This document shows, piece after piece, positions 1-64,000 of a stretch of DNA of 64,000 nt; position 1 is the stretch's first letter; each line of letters starts with the position of its first letter. This DNA is from Candidatus Versatilivorator sp. (GTDB taxonomy: Bacteria; Acidobacteriota; Terriglobia; Versatilivoradales; Versatilivoraceae). The stretch covers positions 96,001 through 160,000 of the forward strand of contig OZ242296.1 in NCBI GenBank assembly GCA_965207735.1. Reading direction: 5' to 3'. The position numbers and the translations under genes were made by a program. Under the pieces are notes generated by a model, which did not search any database, was not told the DNA's origin, and saw only the letters and a list, made by a program, of their open reading frames with translations.

Positions 1-2
1 TT

Positions 3-1550
3 CTGGAGAAACTCTTACTGGAAGCCTGTCTGGAGTCCATGAAGACGGGCGCCGTTGTGGGCATCCAGGACATGGGGGCCGCCGGACTCACCTGTTCCAC
101 CTGTGAGATGGGTGGACGGGCGGACACGGGGATCGAGATCGATCTGGCAAAGGTGCCTAAACGCGAGGAGGGCATGACTCCTTACGAAATCATGTTGAGC
201 GAATCTCAGGAACGGATGCTTCTGGTGGCTGAACGGGGAAGGGAAGAGGAGATATTCCGGATTTTCCGAAAATGGGAGATCGATGCCGTTGCTATCGGAG
301 AAGTCACCGGGGACGGGATGCTCCGAATCCTGGACCGGGAAGACAAAGTGGCCGAGATACCCAACCGGGCCCTGACCGATGAGGCTCCCCTTTATCGCCG
401 ACCGGTAGCCGCCCCCGCACCGACCTCTCCGGCGCCGGCGCCACCCGGGTCCCTGTCCATGGATTGGGGCAAGCTTCTGGAATGCTTTCTGGCTTCCCCC
501 AACCTGAGTTCGCGGGAGTGGGTCTATCGCCAATACGACCACATGGTGAGGACCAATACGGTTCAGTTTCCCGGAGCCGATGCGGCGGTGGTTCGAGTCA
601 AGAACACTCGGAAGGCCCTGGCCATGAGCCTGGATGGCAACGGTCGCTATTGCCGTCAGGATCCTCGGGTGGGAGCCCAGTTGGCGGTGGCCGAGAGCTG
701 CCGCAACCTGGTCTGTGCCGGAGCCCGTCCCCTGGCGGCCACCAACTGCCTGAATATGGGCAATCCGGAAAAACCCGAAATCATGTGGCAAATGACCCAG
801 GTGGTGGAAGGGATTGCCGATGCCTGCCGCGCCCTGGGGACGCCCATCACCGGCGGAAACGTCAGCCTCTACAACGAGACGCTGGGGGAGGGCATCGACC
901 CCACTCCCGTCATTGGAATGGTGGGCTTGATCGAACCGCTTTCTCGCCTCCGGGGTTCCTGGTTTGTCCGGGAGGGCCATCGGGTCATATTGTTGGGGCC
1001 GCTGGTGGGGTGTCCGACGGGCTATTCGAGCGCTGTCCGCCACAACCTGGCGAAGTTGCATCCGTTGCAGGAGAGGGGTGCGGACGTCTATACCCGCTGG
1101 GTCAGTCGGCTTCCCTGTCCGCCCTTGGACCTGGACCTGGAGGTTCGTGTGCAGAGGGCTTGCCGGAAGGGCATCGAGAGCGGCCTGATTCTTTCCGCTC
1201 ACGACTGTTCGGATGGAGGGTTGGCCGTAGCCTTGGCGGAGATGGGCTTTTGCCGCGATGGCGCAGGGACTCTGGGGGCGGAGATTCTTTTGCCCCGGTC
1301 CGAGGAGGTGGGAGAGGTGTTGTTTGCGGAATATCCCTCCCGGATTCTGGTGACGGTCGCGGAGGAAAATCTGGCGGCCCTGGAGAAGATGGCGGCGATT
1401 CAAGGTGTGCCGGTGACTTTTCTGGGACAGGTGGTCCCCGAAGTATTGAGCGTGCGTAGTCCCGATTCGGTTGTGCTCGAAAGATCGATAGTCTCCCTGG
1501 AGGAGACCTGGAGAAATTGTCTGGGAGGATTGTTCGCCGATCCATTATAA
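3..1550 (+). CDS. purL: Phosphoribosylformylglycinamidine synthase subunit PurL (5'-truncated by the window edge)
   Basis: Motifs QDMGAAGL, MLSESQERM, YRQYDHMV, TGGNVSLYN and AHDCSDGG; frame is open from position 3; adjacent to purF. Confidence 0.97.
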   Translation: MEKLLLEACLESMKTGAVVGIQDMGAAGLTCSTCEMGGRADTGIEIDLAKVPKREEGMTPYEIMLSESQERMLLVAERGREEEIFRIFRKWEIDAVAIGEVTGDGMLRILDREDKVAEIPNRALTDEAPLYRRPVAAPAPTSPAPAPPGSLSMDWGKLLECFLASPNLSSREWVYRQYDHMVRTNTVQFPGADAAVVRVKNTRKALAMSLDGNGRYCRQDPRVGAQLAVAESCRNLVCAGARPLAATNCLNMGNPEKPEIMWQMTQVVEGIADACRALGTPITGGNVSLYNETLGEGIDPTPVIGMVGLIEPLSRLRGSWFVREGHRVILLGPLVGCPTGYSSAVRHNLAKLHPLQERGADVYTRWVSRLPCPPLDLDLEVRVQRACRKGIESGLILSAHDCSDGGLAVALAEMGFCRDGAGTLGAEILLPRSEEVGEVLFAEYPSRILVTVAEENLAALEKMAAIQGVPVTFLGQVVPEVLSVRSPDSVVLERSIVSLEETWRNCLGGLFADPL

Positions 1551-1643
1551 TTTTCTATTCACGCCGCCCGTCATCCCTGTTGCCAATCTCTCCAATAGCC
1601 TCAGGCTGCGGTCCGGACAAAACTAAGGTGTCCCGGGGAACCG

Positions 1644-3035
1644 ATGTTCGACAAGTTTCGGGAAGAGTGCGGAGTCTTTGGGGTAATTGGCCATCGTGAG
1701 GCGTCCCGGATCACCTATCTGGGTCTGTACGCCCTTCAGCATCGGGGCCAGGAGAGCGCGGGAATTGTCTCGACCGATGGCAACGAACTCCACAGCGAGA
1801 CGGGGATGGGCCATGTGGCCGACATCTTTACCCAGTCTCGCCTGGAGAATCTGAAGGGGGAGGCGGCCGTCGGCCATACCCGCTACTCGACGGCGGGTGA
1901 GAGCGCCGCCAAGAACGCCCAGCCCCTGGTTGTTTCCTGCAGCCAGGGCGACTTGGCGCTCTGTCATAATGGGAACCTGATCAATGCCTTGCAGGTGAGG
2001 CGCCAGCTCGAGAAGTCCGGCTCGATCTTTCGGTCCACCAGCGATAGCGAGGTCATTCTTCACCTCATTGCCCGGTCCCGCGAGGGAACCATCGAGGGCG
2101 CAATTCAGGAAGCCCTGTCGCAATTGACAGGGGCCTACTCACTGGTTTTCCTGACCCACGAAAAAGTCATTGCCGTTCGGGATCCGCGGGGGTTTCGCCC
2201 CCTTAGCCTGGGTTGGTTGGAGGGCTCTCCGGTGCTGGCTTCGGAGACCTGCGCCTTTGACCTCATCGACGCCCGCTTTGACCGGGAAGTCGCTCCCGGG
2301 GAAATGCTGACGCTTTTCAAGGGCGGGACCCGGTCACGCCAGATCTCGCCGCCGCTGCCTCCCTCCTTTTGCGTCTTCGAGCACGTATACTTTTCCAGGC
2401 CTGACAGCCACATTTTTGGCCGGTCCGTTTACGAGAGCCGTCAGCTCCTGGGTCGGGCCCTGGCACAGGAGCAGCCGGTCGAGGCCGACATCGTGGTGCC
2501 GGTTCCGGATTCGGGGGTGGCCGCGGCCATCGGCTTCTCCCACGAATCGGGGATCCAGTTCGAGTTCGGGCTGATCCGCAACCACTATGTCGGCAGGACC
2601 TTCATCGAGCCCAAGCAGTCCATTCGCCATTTCGGGGTCAAGATCAAGTTGAATCCGGTGTCGGAGTTGATCCGGGGGAAACGAGTGGTGCTGGTGGACG
2701 ACTCCATCGTGAGGGGAACCACCAGCCGAAAGATCGTCAAGATGGTCCGGGACGCCGGCGCCGTGGAAGTCCATGTACGGATCAGTTGCCCACCCACAAT
2801 CTCCCCGTGTTTTTACGGGGTGGACACGCCTACCAAGCGGGAGTTGATTGCCTCCAGCCATTCGGTCGACGAAATTCGAAAGTATATCGAGGCCGACACC
2901 TTGGGATATTTGAGCCACCAGGGCATGCTCCGCGCCTGTGGCGTGGAGGAGGGCCAAGGCCATTTCTGCTCGGCCTGCTATACCGGCGACTATCCGGTGC
3001 CTTTTCCTGAGATGTCTGCGGTCGAGACTGTCTGA
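1644..3035 (+). CDS. purF: Amidophosphoribosyltransferase
   Basis: EECGVFG propeptide/Cys1, LQHRGQE, VLVDDSIVRGTT PRPP motif, C-terminal CSAC Fe-S motif. Confidence 0.98.
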   Translation: MFDKFREECGVFGVIGHREASRITYLGLYALQHRGQESAGIVSTDGNELHSETGMGHVADIFTQSRLENLKGEAAVGHTRYSTAGESAAKNAQPLVVSCSQGDLALCHNGNLINALQVRRQLEKSGSIFRSTSDSEVILHLIARSREGTIEGAIQEALSQLTGAYSLVFLTHEKVIAVRDPRGFRPLSLGWLEGSPVLASETCAFDLIDARFDREVAPGEMLTLFKGGTRSRQISPPLPPSFCVFEHVYFSRPDSHIFGRSVYESRQLLGRALAQEQPVEADIVVPVPDSGVAAAIGFSHESGIQFEFGLIRNHYVGRTFIEPKQSIRHFGVKIKLNPVSELIRGKRVVLVDDSIVRGTTSRKIVKMVRDAGAVEVHVRISCPPTISPCFYGVDTPTKRELIASSHSVDEIRKYIEADTLGYLSHQGMLRACGVEEGQGHFCSACYTGDYPVPFPEMSAVETV

Positions 3036-3108
3036 ACCGGTCCAAGTAAAAAAGTTGTTGCCACCGGATGCCGCGCCTCGTCCTGGTGAGCCGAGCCTTT
3101 GTGAGCCC

Positions 3109-4152
3109 ATGACTGCCAAGACCGTCTTTGCCTACCGGGACGCCGGCGTGGATATCGACCGGGCCGATGCCGCCAAGAAACGCATCAAGGCGCTGGCCCG
3201 CCAGACCTTTACACCGGAAGTGGTCAGCGAGATCGGCACCTTCGGCGGACTCTTTCGTCTCGAGAGGCAGCCGACGGCTCGGCCCATTCTGGTATCCAGC
3301 GTGGATGGTGTCGGGACCAAGCTCAAGATCGCCTTTGCCACCGGAGTCCATCACACCGTAGGCAGGGATCTGGTGGCCCATTGTGTCAACGACATCCTGG
3401 TGCAGGGAGCCTTTCCTCTCTTTTTCATGGACTACATCGCGACCCATCGGATGGAGCCGGAGGTCATCGCCAGGGTCGTGGAGGGCATAGCCGCCGGTTG
3501 CCGGGAGGCGGGATGCGCTCTACTGGGAGGAGAGACGGCCGAGATGCCGGGGTTCTATTCCGAAGGAGAGTACGATCTGGCCGGTTTCATCGTGGGACTG
3601 GTCGATCAGTCGCAACTGCTTGACGGACGACGCATCCGGCCGGGAGACGCCATCCTGGCACTGGCATCCACGGGGTTGCACACCAACGGTTACTCCCTGG
3701 CCCGCAAGTTGTTGTTCGAAGTGGGCGGTTATGAGGTTGGCACCAGGCTTCCCCGGTTGCCGCTCCCCTTGGGAGAGGCACTGCTGCAGCCTCACCGGAA
3801 TTATCTGTCCCTGCTGAAGCCACTGCTGGAGCGGGGTTGGCTCAACGGCTTGGCTCACATCACCGGAGGGGGACTGACCGACAATCTGCCCCGCATTCTC
3901 CCCGGTGGCTGTTCGGCTCACATTCAACTGAACTCCTGGCCCGAGCCGTCCATCTTCGGCGTTCTGCGGGAACTGGGACGGATCGATGAGGCCGAGATGC
4001 TGCGTACCTTCAATATGGGTATCGGCATGGCGCTGGTCGTATCGCCGGGCGAAGTGGCCAAAGTGGAAGAACATCTTGCCCGGAGCCGGGAATCCCTCTA
4101 CCGGATCGGCGAGATCCGTTCGGGGAAGCGACGGGTCTACTATAGGCGCTAG
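3109..4152 (+). CDS. purM: Phosphoribosylaminoimidazole (AIR) synthetase
   Basis: YRDAGVDI, DGVGTKL, GGETAEMPG, HITGGG and TFNMGIG motifs; start reassigned to ATG 3109. Confidence 0.97.
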   Translation: MTAKTVFAYRDAGVDIDRADAAKKRIKALARQTFTPEVVSEIGTFGGLFRLERQPTARPILVSSVDGVGTKLKIAFATGVHHTVGRDLVAHCVNDILVQGAFPLFFMDYIATHRMEPEVIARVVEGIAAGCREAGCALLGGETAEMPGFYSEGEYDLAGFIVGLVDQSQLLDGRRIRPGDAILALASTGLHTNGYSLARKLLFEVGGYEVGTRLPRLPLPLGEALLQPHRNYLSLLKPLLERGWLNGLAHITGGGLTDNLPRILPGGCSAHIQLNSWPEPSIFGVLRELGRIDEAEMLRTFNMGIGMALVVSPGEVAKVEEHLARSRESLYRIGEIRSGKRRVYYRR

Positions 4153-4215
4153 CTTCAGGGAAGGTTCGCGGTGTCCCTTGCCGGGATCCGGGCCTTCAGG
4201 ATGAGTGTGCATCGG

Positions 4216-4818
4216 ATGAAACGTCTCGCGATCCTGCTGTCCGGACGCGGCTCCAACTTCGAGGCCATCGCCGACAGCATCCAGCAGGGTCGCTTGCCGG
4301 CCCGCATCGAAGTGGTGGTCAGCAACCTGGCCTCGGCATCCGGACTGGAAAAGGCGCGGCGGCGGGGGTTGAAAACGCTGATTCTCCCCTCCCGGGGTGT
4401 GGCACGAGAAGACTATGACCGGAGCCTGGTCTACGAGTTGAAGCGGCACCGGGTGGATCTGGTCTGCTTGGCCGGGTTCATGCGGATCCTCAGTCCCCGC
4501 TTCGTCCGGTCCTTTCCCAACCGAATCCTGAATATCCATCCCTCCCTGCTTCCGGCCTTTCCAGGACTGCATCCGCAGCGTCAGGCGCTGGAATACGGCG
4601 TCCGGTTTTCGGGCTGCACCGTCCACTTTGTGGATGAAGGGGTGGATTCCGGCCCCATTCTACTGCAGGCTGTGGTGCCTGTGCTGGAGAGCGATGATGA
4701 AGAGTCGCTGGCCGCGAGGATCCTGGCGGAAGAGCATCGGCTCTATCCCCAGGTGATCGGGATGCTGGTCCGGAATGAATTGCGCCTGGTAGGTCGACGG
4801 GTGGTCCGCAGGTCCTGA
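4216..4818 (+). CDS. purN: Phosphoribosylglycinamide formyltransferase
   Basis: SGRGSN, LAGFMRIL, NIHPSLLP and GCTVHFVDEGVDSGP motifs; start ATG 4216 (ATG 4201 also possible). Confidence 0.97.
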   Translation: MKRLAILLSGRGSNFEAIADSIQQGRLPARIEVVVSNLASASGLEKARRRGLKTLILPSRGVAREDYDRSLVYELKRHRVDLVCLAGFMRILSPRFVRSFPNRILNIHPSLLPAFPGLHPQRQALEYGVRFSGCTVHFVDEGVDSGPILLQAVVPVLESDDEESLAARILAEEHRLYPQVIGMLVRNELRLVGRRVVRRS

Positions 4819-4876
4819 CTGTCGGATCGCGGAGCGCTGTTCAGATCGAGGGTTTTTCCTCTTGAGTTCGTCAAGT

Positions 4877-4906
4877 AATCCTGTTCATCCTGTCCATCCA
4901 TGTTAA
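4877..4906. repeat. ATCCTGT-periodic dispersed repeat (same family as 35815-36110)
   Basis: aatcctgttcatcctgtccatccatgtt matches aatcctgtgcatcctgtgtatccatgtt at ~35932. Confidence 0.6.
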
Positions 4907-4999
4907 TTGACCACGATACCCATGCTTGACTTTGAAGCGGTTTCCCGCCATCCGGCGCAGGGCGTTGTTTCAGGCGTTAGAGAGGGTACGGCTTGAATC

Positions 5000-6217
5000 G
5001 TGACTGTTGAGGAACAACTGAGCTTCCTGCGGCAGGGAGTCGCCGAGCTGATTCGACCGGAAGACCTTCAAGACCGGTTGGCACGCTCGGCTCAAACCGG
5101 AAGGCCCTTGCGGATCAAGGCGGGTTTCGATCCCACGGCGCCGGACCTGCACTTGGGCCACACGGTCATGTTGCGCAGCATGAGGCGTTTTCAGGACCTG
5201 GGCCACACGGTCATCTTCCTGATCGGCGACTTTACCGGCTTGATCGGGGACCCCTCCGGCCGCAGCGCCACCCGCAAGCCCTTGACCCGGGAGGAGGTGG
5301 CGGAAAATGCCGAGACCTACAAGCAGCAGGTGTTCAAGGTCCTGGATCCGGAAAAGACCGTCATCGACTTCAATAGCCGTTGGATGACGCCCTTCGGCAG
5401 CGAGCAGTTCCTCGGGTTGGCCTCCCGCTACACCGTGGCCCGCATGCTGGAGCGAGACGACTTCAGCAAGCGGTTGAAGAGGTCGCAGCCGGTCGCGATT
5501 CACGAGCTCCTCTATCCCCTGATTCAAGGGTATGACTCGGTGGTGTTGCGGGCCGACGTGGAAATGGGCGGCACCGATCAGAAGTTCAATCTGCTGGTGG
5601 GCCGGGAGCTTCAGAGGGAATATGGACAGGCCCCCCAGGTGCTGGTGATGCTGCCGTTGCTGGAGGGCTTGGACGGCGTGCAGAAGATGTCGAAGTCCTT
5701 GGGAAACACCATCGGGATCCAGGAACCGGCCTCGGAGATTTTCGGGAAGGTCATGTCGATCTCGGATGACCTCATGTATCGCTACTACGAACTCTGCACC
5801 GATCTGAGCTCGACGGGGGTCGACCGAATTCGAAACCAGGTGGCTCAAGGCAGCCTGCATCCCAAGGCTGCCAAGGTGAACCTGGCCAAGAGGATCGTGC
5901 GGGAGTTTCATTCGCACCAGGCCGCCGACCGGGCCGAGGAGGAGTTCCATCGCATCCATTCCCGGCGGCTGCTGCCGGATCGGATGGAGGAAAAAAGGCT
6001 GCCGGTCTCTCAGGAGCGGCTGCGGCTTTCGAAATTGATGGTGCGGGTGGGTCTGGCCGCCTCGGTGGGCCAGGCCGTACGCCTGATCGCCCAGGACGCG
6101 GTATCCCTGAACCAGGAGAAGGTCACCGATGTGAAGGCGGAGATGGATTGTTCCCGACCGTCCTCCTCGGTCTTGAAGGTAGGCAAACGGGGATTTGTGA
6201 AGGTGATCGTGGAGTGA
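5000..6217 (+). CDS. tyrS: Tyrosine--tRNA ligase
   Basis: [13 protein letters not shown] (HIGH-like), KMSKS, GGTDQ and a C-terminal S4 domain. Confidence 0.97.
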
Positions 6218-6266
6218 GCGTCCGGGGAGGGGGAACTCGGGGAATCAGCCTCATCGTGTTCATTGG

Positions 6267-6295
6267 TTGACAGGGAACATTCGTTAAAGTAGCCT
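6267..6295 (+). promoter_or_regulatory. Putative sigma70 promoter
   Basis: TTGACA-17 nt-TAGCCT upstream of the 6348 gene. Confidence 0.45.
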
Positions 6296-6347
6296 TACTT
6301 CCAGTAGTCCCCAAATGAATGACATTTCTTGGGAAGCGGGAGGAACT

Positions 6348-6668
6348 ATGAGAAACGCAGTCCTGATTTTCTTGCTGGCGGTTGCCGTGGCCGGCGGGCA
6401 ATTCATGGCGGGTGAGACCTTGACCGGACACGTCTCCGATGCCAAGTGCGGCGCCGCCCACGCCGACCATTCCGAAAAGTCGATCGGTTGTGTAAAGGGG
6501 TGTGTGAGTGGCGGTCAGGCACCCGTCTTCGTCACGGGAGACAAGAAGGTCCTCAAGATCGCCAATGCCGACAAGGTGATGGGTCATCTCGGCCACAAGG
6601 TCGAGGTCACCGGCAAGGTGATGGACGGGACCCTGACCATCAAGTCGGTCAAGCACCTGGCTCCTTAA
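6348..6668 (+). CDS. Small secreted Cys/His-containing protein (Acidobacteria-type, OB-fold-like)
   Basis: GGAGG RBS, signal peptide, SDAKCGAAH...CVKGC...VEVTGKV pattern. Confidence 0.75.
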   Translation: MRNAVLIFLLAVAVAGGQFMAGETLTGHVSDAKCGAAHADHSEKSIGCVKGCVSGGQAPVFVTGDKKVLKIANADKVMGHLGHKVEVTGKVMDGTLTIKSVKHLAP

Positions 6669-6882
6669 GGGTTGCACCCGATGGCAATCTTCCGGGGCAG
6701 GCATTCCAGCCTGCCCCGTTTCGTTTCCGCAGGTCACTAGCCCCTGTTGCACCGAGAGGGTACGAAGGGGGCGCAGTCTCCTCCAAGCCGGTCCCTCGAT
6801 CGCCCTGGCCTATATTGTGGAAGTGCATCCGCCGACTCCGAGAATCGGAACCGAGGCGCTGCCCTTGTGCCATAATGGTTTC

Positions 6883-7275
6883 ATGATCAAGATTCTCGCC
6901 CTATTCCTCCTCCTTCCTCTGATCGAACTGGCCCTCCTGATCGAGATAGGCAGCCACATTGGCACCCTGGCCACCGTGGCGCTGATTCTCGCCACCGGGG
7001 CGCTGGGAGCCTTTCTGGCTCGCAGCCAGGGGCTGGAAGTGCTACGCCGATTGCAGGCGGACACGGTGGCCGGAAGGCTCCCGGCGGCCCCGTTGGTCGA
7101 CGGGGTGATTATCCTGCTGGCAGGCGCCGTCCTGCTGACTCCCGGCGTCCTGACCGACATCCTGGGCTTTTTGTGCCTGGTCCCTGCGTTTCGGCAATTC
7201 CTGAAAGCAATGCTCTGGCGAAAGTTGAGACACTGGGTGGAGCAGAATCGGGTTCAGGTCTCAGTCAACCTCTAG
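6883..7275 (+). CDS. fxsA: FxsA family membrane protein
   Basis: PLIELALLIEIG...LLTPGVLTDILG signature. Confidence 0.88.
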   Translation: MIKILALFLLLPLIELALLIEIGSHIGTLATVALILATGALGAFLARSQGLEVLRRLQADTVAGRLPAAPLVDGVIILLAGAVLLTPGVLTDILGFLCLVPAFRQFLKAMLWRKLRHWVEQNRVQVSVNL

Positions 7276-7297
7276 CCCTGATCGGGCGCGACAGGCC

Positions 7298-7657
7298 ATG
7301 CAATCATCCGGGGCTTCAACCGATCTGGTCGTCGACAGCCACACGGGCCTGACCTGGAGCCGGCAAGACAACGGAAGGCGTCTCAGCTGGCACGATGCCG
7401 CCCGCCGCGCCCAGAGTCTGGATTTGGGTGGCCATCGCGATTGGCGCTTGCCGACACTGGAGGAACTCCATGGGTTGTGGGATCCGCCCCGCCGCACCAT
7501 TCGTAAGCCCTTCGAATTGTCCGGAGCCTGGGTGTGGAGCGCCACTCGTGCCGGAGCCGACCACGCCTGGTGTTTCTACTTCGCCATCGGGATGCGGATG
7601 CGCTATCCGCTCAATGTGTCCTATGATTTGAGGGCCCTGTTTGTGAGAGACCCCTAG
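7298..7657 (+). CDS. DUF1566 (Lcl C-terminal) domain protein
   Basis: VVDSHTGLTW, LGGHRDWRLPTLEEL, WVWS and AWCFYF motifs. Confidence 0.8.
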   Translation: MQSSGASTDLVVDSHTGLTWSRQDNGRRLSWHDAARRAQSLDLGGHRDWRLPTLEELHGLWDPPRRTIRKPFELSGAWVWSATRAGADHAWCFYFAIGMRMRYPLNVSYDLRALFVRDP

Positions 7658-7689
7658 CGAGGCTGTGTCTCATGTCAACAAAACATGAA

Positions 7690-7722
7690 TTGTTGATTGC
7701 TGATTGCTGATTGTTGATTGAG
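7690..7722. repeat. Heptamer tandem repeat (GATTG[C/T]T)n
   Basis: ttgttgattgctgattgctgattgttgattg in an intergenic region. Confidence 0.7.
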
Positions 7723-7924
7723 TGGTTAGGACCATCGATTGTGCCGTCAATCCATCTGAAGTCCACAATCTACAATCAGGGATTCACGGTCCGCAAATTG
7801 GACAATCCTGTCAACGTTGTATCACAGCGAGAGAATTAGACGGGATTTTCCACCGGGTTCCCGATTTGCCGGGACGGCGGCTTGAGCCGGCTTGTCGGGG
7901 TTCGGTGGCAGGTAAGGAGATAAT

Positions 7925-9565
7925 ATGCTGGGCAGCCAAGTGATCGCCGAACTATTGAAACGGGAAGGCGTGGAGCAGGTGTTCTGCTTTCCGCTGACTC
8001 CGATCCTCGACGCCTTGACCGAGGCCGGGGTTCGGCTGATCGTGGCCCGTCAGGAACGGGTGGCGGGCAACATGGCCGACGGATTCTCGCGGACCGCCTG
8101 CGGCGACCGCATCGGAGTAGTGACTGTGCAGCAGGGTCCGGGAGCCGAAAATGCCTTCGCCGGGATCGCCCACGCCTATACCGATTCCAGCCCCATCCTC
8201 TTCCTTCCGGGGCATCCCGGGAGAAACCAGGCCGGGGTTCCACCCACCTTCGGCTCGCTGGAAAACTACCGGGCCACCACCAAGTGGGCCGACCGGATCC
8301 CGGCGGCGGCAGCCATCCCCGGCCGGATGGCCCGGGCTTTCACCGCCTTGCGTTCGGGGAGACCCGGTCCGGTGTTGCTGGAGATTCCGGTAGACGTGGC
8401 CGAGGAGAAATTTTCGGGTTCCCTGGAGTACCGGCCGGTGCCGAAAATCAGGACCGGAGGAGACCCCGCGGCCGTCAGGGAAGCCGTTCGGGTGCTGCTG
8501 GCTGCCAAGCGACCGCTCATCTGGGCAGGGCAAGGGGTTTTCTACGCCAAGGCCGCCAGGCAACTGGAGCAGTTGGCGGAGCGGTTGGCGGCGCCGGTGA
8601 TGACCTCGCTCCAGGGCAAGAGCGCCTTCAACGAGACCCATCCTCTGGCTCTGGGGACCACCGGGTACAGCCAGACCGACATGGTGGGGGAGCACCTGGC
8701 GACCAGCGACGCCCTGTTGGTCATCGGCGCCAGCCTCACCCGCTCCCTGTTCGCCCCTGCCATTCCCGCCGACGGCCGGGTGCTCATTCATGCCACCCTG
8801 GACTGGAAGGATCTGAACAAGGGTTATCGGGCCGACGTGCCCATCCTGGGAGACGCCAAGCTGGTCCTGGAGCAGATGCTGGAGGAGGTCGAACGCCAGT
8901 CGGGGAACGAGGGACGGGAAGCTCGCCGCCGATCGGTCGAAGCCGGAATCGGGAAGCGTCGCGAGGCTTGGCAGGCACGCTGGGACGGCAAGCTCCAATC
9001 CTCCCAGACGCCCATCAACCCCTATCGAGTCATCGGCGAGCTGAAGAAAGCAGTGGACCCGGCCTCGGCCATCGTCACTCACGATTCCGGTTCCCCCCGA
9101 GATCAGATCGCTCCGCTCTACGAGGCGGTGACGCCGCGCGGTTACCTGGGATGGGGAAATTCAACCCAGTTGGGCTTTTCCCTGGGTGCCGCCATGGGGG
9201 CCAAGCTGGCGGCTCCCGACAAGCTGGTGGTCACTCTCATGGGAGATGCGGCCTTCGGGATGGTGGGCATGGATCTGGAGACGGCGGTGCGGGAAAACAT
9301 CCCCATCCTGGTTCTGCTATTGAACAATTCGGCCATGGGCGGCTACGAACAGCACATCCCCAAAGCCGCCATAGAAGGCCGCGTCAAGTTCCTGTCGGGA
9401 AACTACAGCCAGGTGGCTCGGGGGTTGGGGGCCTATGCCGAGCGGATCGAAGATCCGGAAGCGGTGCAGGCTGCCTTGCAACGCGGAATGGCTGCAACTC
9501 GGGAAGGGCAGCCGGCCCTGTTGGAGTTCATCACCTGCGAGGAAACGGATATCGCCAAGCGCTAG
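7925..9565 (+). CDS. Thiamine pyrophosphate-dependent enzyme (acetolactate synthase-like family)
   Basis: RQERVAGNMADG, GPGAEN, and the GDAAFGM...NN TPP motif. Confidence 0.9.
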   Translation: MLGSQVIAELLKREGVEQVFCFPLTPILDALTEAGVRLIVARQERVAGNMADGFSRTACGDRIGVVTVQQGPGAENAFAGIAHAYTDSSPILFLPGHPGRNQAGVPPTFGSLENYRATTKWADRIPAAAAIPGRMARAFTALRSGRPGPVLLEIPVDVAEEKFSGSLEYRPVPKIRTGGDPAAVREAVRVLLAAKRPLIWAGQGVFYAKAARQLEQLAERLAAPVMTSLQGKSAFNETHPLALGTTGYSQTDMVGEHLATSDALLVIGASLTRSLFAPAIPADGRVLIHATLDWKDLNKGYRADVPILGDAKLVLEQMLEEVERQSGNEGREARRRSVEAGIGKRREAWQARWDGKLQSSQTPINPYRVIGELKKAVDPASAIVTHDSGSPRDQIAPLYEAVTPRGYLGWGNSTQLGFSLGAAMGAKLAAPDKLVVTLMGDAAFGMVGMDLETAVRENIPILVLLLNNSAMGGYEQHIPKAAIEGRVKFLSGNYSQVARGLGAYAERIEDPEAVQAALQRGMAATREGQPALLEFITCEETDIAKR

Positions 9566-9788
9566 CCCGCCCTGCCGTGCCTGAAACAAACGAAAAAAGA
9601 CAAAACAAAAAACTTTTCCACGAAGGGGCACGAAGAACGACGAAGGGCCACCAAGGCGCTGAGGTAAACCGCGACGGGGTGCCAAGTTCGCGAAGGGATT
9701 GTCGATTTCTGATTGTTTCACTCTCGAATGATCCGCACGGCAGGGTGGGGGCGGGACTTGTCTGAAACAAACGAAAAAAGACAAAGGA

Positions 9789-11275
9789 GAGCCTTTTGCA
9801 AAATTCGCAGATAGCGGGAATTTTCACGTGGGGAAAGATCAAGGAGGGCAGGTGGAAGGAGGGGCAAGACCACTGTCTGTTGTATCATGAAGGTGTCTGA
9901 ACCACATGATGAACGGAGGTGGAACTTGCCCCTTAGGGAAACCCTATCACGACACTGGTTCCGGTTTCAACGAGAGCTGTTTCCCCTGCTGGAGGAAGTT
10001 TTGGGGCCTCTGGGAGAGCGTTACCAGCGGCTGGTGCAGGTATTGGAGTTGGTGCGGGTGGAGGAGTTGCTGCCTTACAGTCGGGGCTGGCGTGGCCGGC
10101 CGCTGGAGGATCGGGCAGTGCTGGCGCGAGCCTATCTGGCGAAGTCGATGCTGGAGGTGGCGACCACGCGGGGATTGGTGGAGCGGCTGAGGAGTGAGGG
10201 GAGGCTGCGGCGGCTGTGCGGCTGGGAGAGGGCGTGGGAGGTACCGAGCGAGTCGACCTTCTCGCGGGCCTTTGCGGAATTCGCTGAGAGCGACCTGCCG
10301 GGGCGTTTGCACGAGGCATTGCTGGAGGAGACGCTGAAGGGCCACTTGGCGGGGCATGTGTCGAGGGACTCGACGGCGATTGCGGGACGGGAAAAGCCAG
10401 CGGCCAAGGCTGCGCCGGAGGCCAAGCGGAAACGCCGGCGGGGCCGGCCGCCGAAGGGCGAGCGACGGCCCAAGCGGTTGAGCCGGCTGGAGCGGCAGGG
10501 GTCGATGACGCTGGAGGAAATGTTGAAGGAGTTGCCCAAGGCCTGCGACATCGGCGTCAAGCGCAACGCCAAGGGGCATCAGGAGAGCTGGACCGGCTAC
10601 AAGCTACACCTCGACGCCATTGACGGCGGGATTCCGGTCAGTTGTCTGCTGACCTCGGCCTCGGTGCATGACTCTCAGGCAGCCATTCCGCTGGCGACGC
10701 TGACGGCAAGGCGGGTCGAGAGTCTCTACGACTTGATGGACAGCGCCTACGATGCGCCGGAGATCCGGGCCTTCAGTGAGAAGCTGGGGCATGTGCCGAT
10801 TATTGACGTCAACCCCCGCCGAAGAGCTACCTTGAAAGCCGAGCGGAAGCGGGAGGCACTGGCCCGGCGCTGTATCGGCCAAGTGACTCCCGAGGCGCGG
10901 CGCTACCGGGAACGCTCGACGGTGGAGCGGGTCAACGGACGGCTCAAGGAGGAGTTTGGCGGGAGGCAGGTGAGGGTTCGCGGCCCCGACAAGGTGAGGT
11001 GCCACCTGATGTTCGGCATTCTGGCCCTGACGGTGGATCAGTTGATGCGCCTGACGCTCTGAAGACCGGGTTGCCACCCCCAACCGCACAGCAGGTTCGC
11101 CCGCCTCAAGGCCGGGAGAGGGTAAGCTGTGCCTGCGTCCGGCGACCGCTGGCCATCCGGCCATCAGATTCGGGCTTTTTCCTTCAAAAGGGTCTTTGCA
11201 GCTGGGTAGTCACCGCCGGAACATCACTGTTGCCAGCCCAATGTCATGCCCGATTCCGAATTTTGCAAAAGGCTC
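9789..11275 (+). mobile_element. Complete insertion sequence (IS5/IS1182-like DDE element), 1487 bp
   Basis: Perfect 19-bp TIRs gagccttttgcaaaattcg (9789-9807) / cgaattttgcaaaaggctc (11257-11275); AGGA target duplication at 9785-9788 and 11276-11279. Confidence 0.93.
9887..11062 (+). CDS. DDE transposase
   Basis: DSTAI, GYKLH, DSAYD and Y-x2-R-x2-VER-x-N motifs; PSESTFSR helix-turn-helix region. Confidence 0.93.
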   Translation: MKVSEPHDERRWNLPLRETLSRHWFRFQRELFPLLEEVLGPLGERYQRLVQVLELVRVEELLPYSRGWRGRPLEDRAVLARAYLAKSMLEVATTRGLVERLRSEGRLRRLCGWERAWEVPSESTFSRAFAEFAESDLPGRLHEALLEETLKGHLAGHVSRDSTAIAGREKPAAKAAPEAKRKRRRGRPPKGERRPKRLSRLERQGSMTLEEMLKELPKACDIGVKRNAKGHQESWTGYKLHLDAIDGGIPVSCLLTSASVHDSQAAIPLATLTARRVESLYDLMDSAYDAPEIRAFSEKLGHVPIIDVNPRRRATLKAERKREALARRCIGQVTPEARRYRERSTVERVNGRLKEEFGGRQVRVRGPDKVRCHLMFGILALTVDQLMRLTL

Positions 11276-11439
11276 AGGAAAAAGACCTATCCACGAAGGG
11301 GCACGAAGAACGACGAAGGGCCACTAAGGCGCTGAGGTAAACCGCGACGGGGTACCAAGGTCGCGAAGGGATGGTCGATTTCCGATTGTTTCACTCTCGC
11401 ATGATCCACCCCGTGCGGCGGGGCCGGCTAACTACTAAT

Positions 11440-11480
11440 CACTCTCCACTCTCCACTCTCCACTCTTCACTCTTCACTCT
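11440..11480. repeat. Heptamer tandem repeat (CACTCT[C/T])n
   Basis: cactctccactctccactctccactcttcactcttcactct; the reverse complement of the array occurs at 16771-16802. Confidence 0.8.
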
Positions 11481-11533
11481 TGCCTGAAACAACCCTGTTT
11501 CACTCTCGTATCGTCCGCACGGCAGGGGTGTTG

Positions 11534-12562
11534 CTATCCGCCAGCCTCCAGAATATAGCTGATCACCGTATACACAACGTAAATGGCCAGCATGACCACT
11601 CCATGAGAGCGTCTCAGCCGATCTCGGCCCGGGCGGAGGCCGATCCTCAAGGTCAGCATCAGCAGCAGCATGGTCGGGAACAGAAGAATAAAGAATATGG
11701 GATCGGCGCTCAGACCCACGCGCGTGACCGCCCCCGCGGCTCCCACCACGAACAGGACGTTGAGGATATTGGCGCCGATCACGTTGCCCAGCGCCAACTC
11801 TCCATGGCCCCGAAAGGCGGCGGTGGTAGCGACCACCAGCTCCGGCAGGGAAGTCCCGAAAGCGACCAGCGTGGCCGCGATCACGCTCTCCGGAACCTCT
11901 AGGCGGACGGCGGACTCGGTGACCGCCGGCAGGAGAAGGCGTGCGGAGACCACGACCAGGGCAACCGATCCCACCAACCAGGCGACAATAGTCCCCGTCG
12001 AGTCCGTTTCACCCTGCTCACCCTCTTCCGACACCGGGCTTCTCTCCCGGGCCCAGTGGACCGATTGCCAGACATAACCTGCAAGGGCCAGCAGAAAGGC
12101 GACGGCCACGAATTGGGTGACTCGGCCGCCGCGGCTGAAGGCATCGCCTACCGAGGGCCAGGGGAAACAGGCCAGAACCAACAGAATGACCGCGGCCAAC
12201 TGGATGGCATTCTGCCGCGTGACGATCTTTCGGGCGATCCTCGGTGGATCCAGCAGACAGGACAGCCCCAGAATCAGACCGGTGTTGCAGATGATGGAGC
12301 CGACGGCGTTTCCCAGAGCCAGGCTCGACTGTCCCCGAATGGCAGCCAGAACCGAGACCGCCACCTCCGGCGTGGTGGTCCCCAGGCTCACAATGGTGGC
12401 TCCGATCACGACCTCGGGAATGCGTGAGCGCTGCGACAGGCTGACGGCCGCCGAGATCAGCCAGTCGGCCGCCTTTCCCAAAATGAGCAGGCTGCCCAGA
12501 ATGACTCCGGTCAGCAGGCTCCAATGGATCTCGGACAAATAGGATTGAAAGGCTTGTTCCAA
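11534..12562 (-). CDS. Calcium/sodium antiporter (CaCA family)
   Basis: Two alpha repeats, GTTTPE...GNAVGS and GTSLPE...GNVIGAN; multiple TM helices. Confidence 0.92.
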   Translation of the reverse strand: MEQAFQSYLSEIHWSLLTGVILGSLLILGKAADWLISAAVSLSQRSRIPEVVIGATIVSLGTTTPEVAVSVLAAIRGQSSLALGNAVGSIICNTGLILGLSCLLDPPRIARKIVTRQNAIQLAAVILLVLACFPWPSVGDAFSRGGRVTQFVAVAFLLALAGYVWQSVHWARERSPVSEEGEQGETDSTGTIVAWLVGSVALVVVSARLLLPAVTESAVRLEVPESVIAATLVAFGTSLPELVVATTAAFRGHGELALGNVIGANILNVLFVVGAAGAVTRVGLSADPIFFILLFPTMLLLMLTLRIGLRPGRDRLRRSHGVVMLAIYVVYTVISYILEAGG

Positions 12563-12684
12563 GGGGTCGAGCGCGGGTCGTGGGGTGAAGGCTATTCAGG
12601 CGGTGAGTGGCTGACGGCGACACTCGCCCGGGACTCGGCGGGTACCGCAGGCAGGATGCTATTCGTTTCCGTCCCGGATGGCAA

Positions 12685-13290
12685 TCAAATCCCGCCTCCG
12701 GCGCTTTCACCAGCCACCTTCCCACGCGGGGCCGGCTCCAGATGCACGTCGTAGTTCTGGGTGACCGGGATGCAGAAAGTGTCGGCGTCGTCGCAGGCGA
12801 AGTAGCGCACGGTAAGGTGCAAAGGCCGGTCTCGTCCGGTGGCGGCGATGTCCAGCAGGAACTCCCGCGGGTCCTTGTCGGCGGGTTGCTCCACCTTGGG
12901 GCCGGTTGCGCGGCTGGGCGTGACTCGGACTCCCTCGGCAGTTTCCAGCCGGAATTCCAGCGGCTTGACCCGGTTGTTCCAGTGGACGGCATAGCCTGGA
13001 TCCAGGTGGAAACCGAGATAGAGCTTGCCCTCTCCCCGAGTCAGAAAGGGTCGATCCACCTCAGCCCGCAGGGTGGCGTAGTAGGGGATGGGCCTTTTCC
13101 GCTTTCCCGGCACGATCTTCAGCGGGACCATTCCGGCAGGGCGCCGGACCCCGGGAACGATGCCGGAGGGAATTTTCCGGTTGGGACGACCGGACTTTGC
13201 CTCCGTCTGCGGCTCGGCTGCCCCGGACCGTTCCATGCTGACGAGCGTCAGGGCAAAAAGTCCCAACCCAACCCATGCGGTTGCACGCAT
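12685..13290 (-). CDS. Secreted hypothetical protein, DsbD N-terminal-like domain with a C-x6-C pair
   Basis: Signal peptide MRATAWVGLGLFAL, AGGAAG RBS, FHLDPGYAVHW, YFACDDADTFC; real start is inside the 602-aa ORF. Confidence 0.7.
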   Translation of the reverse strand: MRATAWVGLGLFALTLVSMERSGAAEPQTEAKSGRPNRKIPSGIVPGVRRPAGMVPLKIVPGKRKRPIPYYATLRAEVDRPFLTRGEGKLYLGFHLDPGYAVHWNNRVKPLEFRLETAEGVRVTPSRATGPKVEQPADKDPREFLLDIAATGRDRPLHLTVRYFACDDADTFCIPVTQNYDVHLEPAPRGKVAGESAGGGI

Positions 13291-14768
13291 CACCGTTCTT
13301 CCTCCCCTTGTAGTGTATCGCCTGTCGAACGGCAGCCGCCACCCGTTTGGTAGGCTCCGCCTGTACCGGCGCGGTGTCCCCGCAGTGAGGGCGTCCGGCC
13401 CTCTCTGAGCTCTGTGGACTTGCGGGTCCAGACCGCCAGCAGCACCGCGCCGATGCCAATCAGCCCGGCCGACAGTCCGACCCACAGGCCCTGGACCCCC
13501 CAATTGAAATGAAAGCAGAGAAGATAGCCCAGCACCATGCCCACCGGCCAGTGTCCGATCAGGTTGACCACCATGGGCGTTCTGGTATCGGCGGCGCCTC
13601 TCAGGATCCCGGTAGCCACCACCTGTATGCCGTCGAAAAACAGGAAAGCCGCGGCGATCAGCAACAGGGACGTTCCGATGGAGATCACCTGCAGGTCCGA
13701 GGTGAAGAGGCGGATGATCCCCTCCGGCAGCAGGACAAAAAACAGACCGGCGACCAGCATGAAGCCGCTTCCCAGCAGCAGGGCCATCCAACCCGAATCC
13801 GCCGCCCGCCGTGGATCTCCACGGCCGATTTCCCGGCCCACCAGTACCGCTCCGGCCGAGGAGACACCCAGCGGAACCATGAACACGAAGCCGGCCGCGT
13901 TCAGCGCGATCTGGTGGGCGGCCACCGCTGCCGGCTCCAGCTTTCCCGCCAGCGACGTCACGGTGGCAAAGACCCCCACCTCCAGGGTGGTCTGCAGCGA
14001 TGCCGGAAGACCCAGGTTCACCAGGCGGCGCATTCTGTCCAGGTCGGGCCAGAAAGAGATCCGTAGAAGGGGTGTCTGCCGGCGGCGGTGGTGACGGAAG
14101 ATGAGCATCGCCAGGCCGAGAGCCATGTAGAGGCGCGAGATGCAGGTGGCCCAGCCCGCGCCCTCGACCCCCATGGCGGGGAACCCCAATTTGCCGAATA
14201 TGAGCACCCAGTTGGAGCCGACGTTCACCAGGTTGGCGGTGACCAGCACCACCATGATCCCCTTGACTCGCCCGATTCCCTGCAGGTAGCGGCGAAAGTT
14301 GTTGTAGAGCATCAGGGGGAAAATGCCCCAGCTCACCGCCACCAGGTAGGGCGGCGTGAGCGCCAGCACCTCGGGGTGGAAGCCCCAGAGTCCCAGGTAG
14401 GGCAGGCTGCCCCAGAGGATGAGCATCATGAGGGGGCTGAGCAGAATACTGAGATGGATGCCGTGCACCAGCCATTCCTGGCATTCCTGCCATTGATTGG
14501 CTCCGTGGGCTTGAGAGACCAGGGTGTCCAACCCCAGCGACAGCCCCATTCCCAGGATGGTTGCCGCCAGGAAAACCGCCGTTCCGATGCTCACGGCCCC
14601 GATGGCTTCCGCACTCAGGCGCCCCACCATCATGGTGTCCACCAGGCTCATGGTCATCCAGCCCAACTCGGTCGTGGCCACCGGGACCGACAGCCAGACC
14701 ATCGGTTTCAGTTCGCGCAGCAGTCTGACACGGGGATCCTTCGGAGCGGGATAGGGGATGGGGGACAT
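13290..14768 (-). CDS. MATE family efflux transporter (NorM-like)
   Basis: VDTMMVG, DTLVSQAHGA, FFDGIQVV...GILRGAADT; about 12 TM helices. Confidence 0.93.
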   Translation of the reverse strand: MSPIPYPAPKDPRVRLLRELKPMVWLSVPVATTELGWMTMSLVDTMMVGRLSAEAIGAVSIGTAVFLAATILGMGLSLGLDTLVSQAHGANQWQECQEWLVHGIHLSILLSPLMMLILWGSLPYLGLWGFHPEVLALTPPYLVAVSWGIFPLMLYNNFRRYLQGIGRVKGIMVVLVTANLVNVGSNWVLIFGKLGFPAMGVEGAGWATCISRLYMALGLAMLIFRHHRRRQTPLLRISFWPDLDRMRRLVNLGLPASLQTTLEVGVFATVTSLAGKLEPAAVAAHQIALNAAGFVFMVPLGVSSAGAVLVGREIGRGDPRRAADSGWMALLLGSGFMLVAGLFFVLLPEGIIRLFTSDLQVISIGTSLLLIAAAFLFFDGIQVVATGILRGAADTRTPMVVNLIGHWPVGMVLGYLLCFHFNWGVQGLWVGLSAGLIGIGAVLLAVWTRKSTELREGRTPSLRGHRAGTGGAYQTGGGCRSTGDTLQGEEER

Positions 14769-14936
14769 TCTTTTTGTTTTGTGGTTTGGGAAGTTACTCC
14801 GTAAACTCTCGGCACGTTCCAGTCGGCCCGACGAGCGTCAGGGAACGACAGCCGGACGACTGGGAAATTGTTGCCGGGAGCGAGCCGACGGCGGTGGGAG
14901 ACGGTTCATTCAACGAGAAAAGGAGGTCCCTTGGTC

Positions 14937-16040
14937 ATGAGACAGGAATCCAATTTAGCAAAAAACAGGCCCATGGAGCGCCGGGAATTTCTGCGGGCGG
15001 CAGGGAAAATTGCCGCCGTCACCGCCATGACCTCGGAGGCCTTCGGACGCAACTTCGGCCCTGAGGCGGAGCCGGTGCGCTACCCGGAGCCAGACGTGGT
15101 GGCTCTCGACGAGCGCTTCAAATACAAGCTGGGGAATTCACCCATTCTGCGCCTGCACCGCGGGACCCTGTGGGCCGAAGGGCCGGCCTGGAACGGCGTC
15201 GGCCGCTACCTGCTATGGAGCGACATCCCCACCAACGAGCAGCTTCGCTGGCTGGAGGAAGACGGCCACGTGGCCCGGCGGTTTCGCTTTCCCTCGGGGA
15301 ATTCCAACGGGAACACCTTTGACTTTCAGGGCCGCCAGATCGCCTGCGAGCACGGCAACCGCAGGGTGGTACGCTACGAGTTCAACGGAGGAATCACGGT
15401 GCTGGCCGATTCCCATGGGGGCAAGTCGCTGAACGCTCCCAACGACGCCGTGGTCCACCCTGAAGACGGCGCCGTCTGGTTTACCGATCCCGGATACGGC
15501 AGCCTGATGAATTACGAGGGGAACCGGGCCGACACGGGATCCCTCCAGCCCTTCCAGAAGGAAGCCATCTACCGGGTCGCCCCCCGGCAGGGCACACTGG
15601 AAAAGGTGGCGGACGACATCTACAAGCCCAACGGGCTCTGCTTTTCTCCCGACTACAAGAAACTCTACGTGGCCGACACCGGGGCCTCACACTATCCGGA
15701 TGCACCCAAGAACATCAAGGTCTGGGACGTGGTGGACCGGAAGCATCTGAGAAACGGCAGAGAGTTCGCTTCCATGGAGTTCATGGGCAAGACCGGTTTC
15801 GCCGACGGTATCCGAGCCGATACCGACGGCAACATATGGGCCAGCGCCGGTTGGGTTGGGGACGGTTACGACGGGGTGCACATCTTCGCTCCCGACGGCG
15901 ACCGCATCGGCTTGATCCGGCTGCCGGAGATCTGCTCCAACGTCTGCTTTGGGGGAACCAAGCGCAACCGGCTGTTCATGACCGGGAGTCAGTCCCTCTA
16001 CGCGGTCTACGTGGAGACGCAGGGAGCCCACCTGACCTGA
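14937..16040 (+). CDS. SMP-30/gluconolactonase family protein with Tat signal
   Basis: RREFL twin-arginine; EGPAW, NAPND, PNGLCFSPD and DGIRAD motifs. Confidence 0.92.
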   Translation: MRQESNLAKNRPMERREFLRAAGKIAAVTAMTSEAFGRNFGPEAEPVRYPEPDVVALDERFKYKLGNSPILRLHRGTLWAEGPAWNGVGRYLLWSDIPTNEQLRWLEEDGHVARRFRFPSGNSNGNTFDFQGRQIACEHGNRRVVRYEFNGGITVLADSHGGKSLNAPNDAVVHPEDGAVWFTDPGYGSLMNYEGNRADTGSLQPFQKEAIYRVAPRQGTLEKVADDIYKPNGLCFSPDYKKLYVADTGASHYPDAPKNIKVWDVVDRKHLRNGREFASMEFMGKTGFADGIRADTDGNIWASAGWVGDGYDGVHIFAPDGDRIGLIRLPEICSNVCFGGTKRNRLFMTGSQSLYAVYVETQGAHLT

Positions 16041-16092
16041 AGCCGTCGGTTTATTTTCCAATTGCGGGTTAGCGGTTCTTTTCACGGGGGCG

Positions 16093-16581
16093 TCAGCTTG
16101 CGTCAGCCTCCACGGTCTTGTCGCCGCGCCTCTTGCCTTTGATGAGAAGCAAAATGGAGCCCAGAACCATACCGATGACCATGGCCATCACGATCCAGAC
16201 CACCAGGTTGCGCACCGGAATTACCAGGTACCCCTGAAAAGCGCCGATGCCCTCGCCCACGTTTCCTCCCATGGCGGTGAGGAAGCGGGACGACTGCCAC
16301 TGCCACAGGAAGGCCATCCAGTAGGTCACCAGCACCATCAGCCGGGTGTAGAGGGTATAGAGGAAAAGGTCCTTGAAAAGCGCTCGGTAGGGACGATCGC
16401 TCCCATACGCCTGGATCTGGTAAGCGAGGTAAAAGGGCACCAGAAAGTGCAGCCAGGCGACCCCCAGAAGATTGTTGATCGAATCGGGCGTGCCCAGTTG
16501 TTCCAGGACAATCCTCAACAGGACCAGGATTGCGGCGACGATCAGGGGCCATTTCAGTCTGTTTCCGGCGTCCGATGCCAT
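16093..16581 (-). CDS. Hypothetical 4-TM membrane protein
   Basis: AAGGAG RBS, four hydrophobic segments. Confidence 0.75.
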   Translation of the reverse strand: MASDAGNRLKWPLIVAAILVLLRIVLEQLGTPDSINNLLGVAWLHFLVPFYLAYQIQAYGSDRPYRALFKDLFLYTLYTRLMVLVTYWMAFLWQWQSSRFLTAMGGNVGEGIGAFQGYLVIPVRNLVVWIVMAMVIGMVLGSILLLIKGKRRGDKTVEADAS

Positions 16582-16770
16582 GGGTTGTCTCCTTGGGATT
16601 CAGTCGATGTCGGTAGCCTGTAGCATATCACGGCCCGGAGCTTGGAACGATTCCCCCCGGTCGGAGTTGGGGGTTGGCACGCGTCACCGGATCCGGGAAG
16701 GAGAGGCCTATTCCGTGGTTGGCCAGCCCTCCGTCCTCGACGACGGGACGGATCATTCAGGGTGAAATAT

Positions 16771-16802
16771 AGTGAAGAGTGAAGAGTGAAGAGTGAAGAG
16801 TG
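16771..16802. repeat. Heptamer tandem repeat (AGTGAAG)n
   Basis: agtgaagagtgaagagtgaagagtgaagagtg. Confidence 0.8.
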
Positions 16803-16989
16803 GTCAGCGGAGGGTTTCGGGAACAGGCAAGCACCTGATGAACTGACTGGGCTTATTTGAAAGACTGCGCCGAGACCGACAAGTTGCATTACCTGTCGAT
16901 CAAATAACTATCCACTATCCACTCTTCACTTTTGCCTGGCCTAGCCGCCGTCCCATACGACGGGGCGGCTCAAAAAGGGTGAAACCAGA

Positions 16990-18486
16990 GTGTTTCGAAC
17001 AAGAGTTGGTCCCTTGATCGGGTGTCTCTTTGTGGCTGCAGGCGGCGGCTCGGCACGAGCCCTGGATTTTGTGCAGCAGATCGCTCCCGGAGTCCATCTG
17101 GCCGGTTTTGCCGACCGCTTTGGTTCCGCCAACTGCGGTTGGATCGAGTTGGAGGATCGGACGGTGCTGATCGACCTGCCGCATGGGATCGGGGCGGAAG
17201 CATTCCTGGCGACTGTTGCCCGAACCAGTTCCAAGCCGGTCCGCTCGCTGTTGCTCACCAGCGCGCCGGATCCGGAAAATCAAACGCTGCAGGCACTCAG
17301 GGCGCGAGGCGTCGAAGTGATTGAGGGTGGCGCGGCGCGCAGGGAAATCTCGTTCGGTAATGGGCTGGGACGTATCGAAGCCATCCCCTGCGACGACGGC
17401 CTGAAACCCCCAGCGGCAGCCTTCTATCTGCCGCGTGAGCGGATCCTGTTTGCAGGTCGTATGGTTATTCACGGCCCGCGGGCCGATCTGACCGGCCGGG
17501 ACACCCTGGCCTGGACGGCTACGTTGCGGAAACTGAAACAGCTCGGGTCCAAGCGGGTGGTTCCGGGCTCCGGCAGCTGGGAGGGAGAGGATCTGCTGGG
17601 TCGCCAGATGGGGTATCTGGCCGAGTTGCGCCGCCAGGTGGCGTACGGGATCTGCCTGGGCCTCCCGCTGGAGGAGATCCGTAACAGGATCCTGTTGCCC
17701 GCTTCCTACTATGCCTGGCCGCCCTACGGTGAGCCGACCGCCGAAGACATCGAGCACCTGTTCCGGGAACAGACGGTCCCCACGGCTCCCTTCGGACGGC
17801 AAGGGCCCCCCAGGCAAGGCCAGAAACCTCAGGCCCTGGTCCTAATCGGCGACCGCTTTCACGAACCGGAGCACATCCAGGCGGGCTTGGAACCGGTCTT
17901 CAAGGCGAACGGGGTGACCCCCCACTTTGCCGTCGACGTCCGGGCGCTCTCGGCCGAAAACCTGGCTCGGGTCCAACTGCTGGTGGTCTTGAAGGACGGC
18001 ATGCTGTGGCCGGAGGGAAATGACCGTCCCTACCGGCAGTGGATGACCAGGGAGCAGCAGAATGCGGTGGTGGAATTCGTGAAAGGCGGCGGGGGATTCC
18101 TCAATCTGCACAACTCCATGGGACTGTACCCCGAGGGCTCCTACCTCGACCTGGTGGGAGGGCGCTATGAGGGGCACGGGCCTCTGGAGAGATTCGGGGT
18201 GGAGGTGGTGGATGGGGAGCACCCCGTTACACGGGGCGTGAGCAGCTTCTTCGTGGCCGACGAGCAGCACACGCCTTCTTACGATGCGCAGAAGGTGTCG
18301 TTGCTGCTGAGGAATCGGTCGGATCAGGGCAAGGCGGGCGCAGCCGGATGGGCCTATCAGGCCGGCCAGGGACGCCTGTGTCACCTGGCCAACGGCCATA
18401 CCCGGGAGTCCCTGGACCACCCGATGTTTCAGCGCCTGTTGCGGAACGCCGTCAAGTGGTGTCTGGCTTTGCCGGACCGCCGATAG
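16990..18486 (+). CDS. Secreted fusion of a degenerate metallo-beta-lactamase fold and a ThuA-like domain
   Basis: N-terminal NCGWI...VLID and RVVPG MBL-like elements; C-terminal FVKGGGGFLNLHNS and GRLCHLANGH ThuA motifs. Confidence 0.75.
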   Translation: MFRTRVGPLIGCLFVAAGGGSARALDFVQQIAPGVHLAGFADRFGSANCGWIELEDRTVLIDLPHGIGAEAFLATVARTSSKPVRSLLLTSAPDPENQTLQALRARGVEVIEGGAARREISFGNGLGRIEAIPCDDGLKPPAAAFYLPRERILFAGRMVIHGPRADLTGRDTLAWTATLRKLKQLGSKRVVPGSGSWEGEDLLGRQMGYLAELRRQVAYGICLGLPLEEIRNRILLPASYYAWPPYGEPTAEDIEHLFREQTVPTAPFGRQGPPRQGQKPQALVLIGDRFHEPEHIQAGLEPVFKANGVTPHFAVDVRALSAENLARVQLLVVLKDGMLWPEGNDRPYRQWMTREQQNAVVEFVKGGGGFLNLHNSMGLYPEGSYLDLVGGRYEGHGPLERFGVEVVDGEHPVTRGVSSFFVADEQHTPSYDAQKVSLLLRNRSDQGKAGAAGWAYQAGQGRLCHLANGHTRESLDHPMFQRLLRNAVKWCLALPDRR

Positions 18487-18531
18487 CCATCGGCTCCGAT
18501 CCGGCTCCCTGCCTGATGGGACAGGGCGCGA

Positions 18532-19599
18532 TCAGTTCTGATTTTTCTTCTTTCTCTCCTCCTCCGCCGAGAAGGTGGTTTTTACCTTTTGGGAGAAAGC
18601 CGTGATCATGGTCTTGGCCTCCAACGCGTGGGACCCGGTGGGAGCGATCTCCAGATATCTCTGATAAGCCTCCAGGGTGCCGGGAGCAGGGATCTGCTGA
18701 CCATCTTCGGTGACCGTGGCCATGCTGACCAGGGTGACAGCCAACTGGTACTGGGCCTCGGCGTTCTTGGGGTCGGCCTTCAGGGATTTTTTGAAGGCTT
18801 CTACCGCCTCGGCGGACTTCCCGGTTCGCACGAATGCCGCCGCGATTCTGAAGTAGACATCGGACAGTTTTTCGGGTGCCACCTCGGCGATCTTTGCAGC
18901 TGCCGCATACGCCTCAGTGCCCTTGCCGGCCATGGCCAGGGCTGAAGCCATGCTCCTCCGGTAAGCCACTTCAGAGTTGGGATTGGACTTCTTCTTTCCC
19001 AGGGCGGTGAGAGCGCTCTGGTAGCTTCCGACGGCCTGGTCGTATTTTCTCATCTGCCGGTAGGTGTCGCCCAGAAAGGCGTGGATCACATGCTGATCGG
19101 GGTCCAACTTGGCGGCCCTTTGGAAGGCCAGGGCGGCCATGGTGAAGTTTTTCTTCATGAACATGTCCCGCCCCTGCTGAAACTCCTCGTTCAGCTTGGC
19201 GTAGGCGGCGTCATTACCCCCTCCTCCTTTGGACGTGCGAAGAGCGATGGGAGGCATGACGCGAGTGTCCCTTCCTCCCAGGCACTCGGATCCGGGGCTG
19301 CAGACGTCGACGACGTTCTCCCAGACCTTGTCGTTGTCGATGTGCACCGAAACCTTGTAACGCCCGATGGGAATGAAGTAGCGGTTGAAGCGGCCCTTCT
19401 TGTTGGTCTTGGCCTCGATGGGTTTTCCGGCCCGCCCCAGGTTCTCGAACTGGATTATGGCATCTTTAACGGGTTGACCGTCGAGGGTGACGACTCCTTC
19501 GACGGTGCCTCTTTGAGCCAGGGCTTCCGGCGGCTCAGCCAGCGCCGCAAAGGTCAGAACCAGGCCACAGGCCAAATAGAATTTCCAATGTTTCCTCAT
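18532..19599 (-). CDS. Carboxypeptidase-regulatory-like domain plus TPR repeat protein
   Basis: Signal peptide, GTVEGVVT..G.PV...KTNKKG, TPR helices, EAYQRYLEIAPTG. Confidence 0.85.
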   Translation of the reverse strand: MRKHWKFYLACGLVLTFAALAEPPEALAQRGTVEGVVTLDGQPVKDAIIQFENLGRAGKPIEAKTNKKGRFNRYFIPIGRYKVSVHIDNDKVWENVVDVCSPGSECLGGRDTRVMPPIALRTSKGGGGNDAAYAKLNEEFQQGRDMFMKKNFTMAALAFQRAAKLDPDQHVIHAFLGDTYRQMRKYDQAVGSYQSALTALGKKKSNPNSEVAYRRSMASALAMAGKGTEAYAAAAKIAEVAPEKLSDVYFRIAAAFVRTGKSAEAVEAFKKSLKADPKNAEAQYQLAVTLVSMATVTEDGQQIPAPGTLEAYQRYLEIAPTGSHALEAKTMITAFSQKVKTTFSAEEERKKKNQN

Positions 19600-19839
19600 G
19601 GGAACCTCCAGTGTCATCTCCTCGGGGATGGGGTGCGGTTGCCGTTACGGAACCGAGCCCTCGGTCTGGAAAATTGCGCCAACGATTGGAATCCAAGCAC
19701 GGGTCAATTATACGCCAGGGGCTCGGGAACCGTCACCCTTTCTTCGGCGAACGTGGGTTGGCGTCCGCTTGCATTGACGTAGAAACCTGTCCCTCGGTTT
19801 CGAAAAGTAAGAAATGAATAAGACGCCGGTTCCGGACGA

Positions 19840-20961
19840 TCAGCCGGTGGCCGCTGTCCTTGGAGAGAGCTGGCGCTGGAGGGCGGGCATGACCTCGGAG
19901 GCGAACAACTCCAGGCTGTGGATGTGCCGCTCCTTGTCGTCCCAGTCGTGAGCCACCAGCACCAGCGTGCCGAACGGTCCCACCTCCCGGCGCAGCTCAA
20001 CGATCTGACGGGTCACCTCTTCCGGGTCGCCGGCAATGACGACCTCGTTCATGAAGTAGTCGAGGTTGCAATCGGCGTCGTTCATCTCGGGGTCTCGCCG
20101 AAACAGCTTCAACTCGCCCGCGAACTTCCGGGTGAAGGTCAGGATGTATTCGATGGTCCAGCCCAAGGTATTTTGGCGCGCCAGGCGCTTGGCTTCCGCC
20201 GTCGTGTCGGCCACGAAGATATTGAGGGAAACCTTCCAGTCCCGCGGCTGGGGTGTTCGTCCGGCCTGCCCGGCCGCCTGGCTGTAGGTGATCCAGTGAT
20301 CCTTCAGCACCTCGCGATGGAGCATATGGTGGCTGAAGGGCTGAAAACCCCGGGCGCCGGCCATTTTGACCGTTCCCGAACCACGGCTCATGCAGGGCAC
20401 CGCGATTGGAGGGTGGGGAAGTTGGTAGGGCCGGTGAACCACTCCGGTCCCCAGATCATCCGAAACACTCTCCTGCAGCCGGTAGTCCCAGAATTTGCCG
20501 GTCATCTCCCGCGGCGGTGTTTCCCCCCAGAGTTTCAGGATCATGTCGATGGATTCGGCGACCATGGCCCCGCTGTTCTTGGGTTCGACCTTGTGCACTT
20601 CCAGGTCGGAGGGAACCGCGCCCGGCCCGAAGCAGAGGTTCAGTCGTCCCTTGCACAGATGGTCCAGGAACGCCAGGCGCCCGGCTACCTGGGCGGGGTG
20701 GTGGTATTGAAGACAAATGGGGGCCGGTCCCAGGCGAATCCTCTCGGTCAGGGTAAACGCCTTGGCCAGAAAGATCTCCGGCATGACGATGTTTTCGTAG
20801 CTGGAGGTGTGGTGCTCGCCTACCCAGAACTCCTCGTATCCCCACTCCTCGCAGCGGCCGATCAGCTCCAGATCCTCGTCGTAGCACTGGGCCTTGGGCT
20901 TGGCCGGGTTGTGGATGGGCATCAGAAACATGCCGTATTTCAGGGGTTGATCGGGACTCAT
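19840..20961 (-). CDS. LLM-class flavin-dependent oxidoreductase
   Basis: YGMFLMP, WVGEHH and AFLDHL..GRL motifs of the luciferase-like family. Confidence 0.9.
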   Translation of the reverse strand: MSPDQPLKYGMFLMPIHNPAKPKAQCYDEDLELIGRCEEWGYEEFWVGEHHTSSYENIVMPEIFLAKAFTLTERIRLGPAPICLQYHHPAQVAGRLAFLDHLCKGRLNLCFGPGAVPSDLEVHKVEPKNSGAMVAESIDMILKLWGETPPREMTGKFWDYRLQESVSDDLGTGVVHRPYQLPHPPIAVPCMSRGSGTVKMAGARGFQPFSHHMLHREVLKDHWITYSQAAGQAGRTPQPRDWKVSLNIFVADTTAEAKRLARQNTLGWTIEYILTFTRKFAGELKLFRRDPEMNDADCNLDYFMNEVVIAGDPEEVTRQIVELRREVGPFGTLVLVAHDWDDKERHIHSLELFASEVMPALQRQLSPRTAATG

Positions 20962-21241
20962 GCTGGATTCCTCACTGGGTTCACGTGGTTCGAGCTCCCC
21001 GGCTGCAAGAATCGGAAACATATATTCAACCCCGGATAGAGTCAATCTCAAAAGGGAGCTGCGATTTACAGGACAACGGGAGATGAAATCCGCTAACAGA
21101 GCGGATCCAATCGAGCTCATCTCTCCAATGCCCGGGATCGTCGTTCCGGGACGCGCTTTTCTCTTTGAGTTGTCCCGAAACATCGAATAGATTAAGTGGC
21201 TGATTCACAGCTATGAGGCCGGGTCGGCGCCAGGCCCGGGA

Positions 21242-22546
21242 ATGCCGACATCGAAGGGAGAAGAATCGAAGATGCCCAACGGGAACTGCTACACCGACGA
21301 CTGGAAACGGACCACCCCCGACTATGCGGTCTATCTGCAGGAGGCACCCGGAGAACGCGACGAGTATTCCGACCACATTCACGTCTTTTACACCCCGGGA
21401 GGCGATCTCATGTGCATGTGGACCCAGGGTTCCTATGAGAGTTCTCCCGACCTGCGGGTGGTTTGCTCCCGCAGCAAGGATGGTGGAAAGACGTGGTCCC
21501 CGATCGTTGCCATTGACGAACCCAAGTACAAGAACATGGTCCCGGCCCTGGGATTCCCCCTGATCAGCCGCACGGGTCGGATTTACTGCCTCTACAACCA
21601 GCATCTGGGTTACGGCGACGGGGGACTCTACTCCGGGCCCCTGCGGGTAAAATATTCCGATGACGACGGTCACACGTGGATCGCCAGTGGCGTGGATCTC
21701 CCCTGGCGGCGGACCCGTTTCGACCACCCCGATCCCAAGGTCCATCCCAGCGGGATCATCTGGCAGCAGCCTATCCGGGACGCCAGGGACCGGGTGATCG
21801 TGGGATTCACGCGCTGGAGCAGCAGCATGGCTTATCCCCGACCCATCGGGGGAAATCGCAACCACTCCGACAGCGGCATCGAGTTCATGCGCTTCGAGAA
21901 TGTGGACGAGGGCCCCCACCCCAGGGACCTGAAAATCACTTGGCTGCCGGACGAGGCAGGAACCGTTCGAGTCTCGCCCAACATCGAACCCGAGCACTCC
22001 CGAGGCTACAGTCTGGCCCAGGAGCCGGGCTTGGTGCTTTTGCCGGACGGGCGCTTGTTCACCACCATGAGGACCGTCACCGGTTACATCTGGTACACGG
22101 TTTCCGATGACCACGGCCACAGTTGGCGTCCCACCCAACCCATGCGCTATCGAGACAACGGCGCCAAGGTCGAGCATCCCAAGTCGCCCGAGCCCCTCTA
22201 CCGCCTGGCCGATGGCCGTTACCTGTTCTTCTACCACAACCACTCCGGCTACCGGGACGGGGCCACCGGCCCCTGGGACATGGACGCCCGCCGTCCCGTA
22301 TACATCACCGTGGGAGAGTTTCGCCCCCAGGCGGAGCAACCCCTCTGGTTCAGCGAGCCCAAGTTTCTCTTCGACACCCAGAAGGTCACCGCCGGGGTGA
22401 CCCGGCTCTGGTGGCTGGCCATGTACGCCAGCCTGACGGAGAGGGACGGCCAGCGCACCTTCTGGTACGCTGACCGCAAACAGTTCGTCCTGGGAAAAAA
22501 CATCACCGACGAGATGCTGGCCGACATGAAGGCCCCGGAGGCATAA
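21242..22546 (+). CDS. Sialidase-family (BNR/Asp-box) protein
   Basis: Asp-boxes SKDGGKTW, SDDDGHTW and SDDHGHSW. Confidence 0.85.
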   Translation: MPTSKGEESKMPNGNCYTDDWKRTTPDYAVYLQEAPGERDEYSDHIHVFYTPGGDLMCMWTQGSYESSPDLRVVCSRSKDGGKTWSPIVAIDEPKYKNMVPALGFPLISRTGRIYCLYNQHLGYGDGGLYSGPLRVKYSDDDGHTWIASGVDLPWRRTRFDHPDPKVHPSGIIWQQPIRDARDRVIVGFTRWSSSMAYPRPIGGNRNHSDSGIEFMRFENVDEGPHPRDLKITWLPDEAGTVRVSPNIEPEHSRGYSLAQEPGLVLLPDGRLFTTMRTVTGYIWYTVSDDHGHSWRPTQPMRYRDNGAKVEHPKSPEPLYRLADGRYLFFYHNHSGYRDGATGPWDMDARRPVYITVGEFRPQAEQPLWFSEPKFLFDTQKVTAGVTRLWWLAMYASLTERDGQRTFWYADRKQFVLGKNITDEMLADMKAPEA

Positions 22547-22551
22547 GGCTT

Positions 22552-24414
22552 GTGAAAAAGACACAGATGAGAAATCAGATGCCGTTCGGGTGGCCTGCCG
22601 CCCTGCTCCTTTCATCGGCCATCCTCTGGACCGGCTGTTCGGTGTCGCCCCCTTCCGGTGAGCAACCCGCGGCGGGGACTTCCAACGCTGTTTCGGAGCC
22701 CAACGCCATCTATCTGACCGACCTGGAGAAGTGCCAGCCGGCTTCCGCCCTGGCCAGTGAATGGAAACATGGCACTTGGCGGCTGCTTTCCTACGCCACT
22801 GATTCCTTCAGCGGCAACCTGCTGGTGGCCGCCGAGGACAACCGGCCACCTGAAATCACCTATCCGCTGCAGCGGGAAGGATGGCACCGGATCTACATCG
22901 GCATCTACCGCGAACCGTTCACCGGCCCCAGACGAATTCAGGTCCGCCTGAGCCACGACAAGGCCTTCGCCACCCTGACGGGGCTCGAGGGGGCCAAGGA
23001 CCATCAGGAGCATTTTATCGATGATATTTTCTGGAAGGAAGCCGACCTCACCGGTAGGGACATCGTTTTCAAGCAGATCGTCGAGCCCATGGCGGTGCAC
23101 GCCTGGGTCGCTTACATCAAGCTGGTGCCCCTCACTGAGAAGCAGGTGCGATCCATCCAGACTGACCGTCGTCGCAAGGACACCAAGAGACTGTTCATCC
23201 ATAACGACGCCGGAGTGATCGATCGCAGCGGAACCGAGCAGAAAATCCGGGATCAACTGGAACCGCTGCGTCATTCCGACGTGGCCCGGGTCTACTGGGA
23301 ATTCGGTACCGGCGACCGGGCCAAGCGTTTCTCCAAGATCGCCCGGGACCACTCGCTGGATTTGACCCAAGCAACAGGGGGCCGTCCCTTCTTTACCAGC
23401 CCCCACAGCCGCTGGTGGGCCGAGAGCTGGAAGGCCTACCACGAGAACGGGGTGGACCCCTTTCTGGTGGCTGCCGAGTACGCCCGCCAGGTGGGAATAG
23501 AGTTCCATGCCTCCTACCGTCCCGGGGGCTTCATCTACCCGGCCAACTATGGTCCGACGCTTCCGGGCGTCAGCTTTTATGAAAAGCACCCGGAGTTGGT
23601 CTGCATGAATCGCGAGGGCAAACCCATGCCCCGTATCTCCTATGCCTTCCCCGAGACTCGGCGCTATGTGTTGTCGCTCTATCGTGAAGTGGCCACGGAA
23701 AATCCTATCGACGGAGTGGCGGTTCTCTACAATCGCCGCCCACCGCTGGTGGCCTACGAGGCGCCGGTGGTTGAAGGGTTTCAGAAAAAGTACGGCTTGG
23801 ACCCGCGCCAGCTTCCGGAGAATGATCCTCGCTTCATGCGCCACCGTTCACAGTTCCTGACCCAGTTCATGAGAGAACTGCGAGCCGAGATGGACCAGGT
23901 AGCTCGAGAGCTGAAGAGGGAGACGCCCTTCGAGATCACAGCTGTTGTTTCCAATGGCGAAGAAAACCTGCTGTTGGGGATGGACCTGGCCACCTGGGTC
24001 GAGGAAGGTCTGGTGGATGTGATTATTCCCTATTCCTCGGTCGAGCGGATAGGAGCCTATGGAAACAAAGTTGGCCCAAACACATGGGACGGCGAACCCA
24101 GCTGGGAGGACCCCCAGGATGTGGAGTGGTTTGTCTCCCTGGTCAAGGGCACCCGAACCCGGGTGGCCCTGAACATGATGCCGCGGTTCCTGACGAAGGA
24201 AGCTCAATACCGCAAGGCACACCAACTCTACGAGGCCGGGGTGGAAAACCTCTTCTTCTGGGACGGGACCCACAGAGTGCGCAATGTTCTGCGGCTGGGA
24301 CACCGGGAAGAGGTGTCTGACTGGATGGCTTCGGGTCAGCCTCCCTTCCGACCCACCAACGTAAGGGTTTGGGAACTGGGGGGATGGGACCTGCACACTG
24401 AAACCCCCGGGTAG
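22552..24414 (+). CDS. Putative lipoprotein with a glycoside hydrolase-like (GHL10-type) TIM barrel
   Basis: Lipobox-like WTGC; GIEFHASYR, ISYAFPETR, IDGVAVLYNR and W..EGLVD motifs. Confidence 0.65.
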   Translation: MKKTQMRNQMPFGWPAALLLSSAILWTGCSVSPPSGEQPAAGTSNAVSEPNAIYLTDLEKCQPASALASEWKHGTWRLLSYATDSFSGNLLVAAEDNRPPEITYPLQREGWHRIYIGIYREPFTGPRRIQVRLSHDKAFATLTGLEGAKDHQEHFIDDIFWKEADLTGRDIVFKQIVEPMAVHAWVAYIKLVPLTEKQVRSIQTDRRRKDTKRLFIHNDAGVIDRSGTEQKIRDQLEPLRHSDVARVYWEFGTGDRAKRFSKIARDHSLDLTQATGGRPFFTSPHSRWWAESWKAYHENGVDPFLVAAEYARQVGIEFHASYRPGGFIYPANYGPTLPGVSFYEKHPELVCMNREGKPMPRISYAFPETRRYVLSLYREVATENPIDGVAVLYNRRPPLVAYEAPVVEGFQKKYGLDPRQLPENDPRFMRHRSQFLTQFMRELRAEMDQVARELKRETPFEITAVVSNGEENLLLGMDLATWVEEGLVDVIIPYSSVERIGAYGNKVGPNTWDGEPSWEDPQDVEWFVSLVKGTRTRVALNMMPRFLTKEAQYRKAHQLYEAGVENLFFWDGTHRVRNVLRLGHREEVSDWMASGQPPFRPTNVRVWELGGWDLHTETPG

Positions 24415-24502
24415 CCGGCCGGCTGACGCATCGGCCGGGACATTTGTGGGCAGGACGCCCGTGCTCCCCGGCGATGCCGTAGGTTGAGATTCACTCACGG
24501 GG

Positions 24503-24645
24503 CGCCGCGTATGCCCCCCACCGGATCGATTGCGGGCTGGCGCACCCTCGCGACGCCGCGTCTGCCCCCCTCTGGATCGACTGCGGGCTGGCGCACCTTC
24601 GGGACGCCGAGTTTGCCCCCCTCCGGCTCGACAGCGGGCTCCGCC
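24503..24645 (+). repeat. 51-bp tandem repeat, about 2.8 copies
   Basis: Unit cgccgcgt.tgcccccc.c.ggatcga.tgcgggctggcgcacc.tcg.ga. Confidence 0.8.
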
Positions 24646-24652
24646 CTCTCGC

Positions 24653-24805
24653 CGACTCCCCCTCAAGGGGGGAGTGATACTTGTGGCCTGTAGAGGGCTT
24701 ATTGCCCCATTCCTGGGCAGGATGTAAACCATGTTCCCGGTCTACCGCATAAACTCCGTTCCCACTTCATAACACGGATATCACTCCCCCCTTGAGGGGG
24801 AGTCG
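24653..24805. repeat. Inverted pair of REP-like palindromes
   Basis: gactccccctcaaggggggagtgata (24654-24679) and its exact reverse complement (24779-24804). Confidence 0.85.
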
Positions 24806-24883
24806 CAGAAGTCGAGCCGAATGGCGAAGGCTGATGCGGTGGGGGACAGGCGCCGGGCCGCCATTCCGTGTCGGAAGGTCCGG

Positions 24884-26218
24884 TCAGGGGCCTGGCTGCC
24901 GGTCCAGCCGGAGCAGCGTTTGCAGCAGCAGGTTGGCTCCGTTGGTGACGTCGCGCGGTTTGGTGTATTCCTTTGGGGAGTGGCTGATCCCGCCCACGCT
25001 GGGAACGAAGATCAGGGCGGAGGGAGCAATGTGGACCATATTCTGGGCGTCGTGGGCGGCCCCGCTGGGCAGCCGGGCGTAGCTCAGGCCCAGGGCGTCG
25101 GCCGTTTGCCGGATCACCTCCTGCAGGTTCGGGTCGGTGAGGGTCGGCTCCACTCGGATGTCGATTTCCTTGAACTCGATCCCGGCGTCGGTCTCCTGCT
25201 CAATGATTCGCGCCGTGCGCCGTATTTCCTGGGAAACCTCCTCCAGCTTGGATTGTTCGAGATCGCGCAGCTCCAGGCTCAGTTCCACCCGTCCGGGAAT
25301 GACGTTGGGAGCTCCCGGCTCGGCCGTGATGCGCCCCACCGTGGCCACCTGTCTTCCGGGCAGGCTTGTAGCGGCTCGGTTGACCGCGATCACCAGCCTG
25401 GCGGCCGCCAGCAGGGCGTCCCGGCGGGCGTTCATGGGGGTGGTGCCGGCGTGGTTGGCTGAACCCGTCACGGTTACGTCCCACCACCGGATCCCAACGA
25501 ATCCTTCCACAATACCTACGTCGATTCCTTCCGACTCCAGGCTGCCGCCTTGCTCGATGTGCAACTCCAGGTAAGCCTTCACCTCTCCAGGCCGGCGTAT
25601 GGCACGGGAGATTCGGTCGGCATTCCCTCCCAGGGCTGCAATCCCTTGCCGGATGGAAATTCCGCTGCGGCTGGATTCCTCCAGGGCTTGGGCGTTGAGC
25701 CGGCCCGCCAGGGCACGGCTGCCGGTCAAGCCTCCCTCCTCGTTGGCGAAGACAATGACTTCGAGGGGGATTCGGGTCCGGATTCCCTGCTCCCCCAGCA
25801 CCTGGACGCACTCGATGGCCGCCATCACTCCCAGCACGCCGTCGTAGGCGCCGGCCAGAGGCACAGTGTCGATGTGCGACCCCAGCACAATGGGGGCGAG
25901 TTCGGGCGATTCACCCTGCAGGCGCCCCGACAGGTTGCCGGCGTGGTCGATGCCGACCTCCAGGCCGGCCTCCCGCATTAGCCGGGTCACGTATTCCCGG
26001 CCGCGAAGGTCGGCTTCGGTGAAAGCCAAACGGGTCACACCCTGGGGACTCCCTCCGATGCGGGCCAGTCGGTCAATGCGCTCCTGGAGGCGTTCCGCAT
26101 TGACCCGGAGAGCCGTCGGCTCTCCGGATTCAGTCCCTTGCAGGGGCCATGAGAGCAGCAACAAGCCGAGGGTCAGGCGGCAGAGACCGGGCAATCTGCT
26201 GATTTCGGATGGCTGCAC
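24884..26218 (-). CDS. Zn-dependent amidohydrolase, M20 family (allantoate amidohydrolase / N-carbamoyl-amino acid hydrolase-like), with signal peptide
   Basis: GSHIDTV, YDG.LG, NEEG, ELHIEQG, NHAGTTPM and SGAAHDA motifs. Confidence 0.92.
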   Translation of the reverse strand: MQPSEISRLPGLCRLTLGLLLLSWPLQGTESGEPTALRVNAERLQERIDRLARIGGSPQGVTRLAFTEADLRGREYVTRLMREAGLEVGIDHAGNLSGRLQGESPELAPIVLGSHIDTVPLAGAYDGVLGVMAAIECVQVLGEQGIRTRIPLEVIVFANEEGGLTGSRALAGRLNAQALEESSRSGISIRQGIAALGGNADRISRAIRRPGEVKAYLELHIEQGGSLESEGIDVGIVEGFVGIRWWDVTVTGSANHAGTTPMNARRDALLAAARLVIAVNRAATSLPGRQVATVGRITAEPGAPNVIPGRVELSLELRDLEQSKLEEVSQEIRRTARIIEQETDAGIEFKEIDIRVEPTLTDPNLQEVIRQTADALGLSYARLPSGAAHDAQNMVHIAPSALIFVPSVGGISHSPKEYTKPRDVTNGANLLLQTLLRLDRQPGP

Positions 26219-26589
26219 GGGCTTCTCCCGGATTGGGCTGATTCCACTGGTTGTCGAACTTCCCTCAGGAGCCTTGGACTCCTGCGCCAGCCATCATACC
26301 CGATGCGGGGGAATCGGGATCACCAACCGGCGCTTGCCGGCCGCCGGAGGGGTGGCAGGGGGGCGGCAGGGCTTGCGCCGACGGGATCGCGCAATTATAC
26401 TGGTTATGTCCTCGAAGACTCCCTCTCCACACGGACTGTTTGTGGGCTGATCGTTTCGTTGCGGCCATTGCCAGCCCTGCAGACAATTCGGGACTGACGG
26501 TCCACTGCCACCGGCAACGGGATTGAACGGTGCGCAGATGGACCGCCAAGTGAGATCCGTTGGAGCCAAAGAAAGGAGAGGGAGGCGCC

Positions 26590-27135
26590 ATGAGCATCAT
26601 GGTCACGGAGATTTATCGGGCGCTTGTCGATGCGGGGGCGTCAGAGGAAAAAGCCAGAGCGGCGGCGGAAGCCATTCCCGACATGTCGGATCTAGCCGAT
26701 AAAAATGACGTTGCCGAATTCAGGTCCGAGTTGAAGCACGACATTGGCAATCTTCGGTCCGAGCTAAAACAGGACATCGCCGATTATCAGTCCGAGCTAA
26801 AACAGGACATCGCCGATTATCAGTCCGAGCTGAAGCAGGACATTGTTGATGTTCGGTCCGAGTTCAAACGCGAGATTGTTGAACTACGGTCCGAGTTCAA
26901 ACACGAGATTGTTGAACTACGGTCCGAGTTCAAACGTGAGATTGTTGAACTACGGTCCGAGTTGAAACAGGATACCGCCGATCTTCGGTCCGAGCTGAAG
27001 CAGGATACCGTCAATCTTCGGTCCGAGCTGAAGCAGGACATTGTCGGACTGAAGGCCGACCTGTACAAGCACATGTGGCTCATGCAGGGAGCGACCGTCC
27101 TTGCCATCGTCGGCCTATTGAAACTCCTGCCTTGA
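26590..27135 (+). CDS. DUF1640/CCDC90-like coiled-coil protein with 11-aa tandem repeats and a C-terminal TM anchor
   Basis: EIYRALVDAGASEEKARAAAEAI head, about ten (L)RSELKQDIxx repeats, hydrophobic tail; GGAGG RBS. Confidence 0.8.
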   Translation: MSIMVTEIYRALVDAGASEEKARAAAEAIPDMSDLADKNDVAEFRSELKHDIGNLRSELKQDIADYQSELKQDIADYQSELKQDIVDVRSEFKREIVELRSEFKHEIVELRSEFKREIVELRSELKQDTADLRSELKQDTVNLRSELKQDIVGLKADLYKHMWLMQGATVLAIVGLLKLLP

Positions 27136-27348
27136 TTGCAGCGGCTCTGATACGTGACTCGTACGGGCCAAATTTCCAGACGCTCATCATCCGGCAACGA
27201 CCTGCGAGGCCGGGTTCTGGAACCCTTCACATTCCATCCTCGGAATCACGCCCATCACGGTCCCGGCACGGCATTGTGCCTCTTGCCCCTGCGGTGGTAA
27301 CATGCTGTCAACTCCAGAGTTGACGTGAAGGTGGGAGGAAACCCGACG

Positions 27349-28392
27349 ATGCCCGGCTCCAGCCGCAGAGCGCTTCTCAGGAAGGTGGGCCTGATGGCCG
27401 GGGCCGCCGCGTTGAAGGCTCCGGTCGCCGGATGGGCCGGACCGCGTTCCCCCAACCGCCCGGACATGGACCGATTGCGGGAGCGTATCCAGGGCGTTCA
27501 CTGCTTTATGGTGACTCCCTTTCATCCGGACGGCAGCCTCAACGCCGAGGGTCTTCGCCGCAACATCGCCCACCACGCCGATGCCGGAATCCAGGACATG
27601 ACCATCGTGGTTGGGGGCGGCATGGGGGAGATCTTCTCGCTGGACCTGCAGGAGCATCGGGCCATGGCGGAAGCCGCGGCCAGTGGCGCCCAGGGCAAGT
27701 TGCCGGTGGTGGTGGGGGCCTGCGGCGGCTACCGCATGGCCGGGATCATGGCCCGCAACGCCCAGGAAGCCGGCGCCGACGCCATCCTCCTGTTTGCGCC
27801 CCCTTACTGGAGCTGGATTCCCGGGTACGACGAGGGCACCATTCGCTACTTCACCGAGGTGGCGCAATCGATCGACATCGGAGTGGTGCTGGCCACGGTG
27901 TCGGGCCACAATTTCCCCACCGGCAAGGAGAAGTACTGGCCCAGGGTCCTGAAACGTCTGTCCGAGCTTCCCAATGTCCTGGGATTCGAGGATTCCAGCG
28001 GCGACATCGCCATGGGACAGGAGTTGGGGACTCTGGTCTCCGACCGGCTGGTCTGGATCGCCCGCGGCGAGGGGCACGCCGTCAAGGCCCTGCCGGCCGG
28101 AGCCCGCGGCAACACCTCGGCCGTGGCCACCTTCGTCCCTCAGGCCTGCAGGGAGTTTTGCAAGCAGGGGCAGCTGGGAGAGGTCGAGCGCATGCAGGAG
28201 GTGCTCCGGACGCGGATACAGCCCATGGCTCGAGTCAGGTCCCTCAGTCCCGGCTACCACGTGAGCGGGATCAAGGTAGCCCTGGAGGCCCTGGGTCGGG
28301 CCGGCGGTCCAGTCAGGCCCCCGAGCAGGGCCGTGCTTCCCGAGGACCGACCCCGGATCACCGCCATCGCCCGCGAGCATGCCGAGGCTTGA
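27349..28392 (+). CDS. Dihydrodipicolinate synthase family protein (5-dehydro-4-deoxyglucarate dehydratase-like) with Tat signal
   Basis: SRRALL twin-arginine; VTPF..DG, GGMGE, AGADAILLFAPPY and PNVLGFEDSSGD motifs. Confidence 0.88.
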   Translation: MPGSSRRALLRKVGLMAGAAALKAPVAGWAGPRSPNRPDMDRLRERIQGVHCFMVTPFHPDGSLNAEGLRRNIAHHADAGIQDMTIVVGGGMGEIFSLDLQEHRAMAEAAASGAQGKLPVVVGACGGYRMAGIMARNAQEAGADAILLFAPPYWSWIPGYDEGTIRYFTEVAQSIDIGVVLATVSGHNFPTGKEKYWPRVLKRLSELPNVLGFEDSSGDIAMGQELGTLVSDRLVWIARGEGHAVKALPAGARGNTSAVATFVPQACREFCKQGQLGEVERMQEVLRTRIQPMARVRSLSPGYHVSGIKVALEALGRAGGPVRPPSRAVLPEDRPRITAIAREHAEA

Positions 28393-28459
28393 GCACCGGG
28401 GCTGATCCCCAAGTGGAGCGCGCTCCACCTGAATCGGAAATCATGAAGGTGCGAGTATC

Positions 28460-30433
28460 GTGAACCGGCAAACCTTGTACCCCTGGAAAAGCAGCGGGAC
28501 CGCCACCCGGGCAACCTGCTTTGGGCCGGCGCTGGTGGCCTTGGCGCTGCTGCCCCATGCGGTGGCCCAGGAAATGCCGGCTCCGGAACCCACCGAGCCG
28601 GAGGCCCACTGGATCTATCCGCTGGGAGGACGGCCGGACACCCGCCTGAAGGCCGAGGTCGAAGGCCGGTTGCTGCAGGAGGTGCACGCGGTCTGGTCTC
28701 CTGAGCCGGGCCTCAAAGGCGCCATCCTGGAAGTCCGCCCGGTTTCGGAACAGAAAAAGGAGGGGTCCGAGAAGGGCGGTTACGGAGACAAGGACAAGGC
28801 GCCCACTCAACGGGTTACCCTCGAGTTGGAGATAGATCCCGATGTCCCGAGCGGGGTCCACTCCCTCCACCTGGTTTCCGGACGTGGGATCTCCAATCCG
28901 CTAAGCTTCCTGGTCAGCCCCGATCCGGTCATGGAGGAGTCCGAGATAACGGGTGGGGTTGACTCCAAGCCCCGGACCATCCGTCCCCCGGTCATCCTCA
29001 ACGGCAGGCTCTCCCGAGACGGGGAAGTGGACAGCTACGCGCTGGAGGTGACGGCTGGGGAAGACCTCGCTTTCCAGCTCTTCAGCCCGGCCGAGACTTT
29101 CAGGCAAATCCTCAGGCTGCACAGCGACGAGGGAAGCTGGCTGCACGGAAACCGACCCGCGGAGCTGGAGTTCAGCCACAAGGGCAGCTACAGGCCCTCG
29201 CCGGCCAAGCACTGGCGTCATCGCTTTCACCGTGGCGGTCGCTATCTGATCGGGGTGGGGTCGGTCTACGGCAGGGCCGAACCCGAATTCGTCTATCAGC
29301 TCCGCATCGTGCCGGCTGGAGACGGATCGGCATACGGGGAATGGCCCGGTTCCGAGGGTCCGGTCAAGTGGAGCGAGCGACGGTACCTCAGGGAGTTGAC
29401 CCCGAACAGGCTGCGCCGGCTCCGGGCGCGCACGGTCAAGCCCGCCGGGGATGCGCCCCGGTCCAAGGCAGGCCCGGAATCCGACAAGCATTCGAGGGAG
29501 ACCACGGGCACAGCGGCCCCACCCGGTCCATCTTCGGACGGCGCCAATCCTGCCCCGGTGGTCTTTGAAGAAAAAGAGCCCAACGGAAATCGCGAGCGGG
29601 CCCCAGTGGTTGCGCTGCCGGCTCTGATCGGCGGCAGCATCGAAGTTCCCGGGGACGTGGATTTCTATCGATTTCAACTTTCGGCAGGGCAGACGCTGGT
29701 CTTTGAGGTGGAAACCCCGCGGGTGTCGCCGCCGGCCTTCAGTCCCAGCCTCAAGGTGTTGGATTCCGCCGGCCACCAATTGTTCGACAACAAGCACCGC
29801 AAGATTGCTCTGACCCGTCAGGACCCCATTTTTCTGGTGGAGTTGCTCAAGCTCCATCTCCCTGACCGGGGAAGCTGCAGCATCGGATCTCTTGCCTTTT
29901 TCGAGTCGCTGGAGGCCAAGATGGTGGCCGAGTTCGGCGTTGCCGGAGAGTACACGCTGCAGATCGGCGACCTGACCTCCCAGCAGGGCCGTTCGGACCA
30001 TGCTTACCGGGTTCTGATTCGCCCCGCCATTCCGCACGTGGGAGAGCTTGAGCTCGAAGGGGATCGTATCAATCTCACACGGGGCCAAGTCAGAACGCTG
30101 AAAGTGACCACCGGCCTGGAAGAGGGCTATTCGGGCCAGGTGGCCCTGAGCCTGGAAGGCCTGCCTCCCGGGGTGGCGCCCTTGACCGGCACGGAAGTGG
30201 AGCTCCCCAGCCCCATCGGGCCCACCACCGAGAGCCGAAAAAGCTTCCTGGGGTTCAGCGAGAAGGCCGTTATCCTGTTGCGGGCCGATGAGCAGGCGCC
30301 ATTGACGGACCTGCCGGTGCGGGTCAAGGTGTGGGCGCGGCCGGCTGTCGACAATGAGCTGGGAGACCGGCTGCCGGTGGGAGAGTTTCCACTCATGGTG
30401 ATTGATGCGCGGGAACAGGCGTCCGGTTCGTGA
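28460..30433 (+). CDS. PPC-domain (Planctomycete 'peptidase'-type) secreted protein
   Basis: IYPLGG start, GISNPL, NGRL..DGEVD.Y, EKEPN, PGDVDFYRF; sits upstream of DUF1549/1553. Confidence 0.75.
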   Translation: MNRQTLYPWKSSGTATRATCFGPALVALALLPHAVAQEMPAPEPTEPEAHWIYPLGGRPDTRLKAEVEGRLLQEVHAVWSPEPGLKGAILEVRPVSEQKKEGSEKGGYGDKDKAPTQRVTLELEIDPDVPSGVHSLHLVSGRGISNPLSFLVSPDPVMEESEITGGVDSKPRTIRPPVILNGRLSRDGEVDSYALEVTAGEDLAFQLFSPAETFRQILRLHSDEGSWLHGNRPAELEFSHKGSYRPSPAKHWRHRFHRGGRYLIGVGSVYGRAEPEFVYQLRIVPAGDGSAYGEWPGSEGPVKWSERRYLRELTPNRLRRLRARTVKPAGDAPRSKAGPESDKHSRETTGTAAPPGPSSDGANPAPVVFEEKEPNGNRERAPVVALPALIGGSIEVPGDVDFYRFQLSAGQTLVFEVETPRVSPPAFSPSLKVLDSAGHQLFDNKHRKIALTRQDPIFLVELLKLHLPDRGSCSIGSLAFFESLEAKMVAEFGVAGEYTLQIGDLTSQQGRSDHAYRVLIRPAIPHVGELELEGDRINLTRGQVRTLKVTTGLEEGYSGQVALSLEGLPPGVAPLTGTEVELPSPIGPTTESRKSFLGFSEKAVILLRADEQAPLTDLPVRVKVWARPAVDNELGDRLPVGEFPLMVIDAREQASGS

Positions 30434-30479
30434 GCCAGAGGGACCCTCGGGTGGAATCGGCAGGGTCCGGAGGTGTTTC

Positions 30480-33062
30480 ATGGGGAAACCTGATTGGAAG
30501 AGACTTGTCCGGGGGTTGGTGTTGAGCCTCCTGCCGATCCTGGCGCCCGTACAGCTGGAAGCGGAGAAAGATAGCCGACCCCAGTCCGCAGAAGCGGCAG
30601 CGGGCCCGAACGGCTCGGCAGGCTCCGGCCAATTCCGTTCCCCCGAGAGTCTGCGGGACGTTCGCCTGGTTCCCTCTCAGGTGAGGCTGCAAGGGGAAGG
30701 GGCCTCGCAATCCTTCCTGGTGGTGGCCACCGATGCTCGGGGGCTGGAAGTCGATCTCACCTCCGAGTCGCGGTTCAGCCTGTCGGATGACCGGTTGGCA
30801 GAGGTCGGACCCGAGGGGCTGCTGAGAGCGCACCGGGACGGAGAGGTCAGACTGCGGGCCGAGGTCGCCGGACGGAGACTGGAGGCAGCGGTTGATATCG
30901 AAGGGACCGCACGGGCCAGGCCCTTCGACTTCGCTCGGGATGTGGTCGGGATCTTTACCCGCAACGGTTGCAACGGCAGTGAATGCCACGGCGGGGTCAA
31001 GGGCCGGGGCGGCTTCAAGCTTTCCCTGCACGGTATCAATCCCCGGGAGGACTACCGCTGGACCGTCGAGGGCGGGGTCTATCAGGTGTTGTCCCCCAAG
31101 GCCGCCGAGCCCTTCGACCCTCGGGTAAACCTGGAAGAGCCGCGACAGAGCCGATTGCTGCTGAAGCCCGCGCTGGAGCTGCCCCACGGGGGAGGACAGC
31201 GCTTCGAGAGGGACTCGGCCGACTACCGGCGGCTGCTGGAATGGATTCGCCGGGGGGCTCCCTATGGGGACGGTGGGTCGGAGTCCCGGATCGAGCGCCT
31301 GGAGGTCTTTCCGCCAGAGGCAATCATGGAGCCAGGCACTCGGCGACGACTCCTGGTGACCGCTTTTCTCGAGGACGGCCGCAGTGAAGACCTGAGTCCC
31401 GAGGTGCTTTACGAGAGCAGCGACCCCGCGGTGATCGAGGTCAGCCCGGAGGGTGTGGTGCGCGCCCTCAAGCCGGGGCAGGCCAGAGTGGCGGTGAGGG
31501 CGGAGGGGAAGCTGGTCCAGGTCCGCTGCGGGGTGATTCGACAACCGCTGGCCCAATATCCGGAGGTGGCCGGAGGCAATTTCATCGATGACCGGGTTTT
31601 CGACCGGCTGCGAGACCTGCACATCGTTCCGGCGGGCCTCTCGAGCGATTCCGCCTTCCTGCGCCGGGTCTGTCTGGACCTGACGGGGACCCTTCCGCCT
31701 CCTGCCCGCGTGCGCGAGTTCCTGGCCGACCGGGACCCTCTGAAGCGGGAGCATCTGATCGAGCGATTGCTGAACTCGCCCGAATTTATCGACTACTGGA
31801 CCTTCCGCTTCGCCGACTTCTTCCGGGTGGTCTATCGCAATGCCTACAGTTACAAGAGCTGGATTCGGGAAAGCCTGGCCCGCAACAAGCCCTACGACCA
31901 GATGGCCCGCGAACGGGTGGCGGGCCAGGGCAACGGGGGGGCCACCCGGCATTTCATCAAGTCGATCAGCGGGGAGATCATGCGTCCCCACGAGAAGATG
32001 GGGGAGGACGTCCGGGTCTTCCTGGGGATACGCCTGGATTGCGCACAGTGCCACGACCATCCCTACGAGACCTGGACCCAGGATCAGTTCTGGGGAATTA
32101 CCGCCTTCTACGGACAACTGACCCGAATCCGCACCCTCTCGATCTTCATGGATGACATTTCGGGAAACGAGGAGCAGCCCGAGGGACCCAAGGTGATTCA
32201 CCCGCGCCGCCGGCGGGAAGTGGTCCCCAGTTTCCTGGACGGCTCTCCGCCTCTGGCCCTGAGCAACAACCCTCGGGACCAACTGGCAGACTGGATGACC
32301 TCGCCCGAGAACCCCTATTTCAGCCAGGCCATCGTCAACCGGGTGTGGGCCAACTTCTTCGGAAGGGGCCTGGTCGAACCGGTGGACGATTTCAGACCCG
32401 GAAACCCTCCCAGCCACCCCGAGCTGCTGGAGGCCCTGGCCGAGGATTTCCGGCGCAGCGGCTACGATCTCAGGCACCTGATGCGGGCCATCACCCGGTC
32501 CGGAACCTATCAGCTGTCCGGAGAGCTCAACCCCACCAACCGGGAGGATGAGGTCAACCACTCCCGGGCGCTGCCTCGCCGGTTGGACGCCGAGATCCTG
32601 CTGGATGCCATTTCACAGGTGACCGGCATCGAGGAGGCCTTTGCCGTACACGACTACGTGGGCGGGGGCACCGAGCCCAAGGGAACCCGGGCTATCGAAC
32701 TGGTTCCCGAAGTCACTCCCTCTCAGTTCCTGGAAGTCTACGGGCGACCCGTCAGCCGGGACAGCATGCCCTGGCGCGACTACCGTTCCACGCTCAGGCA
32801 GGCGCTGCACCTGCTGGTCGGTTCCACCTACACCACCAAGATCGGGGCCGAGGGAGGCCGGGTCGATCAACTGCTGTCGGCCGGCGCCTCCGACCGGAAG
32901 ATCGTTCGGGAACTCTATCTGGCCGCCCTGTCCCGCTATCCCACGGCCGAAGAGGAAACCCGGCTCCAGGCCCTGATCGAGGGAGCCCCGTTTCGCCGCA
33001 AGGGTGTCGAAAACCTGGCTTGGGGGTTGCTGGCCTCCCGCCAGTTTACCTATAATCATTGA
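30480..33062 (+). CDS. DUF1549/DUF1553 domain protein with Ig-like (Big_2) domains
   Basis: CNGSECHG...GGFKLSL, FLRRVCLDLTG, CAQCHDHP, NRVWANFFGRGLVEPVDD and PSHPELL motifs. Confidence 0.92.
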   Translation: MGKPDWKRLVRGLVLSLLPILAPVQLEAEKDSRPQSAEAAAGPNGSAGSGQFRSPESLRDVRLVPSQVRLQGEGASQSFLVVATDARGLEVDLTSESRFSLSDDRLAEVGPEGLLRAHRDGEVRLRAEVAGRRLEAAVDIEGTARARPFDFARDVVGIFTRNGCNGSECHGGVKGRGGFKLSLHGINPREDYRWTVEGGVYQVLSPKAAEPFDPRVNLEEPRQSRLLLKPALELPHGGGQRFERDSADYRRLLEWIRRGAPYGDGGSESRIERLEVFPPEAIMEPGTRRRLLVTAFLEDGRSEDLSPEVLYESSDPAVIEVSPEGVVRALKPGQARVAVRAEGKLVQVRCGVIRQPLAQYPEVAGGNFIDDRVFDRLRDLHIVPAGLSSDSAFLRRVCLDLTGTLPPPARVREFLADRDPLKREHLIERLLNSPEFIDYWTFRFADFFRVVYRNAYSYKSWIRESLARNKPYDQMARERVAGQGNGGATRHFIKSISGEIMRPHEKMGEDVRVFLGIRLDCAQCHDHPYETWTQDQFWGITAFYGQLTRIRTLSIFMDDISGNEEQPEGPKVIHPRRRREVVPSFLDGSPPLALSNNPRDQLADWMTSPENPYFSQAIVNRVWANFFGRGLVEPVDDFRPGNPPSHPELLEALAEDFRRSGYDLRHLMRAITRSGTYQLSGELNPTNREDEVNHSRALPRRLDAEILLDAISQVTGIEEAFAVHDYVGGGTEPKGTRAIELVPEVTPSQFLEVYGRPVSRDSMPWRDYRSTLRQALHLLVGSTYTTKIGAEGGRVDQLLSAGASDRKIVRELYLAALSRYPTAEEETRLQALIEGAPFRRKGVENLAWGLLASRQFTYNH

Positions 33063-33073
33063 GGGAAACGCGT

Positions 33074-34408
33074 ATGGACCTGTCGATCGATCAGCTTGGT
33101 TGCTGCCGGCCCCGCCGGGAATTCCTCAGAGTCGGCGCTCTCAGCCTGTTGGGCCTGAGCCTGAGGCAGTACCTGGCCCTGGAAGCGGCCACCCCTGCCG
33201 CCGCCCGTTCGGGGCGAAAAGCCCAGGCCTGCATTCTGCTGTGGCTGGAGGGCGGGCCCTCCCAGATCGACACCTGGGACCCCAAGCCCCACAGTCCATT
33301 CAATGCCATTCCCACCCGGGCCGACGGCATTCAGATCTCGGAGCTCTTTCCCCGGATCGCCGGCCACATGGACAAGCTGGCCATTGTCCGCTCCATGCAC
33401 ACCGAGGAGAACAACCACCCTCAGGGTACCCACTACGCCCTGACCGGCCACCGGCCCAATCCGGCCTTGAAGTTTCCCAGCCTGGGTTCGATCATCTCCA
33501 AGGAGTTGGGGCCGAGGAACAACCTTCCGCCCTACATGATGGTCCCGGAGCATCAGGAGACCGATTTCTTTTCCTACATGGATGCCTACACCTCGGCCTT
33601 TTTGGGTTCGGAATACGATCCCATCATTCTGCCCGATCCCAGCAAGGAGTCCTTTCAGATTCCGGACCTGTCCTTGCCCGATACCCTGACGGCTGCCGAT
33701 ATTGCCGACCGCCGGTCGTTTATGCAGGCGGTGGACCTTGGGTTCCGCCGGAAGGAGAAACATGCCGAATTCGGCAGGATGGACCGCTTCACCAACCAGG
33801 CCCTGACCATGCTGCTTTCGCCCAGCGTCAAGCAGGCCTTCGATCTGTCCCAGGAGTCGGACCGGACCAAGGAGGCCTACGGACGCACCCGAGTCGGTCA
33901 AAGCGTGCTGCTGGCTCGTCGCCTGGTGGAAGCCGGCTGTCGCTTTGTGACCACCTCCGGATACGCTCACGGGGCCTGGGACACCCACAAGGACAACGAC
34001 CAGAGGCTGCGGGACAATCTGGCTCCCACCCTGGACCAGACCCTTTCCGCCTTGCTGGAGGACCTGCAGCAGCGCGGGCTGCTGGACTCCACCGTGGTGC
34101 TGGCCATGGGCGAGTTCGGCCGCACCCCCCACCTGAATGCCAACAATGGGCGGGATCACTATCCGGACTGCTGGTCGTTGATATTGGGGGGTGGAGGCAT
34201 TCAGGGCGGGCGAGTGGTAGGCGCCAGCGACGAGCAGGGCGCCCAGGTGGCCGAACGGAGGGTCACCATGGGCGACCTCTTCGCCACCATCTACAAGGCC
34301 ATGGGCATCGATTGGACCAAGGAGTACGTCAATCCCGGAGGCCGTCCCCTCTACATCGCCAACTCCATCGATGATGTCATGGGGCAGCCACTCCACGAGC
34401 TGGTGTGA
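33074..34408 (+). CDS. DUF1501 domain protein (Tat signal)
   Basis: RREFL, GGPSQIDTWDPKP, ARRLVEAG, WDTH, GEFGRTP and GRDH motifs. Confidence 0.93.
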   Translation: MDLSIDQLGCCRPRREFLRVGALSLLGLSLRQYLALEAATPAAARSGRKAQACILLWLEGGPSQIDTWDPKPHSPFNAIPTRADGIQISELFPRIAGHMDKLAIVRSMHTEENNHPQGTHYALTGHRPNPALKFPSLGSIISKELGPRNNLPPYMMVPEHQETDFFSYMDAYTSAFLGSEYDPIILPDPSKESFQIPDLSLPDTLTAADIADRRSFMQAVDLGFRRKEKHAEFGRMDRFTNQALTMLLSPSVKQAFDLSQESDRTKEAYGRTRVGQSVLLARRLVEAGCRFVTTSGYAHGAWDTHKDNDQRLRDNLAPTLDQTLSALLEDLQQRGLLDSTVVLAMGEFGRTPHLNANNGRDHYPDCWSLILGGGGIQGGRVVGASDEQGAQVAERRVTMGDLFATIYKAMGIDWTKEYVNPGGRPLYIANSIDDVMGQPLHELV

Positions 34409-34437
34409 CCGGCCGGTAGTTGTTCCTTCCTTTTCCC

Positions 34438-35643
34438 CTAATAGGCAGCCTGCAGGATGCCCTCCAGGTCATCTACCGTGGCCTGCCGGGGATTGCTGCG
34501 CATGAGCCGCTTGATCCCGAAGGCCGCTTCTGCGAAGGATCGGAGCTGGTGTTCCTGCACTCCGATTTCCCGGAGCTTGTCGGGGATGCCGATTTCCTTT
34601 CTCAAGGATCGCACCCGCTCGATGGCGGCATCGGCGGCAGCCTCGGCGGACAAGCCCTCCACCTGGAGGCCCATCAGTTCGGCCAGGCGGGCCAGGGGCT
34701 CCACCCGGGCCGGTTTGTTGAATTCCATCACATAGGGCAGCAGCAGGCCGTTGCCGCAGCCGTGGGAGCAGTGAACCGCTCCACCAATGGGATACTCCAG
34801 CGCGTGAACCGCTCCCACGCCCACGTTGCTGAAACCCATTCCCGCAATGAGTGCCGCCAGGTGCATGCCCTCCCTTGCCGTCAGATCCTGGCCGTTGCTG
34901 ACGGCGTCGGCCAGGTGCCGCACGATCAGCCCGACCGCCGGCTCCACCATGGCGTTCCCCAGGGGATTACGTCCCTGATAGATGGAAATCTCGCCCTCGG
35001 GGATTTCAAGATGGGAGCTGTCGGTGGCCATGAAGGCTTCCACGGCGTGGGTGAGGGCGTCGATGCCGCTGTCTGCCGTGGCCTTGGGGGGACAGGTGAC
35101 GGTCATGAGCGGATCCACCACCGCCGCCCGGGGCCTCAGGTAGTTGCTGGCGATGGCCACCTTGATGTTGTTCTCGGTGTCGGTCAGGATTCCCGCGTGG
35201 GTGACCTCGGAACCTGTCCCGGCCGTTGTGGGCACCGCGATCAGCGGCAGGATGGGGCCCGGAACCTTCCCTTCACCCATGTAGTCCCGGGGTTGGCCTC
35301 CGTGGGTGAGCAGGACGCCCACTGTCTTGGCCAGGTCCATGTTGCTGCCGCCTCCCAGCCCCACCAGCAGGTCCGGTTTGTGCCGGGAGGCGAAGTCGTG
35401 GCAGCGGAGCAGGGCGGCAATGGAAGGCTCCGGCTCCCCGCCGTCAAAGAGGGTGACCCGCACACCCCCGGCAGCCAGCCGGGACTGCACCTGGTCGGCC
35501 AGACCGGCTTTCACTAGAGCCTTGTCGGTCACCACCAGGGCATGGCCGGCTCCCAACTCCCGAGCAATCTCACCCAGTTGATCGGTGGCGCCTCTGCCGA
35601 AGTGAATGGCTCCCGCAGTGTGAAAACTCCATGTGGTCCGCAT
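34438..35643 (-). CDS. Iron-containing alcohol dehydrogenase
   Basis: GGGSNMD.AK, PTTAGTGSE, DALTHAVE, HALEY..G and HG..N motifs. Confidence 0.93.
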   Translation of the reverse strand: MRTTWSFHTAGAIHFGRGATDQLGEIARELGAGHALVVTDKALVKAGLADQVQSRLAAGGVRVTLFDGGEPEPSIAALLRCHDFASRHKPDLLVGLGGGSNMDLAKTVGVLLTHGGQPRDYMGEGKVPGPILPLIAVPTTAGTGSEVTHAGILTDTENNIKVAIASNYLRPRAAVVDPLMTVTCPPKATADSGIDALTHAVEAFMATDSSHLEIPEGEISIYQGRNPLGNAMVEPAVGLIVRHLADAVSNGQDLTAREGMHLAALIAGMGFSNVGVGAVHALEYPIGGAVHCSHGCGNGLLLPYVMEFNKPARVEPLARLAELMGLQVEGLSAEAAADAAIERVRSLRKEIGIPDKLREIGVQEHQLRSFAEAAFGIKRLMRSNPRQATVDDLEGILQAAY

Positions 35644-35814
35644 GCCGGTCTCCCTCCCCATGAACCGTTTCCGATAGTCAGATAGATGAAATCCAGCGCA
35701 GAGTATAAAGATTCCTTGGCCGCGTGTCACCGTCCCGAGTGGTTCGGCAGAAGGCGAAGGCTGATGAGGTGGGGGGAACCGGCCCGGCGCCGGGGATCGA
35801 TATTTTTCCAACAA

Positions 35815-36110
35815 ACATCGATGCACAGGATGCACAGGATAGGCAGGACGAGAGATTGCTGCAGGGGAAGCCCGCTCGCGCGATACGACAGGCTCGATGC
35901 CCGCTACTGGGGCAAGGCAGTGGATGACAATAATCCTGTGCATCCTGTGTATCCATGTTGATTAAAAAAAATAAACCAACATGGATTAACAGGATAACCA
36001 GGACGAGACACTGCGGCGGGGAAAGCTAACTCCGGCGAAGATCGGGTGCGGCATTGCAGATGCTCAGGAATGCAAGCGAGCCGTTTCCTGAAAATCCTGT
36101 GCATCGATGC
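35815..36110. repeat. Cluster of 9-bp periodic inverted repeats (CACAGGATG / CATCCTGTG)
   Basis: acatcgatgcacaggatgcacaggat, aatcctgtgcatcctgtgtatccatgtt, aacatggattaacaggataaccagga and aatcctgtgcatcgatg. Confidence 0.75.
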
Positions 36111-36328
36111 AAGTCATCCCCAAAAAACCGCGCCGATCGACTGAAATCCGGCTGGTCAGGGACTTCCTGGTCCGTCCGAACCGTTGGCAGATCCCTCATG
36201 AGCCTTCTACGACCCCTTAGCCCATCTTTAACACGGCTTCCAAGTATACGTTTATTATCAACAGGTTACAAAAGGCTCAACGCGCAAGTGGCACTACAAA
36301 CGCGTTGAAACCGGAGATTTTGGAGGAA

Positions 36329-38143
36329 TCAGACGATCATCTTGCGGATCCCTCCAGGAGAGGGATCGATGCCCAGGGCGTCGTAGATGGCCCTCTGATC
36401 GGGTTCGGCCCGTGTGGCCTTGCGGACGTGCAAGGTCCGCCCGTCCTGACGCCGGAAGGTGACCGTGACCCGCTGCTGTCCTTCCAGGATGCGCCGCAGC
36501 GTGGTCCAACTGGAGGCCTCGCCGCGCTGCTTGAGGCGTTTGCGGATGACCTGCACCAGTTGATAGGCGATGACCGTCAGAAACAGGTGACCTTCCGAGC
36601 GCACCGGCTTGTGATGATAGATGGGCCGCAGGCCCAGCTCGGACTTCAGGGAGCGAAACACCGCTTCCACGTCGGTCAGAGTCGTGTAGGTACGCCAGAG
36701 ACTTTCCTCGTCCCAGTCAGTCTGGTTGCTGCGCAGGCAGTAGACCCCCGGATGGGTGGCCATCGAGCCCTGGCGGGGACGGTGCTTCCATCTCAGCGCT
36801 GTCGCCTTGCGGCCGCTCTCGTCGGTGAGGACCTCGATGCTGTAGTGTTGCCCCACCCCGCGGCTCTGTTCCTTCAGCCGCCCGATCCTCTCCCGGACCT
36901 TCTCGACGCCTTTGTGAGTCCGCGGCCGGGAAAGCCCCTCGGAGAGTCGGGTGAGCCCCTGCTCGAAGCGCCGGCTGAAGCGCTCCACGATGCCCTTCTC
37001 CTTCTCAGCCCGCTGCTGTGAGCGGCAGTAGAGACGCACTTCCTGCCCGTCGTCGGAGATCTCCTTGTGGAGCTGCAGCTCGGCCTTGGAAGCCGTCTCC
37101 ACCGTCACGGCCGCCTCGGCATCGAACTGCCTCCGGCCCTGGCGGCTGGCCACCAGGTAGCGATACCCTTCCTCCCTCAACCACTGGATCCGGTCCTCGG
37201 TCGCCACCCCCCGATCCATCACCACCAAGGCTCCCCGGGGCGCCTCCAGCGCCTCCAGCATCCCCTCCAGGGTGCGGGGCTCATCCACCCTACCGGCAAA
37301 GACCTCCGAGCGGCGCACAAACCCCGCCCCGTCCAGCACCAACCCCAGCGTCAGCAGCCGACAGTCGCTGCGCTTGTCCTTCGAGTGGCCCCGCTCGGCC
37401 TTGGGCTGATGGCTGGCCGCCCCTTCGAAGAAGGTGTTGGTCAGATCGAACAGGGTGACGGTCGGCTCCAGATCGAACAACCCCATGGCCCGGGTGAAGA
37501 GGTGACGCTCGATGGCCTCCCGATGCTTCATCAGCGCGTCCGAGGCCCGATACATCTGCATCAGACTCAGGCTCTCGAAGTCAACCTCCAGCAACTCGCC
37601 CAAGCCGCTGCGCCGCCTGAGCCAGCCCCAGGTGGCCCTCTCCGAGCCCGGTCGGGCCAGACGGCCTACCATGGCCCCCAACGCCGCTGCCCGCATCGGT
37701 CCGTTCAGCCCTAACTCGGTCAGCAGATCCCCCAGCCCCAACTGCTCCAGCGCCCAGCAACCGACCTGCTCCACCCCCACGCTGCGCGGACGTGTCAAGG
37801 CCACCGAATCCACCTCGACCGTCTGCAGGTCCTCTGAGGCGGCCTCCCCGCCAACGCCGGTCACGTCGGCTTCGCCCTCAAGCAAGCGCTGGGCCATGCG
37901 TTGGGCTTCCTCCTCCAACGGGGTGGAAGCCACCGGCAAGAGAGGCAACTGACCGGTGAGGATCTGATCGAGACGGCGGCACAACAAGGGCCAGTCCTCA
38001 CGGGGGATCGAGAAGTGTCGACCGAGGTTGAGGAGGGTCTGCTGGCGGACCTTGCCACTGACGCGATGGGAGCGGACGAGGCGGTGGGTGAAGTAGGTCT
38101 GTCCGGAATGGAGGCTGCGGGTCTGGGTGCGTCGGATGAACAT
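36329..38143 (-). CDS. IS1634-family transposase
   Basis: MFIRRT..Y...LV.S.R..GKVRQ.TLLNLG, FDLTNTFFEG, GHSKDKRSD, MDRG and VEAVFRSLKSELGLRPIYH motifs. Confidence 0.94.
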   Translation of the reverse strand: MFIRRTQTRSLHSGQTYFTHRLVRSHRVSGKVRQQTLLNLGRHFSIPREDWPLLCRRLDQILTGQLPLLPVASTPLEEEAQRMAQRLLEGEADVTGVGGEAASEDLQTVEVDSVALTRPRSVGVEQVGCWALEQLGLGDLLTELGLNGPMRAAALGAMVGRLARPGSERATWGWLRRRSGLGELLEVDFESLSLMQMYRASDALMKHREAIERHLFTRAMGLFDLEPTVTLFDLTNTFFEGAASHQPKAERGHSKDKRSDCRLLTLGLVLDGAGFVRRSEVFAGRVDEPRTLEGMLEALEAPRGALVVMDRGVATEDRIQWLREEGYRYLVASRQGRRQFDAEAAVTVETASKAELQLHKEISDDGQEVRLYCRSQQRAEKEKGIVERFSRRFEQGLTRLSEGLSRPRTHKGVEKVRERIGRLKEQSRGVGQHYSIEVLTDESGRKATALRWKHRPRQGSMATHPGVYCLRSNQTDWDEESLWRTYTTLTDVEAVFRSLKSELGLRPIYHHKPVRSEGHLFLTVIAYQLVQVIRKRLKQRGEASSWTTLRRILEGQQRVTVTFRRQDGRTLHVRKATRAEPDQRAIYDALGIDPSPGGIRKMIV

Positions 38144-38298
38144 GGGAGGGACGCTACCAGAGGAGAGAGAGGGGGTCAAGCCCATCCCATACGATTATGG
38201 CACTACATTCACCTCCTCAACCAAGAATCAACAACTTACGGGTGGTTTTAGGCTAAAATGGGGGTAAAATACCTCAAATCGGCCGTTTCTTTGTTAAA

Positions 38299-40227
38299 CC
38301 GAAGTTCCTCCCATTTTACACCCAAAAAATCGCCTTAAGCCATTTGTTTTCTTGGGGAAGAGGATTGAGGCGTGTGGAGTGTTGTTCCCATGTATATGAT
38401 TAGCATTTATCTTGACATGATAGTTGTATGTGATATCGTAGTCCCATGTACGTCGAAACCGTCCCCAACCGCAACTCTCCCCCTGCCATCCTCCTGCGCG
38501 AAGGCCGCCGTGAGGGTAAAAAGGTCCATAAACGCACCCTGGCCAATCTCTCCCATTGGCCCAAGGACAAGATCGAGCGCCTCCGGCGCGTGCTCAAGAA
38601 CGAACCCCTGGTCCATCCCGACCAACTCTTCGCCATCGAACGCTCCCTGCCTCATGGCCACGTCGAGTTGCTGCTGGAAGTGGTGCGGCAGCTGAAGCTG
38701 CCGGCGCTGATCGATTCCCGACCCTCTCCCCAACGGGACCGGGTCTTGGCCATGATCCTGCAGCGTCTGCTCTATCCGGCCTCCAAGCTGGCCACCACCC
38801 GTCTTTGGCACACCACCACGTTGGGTGAGGAACTGTCCCTTGAGGACACCGACGAGGACGATCTCTATGAGGCCATGGACTGGTTGCTGGAGCGTCAGGA
38901 CCGGATTGAGCGCAAGCTGGCCAAGCGGCACCTGGCGGAAGGGGATGCGGTGCTCTATGACGTCAGCAGCAGTTACTACGAAGGCCAGACCTGCTCGCTG
39001 ATGCAGTTCGGCCACAACCGGGACGGCAGGCGGGACCGGCCCATGGTGGTCTACGGGGTGCTGGCCGACCAGATGGGGCGGCCGCTGTCGGTGCAGGCCT
39101 ATGCCGGCAACACGGGGGATCCGACCACGGTGGGGGATCAGGTGGAGAAGGTGCGGGGTCGGTTTGGTCTGGAGCGGGTGGTGCTGGTGGGGGACCGCGG
39201 GCTGCTGACCGAGACGCAGATCAGCCATCTGAAGCGTCATCCGGGAGTGGGGTGGGTCTCAGCCCTGCGCCACCACCAGATACGCCGTCTGGTGGAGAGC
39301 GAGGCGGTTCAGCTCTCCCTGTTCGACGAGCGTCATCTGGCCGAAGTCCGCAGCCCGGACTATCCGGGCGAGAGGCTCATCGTCTGCCACAACCCGCTGC
39401 TGGCCGAGCATCGGCGGCGGAAGCGGGAGGCTTTGCTGACAGCCACCGAGGAGGCGCTGGCCGGAATCGCCCGCCAGGTGGCCAGACGGACCCGCACGCC
39501 CTTGTCGGCGACCGAGATCGCCGAGAAAGTCGGCCGGGTCAAGAACCGCTTCCAGGTGGCCAAACACTTCCGGACCCAGATCGCAGACGGGTCCTTCCAC
39601 TATGAACGGCGCACCGACGCCATCATCCGGGAGGCGCAACTGGACGGGTTCTACATGCTGAGGACCAGCGAGCCAGCCGATCGCCTGCCAACAGCCGCGG
39701 TGGTGCGCCGCTACAAGGACCTGACGCGGGTGGAGCGGGCCTTCCGCTCCCTCAAGACCGTCGACCTGCACATCCGCCCCATCCGTCATCGGGTGGAGAG
39801 CCGGGTGCGGGCTCATCTGTTCCTGTGCCTGCTGGCCTATTACGTTCAGTGGCATCTGCGGCTGGCCCTGGCTCCGTTGCTGTTCGATGACGAGGAGTTG
39901 GAAGCGGAACGGGCACGGCGAGACCCGGTGCTGGCGGCCCAGCCGTCGGACTCCGCCAAACGGAAGAAGAGCAAACGCCTCACCGAGGACGGCTTGCCGC
40001 TGCAGAGCCTGGAGACGTTGATGGCGCAGATGGCGACGCGGGCCCGCCACCAGTGCCGATTGCCCTCCGAACCCGATGGTCCGCGAGTCCAGCGATTGAC
40101 CGAGCCGACCCCGCTACAGCAAAGGGCCTTCGAGCTCATCAGGATGTTCCCAGGCAAGACAACCTGAGATTCCTGATTGATGATTGAAGATAAAGGAGTT
40201 ATCTTGTCGGTGGGTCAGGAACTTCGG
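38299..40227 (+). mobile_element. IS1634-family element B
   Basis: TIR ccgaagttcct / aggaacttcgg; GTTAAA duplicated at 38293-38298 and 40228-40233. Confidence 0.92.
38446..40167 (+). CDS. IS1634-family transposase
   Basis: MYVETVPNRNSPPAILLRE, LYDVSSSYYEG, GHNRDG, GDRG and VERAFRSLK...RPI.H motifs. Confidence 0.95.
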   Translation: MYVETVPNRNSPPAILLREGRREGKKVHKRTLANLSHWPKDKIERLRRVLKNEPLVHPDQLFAIERSLPHGHVELLLEVVRQLKLPALIDSRPSPQRDRVLAMILQRLLYPASKLATTRLWHTTTLGEELSLEDTDEDDLYEAMDWLLERQDRIERKLAKRHLAEGDAVLYDVSSSYYEGQTCSLMQFGHNRDGRRDRPMVVYGVLADQMGRPLSVQAYAGNTGDPTTVGDQVEKVRGRFGLERVVLVGDRGLLTETQISHLKRHPGVGWVSALRHHQIRRLVESEAVQLSLFDERHLAEVRSPDYPGERLIVCHNPLLAEHRRRKREALLTATEEALAGIARQVARRTRTPLSATEIAEKVGRVKNRFQVAKHFRTQIADGSFHYERRTDAIIREAQLDGFYMLRTSEPADRLPTAAVVRRYKDLTRVERAFRSLKTVDLHIRPIRHRVESRVRAHLFLCLLAYYVQWHLRLALAPLLFDDEELEAERARRDPVLAAQPSDSAKRKKSKRLTEDGLPLQSLETLMAQMATRARHQCRLPSEPDGPRVQRLTEPTPLQQRAFELIRMFPGKTT

Positions 40228-40239
40228 GTTAAAGATGGG

Positions 40240-40279
40240 TTAGTGGCCCTTCGTCGTTCTTCGTGTCCCTTCGTGGATA
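40240..40279 (-). repeat. CCACGAAGG dispersed repeat
   Basis: Reverse complement of tatccacgaagg.acacgaagaacgacgaagggccactaa; compare 11288-11328. Confidence 0.85.
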
Positions 40280-40345
40280 ACTCTTTTTTCCCGCACCCGT
40301 AAATTCTTGGCCTTTGGGGATAACGCACACGTGTTTCAGCGGATG

Positions 40346-41995
40346 TCAGTTTTTCCAGGACTGCCGGTGGTATTGAAGAATGGTGGGCCGAAACTTGGTG
40401 TTGATTTCGATATGAGCGTCATCGAGCCAGCCCTTGCCGAATTCGCTGGCGTTGGACAGCAGGGCCGCGGTGAGATAGCCGGTAGGGACCCCAATGGAAG
40501 TCAGCCCCTCCAACCTTTCCTTCATGTCCGACGCGGTGGTTTGGTGCAGCCAGGCCAGGTGCCATCCCCACTCCCCGAAGCTGGGGACGTTCTGCCGGTA
40601 GGGCAGGGCCTGGTAGCCGGCGGCGCGCAGCGTCTTCCCGATGCACAGAAACATCTCCCGGGAGTGGTAGGGAGAGGTGGATTGCACGGCCACCAGACCG
40701 GCGGGGCCAAGCTGGCGGGCCAGCATCCGATAGAAATCCAGAGAGTAGAGTTTGGCCGTGCCCACCGATTTCGGATCGGGAAAGTCGATGATCACCAAGT
40801 CATAGGGGCCCTGCAGGCTGCGAACGAACAAGTCGGCATCCAGGTTTAAGACCCGGACCTTGGCCTGGGGGTAGAGGGTGTCGCTGAGCAGGGAAGAGGC
40901 CAGCTTGCTGGGACGGGAGATGGTCTGAACATCCCCGTCAGAAACACCCAGCGCCGGTCGCAGGGTGACACGGCCGTCCAGCAGGGCTCCCCGGTTGAGT
41001 CGAACCAGGTCGGGATGGCTGGCTGCCAGGTCGGTCATGGCGGGATCGATGTCCACCAGGTCCACTCGACGCACCGTGTCGTACTTCAGCACCTCCCGCA
41101 GGGCCAGGCCGTCGCCACCCCCGAGAATCAGCACTCTGGCGCGTGCGGAAGCCACTGAAAAGGGAACGTGCACCAGCATCTCGTGGTAAATCCGCTCGTC
41201 CCGGGAATTGAACTGCAAGTGGCCGTTGATGAAGAGGCTGAGCCGGTCGTTCCTGCGGGTCATGACGATGTGCTGGAACCTGGAAGTGTGGCTGTAGATG
41301 ACGGGATCGTTGTAGGTCCTCTGTTCCAGCGAAACTCTCCATTCCTCCGACAGGGCCAGCAGGCAGCCCAGGATCGCCACACCGGCGCAGGAGAGCAGCA
41401 ATAGCTTCCTGAAGTGTCGCAGCAGGGGACGGAAGTAGGCCAGCCCCAGCAAGGCCAGCAGGAGGTTGGCGCATCCCAGGGCCACGGCGATCTGGTTGAC
41501 GGACAGGTTGGCGAACAGGACGAAGGTGAACAGCAGGGCTCCCGCCAGCGAGCCCACGTAGTCCATGCTCAGGATCTCGGAGAGGTTGGTTCTGAGACTG
41601 GTCGAATACTCGCGGTTGATGCGGATCAGCAGGGGGATTTCGAGACCGATCAGGATGCCGATCCCCAGTGAAAATCCCCACAGCAGCAACATGTAGCTGG
41701 TGGAATAGACGTAGGCCAGGTAGATGAGCAGGGCGCTGACCCCTCCCGTCAGCCCCAGCAGGATCTCAACCAGCAGGAACTTGTCGACCAAGTCGCCGCT
41801 GATGTTCTTCTGCAGGGTGGCTCCCAGGCCCATGGCGAACATCATCAACCCGATGACCACGAAGATCTGTTCGTGGGAGGAACCCATCAGGTTGTTGCCC
41901 AGCGCCCCCAGGGTGTACTCGTAGGCAATCCCGCAAGCCCCCATGACGAACATGGACGCCGCCAGCACCTTTCGGGCATGTCGGAACCGGTTCAT
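40346..41995 (-). CDS. Membrane-anchored polyamine aminopropyltransferase (spermidine synthase-like)
   Basis: Seven N-terminal TM helices (CGIAYE, GLEIPLL, DYVGSL), then LFINGHLQF, YHEMLVH, ILGGGDG.ALRE, DFPDP and VPSFGEWG. Confidence 0.93.
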   Translation of the reverse strand: MNRFRHARKVLAASMFVMGACGIAYEYTLGALGNNLMGSSHEQIFVVIGLMMFAMGLGATLQKNISGDLVDKFLLVEILLGLTGGVSALLIYLAYVYSTSYMLLLWGFSLGIGILIGLEIPLLIRINREYSTSLRTNLSEILSMDYVGSLAGALLFTFVLFANLSVNQIAVALGCANLLLALLGLAYFRPLLRHFRKLLLLSCAGVAILGCLLALSEEWRVSLEQRTYNDPVIYSHTSRFQHIVMTRRNDRLSLFINGHLQFNSRDERIYHEMLVHVPFSVASARARVLILGGGDGLALREVLKYDTVRRVDLVDIDPAMTDLAASHPDLVRLNRGALLDGRVTLRPALGVSDGDVQTISRPSKLASSLLSDTLYPQAKVRVLNLDADLFVRSLQGPYDLVIIDFPDPKSVGTAKLYSLDFYRMLARQLGPAGLVAVQSTSPYHSREMFLCIGKTLRAAGYQALPYRQNVPSFGEWGWHLAWLHQTTASDMKERLEGLTSIGVPTGYLTAALLSNASEFGKGWLDDAHIEINTKFRPTILQYHRQSWKN

Positions 41996-42010
41996 GGTGA
42001 GAAATTCGGG

Positions 42011-42901
42011 TTACAGCATGAAAAAGAGGATGGACGCCATGCCGATGGCCACAACCGACTCGATCCAGGCGACTCCCAGGTTTCTGTCGACCGCGATTTC
42101 GTGGGCGATGCGGGTCCGCGGCAGCAGAGCGTGATCGACCATCTCACGCAACAGGAACAGGGCCACGAAGCCGACGGCCGCCAGGCTGGCGTATTCGGTG
42201 AGACTGGCGCTGAAGGATTCGAAATGGTGGGCGCTTGCCTTGAGCAACAGGATGCCCAGGGCGACCATGTTGCCGCCGAATGCTACCCCTGCCGCCGGGT
42301 TGTCCTTCTCGATCTCGGCATGAATGTCGTAGCGGGTGATCCACTGATAGAAGATGGAGAAGAGGACCAGCGTCACCTGACCTGCAAGGAAATAGCACAG
42401 GGCGGTGATGGGGCCGGTCCAAGCTCCGGCAAAGGCGGATTCGGGGGGGATTTCACCGTAGATCCCTCCCGCCAGGATGAGAGCTGTGGCGATATAGGCT
42501 CCGAACAACACGGCTCCCGTCCCCACGTTTCTGTCCTGGACCAGTTCCTTGTAGATGCTGAATTGGTGCAGCACCAGCTTGTCCACCAGTTTTCTGCCCA
42601 GGTTGAGCAGCACGATTCCGCCCAGGGCGTAGGCGGACACCACCCCCAGTTCGGGCAGGAGCCGGTTGAGATTCAGCAGGTCGCCCTCGGTTCCGGTGGA
42701 TGCGCCCAGGAAGATAATCATGACCCCGGCGTAGTAACCGCTCAAGCTCAGCCCGATGGCGGGGTTGTCCCGTACCGTCAGCTCCTCGTCGAGTGGGTAA
42801 GGCGTGAGCAGGTCGTTGACGAACTTGGCGATCATCAGAATGACCGCGCCAAGAACCACGTAGCACAGGCTGACTCCCAGTTCGATCCAGTCCATGGTCA
42901 C
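42011..42901 (-). CDS. DUF350 (YjfL-like) multi-pass membrane protein with duplicated domains
   Basis: Repeated EL..DN.A.G / EI..DN.AAG / EIAVDRNLG motifs. Confidence 0.88.
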   Translation of the reverse strand: MTMDWIELGVSLCYVVLGAVILMIAKFVNDLLTPYPLDEELTVRDNPAIGLSLSGYYAGVMIIFLGASTGTEGDLLNLNRLLPELGVVSAYALGGIVLLNLGRKLVDKLVLHQFSIYKELVQDRNVGTGAVLFGAYIATALILAGGIYGEIPPESAFAGAWTGPITALCYFLAGQVTLVLFSIFYQWITRYDIHAEIEKDNPAAGVAFGGNMVALGILLLKASAHHFESFSASLTEYASLAAVGFVALFLLREMVDHALLPRTRIAHEIAVDRNLGVAWIESVVAIGMASILFFML

Positions 42902-44337
42902 TTGCCTCCAAAAAAGGAGCGGCGGCCGCGACTACCATAGGAGCCGCCCCGTCCGCTGGCGCTGGCGGTGCGAAATCGAGAAGATCGATACCCCCTGAGG
43001 TTGCCGCCGCTCCGCTTGTAATAGGAGTTTCGATAGCCCCCGCTCCGCACGTAGCGGGAGGATCGATACCGGGAAGAGGTCATCCGGCTGTTGGTGCCGT
43101 AGCGAGGCTGTCCGGCCGCGGTCCGTCCGTAGTAGGTTCTGCCCGAGGTGTAGGATCGGCGATAGTCGGTGTAGTCACGGGGCATTATGGGCTGGTAAGC
43201 GGATCCCCAGAACATGGAGCGCATGAACATGTACTGGCCGTAAAAGACCCAGAAGGAACCGCCGTGGCTGTCCCGGCGCCATTGCCCGTACTGGTTGCTC
43301 TGCCCCGGGGGCGCCAGGTAGGAATAGCCGGCCGGCTGGGCCAGGGATTCGGCTTCTTCCTCGTACTTGCCGGCCGGCTTGCGAGCCACCGACATCCCCA
43401 GCTTGCCTTCCAGGGCGTCGAAGGTGGCTTTGGAAACCTGAACCCATGCCTCTCTTTCGGAGTGGGCGCCCTGTTTCTTCTGGGGGTCCTGGATATGGAC
43501 CGTCACCGTCTTGTACTTGTGGTGAAGGGTCAGAGTTTCACCTTCCCTGACGTCCATGTCCACCAGGATCCTGTCCCAGGAGAGGTAGAGCTGACTTAAC
43601 CGCTGGCCGAGTTGACTGTCCAGTCGCGCCAGTTGCAGCCCGTCGGCCTGCAGGTTCCGGTGGGTCTCCAAAATCAGCAAGGCATCGGCGTTGGGGGCGG
43701 CGATGGTCCGGGAGCGCTCCTTCCACAGGGACGCCGACCGGGCCTTGACCTCAGCCATTCGTTGGATGGCCTGGCTCAGGTCGGCTTTTTTCTCGGGCCA
43801 GTCGATCATGGCTCTCTGAGCACCGGGAATGCTGGCGGGGCGATAGGCGGCAAGCTGCCGATAGCTGGCCCGGGCCTCCCCGACGTACCGGCCGCGGTTC
43901 TTGTCCACCTCGCTGACGGTCCTGGCCAGATCCAGTATGTCGCTGGTGCCCTGCAAGGCCTGGGTCCGCTTCTGCCTGGCCTGGCCGATGCGGCGTTCAA
44001 TCTCCACCCGCAGTTCATCGTCGTCTTGGGCGGCCAGATCTCTGGCCTGGTCCAGCTCGCCGCCAGCCGAGTCCAGGTCCTTCTGCGATTGGTCCAGTCG
44101 GGCCAGCCACTGCTCCCGCTTGGCCTGAGGCAGCCCGGTCATGGAGTCGATCAAGGAGCGGGCCTCCCGACTCAGTTTGCCGTAATTGGCCCGCGAGGTG
44201 TTCAAGAGCTGGTCGGCTGTGGCCAGGGCGGCTTGGGTCTGCGGGTTCAACCCCCCGCCCGAGAAGGTGAGAACCCCGGTCAGTAGAGCCAGCACGGCTA
44301 TTCCGGCCGAGGCGTAGAGCAGGGATTGTTTGTCCAT
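42898..44337 (-). CDS. Membrane-anchored coiled-coil protein with a Y/R/S/G-rich C-terminal tail
   Basis: N-terminal TM, helical body, NQYGQW...GSFWVFYGQY motif, tail ending SRGRRSFFGGK; stop overlaps the next gene's start. Confidence 0.85.
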   Translation of the reverse strand: MDKQSLLYASAGIAVLALLTGVLTFSGGGLNPQTQAALATADQLLNTSRANYGKLSREARSLIDSMTGLPQAKREQWLARLDQSQKDLDSAGGELDQARDLAAQDDDELRVEIERRIGQARQKRTQALQGTSDILDLARTVSEVDKNRGRYVGEARASYRQLAAYRPASIPGAQRAMIDWPEKKADLSQAIQRMAEVKARSASLWKERSRTIAAPNADALLILETHRNLQADGLQLARLDSQLGQRLSQLYLSWDRILVDMDVREGETLTLHHKYKTVTVHIQDPQKKQGAHSEREAWVQVSKATFDALEGKLGMSVARKPAGKYEEEAESLAQPAGYSYLAPPGQSNQYGQWRRDSHGGSFWVFYGQYMFMRSMFWGSAYQPIMPRDYTDYRRSYTSGRTYYGRTAAGQPRYGTNSRMTSSRYRSSRYVRSGGYRNSYYKRSGGNLRGYRSSRFRTASASGRGGSYGSRGRRSFFGGK

Positions 44338-44347
44338 GGTTCTCCTC

Positions 44348-44908
44348 CTACCGAAGCGCGGTCACTGACCGGCTCAAGACCGCCGCGGACTCCTGGGGAT
44401 AGGAGTGCAGGGAACTCACCTCCAGTCCCGACTCCAGGGGGCGCACTCCCAGACAGGTCATCGGCGGGCGGCGGCTGGCCTTTTCGGCCGCAAACTCTGA
44501 AGCCAAGTGGACCGGAAAGCGGCTGATGCGGGCTCGCGCTCGATCCAGCTGCTCCAGCCCCGAGGTCCCTCCGGTTGATATGAGCCCGATCTCGAACTCG
44601 AAGTGGAGGTCCCCGTCCAAGTAGCGGAAGGGTTGCCGCCCGGAGAAGTCCGGCCCCAGGGACAGGACCGGAGCCATTTCGCTGCCGCCGGCGCAGGAGA
44701 GCAGTTCCGACCAGCGCCCACACCGTACCAGGTGGCTGGTTGCGATCACATGAACCTGGAAGTCCAGGTCGAGATGGCTCAGGCCGGCCGAGGCCACGAC
44801 CTTGAACCGGGAGGGGTCGATGGCTCCCCGAAACAGGCAGAGTCGCAGGTTCCGGTGGGAGGTGTCCCGGTATTGAATGGCGAGCGCCGGCTCGCCATTC
44901 TCAGTCAG
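44348..44908 (-). CDS. DUF2617-family protein (start codon uncertain)
   Basis: YRDTS..L, VIATSHLV...SELLSC and SLHSYPQE...VLSRS resemble my recollection of DUF2617; typical neighbour of DUF4178/DUF350/aminopropyltransferase. The frame is open upstream of GTG 44797. Confidence 0.7.
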   Translation of the reverse strand: MTENGEPALAIQYRDTSHRNLRLCLFRGAIDPSRFKVVASAGLSHLDLDFQVHVIATSHLVRCGRWSELLSCAGGSEMAPVLSLGPDFSGRQPFRYLDGDLHFEFEIGLISTGGTSGLEQLDRARARISRFPVHLASEFAAEKASRRPPMTCLGVRPLESGLEVSSLHSYPQESAAVLSRSVTALR

Positions 44909-45033
44909 TCGCTCGGTGCAGGGTAGGGAAGTTAATTGCCGCAGCGTTTTTCCGGTCCTGTGGTTGTGGTTAAGGTGTGAAGGCCGTCGGAGAGAAACCG
45001 TGCCGGGCGCTCCTCCCGGGTGATAGTTGCTGG

Positions 45034-45651
45034 CTACGCCCGAAAGATCCTGACCCGGCTGGGGTCGATTCTTTCCGAGATGCCGACCTCGAATGGGTCG
45101 CCCTCATATTTCTCGATGAAGAGCTGCAGGTCGTCGCAGTCGAACTTCCAATAGTAGAAGCCCTCCGCCTCCGGCCCGTCGTCCTTGAAGTAGCCGGCCT
45201 CGGCGCTCTCCCGGTAGACCCATCGCTTGCCCTGATACTCGATGAAGCGGGACCGCGATCTCTCCTCGTCCATGCGGGCCAGATCTTCTTCGCTGACGCC
45301 GATGGCTTCCAGGTGCAGTCCGCCCTGCCGCTGGATCGAGATCTCCAGTTCGTCGTCCTCGGACCACTCCAGGAAGACCCTCTTGCCGGCGCTGAGGCCG
45401 CTCAGCTCGAACCACTGCTCGCCGTCGGACTCGTAGCGGTTGAGCCGGTCCACGGTAAAGGACAGATCTTCGTAGGATTGACCCGCTCCGGAGAGGATGA
45501 CGTTGTCCCCCCGGGTTGCATCCTTGACGGTGAGGTTGGCCAGGTCGGCTCGCTGGGGGAAGTCCTCCACCTTGGGCTTTTTTTTGCGCAGCGCCTTGTA
45601 GAGGAGATAGCCCGCCAAGCCCAGAAGGATCAGTATGAGGACTTCGGTCAT
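45034..45651 (-). CDS. DUF4178-family protein
   Basis: N-terminal TM, Y...GEQWFE, LEWSEDDEL, IEYQGK.W...ES and FIEKY motifs; operon context. Confidence 0.75.
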   Translation of the reverse strand: MTEVLILILLGLAGYLLYKALRKKKPKVEDFPQRADLANLTVKDATRGDNVILSGAGQSYEDLSFTVDRLNRYESDGEQWFELSGLSAGKRVFLEWSEDDELEISIQRQGGLHLEAIGVSEEDLARMDEERSRSRFIEYQGKRWVYRESAEAGYFKDDGPEAEGFYYWKFDCDDLQLFIEKYEGDPFEVGISERIDPSRVRIFRA

Positions 45652-45675
45652 GGCGAGGTGCGGTTTGCCCTGGGC

Positions 45676-46362
45676 TTACGGCCTCTTGGAGGACTCCACC
45701 TCGGCCTTCAGCCGGTCCAGCTCGCTGTCGGTGGTGGAGACGTCCAGGGCGGCAAACTCCTTCTCCAGATCGGGGTCGGCGCCGGCCGACATGTTTTCAT
45801 AGGCCTTGGCGGTGGCTTCTTCCCGATTGACGGCCTCTTCGAAGCGCGAAATGGACGCAAAGGCGTTGTCGTCGGTTCCCAGGCCGCTCATCACCTGTGC
45901 CATTTTCTTCTGGGCGTTGGCGGCGTTCTTCCGGGCGATGAGGGTGCTGGCCTTGCGCTTGGACTCGTCGATCTTGCGGCGGAGCTGCTCCACCTGGTTC
46001 TTGAGCTTGTCGCGGGCGATCACGCCCTGATCCACCGCATCCTTGAGGGATGCCGCCTGCTGGTCGCATTCGGTCTTCTTGGCCAAGGCCTTCCTGGCCA
46101 GATCCTCGTTGCCCGCCAGCAGGGCTTTCCTGGCCTTGCCTTCCCAGTCCTTGGACTGCTCCAGGTGCTTGCCGTACTCGGCTTCCAGGCGATTGCAGTT
46201 GCTCATGGCATCGGCGGCGGACCGGATCACCCGGTGAAGCTGGTCCTCCATGTCCCGAATGCTCTGCCGCAGGGTCGACTCGAAAGTGGCATCCTCCAAT
46301 TTGTCGACGCCCTCGTTGAGCTTGCCCTTGCTGACTCGAAACAATCTGTCCAGGATCCCCAT
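45676..46362 (-). CDS. PspA/IM30 (bacterial ESCRT-III) family protein
   Basis: MGILDRLFRV..G.LNEGVDKLED, A.KAL.AGNEDLARKAL; long coiled coil. Confidence 0.92.
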   Translation of the reverse strand: MGILDRLFRVSKGKLNEGVDKLEDATFESTLRQSIRDMEDQLHRVIRSAADAMSNCNRLEAEYGKHLEQSKDWEGKARKALLAGNEDLARKALAKKTECDQQAASLKDAVDQGVIARDKLKNQVEQLRRKIDESKRKASTLIARKNAANAQKKMAQVMSGLGTDDNAFASISRFEEAVNREEATAKAYENMSAGADPDLEKEFAALDVSTTDSELDRLKAEVESSKRP

Positions 46363-46407
46363 GGTTGTTGACTCCTTCGCTAAGAAATGCGGGTCAGGGT
46401 TCTGAGG

Positions 46408-46806
46408 CTAATCCAAAAGGTCCCTGGCCTCGCAGACATCCCCGACCAGGAAGCTGATGCAGGAGAGGATGTCGTCCCGATCGTCCTCGCCCAGGCTTTG
46501 CAGCTTGGCAAAGTTGTTCAGGGTGATGGCCGTCTTGCCGTTCCCCAGGTCGTAAAGCTGAAAACTGGAGGTGGAGATGCCGTTCTGGGCATCCAGCATC
46601 CGAGCCATCAGGGTAGGGGTGACCGAGCCCGAATCCACCACCTGGCACGAGACCGTGTTGTAGAGAATGTCATGCTCCAGCACGCAGGAGACCGGAATGC
46701 CGCTCTCGATGTCCCTGATCTGAAGGGTATCCCCTTCGACCTTGACCACCTCGTAACCCGCGTTGGCAACGATTTCCTCCACCTCATCGATCATCGGACC
46801 CGCCAT
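46408..46806 (-). CDS. YjfI/DUF2170-like (CesT chaperone-fold) protein
   Basis: 132-aa acidic protein, LMARMLDAQNGISTSSF motif, directly upstream of PspA as with yjfI-yjfJ. Confidence 0.65.
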   Translation of the reverse strand: MAGPMIDEVEEIVANAGYEVVKVEGDTLQIRDIESGIPVSCVLEHDILYNTVSCQVVDSGSVTPTLMARMLDAQNGISTSSFQLYDLGNGKTAITLNNFAKLQSLGEDDRDDILSCISFLVGDVCEARDLLD

Positions 46807-46854
46807 CGAGAAACCTCCCTGAGCAAACTTCCAAAACACATGCGCGACGCCGCC

Positions 46855-46883
46855 ATTATGGCAGCAATGCCCGCGATTTTCAA
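46855..46883 (-). promoter_or_regulatory. Putative sigma70 promoter of the PspA/aminopropyltransferase operon
   Basis: On the minus strand: TTGAAA-17 nt-CATAAT with a TGn extension. Confidence 0.5.
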
Positions 46884-47023
46884 TGCCGGTGGGATGGGGC
46901 GGATTGGGAGGTGCCGGCGGTAGTTGGAGGCCGGATGCCTGAGAGGCCGGAAGCATTCGAACTGCAAGGGATTCGTGTTAGAGTCGGGCAATCGGCGCTC
47001 CTATACATAACATGAGGGCAGGA

Positions 47024-47042
47024 GAGCCTTTTGCAAAATTCG
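47024..47042 (+). mobile_element. Solitary left TIR of the 9789-11275 IS type
   Basis: Exact gagccttttgcaaaattcg, again preceded by AGGA. Confidence 0.75.
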
Positions 47043-47054
47043 TCGTGCAGAACT

Positions 47055-47170
47055 GGGGACGTTGTTGAATTGCTGGAACAACTTCGATCAGTCGCTCCTA
47101 AATAGCTTTGATTCAATAACATCTCCTACGTGCTCTCTGCCAGTTATTCCAGTAATTCAACAACGTCCCC
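47055..47170. mobile_element. 116-bp MITE-like element
   Basis: 24-bp TIR ggggacgttgttgaattgctggaa / ttccagtaattcaacaacgtcccc (one mismatch); another copy of this end at 48461-48484. Confidence 0.75.
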
Positions 47171-47214
47171 TATTCGCTTCCCTCAACATTGCCGAAGCCG
47201 GCGCCTGCCCACCC

Positions 47215-48369
47215 CTACCAGTAGGAACCCATCCAGGTGGCTTCCTGGGGGACCTTCATGGGGGGATATCTGCGGATGGCCTCTTCGTCGATGTCGGTGC
47301 CCAGTCCCGGTCCCTGGGGGATGGTGAGGTAGCCGTCGCGGTACTCGATGGGCTCGGTAAGGACCTGGTTGTAGCGCTCCAGGTAGGGGTAGAAGAATTC
47401 CTGGATCTGCACGTTGGGAATGCAGGCGTCCAGGTGCAGGCTGGCCACGGTTGACAGGGGGCCGTTGGAGTTGTGGGGCTGGACGCTGACGTAGTAGGTC
47501 TCGGCCATGGCCGCGATTTTTTTCAGTTCGAGGATGCCGCCGGCGTGGCAGATGTCGGGCTGGATGATGCGGGCGGCCTGCTTTTCCAGCAGCGGGCGGA
47601 AGTCCCAGCGGGTGTAGAGGCGCTCGCCGGTGGCGACCGGGATGCGAATGGACCGCTGCACCTCGGCCATGGCGTCGATGTTGTCGGGCGGGATGGGTTC
47701 TTCGTAGAAGAAGGGGTCCAGCGGCTCCAGCTTGTGGGCGATGCGAATGGCGCTCCACATGTTGAATCGGCCGTGGCATTCGATGAGCAGATCGATGTCG
47801 GGGCCTACGGCCTCCCGAACCGCCTGGACGGACTCCAGGGCGTACTTCTCCTCGCTCTTGGAGATGACCTGTCCGCCGTCACGGAAAGGATCCCATTTCA
47901 TGGCCGTAAACCCCTTGTCCACCATGGCCTGGGCCTGGAGGGCCACCGATTGGGGAGTGTCCTCGGCCTTGGTCTCGGTCACCACGCCCCGGAAGGCCCA
48001 GGCATTGGCGTAGGCCCGAACCCTGTCCCTCAGGCGCCCGCCCAGCAGCTCGTGGACGGGAACCCCCAGTGCTTTGCCCTTGATGTCCCAAAGGGCCTGC
48101 TCCACCCCGCTCAAGGCGGCCAGCTGGATGAGCTGCCCATACCAGAAGGTCTGCTTGTAGAGGGAGTTCCAGATCAGCTCGATCCGGTGGGGATCCTTGC
48201 CGACGAGAAAGTCTCGGAACGACTCCAGCGCCCGGATCAGCAGGGGATCGTGGCGCTCCATGGAGGACTCCCCCACGCCGGTCAGACCCACGTCGGTGTA
48301 GAGCTTCACGAAGATCCAATTGGCGTGGCCTCCCGCCATGTGGAACACTTTCAGATCAGTGATTTTCAC
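47215..48369 (-). CDS. Mandelate racemase/enolase-superfamily acid-sugar dehydratase (galactonate dehydratase-like)
   Basis: ALWDIKGK.LG.PV, K-x-D (MKWD), ECHG, EEP, TGER, QPD and PHN motifs; GTG start at 48369. Confidence 0.9.
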   Translation of the reverse strand: MKITDLKVFHMAGGHANWIFVKLYTDVGLTGVGESSMERHDPLLIRALESFRDFLVGKDPHRIELIWNSLYKQTFWYGQLIQLAALSGVEQALWDIKGKALGVPVHELLGGRLRDRVRAYANAWAFRGVVTETKAEDTPQSVALQAQAMVDKGFTAMKWDPFRDGGQVISKSEEKYALESVQAVREAVGPDIDLLIECHGRFNMWSAIRIAHKLEPLDPFFYEEPIPPDNIDAMAEVQRSIRIPVATGERLYTRWDFRPLLEKQAARIIQPDICHAGGILELKKIAAMAETYYVSVQPHNSNGPLSTVASLHLDACIPNVQIQEFFYPYLERYNQVLTEPIEYRDGYLTIPQGPGLGTDIDEEAIRRYPPMKVPQEATWMGSYW

Positions 48370-48621
48370 GGTTGAATCTCCCGGGATGGCGCGACTGACA
48401 GAGAAGACAGGTAGATCACGGCAGGTTCCAGCGCACGGCCTCCACAAATGTGGGTCCCAAGGGGACGTTGTTGAATTACTGGAAAAACCTGTCCTGCCGC
48501 CTGGAGGGGGAAATCTTACCATAGAGCCTCCCGCGGAGGGCGCAACCAGGAGCCAGGACGGCATGGTCGCCGTCGAGGGTCCATCGCTCCCTCCTCGAGG
48601 GGAAGAGTGGTGGATGACGAC

Positions 48622-48775
48622 CTCCCGGGTGCGCGGGCGTCCCGCCCGCACAGGCTCTGGCACAGACTGGCCCATTCCTGGGACACGACCGTAGGTGCGG
48701 TTGGCCAGGGGATCGTAGAGGAGGGGGCGTTGGCGGGATAAGGATGCGGGCGGGACGTCCGCCCTCCCGGGGGGT
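48622..48775. repeat. Inverted REP-like pair
   Basis: cccgggtgcgcgggcgtcccgcccgca and tgcgggcgggacgtccgccctcccggg; related copy at ~24447-24471. Confidence 0.65.
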
Positions 48776-48923
48776 GCCACTTGGACGGGTACCCCATTTG
48801 CATCGGTTACGGCCTTGTGTGACAATCTCCAGCCAGTCCGTGGAGGGCCGCAAGGGATGGGTTGCAAACCGGACCCTTACCGCGTCCCTTCCACTTCCAG
48901 CCCGACCTTTCCCTGGAGAACCC

Positions 48924-50024
48924 ATGTCTCAACCCTTGATTATCGATTTGCACCTGGACCTGGCCTGGGATGCCCTTTTCTGGAATCGCAACCTCACCCT
49001 GACCGCCCACCAGGTGAGGCAGCAGGAGGCCGGCGAGCCTCCCCAGGTGGCTTCCGACTACAACGTGGGTCTGTGCACCGTCACCTTTCCGGAGATGCGC
49101 CGCGGCAGCGTGGGCATCATGCTCAGCACCATCATGTCGCGGATTGACGGTCGGCGGGGCGCCATGCGGGACGGCATGAGAACCCAGGAGCAGGCCATCG
49201 GCATGGGCCGCGGCCACCTGGCCTACTACCAGGTGATGGCTCGCCGGGGCCAGATCAAGCCGATCAAGTCCCTTCAGGACCTGAACGAAGCCGTGGAGGC
49301 CTGGAAAGACCCGAAGGACGACACCCCCATCTACCACGTGCTCTCCATGGAGAGCGCCGACCCCATCATCGATCCCGATGACGTGGAGTTCTGGTGGGAT
49401 GCCGGGCTTCGCGTGGTGGGACCGGCTCACTTCGGCCACAACACCTACATCCACGGCACCAATACCGTGGGCGGCTTGAAGCCTCCGGCCAAGGACCTCT
49501 ACCAAGCCATGCGAGAGGCGGGGATGGTCCTCGACATCACCCACATGGCCGATCAGGCTGTCTGGGAGTCCTTCGAGATCTGGGACGGCCCGGTGATGGC
49601 TTCCCACTGTGTCTGTCGATCCGTCGTCAGGGGGCAGCGCCACCTGACCGACGACATGATTCGAGAGGTGGTGCGCCGCGGCGGCATCATCGGCATGGTT
49701 TTCTGCCAGATGTTCATCGATCCCGAGGTCGTGTGGGAAAACAAGCCCGACAGATCGACCTATGTGTCCAAGTATGGCATGGAGGGGCTGGTCCCCCATA
49801 TCGAGCACATCGGGGAACTGGCCGGCGGCTCGCTCGAAAACATCGCCATCGGGACCGACATGGACGGAGGCTTCGGGGCGGAGGTCACTCCCACGGACGT
49901 GGACACCATCGCCGACCTGCAAGGCTTTCCGGCCGTGCTTGGGAAGGCCGGCTACGGGGAGGAAGTCGTGGAGGGCATCCTGAGCGGCAATGCCCTGCGC
50001 TTTTTCCGCCAGGCCTGGCGATAG
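48924..50024 (+). CDS. Membrane dipeptidase (peptidase M19) family
   Basis: DLHLD, SMESAD, LDITH, ASH and IGTDMDGG motifs. Confidence 0.9.
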   Translation: MSQPLIIDLHLDLAWDALFWNRNLTLTAHQVRQQEAGEPPQVASDYNVGLCTVTFPEMRRGSVGIMLSTIMSRIDGRRGAMRDGMRTQEQAIGMGRGHLAYYQVMARRGQIKPIKSLQDLNEAVEAWKDPKDDTPIYHVLSMESADPIIDPDDVEFWWDAGLRVVGPAHFGHNTYIHGTNTVGGLKPPAKDLYQAMREAGMVLDITHMADQAVWESFEIWDGPVMASHCVCRSVVRGQRHLTDDMIREVVRRGGIIGMVFCQMFIDPEVVWENKPDRSTYVSKYGMEGLVPHIEHIGELAGGSLENIAIGTDMDGGFGAEVTPTDVDTIADLQGFPAVLGKAGYGEEVVEGILSGNALRFFRQAWR

Positions 50025-50142
50025 CGGGATCCGCCGGGACCGTCCTGCGCCGCCGATCCCGTGGCGTCAGCTTCTTCTGAACGGAGAGTGAAGGCTGGGG
50101 GTTCGTTGCCGGACGCCTTCACCGGCCCCTACGGGAGGGACC

Positions 50143-50958
50143 ATGGAAAAGTACCGCTTCGCCGAGATGATCTGGTACGAGATTCGGGAGGCCGCCAGAC
50201 AGGATCGGGTGGCGGTGCTGCCGGTGGCCACCTACGAGGACCACGGGCCTCACCTGCCGGTGGATGTGGACGTCAGGCTCTGCACGGAGATCTGCGAGCG
50301 GGCCGTGGCCCGAATTCCCGCCGAATCCCTGCTGGTTCCGGCCGTGCCCCACGGCTACAGCCCCCACCACATGGATTTCCACGGCACCCTCACCATCGGC
50401 TGGGACACCTTCATCCGCTATGTGAAGGATGTCTGCTGCAGCCTGGCCCACCACGGCTTCAAACGCATCCTGGTGGTCAACGGCCACGGGAGCAACACCT
50501 CCCCCCTGGATCTTTCCGCCCGCCTGTCCAACCTGGAATTCGAGGGGAAGATTCTCTGCGCCACCGTGAACCACTGGGGGCTGCGCAAGGTGCGGGAACT
50601 GGGCGCCAGGCTGCGGGAGTCCGACTATGGGGGCACCTCCCACGCCGGGGAATACGAGACCTCGCTCTACCTGGCCCTGAAACCGGAACTGGTGGAGATG
50701 GACAAGGCGGTGGACGAACGGTCGCCGCTCCCTCCCAGCTTCCAGAGCGACCTGCTGGCCGGGAGTCACCCCCGAGGCTCGGTGGCCCACATGGTGCCCT
50801 ACTGGAGCTCACAGAGCGCCAGCGGAGTCAAGGGAGATGCCACCCGGGCGACGGTCGAGAAGGGAGAACAGTTCCTCGAGGCTGCGATTGAAGGGCTGAT
50901 CGAGCTGATCCGGGAACTCAAGGGTACTCCCATCCTGCCAAGGCGCGATCAGCACTGA
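50143..50958 (+). CDS. Creatininase family protein
   Basis: EDHGPHLP.D.D, SPHH..F.GT, NGHGSN and HAGEYETS motifs. Confidence 0.92.
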   Translation: MEKYRFAEMIWYEIREAARQDRVAVLPVATYEDHGPHLPVDVDVRLCTEICERAVARIPAESLLVPAVPHGYSPHHMDFHGTLTIGWDTFIRYVKDVCCSLAHHGFKRILVVNGHGSNTSPLDLSARLSNLEFEGKILCATVNHWGLRKVRELGARLRESDYGGTSHAGEYETSLYLALKPELVEMDKAVDERSPLPPSFQSDLLAGSHPRGSVAHMVPYWSSQSASGVKGDATRATVEKGEQFLEAAIEGLIELIRELKGTPILPRRDQH

Positions 50959-50961
50959 ATC

Positions 50962-53775
50962 TCATTCCTTCCGCACATCGATATACACGGCTTTTAGCAC
51001 CGGGGTGCTGCCTCCGTTGGGGGTGCTGAGGGTGGCGCGGTATTGGAGCCAGGGGTGGGCCGCGGGCAGGTTCAGGGCGGCCCCCGAATCCTTGAAGTGG
51101 TCTTCTTCTCCCCCGGTTCCGGTCCAGGCGGCATCCATCAGCGCCGATTCGGAGGCGGCGCTGCGCACTTGAAGCAGGACCCCGGTTCCGTGGGGAGTGG
51201 TCGCCTCCCAGCGAAGACGGCTGGCCTGCTTGCCTGCCGGCAGTTGAATGGGGGCCGATCGGTAGCTTTCTCGGAGCTTGCGGTCATAGATGTTCCCGAC
51301 ATCCTTGCGGGCGCCGAAGTGAGGGCCGAAAGTCTGGATCCAGTGGCGTCGGTCGACGGAATACCCTTGGGGGCTGCCCCAGTAGATGTAGGCGCCGGCG
51401 CCGTGGTCCCCCCGGTCCAGGTGGTTGAAGACCACGATGTCGTACCAGCCGTCCTGGTTGAGGTCAGCCACCGTCAAGGCCCCCGAGGACTCGGCGGGCA
51501 GGTGGCTGCGACGGGATTCGCTGTAGCGTCCATCCGACGAGCCCCAGTAGATGAAGGCGGGGATGCTACGGGTGAAGTAGGCGTGATAGTTGCTGGTGAC
51601 GATGTCCAGGAAGCCGTCCCGGTTGAGGTCGGCCACCGCATGCTCCAGGGGGTCGTAGCCCTCCAGGCGCAGGATACGGTCCTCGGAATAGCCCTCCCGG
51701 CTTCCCCACACGATAGAGATGTGCTGGGTCGGCCGGCCGAACTGCTCGGAGTCCCAGCCGCCGCCCACGATCATGTCTAGCCAGCCGTCGGCATTCAGGT
51801 CGGCCACCTCCACCGTGGAGGAGGGCTGGACCCGGAGCGAGGAATGCCGGCTCCGGCTGAAGGTGCCCTGGTCCGTTCCCCAGAAAATCTCCACCTGAGG
51901 ACTGTCCACGTCGCAGAAAACCAGGTCCAAGAAACTGTCCTTGTTCAAGTCGGCGACGGTCGGGCTCTGGCTGATCAGGGTTTCGAGCTTCAGCTCGCTT
52001 CGCCGTGACCAGTCGTAGCCGGCGCTGCCGCCCCACAGGATAATGCCCTTCGGTTTCGGTTCTCTGTAGGCCGTGCCGGCGGATATCACCAGGTCGAGGT
52101 AGCCGTCCCGGTTCAGGTCGGCCGTGGCTGCGCCGTATCCCGAGGGGACGGACAGATCCTGGCTGTGCCCCTGGCTGTAACCCTGGTGTCCCCCCCAATA
52201 GATCCGGCCGGTGGGGAAGGCCACGTCCGCCCAGCCGTCCTGATCCAGATCGGCGATGGCCGGCGCCGACATGGAGAAAGGGAGCGTGGACAGGGCTGCC
52301 GGCGAATAGTGGTGGTTGGGGTTACCCCAATAGATGAGGGAGGGAATGGAGGTCTCGCTGCCGGTGTTGCGGTTGACCAGGACCAGGTCGGCATGGCCGT
52401 CGAGGTTCAAGTCGTCGGCCTGCAGGCTGACCGCGCCGAAACCCTGCAGTTCCAGACGATGGGCGGCGTCGAAGCCCTCGGGACCGTTCCAGTAGATGTA
52501 AGAGTTGACGTCGAAGGTGCGGCCGTCCTGTTCGTTGGCGAAGGCCAGGTCGACCCACCCGTCACCATTGAAGTCCCGGAAGGCGGCCGCCGCCGCATGC
52601 AGGGTGGGAAGCTTCAGCATTCCCTGGGCGGATGGGCCGGTCGAGGTTCCCCAATAGACGTAGGAGAACTCCCCCTTCTGGTTGGGAACGACCAGGTCGG
52701 CAAATCCATCCCGGTTGAAGTCGGTCACGCCGAGGGTGGTTGCGCCCTGGGTGGGGAAATGGCGCCAGGGTTTGTCCTCGAAACCCTCGGCGTTGCCCCG
52801 GCGGACTTCGGCCCGGTTGTCCCGGTGGGTCACTGCCAGGTCCAGGGAACCGTCGCCGTTCAGGTCGGCCAGCTCGGCCCCCGTCAGATCTCCCCAGTGG
52901 TGGATTTGGCGGCGGGACTCCGAAAACCCCTCGGCGCCTCCCCAATAGAGGTAAAGACTCTTCTCCTTGGCGTTGTTGTTGAGGAAAAGCAGTTCCGGGT
53001 AGCCGTCGCCGTTCAGGTCTTCCGCCTCGCAATCCACGGCGCTGATGCTGGGGATGGAGCTTCTGCGCTCGGTGGAGAACCCGGTGGGGCCGTTCCAGTA
53101 AATGTAGGATTCCAGATGGTGGGCGTGTCCGTGGCGCTCACCTCCCTCGGTGCCGTTGTTGGCGAAGGCCAGGTCCAGGTAGCCGTCCCGGTTGAAATCG
53201 GCGGCTTCCACGTCGGAGGCCATCAGGGTGGGCAGTTCGGTCCGCCGGTCCGTCCCGTATCCCTCGGGGCTTCCCCAGTAGATCAGGGCCTGCATGTGGA
53301 CCGAGTAGTTGTGGATGAAGTTGCAGAAGACGATCTCCAGGTAGCCATCCCCGTTGAGATCGGCCAGCAGAGAGGGTCCTCCTCCATCGGTGGGGAGCCG
53401 GGTGACGCCGCCGTCCCGGGCGCGGATTTCCCGCAAGAGCTTGCCCAGCGGCTGCTGGTCGGGCAGGGGCGGCAGAATCGACCGCGGTCCCTGCGCGGTC
53501 CCCCAGTAGATCAGGAGGTCTTCGTTCTCCAATTGGTTGTGGTCCTGGGCCACGAAGATGTCGAGGTAGCCGTCATTGTTCAGGTCCAGGGTGTGGATCA
53601 TGCGCACCGAGCCCGAGCGGGTGACGTAGAGGTTGGCGCCGCCGTCCTCCAGCGTTCCGCCGGCGAAGTCGGCGAAGTCGGTATGGTGCAGCCAGGCTTG
53701 GTGGGACTCGCCCCCGGAGGTCGCTGGGGGCGACCAGAGAAAGATCAGGATGGCAACGCTCAGCAACAGTCTCAT
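50962..53775 (-). CDS. Secreted FG-GAP/VCBS repeat protein
   Basis: Signal peptide and about 13 D(L/F)NxDGxxD repeats with IYWG motifs. Confidence 0.9.
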   Translation of the reverse strand: MRLLLSVAILIFLWSPPATSGGESHQAWLHHTDFADFAGGTLEDGGANLYVTRSGSVRMIHTLDLNNDGYLDIFVAQDHNQLENEDLLIYWGTAQGPRSILPPLPDQQPLGKLLREIRARDGGVTRLPTDGGGPSLLADLNGDGYLEIVFCNFIHNYSVHMQALIYWGSPEGYGTDRRTELPTLMASDVEAADFNRDGYLDLAFANNGTEGGERHGHAHHLESYIYWNGPTGFSTERRSSIPSISAVDCEAEDLNGDGYPELLFLNNNAKEKSLYLYWGGAEGFSESRRQIHHWGDLTGAELADLNGDGSLDLAVTHRDNRAEVRRGNAEGFEDKPWRHFPTQGATTLGVTDFNRDGFADLVVPNQKGEFSYVYWGTSTGPSAQGMLKLPTLHAAAAAFRDFNGDGWVDLAFANEQDGRTFDVNSYIYWNGPEGFDAAHRLELQGFGAVSLQADDLNLDGHADLVLVNRNTGSETSIPSLIYWGNPNHHYSPAALSTLPFSMSAPAIADLDQDGWADVAFPTGRIYWGGHQGYSQGHSQDLSVPSGYGAATADLNRDGYLDLVISAGTAYREPKPKGIILWGGSAGYDWSRRSELKLETLISQSPTVADLNKDSFLDLVFCDVDSPQVEIFWGTDQGTFSRSRHSSLRVQPSSTVEVADLNADGWLDMIVGGGWDSEQFGRPTQHISIVWGSREGYSEDRILRLEGYDPLEHAVADLNRDGFLDIVTSNYHAYFTRSIPAFIYWGSSDGRYSESRRSHLPAESSGALTVADLNQDGWYDIVVFNHLDRGDHGAGAYIYWGSPQGYSVDRRHWIQTFGPHFGARKDVGNIYDRKLRESYRSAPIQLPAGKQASRLRWEATTPHGTGVLLQVRSAASESALMDAAWTGTGGEEDHFKDSGAALNLPAAHPWLQYRATLSTPNGGSTPVLKAVYIDVRKE

Positions 53776-54000
53776 GGTTTTACGCTTCTTTCTTTGAATT
53801 TCATCCGGCCTCGGGTTGGAGGGATGCTATGGCATTTGGCGGAGAGGGGTCAAGGGGTACCGGGGGCCATGGCAGGGTGATCCCGCGCTACCAATCGCGG
53901 GACGGCGCCCTTTACAAAGATCCACAAAAATGAGACAAATGCCTGACCCTGCGGATGGTCCAACGGCTGACCGAACTCTTCACCGACCGAGGATTGGACA

Positions 54001-55614
54001 ATGACCATTGCCGAACTGATCATGGAGGACGCACGAGCCCGCAACCTGCGCCATTTCTTTGGCATTCCCGGGGGTGGAAGCCCCCTGGACCTGATGGAGG
54101 CCGGCCGCAAGCTGGGCGTGGACTTCGTCAGCGTGAACCACGAGTCCTCGGCTGCCATCATGGCCGCCTATTACGGTCTGATGAAGGATACGGCCGGGCT
54201 GGCCCTGACCATTCGAGGGGTGGGGGCTGCCAACCTGGTGGGCGGCGCCGCCAACATTCACTTCGAACGGGCCCCGATGGTGGCGGTCTGCGAGACCTGT
54301 CCTCCCGCCACCGCCGGTTACGAGATGGTCCAGCACTGCGACCAGTTGAGCCTCTTCAGCGGCATTGAACGCTATAGCGAGACGCTTTCCACCGAGAATG
54401 CGCCGCTGGCGGTTCAGGAGGCCAGCTATCGCGCCACCGAGGGTCGGCCGGGGCCGGCTCTGCTCAACTTTCCCGCCGACCTGGGCAGTGCCGAGTGCGG
54501 TCCGCCACTCCCCCCGCGGGCGCACGCCCCGGCGCCGCCGGCGCCGGAGCATGAAATCGCGGCCTGCAGGGAGGTGCTTTCGAAGTGGCGCAAGCCCGTG
54601 GTCATTGCCGGGGCCGACGTGGTGCGGGACGATGCCACCGGGGAACTGCTCGCCTTGGTGGAGAACTTGGGAGCCGCGGTGCTGGTGACCATGGAAGCTC
54701 GCGGCGTCTTTCCCGAATCGCATGATCGCTGGGCCGGGGTCTTCGTGGGCATTTACTCTCCGGGAATCATCGAGTCCAGAGCCTTTGAGAAAACGGACGG
54801 GGTGTTGCTGCTGGGTGTGGATGCCCTCATGACCCACGGACCCTGGAAAAGCGACTTGCCCACGGTGGAGGTGCTCAGCAGTCCCGAGTATCGATCCCTT
54901 TCCCAGCAGCCCAGGGTCCGGGTCAACGGTAACCTCAAGAGTGTGCTGCCGGCCCTGGCGCCGCAGGCGCGCGCCGGCTTCGAGGGCCGGGAGGTCCAGG
55001 CGCTGCGCCAGGAGGTCTTGCCCGCCTTCAAGCGGCCCGGCCAAGCCAGGTTGGCGGCCCAGGACGTTATCGAGATCTGCCGGAAGGTGCTGCCGTCGGA
55101 TGGAGTCCTCATTTCCGAGACCGGAGTCTTCATCTGCATGCTGGAGCATATCTGGCTGGCGGACCAGCCGGGGACCTACTACGGGACCTCGGGAGGGCGC
55201 ACCATGGGACTGACCCTGCCGGCCATCTGCGGCGCCCGCCTGGCCGATCCCGAAAGGCCCATGATCGGGCTGGGCGCCGACGGCAGTCTCCTGATGCGCC
55301 TGGGAGAGCTGGAAGTGCTGGCCCGCACCGGGGGCACGGTGCCGTTGGTGATCGTGAACGATCGGGCCCTTGGGACCATGAAAGCCCGCCAGAAAATTCG
55401 CAGCCTGCCCGACTACGCGCTGGATCTGCATCCGGTGGAGTTTGCCGACGTGGCCAGGGCTTGCGGGCTGAAGGCGGCCACCGTGGACACGCCGGAGGAT
55501 TTCGAGCGGGAGCTGCGGGCCGCCATGACCGCCGGGTGCGGGACGCTCATCGACGCCAGGGTGGACCCGGAGATCTACCAGGACAGCTTCGGCCGCACCG
55601 TGGGGATGGGTTGA
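54001..55614 (+). CDS. Thiamine pyrophosphate-binding protein
   Basis: FGIPGGG, HESSAA, and ADGSLLM...VND TPP motif. Confidence 0.88.
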   Translation: MTIAELIMEDARARNLRHFFGIPGGGSPLDLMEAGRKLGVDFVSVNHESSAAIMAAYYGLMKDTAGLALTIRGVGAANLVGGAANIHFERAPMVAVCETCPPATAGYEMVQHCDQLSLFSGIERYSETLSTENAPLAVQEASYRATEGRPGPALLNFPADLGSAECGPPLPPRAHAPAPPAPEHEIAACREVLSKWRKPVVIAGADVVRDDATGELLALVENLGAAVLVTMEARGVFPESHDRWAGVFVGIYSPGIIESRAFEKTDGVLLLGVDALMTHGPWKSDLPTVEVLSSPEYRSLSQQPRVRVNGNLKSVLPALAPQARAGFEGREVQALRQEVLPAFKRPGQARLAAQDVIEICRKVLPSDGVLISETGVFICMLEHIWLADQPGTYYGTSGGRTMGLTLPAICGARLADPERPMIGLGADGSLLMRLGELEVLARTGGTVPLVIVNDRALGTMKARQKIRSLPDYALDLHPVEFADVARACGLKAATVDTPEDFERELRAAMTAGCGTLIDARVDPEIYQDSFGRTVGMG

Positions 55615-55633
55615 CAGGAGGGTGGACGAAGGT

Positions 55634-56359
55634 ATGCCGCGGCCAGCCGCTCGTTCGCGGGGGTTCTCCCCTCAGCACACTCGATTCCGTCCGGAGTTCC
55701 TCGACTTCCGGCGGGGAATTCGGGTTGGGAATCTGGATGACGACGAACGCATCACCCGCATTCTGAAGGTTGCCCTGGAGGCCAGATACCGGCAGTCCTT
55801 CGTCACCGAGCGCTGGGGCCGCGGGGTCTACTGGCAGTGGATCGGCTTCCTGGCCAAGGCCAATCGAGCCGTCAAGCCGCTCTCCTCCAAGGTCAGCTTC
55901 GGGTGCGCCAAGTTCTTCCTCATGATCGATTCCGGTGAGCAACGCTTCAAGTGCGGGCTGCAGGTGGAGCGGGGCTTCCTGAAGGCTCCCCCCGGTCAGG
56001 AGCGCTTCGAGTTGAGGGACGATTGGGACTGGCACCGGCTGATGCAGGCGCTCAAGCCCAAGGGGGCCATGGAGCGGGAGCTGAAGCGGCTGGTGATTCG
56101 GGAAGGCTTTCGGGTGCAGGCCGGCGGTTGGCGCTCCGATCTGTTTCACTACTCCAAAACGACCCTTCCCACGGTTTCCCGCTTGCGCGCCGCCCTGGAG
56201 CAGGCGCCGGGAGACGGCTGGGCCGGGTTCCTGCTCTATTTCCCCATGGACGAGGATGCCGTGCGGGGCACTTCCGGAACCGACCTGGTGGAATCCATGC
56301 TGGCTATCTTCGAGGAGGTGACTCCGGCCATGCGGTTGTGCACCCAGACACCGCTTTGA
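55634..56359 (+). CDS. Hypothetical protein
   Basis: Codon-biased ORF inside an apparent operon; no family recognised. Confidence 0.7.
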   Translation: MPRPAARSRGFSPQHTRFRPEFLDFRRGIRVGNLDDDERITRILKVALEARYRQSFVTERWGRGVYWQWIGFLAKANRAVKPLSSKVSFGCAKFFLMIDSGEQRFKCGLQVERGFLKAPPGQERFELRDDWDWHRLMQALKPKGAMERELKRLVIREGFRVQAGGWRSDLFHYSKTTLPTVSRLRAALEQAPGDGWAGFLLYFPMDEDAVRGTSGTDLVESMLAIFEEVTPAMRLCTQTPL

Positions 56360-56384
56360 CCCAGCCATCAATCAAGGGAGATCC

Positions 56385-56891
56385 ATGCAAACTCCAATCG
56401 ACTCCTCTCAATTTCGCAGGATCATGTCGCGCTTCGCCACCGGGGTCACCGTGGTCACCACCCGGTCGGGCCAGGAAGTCCATGGGCTCACCTGCAACGC
56501 CTTCTGCTCCATCTCGCTGGACCCCTGCACGGTCATGGTGAGCGTGGCCAAGGACGCCCGTTCCTGGCCCCTGATCGAGCGGAGCCGGCTCTTTGCCGTC
56601 AACGTGTTGAGCGAAGACCAGTCCTTCATCTCCGATCGCTTTGCCGGACGTCACCGGGACAAGGACGACAACCGCTTCGAGGGCATCGAGTGGACCACGG
56701 CGACAACCGGAGCGCCGATCCTGGGCGGGACCCAGGGATATCTGGACTGCCGGGTGACCCAGGCTTACGACGGCGGAACCCACACGCTCTTCCTGGGGGA
56801 GGTGGTTGCCTTGAACCTGGACGATTCCCGGCCCCCTCTGGTCTTCTACGGATCGCGCTACATGGGGATCGACGGCCTCAAGGCGCTGTGA
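56385..56891 (+). CDS. Flavin reductase family protein
   Basis: FRRIMSRFATGVTVVT, SISLDP, FAVNVL and GGTHTLFLGEV motifs. Confidence 0.93.
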   Translation: MQTPIDSSQFRRIMSRFATGVTVVTTRSGQEVHGLTCNAFCSISLDPCTVMVSVAKDARSWPLIERSRLFAVNVLSEDQSFISDRFAGRHRDKDDNRFEGIEWTTATTGAPILGGTQGYLDCRVTQAYDGGTHTLFLGEVVALNLDDSRPPLVFYGSRYMGIDGLKAL

Positions 56892-56896
56892 GCTAG

Positions 56897-58007
56897 CCCG
56901 CATTTCTCAGTGCGCCATGGAAAGGCGCCTTCTTCCAACGGGTGCGAAACCCGTCCAACAACTGTCGCTCCGGTTGGTAGCAGCCAGGGCGGATCATGGA
57001 GGTAACGATATGGTCTGAAGCCCTCTGGTGTCAAAGGGCCGCTTAAGGCGGTTCAGCGAGCATGCGGGCCGGAACGCGAGTGAACGTCGAGCAGGCCTCG
57101 AAACGGGCAATGCGGGGGTCGACCCACCTGAGAAATGGGGAAGGCCGAAGACGGAGGGGGAAGCGAGCGACGCGGGCACCCCTTTGGACCCGCCGGGGTA
57201 GTGGCGCTGGCACGCATGGAAGGGGAAGAAGGCAGCAACATGGGAAGCCCTGTGGGTGGTGAGGCACGCACCGAACCGGAAGCTCGCGAGAGTCAGTCTA
57301 GGCCGACAGGGTGGCGGAGAGGCCTGTAGTACCGGAGAAGCCGGGTAATACCGGTGGAGGGAAGGGGCCTCAGGTGAGGAGCGGTGACCGAAGGGGGAAG
57401 GGTCCCGGGAGTGGCGAAAGCCTGAAACCCCGACCAAAAAAGGGCCGGAGACTCCGGAAGCATCACATGCAAAAGTGAAAGGGTCGTCGGAGGAGGACGG
57501 CGTCGTCAGGGCATCAACAGGCCTGGCGGCAACCCGGGAGCGGAAGTGGATGGAGTGGGGACGGGTGCCAATCCCATAGGAGTCGTCCACGGATGCGAGC
57601 GGGGACCTGTGTGCGAGACGCATGATCCCACTGGAGAGCCGAGATGCGGGAAAACCGCACGTCCGGTTCGGAGAGCGGGGACTGGAAACGTGATAAGGGA
57701 GCCGGACTGAGGCCCGAAGCGAAAGCGACGGAATAGCCACCGGACCCTATAGTCAACGCGCCAGTCCTCGACTCTACCCAGGTCGCTGGTGCCATGACGA
57801 AAAGTAGTTTATCTTCAGTACTTTGATTGGCTCCCTGGTAAGGGCTTGCGGGTAACAGACGGCGCTGGGCATGCCCTGGCTTGTCTTTTTCCGTTCAGCG
57901 CGCACATGCTCCCTCGCGCGTAGTGACCGCTACGCTCTTCGGTCGCGAGCACGCGCTGAAGGGAAAAATCCTGCGCCATGTTCATGCCCCCTGGTGAGAA
58001 ATGCGGG
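56897..58007. mobile_element. MITE (~245 bp without the intron), interrupted by a group II intron
   Basis: Removing the intron restores ctagcccgcatttctca|ccagg, the exact reverse complement of cctggtgagaaatgcgggctag (57990-58011). CTAG on both flanks; internal hairpin ~57886-57967. Confidence 0.85.
56910..57777 (+). ncRNA. Group II intron, ORF-less (IIB-like)
   Basis: 5' GTGCG at 56910; domain V GAGCCG.GATGCGGGAAAACCGCACGTCCGGTTC at 57636-57669; long domain VI ending CTCGACTCTAC at 57777; no RT ORF. Confidence 0.92.
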
Positions 58008-59681
58008 CTAGAAGAGCCCCACCACCCTTCCTTCTTCATCCAGATCGATCTCATTGGCCGCCGGACGTCTGGGGAGACCCGGCATGGTCAGGATGTCACC
58101 GCAGATGACCACCAGGAATTCGGCTCCGGTGGCCAGCCGCACATCCTTGACCGGCAGGACGTGCCCCGAGGGGGCGCCTCTCAGCAGAGGGTCGGTGGAG
58201 AATGAATACTGGGTCTTGGCGATGCAGACCGGATAGTGTCCGAATCCTTCCTTCTGATAGCGGCGGATCCTGGCCCGTATCCGGGAGTCGGCGACCACCT
58301 CGGAGGCGCCGTAGATCCGGGTGGCCACCTTGGTGATCTTTTCCCACAGAGAGTCCTTCTCATCGTAGACGAATTTGAAGTTGGCTCGGGTGGTGGCGAT
58401 GGTTTCCACCACCGTTTGGGCCAGGTCCAGGGAGCCTTGGCTGCCCCGGGCCCAGTGGTCGCAGGCCACCACCGGGACCGAGTGGTGTGCCATGCGGTCT
58501 TTGAGGAGTGCGATCTCTGCCGGGGTGTCGTGGCTGAATCCATTGATGGCCACCACGCAGGGAAGGCCATAGTGGTTGCGTATGTTGTTCAGGTGCCGTT
58601 CCAGGTTGGGGATCCCTCTTTCCAGGCTCTCCAGGTCTTCACGCTCCAGGGAGTTCTTGTCGGCTCCCCCGTGGTACTTGAGCGCGCGCAGGGTGGCCAC
58701 CAGCACCACCAGGTCGGGGCGGAGCCCGGCCTTGCGACATTTGATATCGAAAAATTTCTCCGCGCCCAGATCGGCTCCGAATCCGGCCTCGGTCACCAGG
58801 TAGTCGGCAAGCCCCAACCCGGTGAGGGTGGCGATCACGGAGTTGCAGCCGTGGGCGATATTGGCGAAGGGGCCTCCATGCACCAGGGCCAGGTTGTTTT
58901 CCAGCGTCTGGACCAGGTTGGGCTTGATGGCCTCCTTGAGCAGCACGGCCATGGCTCCATGGGCATCCAGGTCGCTGGCCCGGATGGGTTCCCGGGTACG
59001 GCTGTAGCCGACGGTGATGTTGCCCAACCGCTGCTTGAGTTCCTGCAGTGAACGGGAAAGGCAGAGAATGGCCATCACTTCCGAGGCCGCCACGATTTCA
59101 AAGCCGCCTTCCCTGGGATAGCTGTTGCCCAGGCCTCCCAGACCCAGGACGATTCGACGCAGTGCCCGATCGTTCAGGTCGACCACCCGATTCCAGGTCA
59201 CCCGCCGGAGATCCAGGTCCAAGCGGTTTCCCTGGTGGATGTGGTTGTCCATCATCGCGGCCAGAAGATTGTGCGCCAGGCCCAGGGCGTGAAAGTCGCC
59301 GGTGAAGTGCAGGTTGATGTCTTCCATGGGAACCACCTGGGCCATCCCGCCTCCGGCGGCGCCTCCCTTCATGCCGAAACAGGGGCCCAGGGAGGGTTCT
59401 CGCAGACAGATCAAGGCCTTCTTGCCCAGGCGGTTGAGCGCGTCTCCCAACCCCACCACGGTGGTGGTCTTGCCTTCTCCGGCCGGAGTGGGAGAAATGG
59501 CGGTCACCAGGATGAGTTTCCCTTGTCCCCGTCGTTCCGAGTTCAAGGTGGCCGGCGACAGCTTGGCCTTGTAGTGGCCGTAGGGTTCAAGGTGGTCCAC
59601 CGGAATCCGGAACTTTTCCCTGGCCAGGTCCACCACATTTATCAGTTTGGCTCGGCGGGCGATCTCGAGGTCGGTTTGCAC
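58008..59681 (-). CDS. fhs: Formate--tetrahydrofolate ligase
   Basis: [44 protein letters not shown] and TMPGLP motifs; GTG start with GGAGG RBS. Confidence 0.97.
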
Positions 59682-59899
59682 TGGCGGCGGTCCTCCACTC
59701 CGATCCGGGAAGGCTCGATATGCCTTTGGATCGGGGCTCAACGGTTTGGGACAAGCGGCCGCACCCGGGGCTCGCTTAACGGCGTCCGGAACGGAGAGTG
59801 GCCGGCGTCTCCCGGTAAACCAGGTTTCCGTTCCCGGAACAGCGCACCGTGCCATAATACGGAAATTCGCCGGTTGCTTCAATTCCAGGAGGTTGCCCT

Positions 59900-60883
59900 G
59901 TGCCCAGCGTCATGATCTTCATCCAGTTTCTGCAAGACCCGAACGGCCCCCATGTGAGCCTGCTGAGGGAGGCCGGGCTGGAGGTCCGTTTCCCTCCCAG
60001 GCCGGACATCTCGGACGAGAAGGAAACCATCCGGGTGCTGCAGGGGATCTCGGCCACCATCGCCGGGGGAGAGCCCTACAGCCGGCCGGTAATGGCCGCA
60101 CTGCCGGATTTGAGAGTGATCTCCCGCTGGGGGGTGGGTGTCGACCGCATCGACATGGAGGCGGTGACCCGTGGCAACGTGGCGGTCACCATCACCCCCA
60201 CCACCAACTACGAGGCAGTGGCCGAACATGCGGTGGCGCTGCTGTTGGCAACGAGTCGTTTTCTGGTTCAGAGGAACGACGAAATCCACCGGGGTCTTTG
60301 GAAGCGGAAGTGTTCGCTGCCCCTTCGGGAAAAGACGCTGGGCGTGATCGGATTGGGGCGTATCGGCCGGAGCGTGGCCGTGCGGGCCAAGGCCTTCCGG
60401 ATGCGGCTGCTGGCCCACGAGGCCTTTCCGGACCGGGACTTCGCTCGGAAACACGACATCGAGCTGGTGGATTTGGACACCCTGCTGGCGTGTTCCGACT
60501 ACGTCAGCCTGCACGTGCCCCTGACAGAGGAGACCCGCGGCCTGATCAACCGGCAGACGATTTCACGGATGAAACAGGGAGCCCTCCTGGTCAACACCTC
60601 CCGCGGTGGTCTGGTGGTCGAGGAGGACCTGGTGGATGCATTGAAGAGCGGTCGGCTGGGCGGGGCCGGACTGGACGTCTTTGTGCAAGAGCCCATCCAG
60701 AGGGACCATCCCTTGCTGGAACTGGACAACGTCCTGGTCAGCGATCACACGGCCGGCATCGACACCCGCTCGGTGGAGGACATGGCCGTGGAGGCAGCCC
60801 GGAACATCGTGGAGCTTTACCGCGGGGGATGGCCGGCCTCGGCGGTGGCCAATCCCGCCGTGCGTGAAACCTGGAAGTGGTAA
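59900..60883 (+). CDS. D-2-hydroxyacid dehydrogenase (phosphoglycerate dehydrogenase-like)
   Basis: GVGVD, GLGRIG, NTSRG, LDVF..EP and H.AG motifs. Confidence 0.9.
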
Positions 60884-60940
60884 GGCCGTCCAGAGGACAC
60901 CAATATCCGCCAAGGGAGCCGGCGCCGAGACAAAAGAGAT

Positions 60941-60987
60941 ATCCACGAAGGGACACGTAGGACGACGAAGGGGCACGAAGAACGACC
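60941..60987 (+). repeat. CCACGAAGG dispersed repeat
   Basis: atccacgaagggacacgtaggacgacgaaggggcacgaagaacgac. Confidence 0.8.
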
Positions 60988-61007
60988 AAAATTGCTGATC
61001 TGAGAGC

Positions 61008-62372
61008 TCACTCCGCAGCAGCGTTCCGGGCCAGGGAGGCGCGGATGATCTCCCGGTCGTTGCGGGCGAAGATGTGCCGGTTGGCGTAGGCGGGGTGGGA
61101 CCAGTTGACGGCGCCGGCCTGGCGCCGCCCAATCCCCATGCGGGAGGTGGGAGCGATCAGATGGGTCCGGTCGATCTCCTGGTAGCCTGAAGGCGACAGC
61201 CTGGCGATGATCAGCTCGCCCCGGTCGTTGGAAATGAAGTATCGGTCCCCGTGGCGGACCAGAAAGGCCGTGGCCCAGCGAGCCTTTTCCCCGGTCACCG
61301 CCAGCGTCTCCCACAGCCGTTGGCCGGTGGCGGCGCTCAGACCCCTGAGGTGTCCATAGCTACAGACCCCATAGAGGGTGTCCCCGTCGATCACCGGCGT
61401 GCTGATGAGGGAGTGAAGCGTGTCGGTATCGATCTCGCTGTCGCTCTTGCCGCGCCAGATCAGTTGGGCCGTCGGGGACTGCCGATCCAGATCCAGCATC
61501 ATGGATCCGTTCACGAAGGCGCTGACCAGCAATCGCGAGCCACTGAACACGGGGGTGGCCACCGAAAGGCCCTTGTCCGACCGAAAGGGCTGCTGCCAGA
61601 GGAGCTCGCCGGTTCGGGGAGCGAGGGCGCTCACCGCCTTGGGATGCCAGACGATCAGTTGACGGCGTCCGCCGGCTGAGATGAGGATCGGGGGGGCGTA
61701 ACCGGGTTCCGAGTCCGAAGGCAGCGCCCGCCAGAGCTCCCGGCCGGTCTGCTTGTCGAAGGCTACCACCTTGGCTCCCTCCCGCCCACCCACCAGGGCA
61801 ATCAGGCGAGGGCCGTCCACCAGGGGAGCACCCACCATGCCCCAGACGGGGACCTCGGTTCCATAATCCCGCACGAAGTCCTTTTGCCACAGGATCTCGC
61901 CGCTGTCGGTACGGAGGCAATAGAGCGCCCCCTTGGCTCCCAGGACGTAGACTCGACTGCCGTCTACGGTGGGAGTGGCCCGGGGACCGATGGCATAGCT
62001 TCCGGACAGCCCCGTGTAGTCGGCCTTCCAGGAGCGGCTCCAGAGTTGGCGACCGCTGGTCTCGTCCAGGGCCAGCAGGCGTTCGGTTCCCTTGCGGGCG
62101 GTTTCGGCCAGAAAATCCAGTACGAAGACGCGACCCTCGGCCACGGCGGGGCCGGCGTAGCCGCTGCCCAGAGGCTGCCGCCATTTCACCTGCAGGCCCG
62201 ACGGGGGAAATCGCTGCAGAATGCCGTCTTCGCGCCAGACTCCCCCTCGTCCCTCGCCCCGCCATTCGGGCCAGTCGGCGGCCCAGCTCGGAGCAATCAG
62301 CCAGGTCGCCAGCAGGAGCAGGGCGGAACCGGACCTTTGGAAAGGGAAGGGAACTCTCATGGTGTCTTGCAT
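61008..62372 (-). CDS. PQQ-binding-like beta-propeller protein
   Basis: ADWPEWRG, GPRATP, AFDK.TG.ELW and WSHPAYAN motifs. Confidence 0.9.
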   Translation of the reverse strand: MQDTMRVPFPFQRSGSALLLLATWLIAPSWAADWPEWRGEGRGGVWREDGILQRFPPSGLQVKWRQPLGSGYAGPAVAEGRVFVLDFLAETARKGTERLLALDETSGRQLWSRSWKADYTGLSGSYAIGPRATPTVDGSRVYVLGAKGALYCLRTDSGEILWQKDFVRDYGTEVPVWGMVGAPLVDGPRLIALVGGREGAKVVAFDKQTGRELWRALPSDSEPGYAPPILISAGGRRQLIVWHPKAVSALAPRTGELLWQQPFRSDKGLSVATPVFSGSRLLVSAFVNGSMMLDLDRQSPTAQLIWRGKSDSEIDTDTLHSLISTPVIDGDTLYGVCSYGHLRGLSAATGQRLWETLAVTGEKARWATAFLVRHGDRYFISNDRGELIIARLSPSGYQEIDRTHLIAPTSRMGIGRRQAGAVNWSHPAYANRHIFARNDREIIRASLARNAAAE

Positions 62373-62402
62373 GGACTCTTGCCGGAGGCGCGGGGACGAA
62401 TT

Positions 62403-63308
62403 TCAGCGCATATGCCAGGGTATGGTCAGGGGCTTGGCGCCGTTCAGCTCGGCGTACCCGATCCCCGTGGTCCCCTTGGGGTCGGGGCCGAAGTAGCGGT
62501 CGTCCAGGGGATCGGCGGCCGGCTGAAAGCGAATGTCACAGGAGAGCCGCACCCGCCCGGCCTGCGACCGGTTGTCCAGGGAGCCGTGCAGGGTGTGCAT
62601 GCCGAAGGCTACCAGATCTCCCGGGCCGAAATCGGCGGTCAGGAGCTTGACCTGACGCTGCCGGGCCAGCTCCACCGGGTGGGGGTCCACCATCACTTTG
62701 GGTGAAGAGGTGGAGTTGTAGTCGATGGCGCGAGCCCTTTCGATCAGGTCCGAGAACCGATTGGAGCCCTCGACCACCACCAGCGGACCCTCCTCGACGG
62801 TCACTTCGCCCAGGGCCAGCCACACGGTGTGAACCCGCTGCGAGCCCCTGGCAAAGAAGGGATGGTCGTAGTGAAGGCCGGTGGAGCGGCCAGGGACGGC
62901 CACCCGGAGGAAGATGTAGTCCTGGGGCCTGCTGGGCGCTCCCAGCACCCGGTCCATGATCCCGCGAAGCTGCCCGCCGTGGGTCACTTGCCGAATCGCC
63001 GGGCCTTCGCTGACCGACTTCCAGAAGGCGCCCAGTCCCTCCGGCCGCTCCTGCCTCCGGCTGGTCCCGGTAAAGATGCCCTCGATGGCCGGAGGATGGA
63101 TCTCGCCCACCTCCACCAGGGCTTCCAGGATCTCCTGGCGCGCGGCCATTACCTGCTCGTAGTCCAGCGCCTGTCGCAGCAGCAGGTATCCCTCGTTCCG
63201 GAGCCGCCGCTGCAGCTCGGTGGGATCGTCCAGGCAGGAAGAACTGTCGCTCAGCTCGCCAACGATTTCGGGGGGAATTTCCTGTTCCTGGACCACACAC
63301 TCTGGCAT
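62403..63308 (-). CDS. Phytanoyl-CoA dioxygenase family (Fe/2OG) protein
   Basis: HYD, W.ALG, GPL.VVEGS, GD.V.F...TLH.S and RLSCDIRFQ motifs. Confidence 0.9.
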   Translation of the reverse strand: MPECVVQEQEIPPEIVGELSDSSSCLDDPTELQRRLRNEGYLLLRQALDYEQVMAARQEILEALVEVGEIHPPAIEGIFTGTSRRQERPEGLGAFWKSVSEGPAIRQVTHGGQLRGIMDRVLGAPSRPQDYIFLRVAVPGRSTGLHYDHPFFARGSQRVHTVWLALGEVTVEEGPLVVVEGSNRFSDLIERARAIDYNSTSSPKVMVDPHPVELARQRQVKLLTADFGPGDLVAFGMHTLHGSLDNRSQAGRVRLSCDIRFQPAADPLDDRYFGPDPKGTTGIGYAELNGAKPLTIPWHMR

Positions 63309-63486
63309 TGGGGGCACCTCTTCGTTTCGTGGGAGGGCAATTGTATCCGGAAACCCCGGAGAGAGAAAGCAGAACCGCCGATGCTTCCCGCCGGCCATTG
63401 CGGGTATGGCTTCTCCCGGGGTATGCTGGTGTCTCAAGGTTGATGGCGGTTTTTCCATCGCGGCCTGATTCCAGGGAGATTTGGCG

Positions 63487-64000
63487 ATGTTTGACAGAGG
63501 CTCAAGGTCCGGTCCCCAAGTGCCGCCGGCACGGTGGTCCGGACCGGCCATCGGCGCGGCGAGGTCGGGGTTGCTGTCCTGGGTGGGTGCATTTCTGCTC
63601 GCCCTGACGGGCGCCGCCCATGTCGGGGCTGAGGATCGGCAGCCGGGGTTGGCTCCGGCGGAACTGTCGGGGATGCAGTTCAGCCTCGACGGGATGAGCT
63701 CGGAGGGAATCCGTGAGGGCCACACGTTGCTCTTCCGCGACCAGGTGGAGTTCAATGCCAGCAGGACCGTGGCGGAGGACGCTCGCCTGGACGATTCCGG
63801 GAGCTACGCCTACCGGAGGACAGGGCCAGACACGGCAACCCTGACAACCACCTCCGCAGATCCCGGTCGGGAGACCTGCAGCACCCTCCTCAACTTCACT
63901 TCGGCCACCACCGGCATCTACACGAGTTGGTGCCATCAGGGCGTCAGCAGCACCGGGCAGTTTCAACTGGCGGTAGAGGACCCCTTCTGTGCTTCCCTAT
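63487..64000 (+). CDS. Secreted hypothetical protein (runs off the window end)
   Basis: Open frame from ATG 63487 with a signal-like segment (AFLLALTGAAHVGA) and GSYAYRRTGPDTATL...LNFTSATTG beta-rich motif; absent from the ORF track because it has no stop. Confidence 0.65.
   Translation, partial: MFDRGSRSGPQVPPARWSGPAIGAARSGLLSWVGAFLLALTGAAHVGAEDRQPGLAPAELSGMQFSLDGMSSEGIREGHTLLFRDQVEFNASRTVAEDARLDDSGSYAYRRTGPDTATLTTTSADPGRETCSTLLNFTSATTGIYTSWCHQGVSSTGQFQLAVEDPFCASL

Follow-up and report, generated by a model that had tools for sequence, protein, structure and literature searches.

A PspA operon of Candidatus Versatilivorator with a membrane-fused aminopropyltransferase, a putative miniature AdoMet decarboxylase, and a candidate C-terminal lysine acceptor

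Gene content and published relatives of the operon

The window, a stretch of 64,000 nucleotides from a Candidatus Versatilivorator genome, carries seven co-oriented open reading frames on its minus strand between positions 46806 and 40346 (Table 1). The intergenic gaps from gene 1 to gene 7 are 45, 24, 89, 10, –4, and 15 nt, the GTG start of gene 6 overlapping the stop of gene 5, and agree with the tightly spaced operon described in the original prediction. As that prediction had also proposed, Pfam and NCBIfam profiles confirmed five of the seven genes: PspA_IM30 (PF04012, 148 bits; cut-off 33.9), DUF4178, DUF2617 (47 bits; cut-off 22), a double DUF350, and the aminopropyltransferase. Gene 2 scores under the equivalog cut-offs for both PspA and LiaH, and the DUF4178 domain of gene 3 is predicted to be cytoplasmic, with a Lys cluster following the transmembrane (TM) segment.

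Table 1. Features of the operon and its upstream region, in window coordinates
Feature	Position	Strand	Evidence
Candidate sigma70-type promoter, TTGAAA-17-CATAAT, extended -10 TG	46855..46883	-	Matching site in 8/10 relatives
Gene 1, chaperone-fold protein of YbjN/CesT-Tir-like type, distinct from DUF2170, 132 aa	46408..46806	-	Atlas clusters
Gene 2, PspA/IM30 (bacterial ESCRT-III-like), 228 aa	45676..46362	-	PF04012 E 3e-43
Gene 3, N-terminal TM + DUF4178, 205 aa	45034..45651	-	DUF4178 33 bits, cut-off 25
Gene 4, DUF2617, 198 aa from inferred CTG start; predicted miniature single-chain (class-2-like) pyruvoyl AdoMet decarboxylase	44348..44944	-	
Gene 4, invariant Ser (residue 70; 55 in folded model), predicted self-cleavage/pyruvoyl site	44735..44737	-	80/80 sequences
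Gene 5, N-terminal TM anchor, helical body, R/S/G/Y-rich tail ending ...GGK, 479 aa	42898..44337	-	
Gene 5, terminal Lys codon, proposed aminopropyl acceptor	42901..42903	-	
Gene 6, duplicated DUF350 (YjfL-type), 8 predicted TM, 296 aa	42011..42901	-	DUF350 two stretches, 176 bits
Gene 7, membrane aminopropyltransferase, 549 aa	40346..41995	-	PRK03612 577 bits, cut-off 472
Gene 7, residues 1-194, six-helix half-MFS bundle	41414..41995	-	VIA Z up to 19.4
Gene 7, residues 195-225, additional helix 7, predicted to bring the catalytic domain to the outer face	41321..41413	-	
Gene 7, catalytic domain, intact dcSAM/amine-binding motifs	40349..41320	-	65/65 sequences

The remaining two genes gave no Pfam match. 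Gene 1, with a corrected start at the likely ATG 46806 after an AGGGAGG site, had been called YjfI-like, and the label holds at the superfamily level only: BLAST gave no alignment to E. coli YjfI, and the nearest Atlas clusters (0.90–0.94) carry YbjN or CesT/Tir families on 11–77% of their members. Gene 5 has the single N-terminal TM segment and the low-complexity tail that had been noted; an Atlas search with residues 240–430 reached 0.89 at best and returned no family.

The order of all seven genes is kept in 12 of the 13 other genomes of the genus, and a six-gene form without DUF2617 occurs in conserved order at seven loci in four other phyla. An enzyme of the same aminopropyltransferase type was found in 58 of 301 Acidobacteriota genomes sampled. 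The suggested promoter is not above chance by itself (one motif found, 1.4 expected), but a matching site stands at the equivalent place in eight of the ten relatives examined. No intrinsic terminator was predicted on the operon strand. RNA-library contigs of relatives, mostly 90–99% alike, cover the operon, and one of 6,503 nt spans 40342–46737; the contigs carry no strand or single-transcript information and are not counted here as proof of expression.

The operon is real, and it is a membrane-stress operon of a published class. The "second major group" of Ravi et al. (2024; PMC11237479) joins CesT/Tir-PspA to a 7TM spermidine synthase, an 8TM DUF350, a lipoprotein, and DUF4178, and its members, such as the Shewanella oneidensis SO_3765 region, share with the present operon PspA, DUF4178, the 8-TM DUF350, the 7TM-fused spermidine-synthase-like enzyme, an exported partner with a low-complexity tail, and possibly a CesT/Tir-like gene, to which the Atlas clusters of gene 1 point. 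In contrast to that group, the gene order is different, DUF2617 is added, the operon yielded no RHH gene, and the place of the Ctha_1186 lipoprotein, of which gene 5 is the probable counterpart, is taken by a TM-anchored protein without a lipobox. The hybrid architecture inferred earlier is not supported as new, with only the added DUF2617, listed in PMC11237479 solely in PspA-less variants, and the TM anchor setting the operon apart; by itself, the gene cluster is ordinary. The actinobacterial DUF4178-DUF2617-DUF4247-DUF350-7TM-SpeE operon in the Rv2597–Rv2601 row of Table S4 of the same study has the exact order of genes 3–7 (TM+DUF4178, DUF2617, exported protein, DUF350, enzyme), but has no CesT-PspA head and carries DUF4247 in the exported slot. 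CesT-PspA-DUF4178-gene 5 seems to form the core, to which DUF2617-DUF350-enzyme would attach as a separable modifying module.

The E. coli operons yjfIJKLMC and ygiBC resemble the present one in PspA, DUF350, an exported protein whose tail is rich in R/S/G, a polyamine enzyme in last position, and possibly the CesT-like gene, although the PspA proteins of yjfIJKLMC and the present operon align over only 56 residues. Whereas the E. coli operons combine an ATP-grasp ligase with GG-ending partners and DUF2491, the present one combines an aminopropyltransferase with GK and DUF4178, and the seven proteins gave no match to the glutathionylspermidine-synthetase-like ATP-grasp, DUF1190, or DUF2491 families. 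The ATP-grasp enzymes YgiC and YjfC are reported to be peptide-spermidine ligases of unknown physiological substrate (Pederick et al. 2023, as cited in PMC11762307), and RefSeq names the operon enzymes accordingly; the statement that such neighborhoods had no functional characterization was therefore incomplete. Their partners YjfM and YgiB and a distant DUF1190 protein end in GG, as do 35 of 36 full-length YjfM relatives, a set of mostly enterobacterial kin (76 of 112 rows with less than 98% coverage were set aside; 58 of all 112 end in GG). A DUF1190 search of 151 gammaproteobacterial genomes found only one.

DUF2617 and the proposed source of decarboxylated AdoMet

The likely start of gene 4 is not GTG 44797 but CTG 44944, where most relatives have GTG. 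Its AlphaFold model (pLDDT 91.8) was compared with 48,161 chains in a VIA structure search, and the best match was the human AdoMetDC proenzyme 1msv (Z 9.5, rmsd 2.8, 136 aligned residues), the next unrelated row having Z 6.0. Human AMD1 structures, of class 2 (eukaryotic-type) and including 1jl0, took the top rank over residues 11–180, with Z 9.5–9.7, rmsd 2.8–2.9, 136–138 aligned residues, and 12% identity; a Z of 9.5 exceeds the typical background best of 7–8 modestly. In processed human alpha chains, residue 69 aligns with model residue 56, which places S55 of DUF2617 on the pyruvoyl Ser68. This register comes from the structural ranges, and the equivalence of Cys and His comes from profile alignment only.

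Eight residues (S55, H56, E65, C69, F136, T148, H165, and Y167 in model numbering) are invariant in 80 of 80 sequences. Profile alignment set the F/T/H/Y/E of DUF2617 onto the F/T/H/W-Y/E of SpeD with a score that 0 of 40 shuffles reached, and S-H..C onto S-H..C with a score reached by 1 of 40; the profile probabilities were 32–38% for the whole of DUF2617 and 3% for its N-terminal half. As in a fused pseudo-dimer, the first half supplies Ser/Cys and the second His/aromatic/Glu; compared with the human enzyme, the protein is shorter (about 190 against 334 aa) and mostly lacks the Glu before the Ser. Comparison of the two halves found no internal repeat. Foldseek gave no match for the model at E≤0.001, AdoMetDC standing fifth with TM 0.39; the hot-dog folds in its top rows by E-value (TM 0.19) were rejected on coverage. 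The DUF2617 profile had no matches among PDB sequences at E≤10. As the protein matches neither PF02675 nor PF01536, we do not file it as a family member and regard it as likely to work like one. In sum, gene 4 has a predicted AdoMetDC-like fold with a matching Ser register, and it probably self-cleaves into an active AdoMet decarboxylase; in the literature covered, mostly other than subscription papers, we found nothing linking DUF2617 to AdoMetDC.

The distribution of polyamine genes bears on the same point. The host genome is 100% complete on one contig and gave no match to PF02675 at E≤1 or to a purpose-built SpeD profile; a PF01536 search was blank, with the control equally silent. It encodes SpeA, which makes a supply of small amines probable, and has a deoxyhypusine-synthase-like gene below all equivalog cut-offs, while no PF01276 decarboxylase was found. 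The earlier remark that the operon holds no SAM decarboxylase is thus true for canonical SpeD and, given the structural match, the Ser register, and a complete genome without detectable SpeD, probably wrong in substance. PF02675 matched in 55 of the 58 Acidobacteriota genomes with the enzyme, and DUF2617 was found in two of the other three; it occurs in 3 of the 301 genomes sampled, each with the enzyme. Among the fetched loci, 15 have DUF2617 and 19 SpeD, and two loci of the same gene order have SpeD inside the operon in place of DUF2617. At the genome level, the mutual exclusivity of the two is imperfect: genome G081 has DUF2617 and a divergent SpeD-like gene, genome G099 has neither, and in 2 of 13 genus relatives a divergent SpeD-like gene lies outside the operon. 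Among 32 further genomes of unknown completeness, DUF2617 is present also in 3 of 22 with SpeD and absent in 6 of 10 without it. Should DUF2617 work as proposed, it would represent a new structural class among AdoMet decarboxylases, account for genomes that have SpeE without SpeD, and bear on the origin of the eukaryotic fused AdoMetDC.

Gene 7, the Gly-Lys end of gene 5, and the possible chemistry

The closest folds and sequences to gene 7 are polyamine aminopropyltransferases. Its catalytic fold matches the soluble SpeE of Thermus (1uir, Z 32.5) and, across 1uir and Synechococcus 6qmm, has Z 30–32 and common dcSAM/amine motifs; gene 7 scores below the cut-offs for speE (118 vs. 250) and PRK00811 (145 vs. 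260). The motifs Q261, Y270-H271, GGGD295, D317, and D404-x-x-D407 are present in all 65 sequences, and we take the GGGD Asp to select dcSAM rather than SAM, the D-x-x-D to be catalytic, and the Q and YH motifs to belong to the same set. In contrast to soluble SpeE, gene 7 adds an N-terminal membrane part, of which residues 1–194 align with MFS transporters over 182 residues at rmsd 2.9 in VIA and the membrane-embedded E26, E77, E119, R125, and D145 are conserved in 64–65 of 65 sequences. Half of an MFS transporter has both ends in the cytoplasm. The predicted model has seven helices, and the mean numbers of K/R per segment are 1.9, 0.1, 2.5, 0.5, 3.0, 0.5, and 3.2, with an N-in bias in 65 of 65. 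The odd helix count, the K/R alternation, and the half-MFS match together indicate an N-in, C-out orientation, and the predicted topology of a half-MFS bundle plus a seventh helix very probably puts the catalytic domain in the periplasm.

The C terminus of gene 5 offers a candidate partner for such an enzyme. A terminal GK is found in 37 of 39 gene 5 matches, which include one frameshifted gene counted as two pieces. Across 62 loci, those with less than 4 kb upstream being left out, the stop of a GK-ending ORF lies less than 2.2 kb from the enzyme in 52, the highest of 400 dipeptides, with the next at 34; within 7 kb the count is 61 of 62, at a high background (GR 54 of 62). The GK-ending proteins near the enzyme include unrelated membrane-anchored ones of 60 and 200 aa. 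In a family whose PspA operon is without the enzyme, 0 of 32 gene 5 relatives end in GK, the loss being a single event on the gene 5 tree (only 53 relatives of at least 440 aa, quick tree search); five genomes of this family have the enzyme elsewhere, with its own GGK protein in 5 of 5 clusters. The gene 5 copy here has no lipobox Cys, a lipobox-like signal being found in 14 of 37 relatives (two doubtful), and its profile weakly matches Shewanella-order lipoproteins (loci L083 and L086; E 6e-7 and 2e-6). When the enzyme was paired with the final 32 residues of gene 5, complex prediction scored 0.01 (mark 0.32), a value counted neither for nor against an interaction. The literature covered, again mostly other than subscription papers, yielded nothing linking a C-terminal Lys to these enzymes. 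On balance, we lean slightly toward the terminal Lys of gene 5 being the aminopropyl acceptor, and the operon is likely to be an envelope protein-modification unit.

In the full mechanism that we consider, DUF2617 would make dcSAM in the cytoplasm, the half-MFS part of gene 7 would pass it across the membrane, and the predicted periplasmic domain would aminopropylate the C-terminal Lys of the Gly-Lys tail, whose side chain has an aminobutyl amine in common with putrescine. That gene 7 modifies this Lys with dcSAM from DUF2617 has, by our estimate, slightly less than an even chance. Passage of dcSAM through a half-MFS dimer is the weakest step and more tentative still; to our knowledge, no dcSAM exporter has been described. 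Such a product would closely resemble Gly-Gly-spermidine, the presumed ligation product of E. coli YjfM/YjfC-type operons; as the ATP-grasp analogue requires ATP, it should act in the cytoplasm, on the opposite side from the proposed gene 7 step. A polycationic tail binding the membrane or peptidoglycan might link the tag to PspA, though this is a guess. The most far-reaching version, a somewhat doubtful one, would be a new bacterial posttranslational modification, periplasmic C-terminal-lysine aminopropylation by an enzyme whose half-MFS part exports the dcSAM it uses, supplied by DUF2617 as an unrecognized miniature single-chain AdoMet decarboxylase; with the Gly-Gly/spermidine-ligase operons it would form one widespread system in which two chemistries give the same polyamine-capped tail. 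The operon class is widespread; the literature covered assigns no substrate to the membrane-fused aminopropyltransferases and no physiological one to E. coli YgiC/YjfC. If true, lysine aminopropylation would name the missing substrates of both enzyme types, and the proposal narrows attention to a single residue, a single mass shift (+57.058 Da), and a single enzyme that had escaped notice.

Alternatives to lysine aminopropylation

The Gly-Lys co-occurrence fits a substrate and a binding motif alike. The outward-facing enzyme might aminopropylate a small envelope amine (for instance an exported polyamine, or an amine of a lipid or of peptidoglycan), with the tail serving only as a motif that docks with or activates the enzyme or DUF350; the distal-amine Asp D407 is retained in 65 of 65 sequences, and Ravi et al. 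(PMC11237479), who raise "aminopropylation of other substrates", leave the substrate open. We nevertheless hold this reading to be unlikely, since the retention of a free terminal Lys by unrelated proteins of 60–500 aa, and a GG counterpart beside peptide-spermidine ligases, would suit a covalent acceptor better.

The supply of dcSAM could differ from our proposal, with DUF2617 inactive or decarboxylating another substrate (Arg/Orn) through its AdoMetDC fold and dcSAM coming from an undetected source or the sponge community. SpeD homologues have repeatedly become Arg/Orn decarboxylases, according to PMC10407285. The Glu before the Ser is missing here, the residue being Thr (Glu in 25 and Ala in 47 of the 80 sequences), and several genomes with the enzyme have neither SpeD nor DUF2617, or both. 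Set against this, the host genome already has SpeA and no SpeD, DUF2617 travels with the enzyme even in divergent arrangement (loci L108 and L109) and never with SpeD in a fetched locus, and the positions equivalent to the conserved aromatic residues and Glu of SpeD are kept (F 80/80, Y 80/80, E 70/80), leaving the alternative improbable.

Less probable again is that gene 7, apart from its membrane tether, is an ordinary synthase of spermidine or aminopropylagmatine producing bulk polyamine under membrane stress. It passes the PRK03612 equivalog cut-off, its nearest relatives in fold and sequence are polyamine aminopropyltransferases, every canonical active-site residue checked is retained, and it is the sole SpeE of a genome with SpeA. 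The predicted outward-facing catalytic domain and the tight link to a GK protein argue otherwise, and the deoxyhypusine-synthase-like gene would offer another bulk polyamine route. Such membrane fusions also reportedly fail to complement speE, in work of Li et al. from 2019. A free-standing putrescine-specific spermidine synthase, the possibility named as decisive against the original prediction, is therefore an unlikely description of gene 7.

Finally, a misread topology, with a cytoplasmic catalytic domain modifying the tail before export or a partner such as PspA, would no longer need dcSAM export, would agree with the cytoplasmic ATP-grasp analogue, and could draw on the pTM of only 0.64 for gene 7 and the C-terminal K in 7 of 36 PspA matches, but is very improbable against the concordant N-in, C-out indications.

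The apparent absence from gene 7 of the N-terminal strands of soluble SpeE was dropped, as the structural ranges start at chain residues 1–6. Gene 7 further differs from soluble SpeE by a beta-hairpin insert of ~37 residues, present in 27 of 65 homologues.

Gene content and conservation of the operon

The predicted seven-gene operon is real, its seven minus-strand ORFs filling the interval from gene 1 to the membrane aminopropyltransferase of gene 7 (hereafter the enzyme). Checking the proposed families, we found five of the seven proteins to pass curated cut-offs (PspA_IM30, DUF4178, DUF2617, DUF350 in two stretches, and PRK03612 polyamine aminopropyltransferase); gene 5 has no family. The label "YjfI-like" fits gene 1 at superfamily level only: the protein has no Pfam match and does not align to Escherichia coli YjfI, and its Atlas neighbours bear the YbjN and CesT/Tir families. 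The DUF2617 gene likely starts at a CTG codon; at that position most relatives have GTG, and the database proteins are 198 aa long. The candidate promoter is at chance level taken alone but recurs in 8 of 10 relatives.

A CesT/Tir-PspA operon of six to seven genes, including a 7TM-fused spermidine synthase, an 8TM DUF350 protein, a lipoprotein and DUF4178, appears in the accessible parts of Ravi et al. 2024 (PMC11237479), where DUF2617 is predicted to be an enzyme, has two conserved His and is mentioned for PspA-less variants alone. As far as those parts go, the operon is a variant of this published, functionally unexplained group and is new by its added DUF2617; work by Li et al. in 2019 may also bear on that novelty. 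The portions seen of PMC11107197, PMC12270671 and PMC13118837 contain nothing on mechanism.

The gene order is conserved in other genomes, as the original prediction demanded. Twelve of 13 other genomes of the genus share this arrangement of all seven genes (one of the 12 with frameshifts), and the thirteenth has genes 1–5 as far as its contig end. Outside the genus, the order without DUF2617 was found in seven loci from Myxococcota, Eiseniibacteriota, Planctomycetota and Bacteroidota, and two further loci place SpeD, the canonical AdoMet decarboxylase, between DUF350 and the enzyme. In genome G001 (loci L044/L022), frameshifts disrupt every one of genes 5, 6 and 7.

Immediately behind gene 7 are two IS1634-family transposases, divergently oriented and apparently intact (284 and 318 bits against a cut-off of 100). 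A large number of RNA-library contigs terminate or join on either side of the operon, pointing to a short dispersed repeat on its flanks. The upstream neighbours include an enolase-superfamily dehydratase and an M19 dipeptidase, and ORFs further upstream presumably encode, by eye, a creatininase-type and a repeat-rich protein; all appear unrelated to the operon.

Coordinates of the operon, its flanks and features in loci from other genomes
Sequence	Feature	Coordinates	Strand	Remark
Window	Seven-gene operon	46806-40346	minus	Co-oriented ORFs, gaps -4 to 89 nt
Window	DUF2617 start, CTG	44944		Likely
Window	Insert in gene 7	~40840-40970		Residues ~343-385
Window	IS1634-family transposase	36329-38185	minus	
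Window	IS1634-family transposase	38446-40167	plus	
Window	RNA-library contig ends or joins	~40230-40290		
Window	RNA-library contig ends or joins	~47025-47180		
Window	Upstream neighbour	47215-48867	minus	
Window	Upstream neighbour	48744-50024	plus	
Window	Upstream neighbour	50143-53775	plus	
L108 (G081)	DUF2617 and membrane aminopropyltransferase genes	7270-9398		Head-to-head
L109 (G276)	DUF2617 and membrane aminopropyltransferase genes	13970-16209		Head-to-head
L103 (G011)	SpeD-like gene	4986-5360		Thr-Ser replaces Glu-Ser
L104 (G001)	SpeD-like gene	4930-5301		Thr-Ser replaces Glu-Ser

The C-terminal Gly-Lys as a candidate acceptor

Gene 5 ends in GGK, and 37 of 39 matches to its profile end in GK, the other two being a frameshift fragment and a protein from a genome without the enzyme. 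In loci without gene 5, the GK ending is found on unrelated anchored proteins, about 60 or 200 residues long. In 52 of 62 loci an ORF with this ending has its stop no more than 2.2 kb from the enzyme, the first rank among 400 dipeptides (the next reaches 34); within 7 kb the count is 61 of 62, against a GR background of 54.

The family of genome G036 keeps a gene 5 relative in 32 of 121 genomes, behind PspA and DUF4178 in the loci read. No enzyme gene was detected beside these relatives within the stretches fetched, and none of the 32 ends in GK. Five of these 32 genomes have the enzyme elsewhere, each with a separate GGK protein beside it. As the tree implies a single loss, the loss of GK counts as one natural experiment and not as 32. 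The core of the operon persists without the enzyme, and the link to PspA is genomic only. In the family's loci with PspA, DUF4178 and gene 5 and no detected enzyme gene (L141–L170, L177, L178), the gene 5 tails are often Pro/Arg-rich and mostly end in RR or RH; four of these loci keep DUF350. In five Alphaproteobacterial loci (L058, L065, L066, L076, L080) the enzyme is preceded by a tandem pair of GK-ending proteins, and a profile built for this analysis detected no DUF350 in them.

As the likeliest reading, we propose that DUF2617 would supply decarboxylated SAM (dcSAM) and that the membrane enzyme would use it, on the outer side, to aminopropylate the terminal Lys of gene 5; taken jointly, these predicted steps have somewhat under an even chance of being correct. 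The conserved tail could instead be a docking motif, with a small envelope amine as the substrate, which we consider unlikely.

The ATP-grasp sister operons offer a mirror image, their partner protein ending in GG where GK stands here: this holds for E. coli YjfM and YgiB, for one distant DUF1190 protein, and for 35 of the 36 full-length relatives of YjfM. The enzymes YjfC and YgiC carry the annotation peptide-spermidine ligase, their physiological substrate being reported as unknown in the accessible part of PMC11762307. Gly-Gly joined to spermidine and Gly-Gly-Lys bearing an aminopropyl group would be near-equivalent structures.

DUF2617 as a candidate source of dcSAM

Aminopropyltransferases with the motifs seen here use dcSAM, and in all 65 enzyme homologues the GGGD Asp is kept together with the remaining dcSAM and amine motifs, so the enzyme should need this donor. 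The observation that the operon has no SAM decarboxylase gene can be widened for SpeD, which was found in the complete, single-contig genome (with one SpeE gene) neither by Pfam at E<=1 nor by a profile built for this analysis with filters off; it is qualified by DUF2617, whose predicted fold and Ser register make it a candidate decarboxylase.

Eight DUF2617 residues are invariant in 80 of 80 sequences. In profile comparison, the second-half set aligns with F, T, H, W/Y and E of SpeD, a score reached by 0 of 40 shuffles; for the first half, the alignment of S-H and C with the Ser (cleavage site) and Cys of SpeD is weak and is reached by 1 of 40 shuffles. The top match of the folded model (pLDDT 91.8) among 48,161 chains was the human AdoMetDC proenzyme (Z 9.5, rmsd 2.8, 136 aligned), with the next unrelated chain at Z 6.0. 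Three findings speak against this reading: the background best Z is 7–8, a Foldseek search with the model gave no significant match, and the Glu that precedes the cleavage Ser is missing from DUF2617 here. Model residue 56 aligns with residues 69, 74 and 87 of the processed human, potato and trypanosome alpha chains, which we take to begin just after the pyruvoyl residue, and this register would put the invariant Ser55 at the pyruvoyl position. AdoMetDC activity of DUF2617 is probable. A different activity is a minor alternative, for which it speaks that SpeD homologues can switch to Arg or Orn (PMC10407285, in the part accessible).

PF02675 (SpeD) occurs in 55 of the 58 sampled Acidobacteriota genomes that have the enzyme, and DUF2617 in two of the remaining three. 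Among 301 Acidobacteriota genomes sampled, DUF2617 is present in three, each also with the enzyme, and no fetched locus combines it with SpeD (15 DUF2617 and 19 SpeD loci). In 32 further genomes, whose completeness is not established, three have both and six neither. The distribution agrees in part with AdoMetDC activity of DUF2617. Genome G276 has two membrane aminopropyltransferases and no SpeD match; the SpeD-like genes of L103 and L104 lie outside the operon and far under the TIGR03330 cut-off.

Ordinary spermidine synthesis by the enzyme seems improbable. SpeA and a deoxyhypusine-synthase-like gene are both present in the genome. Small amines are probably available, a point in favour of this alternative, but the bulk polyamine may be made by another route.

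Predicted membrane topology of the enzyme

In the gene 7 model, seven long helices precede the catalytic domain. Lys/Arg counts along the segments alternate (1.9, 0.1, 2.5, 0.5, 3.0, 0.5, 3.2), and an N-in orientation is favoured in 65 of 65 sequences. Residues 1–194 match one MFS transporter half (Z up to 19.4, rmsd 2.9, 182 aligned); as both termini of such a half lie inside, the seventh helix should put the catalytic domain outside, and a misread topology is very improbable. An N-terminal anchor or a lipobox-like signal (the latter in 14 of 37, two doubtful) is present in gene 5 and in the proteins that take its place, which should put their tails on that outer side as well. The bundle has four acidic residues and an Arg that are conserved in 64–65 of 65 sequences, in keeping with a path taken by a cation. 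Paired as a dimer, the half-MFS units would pass dcSAM; this is the weakest step of the model. The catalytic domain also carries a beta-hairpin insert of about 37 residues, present in 27 of 65 enzyme homologues.

Follow-up and report, generated by a model that had tools for sequence, protein, structure and literature searches.

The locus described here raises the question of how an intron without a reverse transcriptase (RT) comes to split the end of a transposon that itself carries no ORF, and whether the two have spread together or separately. The window is the whole 64,000-nt stretch that was analysed, corresponding to positions 96001-160000 of the single-contig 5.26-Mb genome of Candidatus Versatilivorator sp., and window coordinates are used for all features of the locus itself.

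The intron, its exons and the host element

The first-pass annotation had delimited an 868-nt group II intron beginning with GTGCG and ending with ACTCTAC, and matches to the Rfam models group-II-D1D4-4 (80.8 bits, cut-off 49) and Intron_gpII (41.2 bits, cut-off 40) confirm it at 56910-57777 on the plus strand. The sequence features that mark group II introns are present, namely a GUGYG start, an AY end, a catalytic triad in domain V and a bulged A in domain VI. Domain I (56927-57233), the putative targeting module, contains alpha (56964-56970) paired with alpha' (57165-57171), the latter lying within a stem-loop. Domain IV (57372-57633) is about 260 nt long and has no RT ORF, and among the tblastn matches listed no significant remnant of one was found. 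It is followed by domain V (57634-57671), with an AGC triad and a 5-nt GAAAA loop, and by a long domain VI (57673-57774) with the bulged branch-point A at 57771. An EBS2 within an internal loop and an EBS3-IBS3 pair place the intron in subgroup IIB, according to the feature list in PMC8643678. The three fold features reported for class E/F introns (PMC3753933) are present as well, that is, alpha' at the tip of a terminal stem-loop, an extra bulge in the EBS1 stem (DId3) and a 5-nt domain V loop, and those classes likewise lack an endonuclease. We therefore refer to the intron as class E/F-like, a provisional assignment made from the RNA fold alone that covers class E, class F or a later-named lineage. 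Minimum free energy (MFE) folding of the whole intron (z -3.35) yielded domains V-VI and local hairpins but not the helix closing EBS2; for the helices of domain I, comparative pair counting was used instead of the MFE fold, and since the domain I structure was drawn from the same sequences, the excess of pairs over slid controls is partly built in. Relative to the 22 identical copies of the intron in the genome, the window copy has two private differences (57119 and 57556), neither of which occurs in the contigs of run X1, and which could represent genuine rare variants or mistakes in the assembly. In the two RNA runs among the four runs covered, of 24, all consisting of contigs only, no intron-free joint of this locus was found; intron-like contigs were deep, but pooled over several organisms and copies.

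As previously proposed, EBS1 (TGAGAAA, 57129-57135) occupies the loop of a hairpin, and all of its bases can pair with the final 7 nt of the exon (7/7 pairs). Among relatives, EBS1 follows the target, reading TGAGAAA, TGTAAT, TGTCTT and TGTTAA for four target classes. The candidate EBS2, CGGGC (57104-57108), was also put in the right place, in an 11-nt loop (57101-57111), so that both motifs fall in loops of the fold, but its pairing with exon positions -14 to -10 is weaker than that of EBS1. The loop is situated between two helices, of which the closing one covaries at five of six pairs (22 sequences, 98% of cells paired), and the EBS2 pairing itself covaries in places, with GGGC/GCCC here, GGATAA/TTATCC at loci L005 and L006, and GGAC/GTCC at L133. 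However, half of the introns at this target (10/20) have no more than three consecutive EBS2 pairs. The fifth pair (position -14) reads a base of the variable target-site duplication; A replaces G there in 5/27 filled perfect sites, and G is not enriched in filled sites (22/27 versus 98/116). EBS2 has been reported to be dispensable for splicing in two tested members of class E/F (PMC3753933). TGCGGG (57111-57116), which matches exon positions -13 to -8, was tried as another EBS2 and rejected as one strand of a covarying helix. The predicted EBS3 (G57201) pairs with C57778; in the source genome, EBS3 is G where position +1 is C and A in two sister introns where +1 is T, with exceptions among congeners. 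By these complementarities, the intron appears to be programmed by EBS1, and probably by EBS2, for the end of a multicopy transposon.

That end is an IS1380-type terminal repeat. Its outer 13 bp (56897-56909) form the end of the 5' exon and comprise the IBS2 core (56897-56900), a 2-nt linker and IBS1 (56903-56909), and its inner 5 bp (57778-57782) begin the remainder of a miniature inverted-repeat element (MITE, 57778-58007), all on the plus strand. The right repeat (57990-58007) carries an empty copy of the site on the minus strand. The element is bounded by the palindromic 4-bp duplication CTAG, of the YTAR class, on the left at 56893-56896, where the last base is target position -14, and on the right at 58008-58011, where it contains the TAG stop of a convergent formate-tetrahydrofolate ligase gene (fhs, 58008-59882, minus strand; PF01268, 839.7 bits) that ends at the MITE. 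Upstream lies a flavin reductase-like gene (56385-56891, plus strand; PF01613, 164.5 bits), and read-through of this gene would supply the intron precursor. When the intron is excised in a script, the perfect 22-nt inverted match with 57990-58011 is restored, as had been noted, although a 22-bp repeat is not what it represents. The outer 4 nt vary between copies (CTAG, TTAG, CTAA, TTAA), and 20/21 copies of the autonomous insertion sequence (IS) and 24/33 MITEs have them as direct repeats at the two ends, non-palindromic cases such as CTAA/CTAA among them; the terminal repeat is therefore 18 bp long, flanked by a 4-bp duplication, and the MITE, first estimated at about 245 bp, measures 243 bp.

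The element has what is expected of an IS1380-derived MITE, i.e. ends in common with an autonomous IS1380, a short duplication, no ORF and many copies. The autonomous IS is 1698 bp long, is present in 21 two-ended copies, 18 of them identical, with a 4-bp duplication, and its transposase is of the IS1380 family (NF033539, 410.6 bits, cut-off 180). The MITE body folds no better than shuffled sequences (z -0.89), and an internal hairpin is found at 57886-57968. Since there is a 130-bp form of the MITE without the 57886-57968 part, the 243-bp form looks like the 130-bp one plus a 113-nt module. IS1380 elements and the MITEs derived from them being otherwise ordinary, the interest of the element lies in its end serving as an intron target.

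A mosaic intron and its RT-encoding sisters

A search by tblastn found group II RT in the source genome only in 15 long sister introns, which fall into three families. RA, a single copy, is located at the same IS1380 end and has the same EBS1 as the ORF-less intron, and is thus the RT-encoding sister that the first-pass annotation had recommended looking for; RB, also a single copy, occupies the target of a second, likewise single, ORF-less intron (OB); and RC comprises 13 near-identical copies at a third target. The RC target (e.g. at 409328) is a multicopy A/G-rich direct-repeat element, which is also a hot spot for IS1380. Fourteen of the sister ORFs are open and one is frameshifted; they encode 456-459 aa and are 82-91% identical between families. 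The protein of the same-target sister matches TIGR04416 (332.9 bits) as well as Pfam RVT_1 and GIIM; a nuclease domain is absent from it, the one sister protein scanned, and by eye the class D C-terminal motif is absent from the sister proteins. Three features of trans-driven ORF-less introns of the TeI3 type are present, namely the lack of an RT ORF, many recent copies with matched EBS and IBS, and RT-encoding relatives in the same genome. From these sequence data, the ORF-less intron likely spreads by retrohoming with an RT provided in trans by one of the 15 sisters, a reading to which we give a probability of roughly 0.8. As to which sister, the 3' part of the ORF-less intron is only 58% identical to the sisters, so that the region to which the protein usually binds differs. 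In one other genome (G009), neither of the long introns found at the IS1380-end target is intact, the single unbroken ORF of the family being that of an intron whose EBS1 differs, and in a second (G011) a different EBS1 is also seen in the six intact loci read, of nine. This pattern fits a non-cognate driver, and the breaks may also postdate the spread. At L164 in G011, two RT introns are arranged head to tail, as has been reported for RmInt2 (PMC4615759).

The two ends of the ORF-less intron have different relatives. Over nt 1-360, identity is 94.2% between it and RA, 98.3% between OB and RB, and 87.6% between the two ORF-less introns; in the final 170 nt, it is 98.2% between the two ORF-less introns and 58% between either of them and the long sisters. 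In a four-way comparison, from whose counts one conflicting site of the third pattern was left out, 39/40 informative sites before nt 390-416 group the introns by target and 35/36 sites after it group them by ORF status, a switch that none of 2000 permutations reached. The best-fit switch point (57299-57325, plus strand) is located at the end of domain II and the start of domain III. Trees built from 27 sequences of the source genome and its congeners gave the same picture: that of domain I unites the ORF-less and RT introns of the IS1380-end target (100/100), and that of the 3' part separates all 12 ORF-less introns from all 15 long ones (100/100), the ORF-less 3' half occurring with three target classes. 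With domains I-II grouping with the same-target RT sister and domains IV-VI belonging to a separate ORF-less lineage, the ORF-less intron is, as judged from these comparisons, a mosaic. The chassis made up of domains IV-VI would be of separate origin, domains I-II would have been exchanged with RT sisters by homologous recombination, and an exchange near the border of domains II and III would reset the target.

A likely route of such exchange is illustrated by locus L161, where the 5' exon of an IS1634-like end is combined with the 3' exon of an IS1380 left end, and which is a natural recombinant, the product of a crossover between two intron copies; after a crossover of this kind, domain I and its 5' exon would still match. 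A remnant of the second ORF-less type, in which 84 nt of the 5' end are joined to 37 nt of the 3' end, is present at its usual target at 4260992-4261108 of the source genome. It could also be that homing proceeds in the same way but that simple deletion in the same-target RT sister gave rise to the ORF-less intron, with no exchange of domains, which we regard as very unlikely. The 94.2% identity of domain I to that sister would be expected in this case; domains V-VI, however, are 58% identical to all three sisters and 98% identical to the ORF-less intron at another target, and the two trees conflict with full support. Unless the 3' halves have converged, a deletion origin is refuted, and the same values argue against an origin of the TeI3 type, by loss of the ORF from a resident RT intron. 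No RT-encoding parent of the ORF-less 3' half was found.

Occupied sites, fork direction and independent homing

The source genome contains 28 full-length copies of the ORF-less intron at 99.4% identity or more, 22 of which are identical, and all 28 split the same IS1380-type terminal repeat at the junction of bases 13 and 14, a fixed position that is not due to chance. The MITE was correctly supposed to be multicopy, with 33 full-length copies, and homologous introns occupy the same site in their elements, not unrelated ones. Specialization on the MITE was not borne out: the 28 copies are carried by 15 MITEs, six IS1380 elements (either end being used), four shorter derivatives and three lone ends. 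Because the autonomous IS, short derivatives and lone ends are used too, the target is the IS1380 end, of which the MITE is the commonest carrier. Among the filled MITEs, 11 have the intron at the left end and four at the right end. Allowing one mismatch, the 15-nt target occurs at 213 sites, of which 29 are filled, comprising 27/143 perfect sites versus 2/70 imperfect ones. None of the 63 two-ended elements in the source genome is filled at both ends; a 242-bp element filled at both ends is represented by loci L094 and L095. At 572740-572990 of the source genome, a MITE retains no more than the first 7 nt of the intron between its left repeat and its body, the scar of an intron lost by short-homology deletion.

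Replichores were defined by dnaA at 3.54 Mb and by the GC-skew maximum at 0.73 Mb. On this basis, 24 of the 28 copies are co-oriented with the replication fork (binomial p=1.8e-4), as are 23 of the 28 if the terminus is placed at 0.91 Mb as a check, and 38 of the 44 full-length introns of all families. If local GC skew replaces the two replichores, the co-oriented copies number 22-23 of the 28 and a clear bias is lacking in the 13-copy sister family (6-8/13), local skew being a noisy measure of fork direction at 2.7-4.6 Mb. Perfect sites are filled in 24/64 cases with the fork versus 3/79 against it. The bias toward the lagging-strand template that marks endonuclease-independent retrohoming, and that has been reported for endonuclease-less introns (PMC4615759), is thus present. 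The window copy runs with the fork and the empty right repeat is therefore on the disfavored strand; it is empty, as had been stated, but not the equally available free site for which it had been taken. Nine perfect sites, for example one just upstream of 677224, are in MITEs and IS1380 elements inserted at the end of a 1.6-kb IS, presumably IS1182-like to go by its protein motifs. Fork-oriented sites at the end of this IS are filled in 7/7 cases versus 17/57 elsewhere (p=5.6e-4, post hoc), and a promoter-like stretch is found 35 nt upstream.

The copies might instead have multiplied as passengers, one or a few introns having entered a MITE or IS and the composite then having been amplified by IS1380 transposition, as the hitchhiking proposed in the first-pass annotation would have it. 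Filled MITEs are indeed somewhat closer to each other (mean of 8.0 differences) than empty ones are (12.5), in one pair of identical MITEs both members have the intron at the left end, and four copies run against the fork, three of them in two-ended elements. However, the MITEs are diverged (32 distinct sequences among 33, with a mean of 8-12 differences) and their introns nearly invariant, the nearest neighbor of the window MITE is an empty copy one change away, and each of two intron variants is found in more than one type of element or at different ends. Moreover, both ends of MITEs and IS copies, short derivatives and lone ends have been used, and transposition would not align introns with the fork. 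Hitchhiking is therefore unsupported, is refuted as the main route, and is in our view even less probable than the deletion origin. The copies have more likely arrived by independent homing, and the four copies against the fork and the identical filled pair would allow for a little co-transposition. Least probable of all is that host recombination copied the intron between terminal repeats by gene conversion, with no RT step, since even though recombination between intron copies occurs in the genus (L161 and the mosaic), the sequence in common next to the intron is just 13-17 nt at one border and 2-5 nt at the other, flanks differ between copies, and neither the fork bias nor the maintenance of EBS pairing and helices would be predicted.

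Under RT-dependent homing in trans, read-through transcripts would be spliced with the help of a sister's endonuclease-less protein, and the resulting ribonucleoprotein would reverse-splice into the lagging-strand template at the fork, where the nascent strand would serve as primer. With a site on both strands of every IS and MITE, one end would always be favorably placed. A transposase, which had been thought to be needed in trans, would merely multiply the target sites.

Related systems, wider occurrence and implications

Both halves of this idea are in print for other bacteria, homing into IS ends for RmInt2 and trans-driven ORF-less introns for TeI3, and both are thus already known, so that the locus, considered by itself, provides a clean further example. 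The two inverted repeats of ISRm17 are homing targets of RmInt2 in Sinorhizobium meliloti GR4 (PMC4615759; PMC5894124). Like the intron studied here, RmInt2 is endonuclease-less, uses both IS ends, one site being always on the lagging-strand template, and has an IBS2 at -14 to -10, a 2-nt linker and relaxed EBS2 pairing (PMC4615759). Unlike it, RmInt2 encodes its own protein, belongs to class D and has another target sequence, and the accessible text on RmInt2 describes no ORF-less form, MITE or domain exchange (PMC4615759). In Thermosynechococcus elongatus, the 17 ORF-less TeI3 introns are mobilized in trans by driver proteins and, as here, form families with different EBS, one of which always occupies the same position in ISEL1, an IS200-family element (PMC2882425). 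TeI3, however, is a CL/IIB1 intron whose driver proteins have an endonuclease domain, and its ORF-less forms are reported to stem from one deletion of a resident intron and to have been retargeted by EBS divergence (PMC2882425), whereas the 3' half of the present intron is foreign to the RT introns of its genome, retargeting looks like the exchange of whole domains, and the target is a terminal repeat. Bacterial ORF-less introns are described as rare and nearly always found beside related RT introns (PMC4424553). No paper on an ORF-less group II intron in a MITE was found, in a search that covered subscription journals thinly, so that an older description is possible; nor was this system found among listings on IS1380 inverted repeats and on chimeric or recombinant group II introns, or the exchange of a whole exon-recognition domain between ORF-less and RT lineages for bacterial introns. 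What is added here is an internally controlled fork bias, a probable exchange of domains and a niche that crosses phyla. With the site present on both strands of each element, one complete genome amounts to a natural test of fork-dependent homing that carries its own control.

The exact junction recurs in at least 107 loci of the species collection, a set that was not de-duplicated. Among the matches listed, a YTAR duplication precedes 88/110 junctions and the domain I motif is present in 59/91 junctions with enough sequence; the other 32, being remnants or unrelated, are not counted as introns. Rfam group-II-D1D4-4 matched 13/20 loci tested, and an IS1380 transposase was matched in 7/80 long loci. 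Also among the matches listed, RT-encoding members were found in Bryobacterales, Terriglobia, Nitrospirota, Verrucomicrobiota, Alphaproteobacteria and Bradyrhizobium, and further Rfam-positive ones in Planctomycetaceae and Eremiobacteraeota, and the closest ORF-less copies (95-96%) belong to Ca. Versatilivorator or Versatilivoraceae. The proteins encoded at this junction form two clades with introns of other targets between them, and no monophyly by target was seen in the protein tree. A second ORF-less intron, of 791 nt and from the other of these clades, occupies this site in six loci, all of a single Bryobacterales record. The junction occurs in three of the five congeners searched and in only 2/300 other genomes of an even sample of the phylum, and is thus patchy. 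A sister RT family with EBS1 TGTTAAT (L140, L145-L147, L159, L169 and L183, in genomes G005, G008, G009 and G011) is inserted 13 nt inside the end of another IS, which encodes a 620-aa transposase (L141) and which we take from its protein motifs to be IS1634-like; in the source genome, none of the 24 ends of this IS is filled.

A broader view can be held only tentatively, at somewhat less than even odds. The ORF-less intron would be a reprogrammable, non-autonomous chassis with foreign domains IV-VI that acquires domains I-II from any RT-encoding intron present in the same genome. It would thereby be able to switch target by a single recombination, three targets having been observed, and to use proteins that have not coevolved with its 3' half, and it would belong to an E/F-like guild that inserts between bases 13 and 14 of IS1380 ends in at least five phyla, has a sister family equally deep in IS1634-like ends and may disable the ends that it occupies. 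As a route of retargeting, domain exchange would relax the rule of coevolution between ribozyme and protein, and targetron design would gain natural modular parts from it. The use of one junction across many phyla suggests that introns have long had a niche in IS1380 ends, and makes it testable whether such introns curb the spread of the IS.
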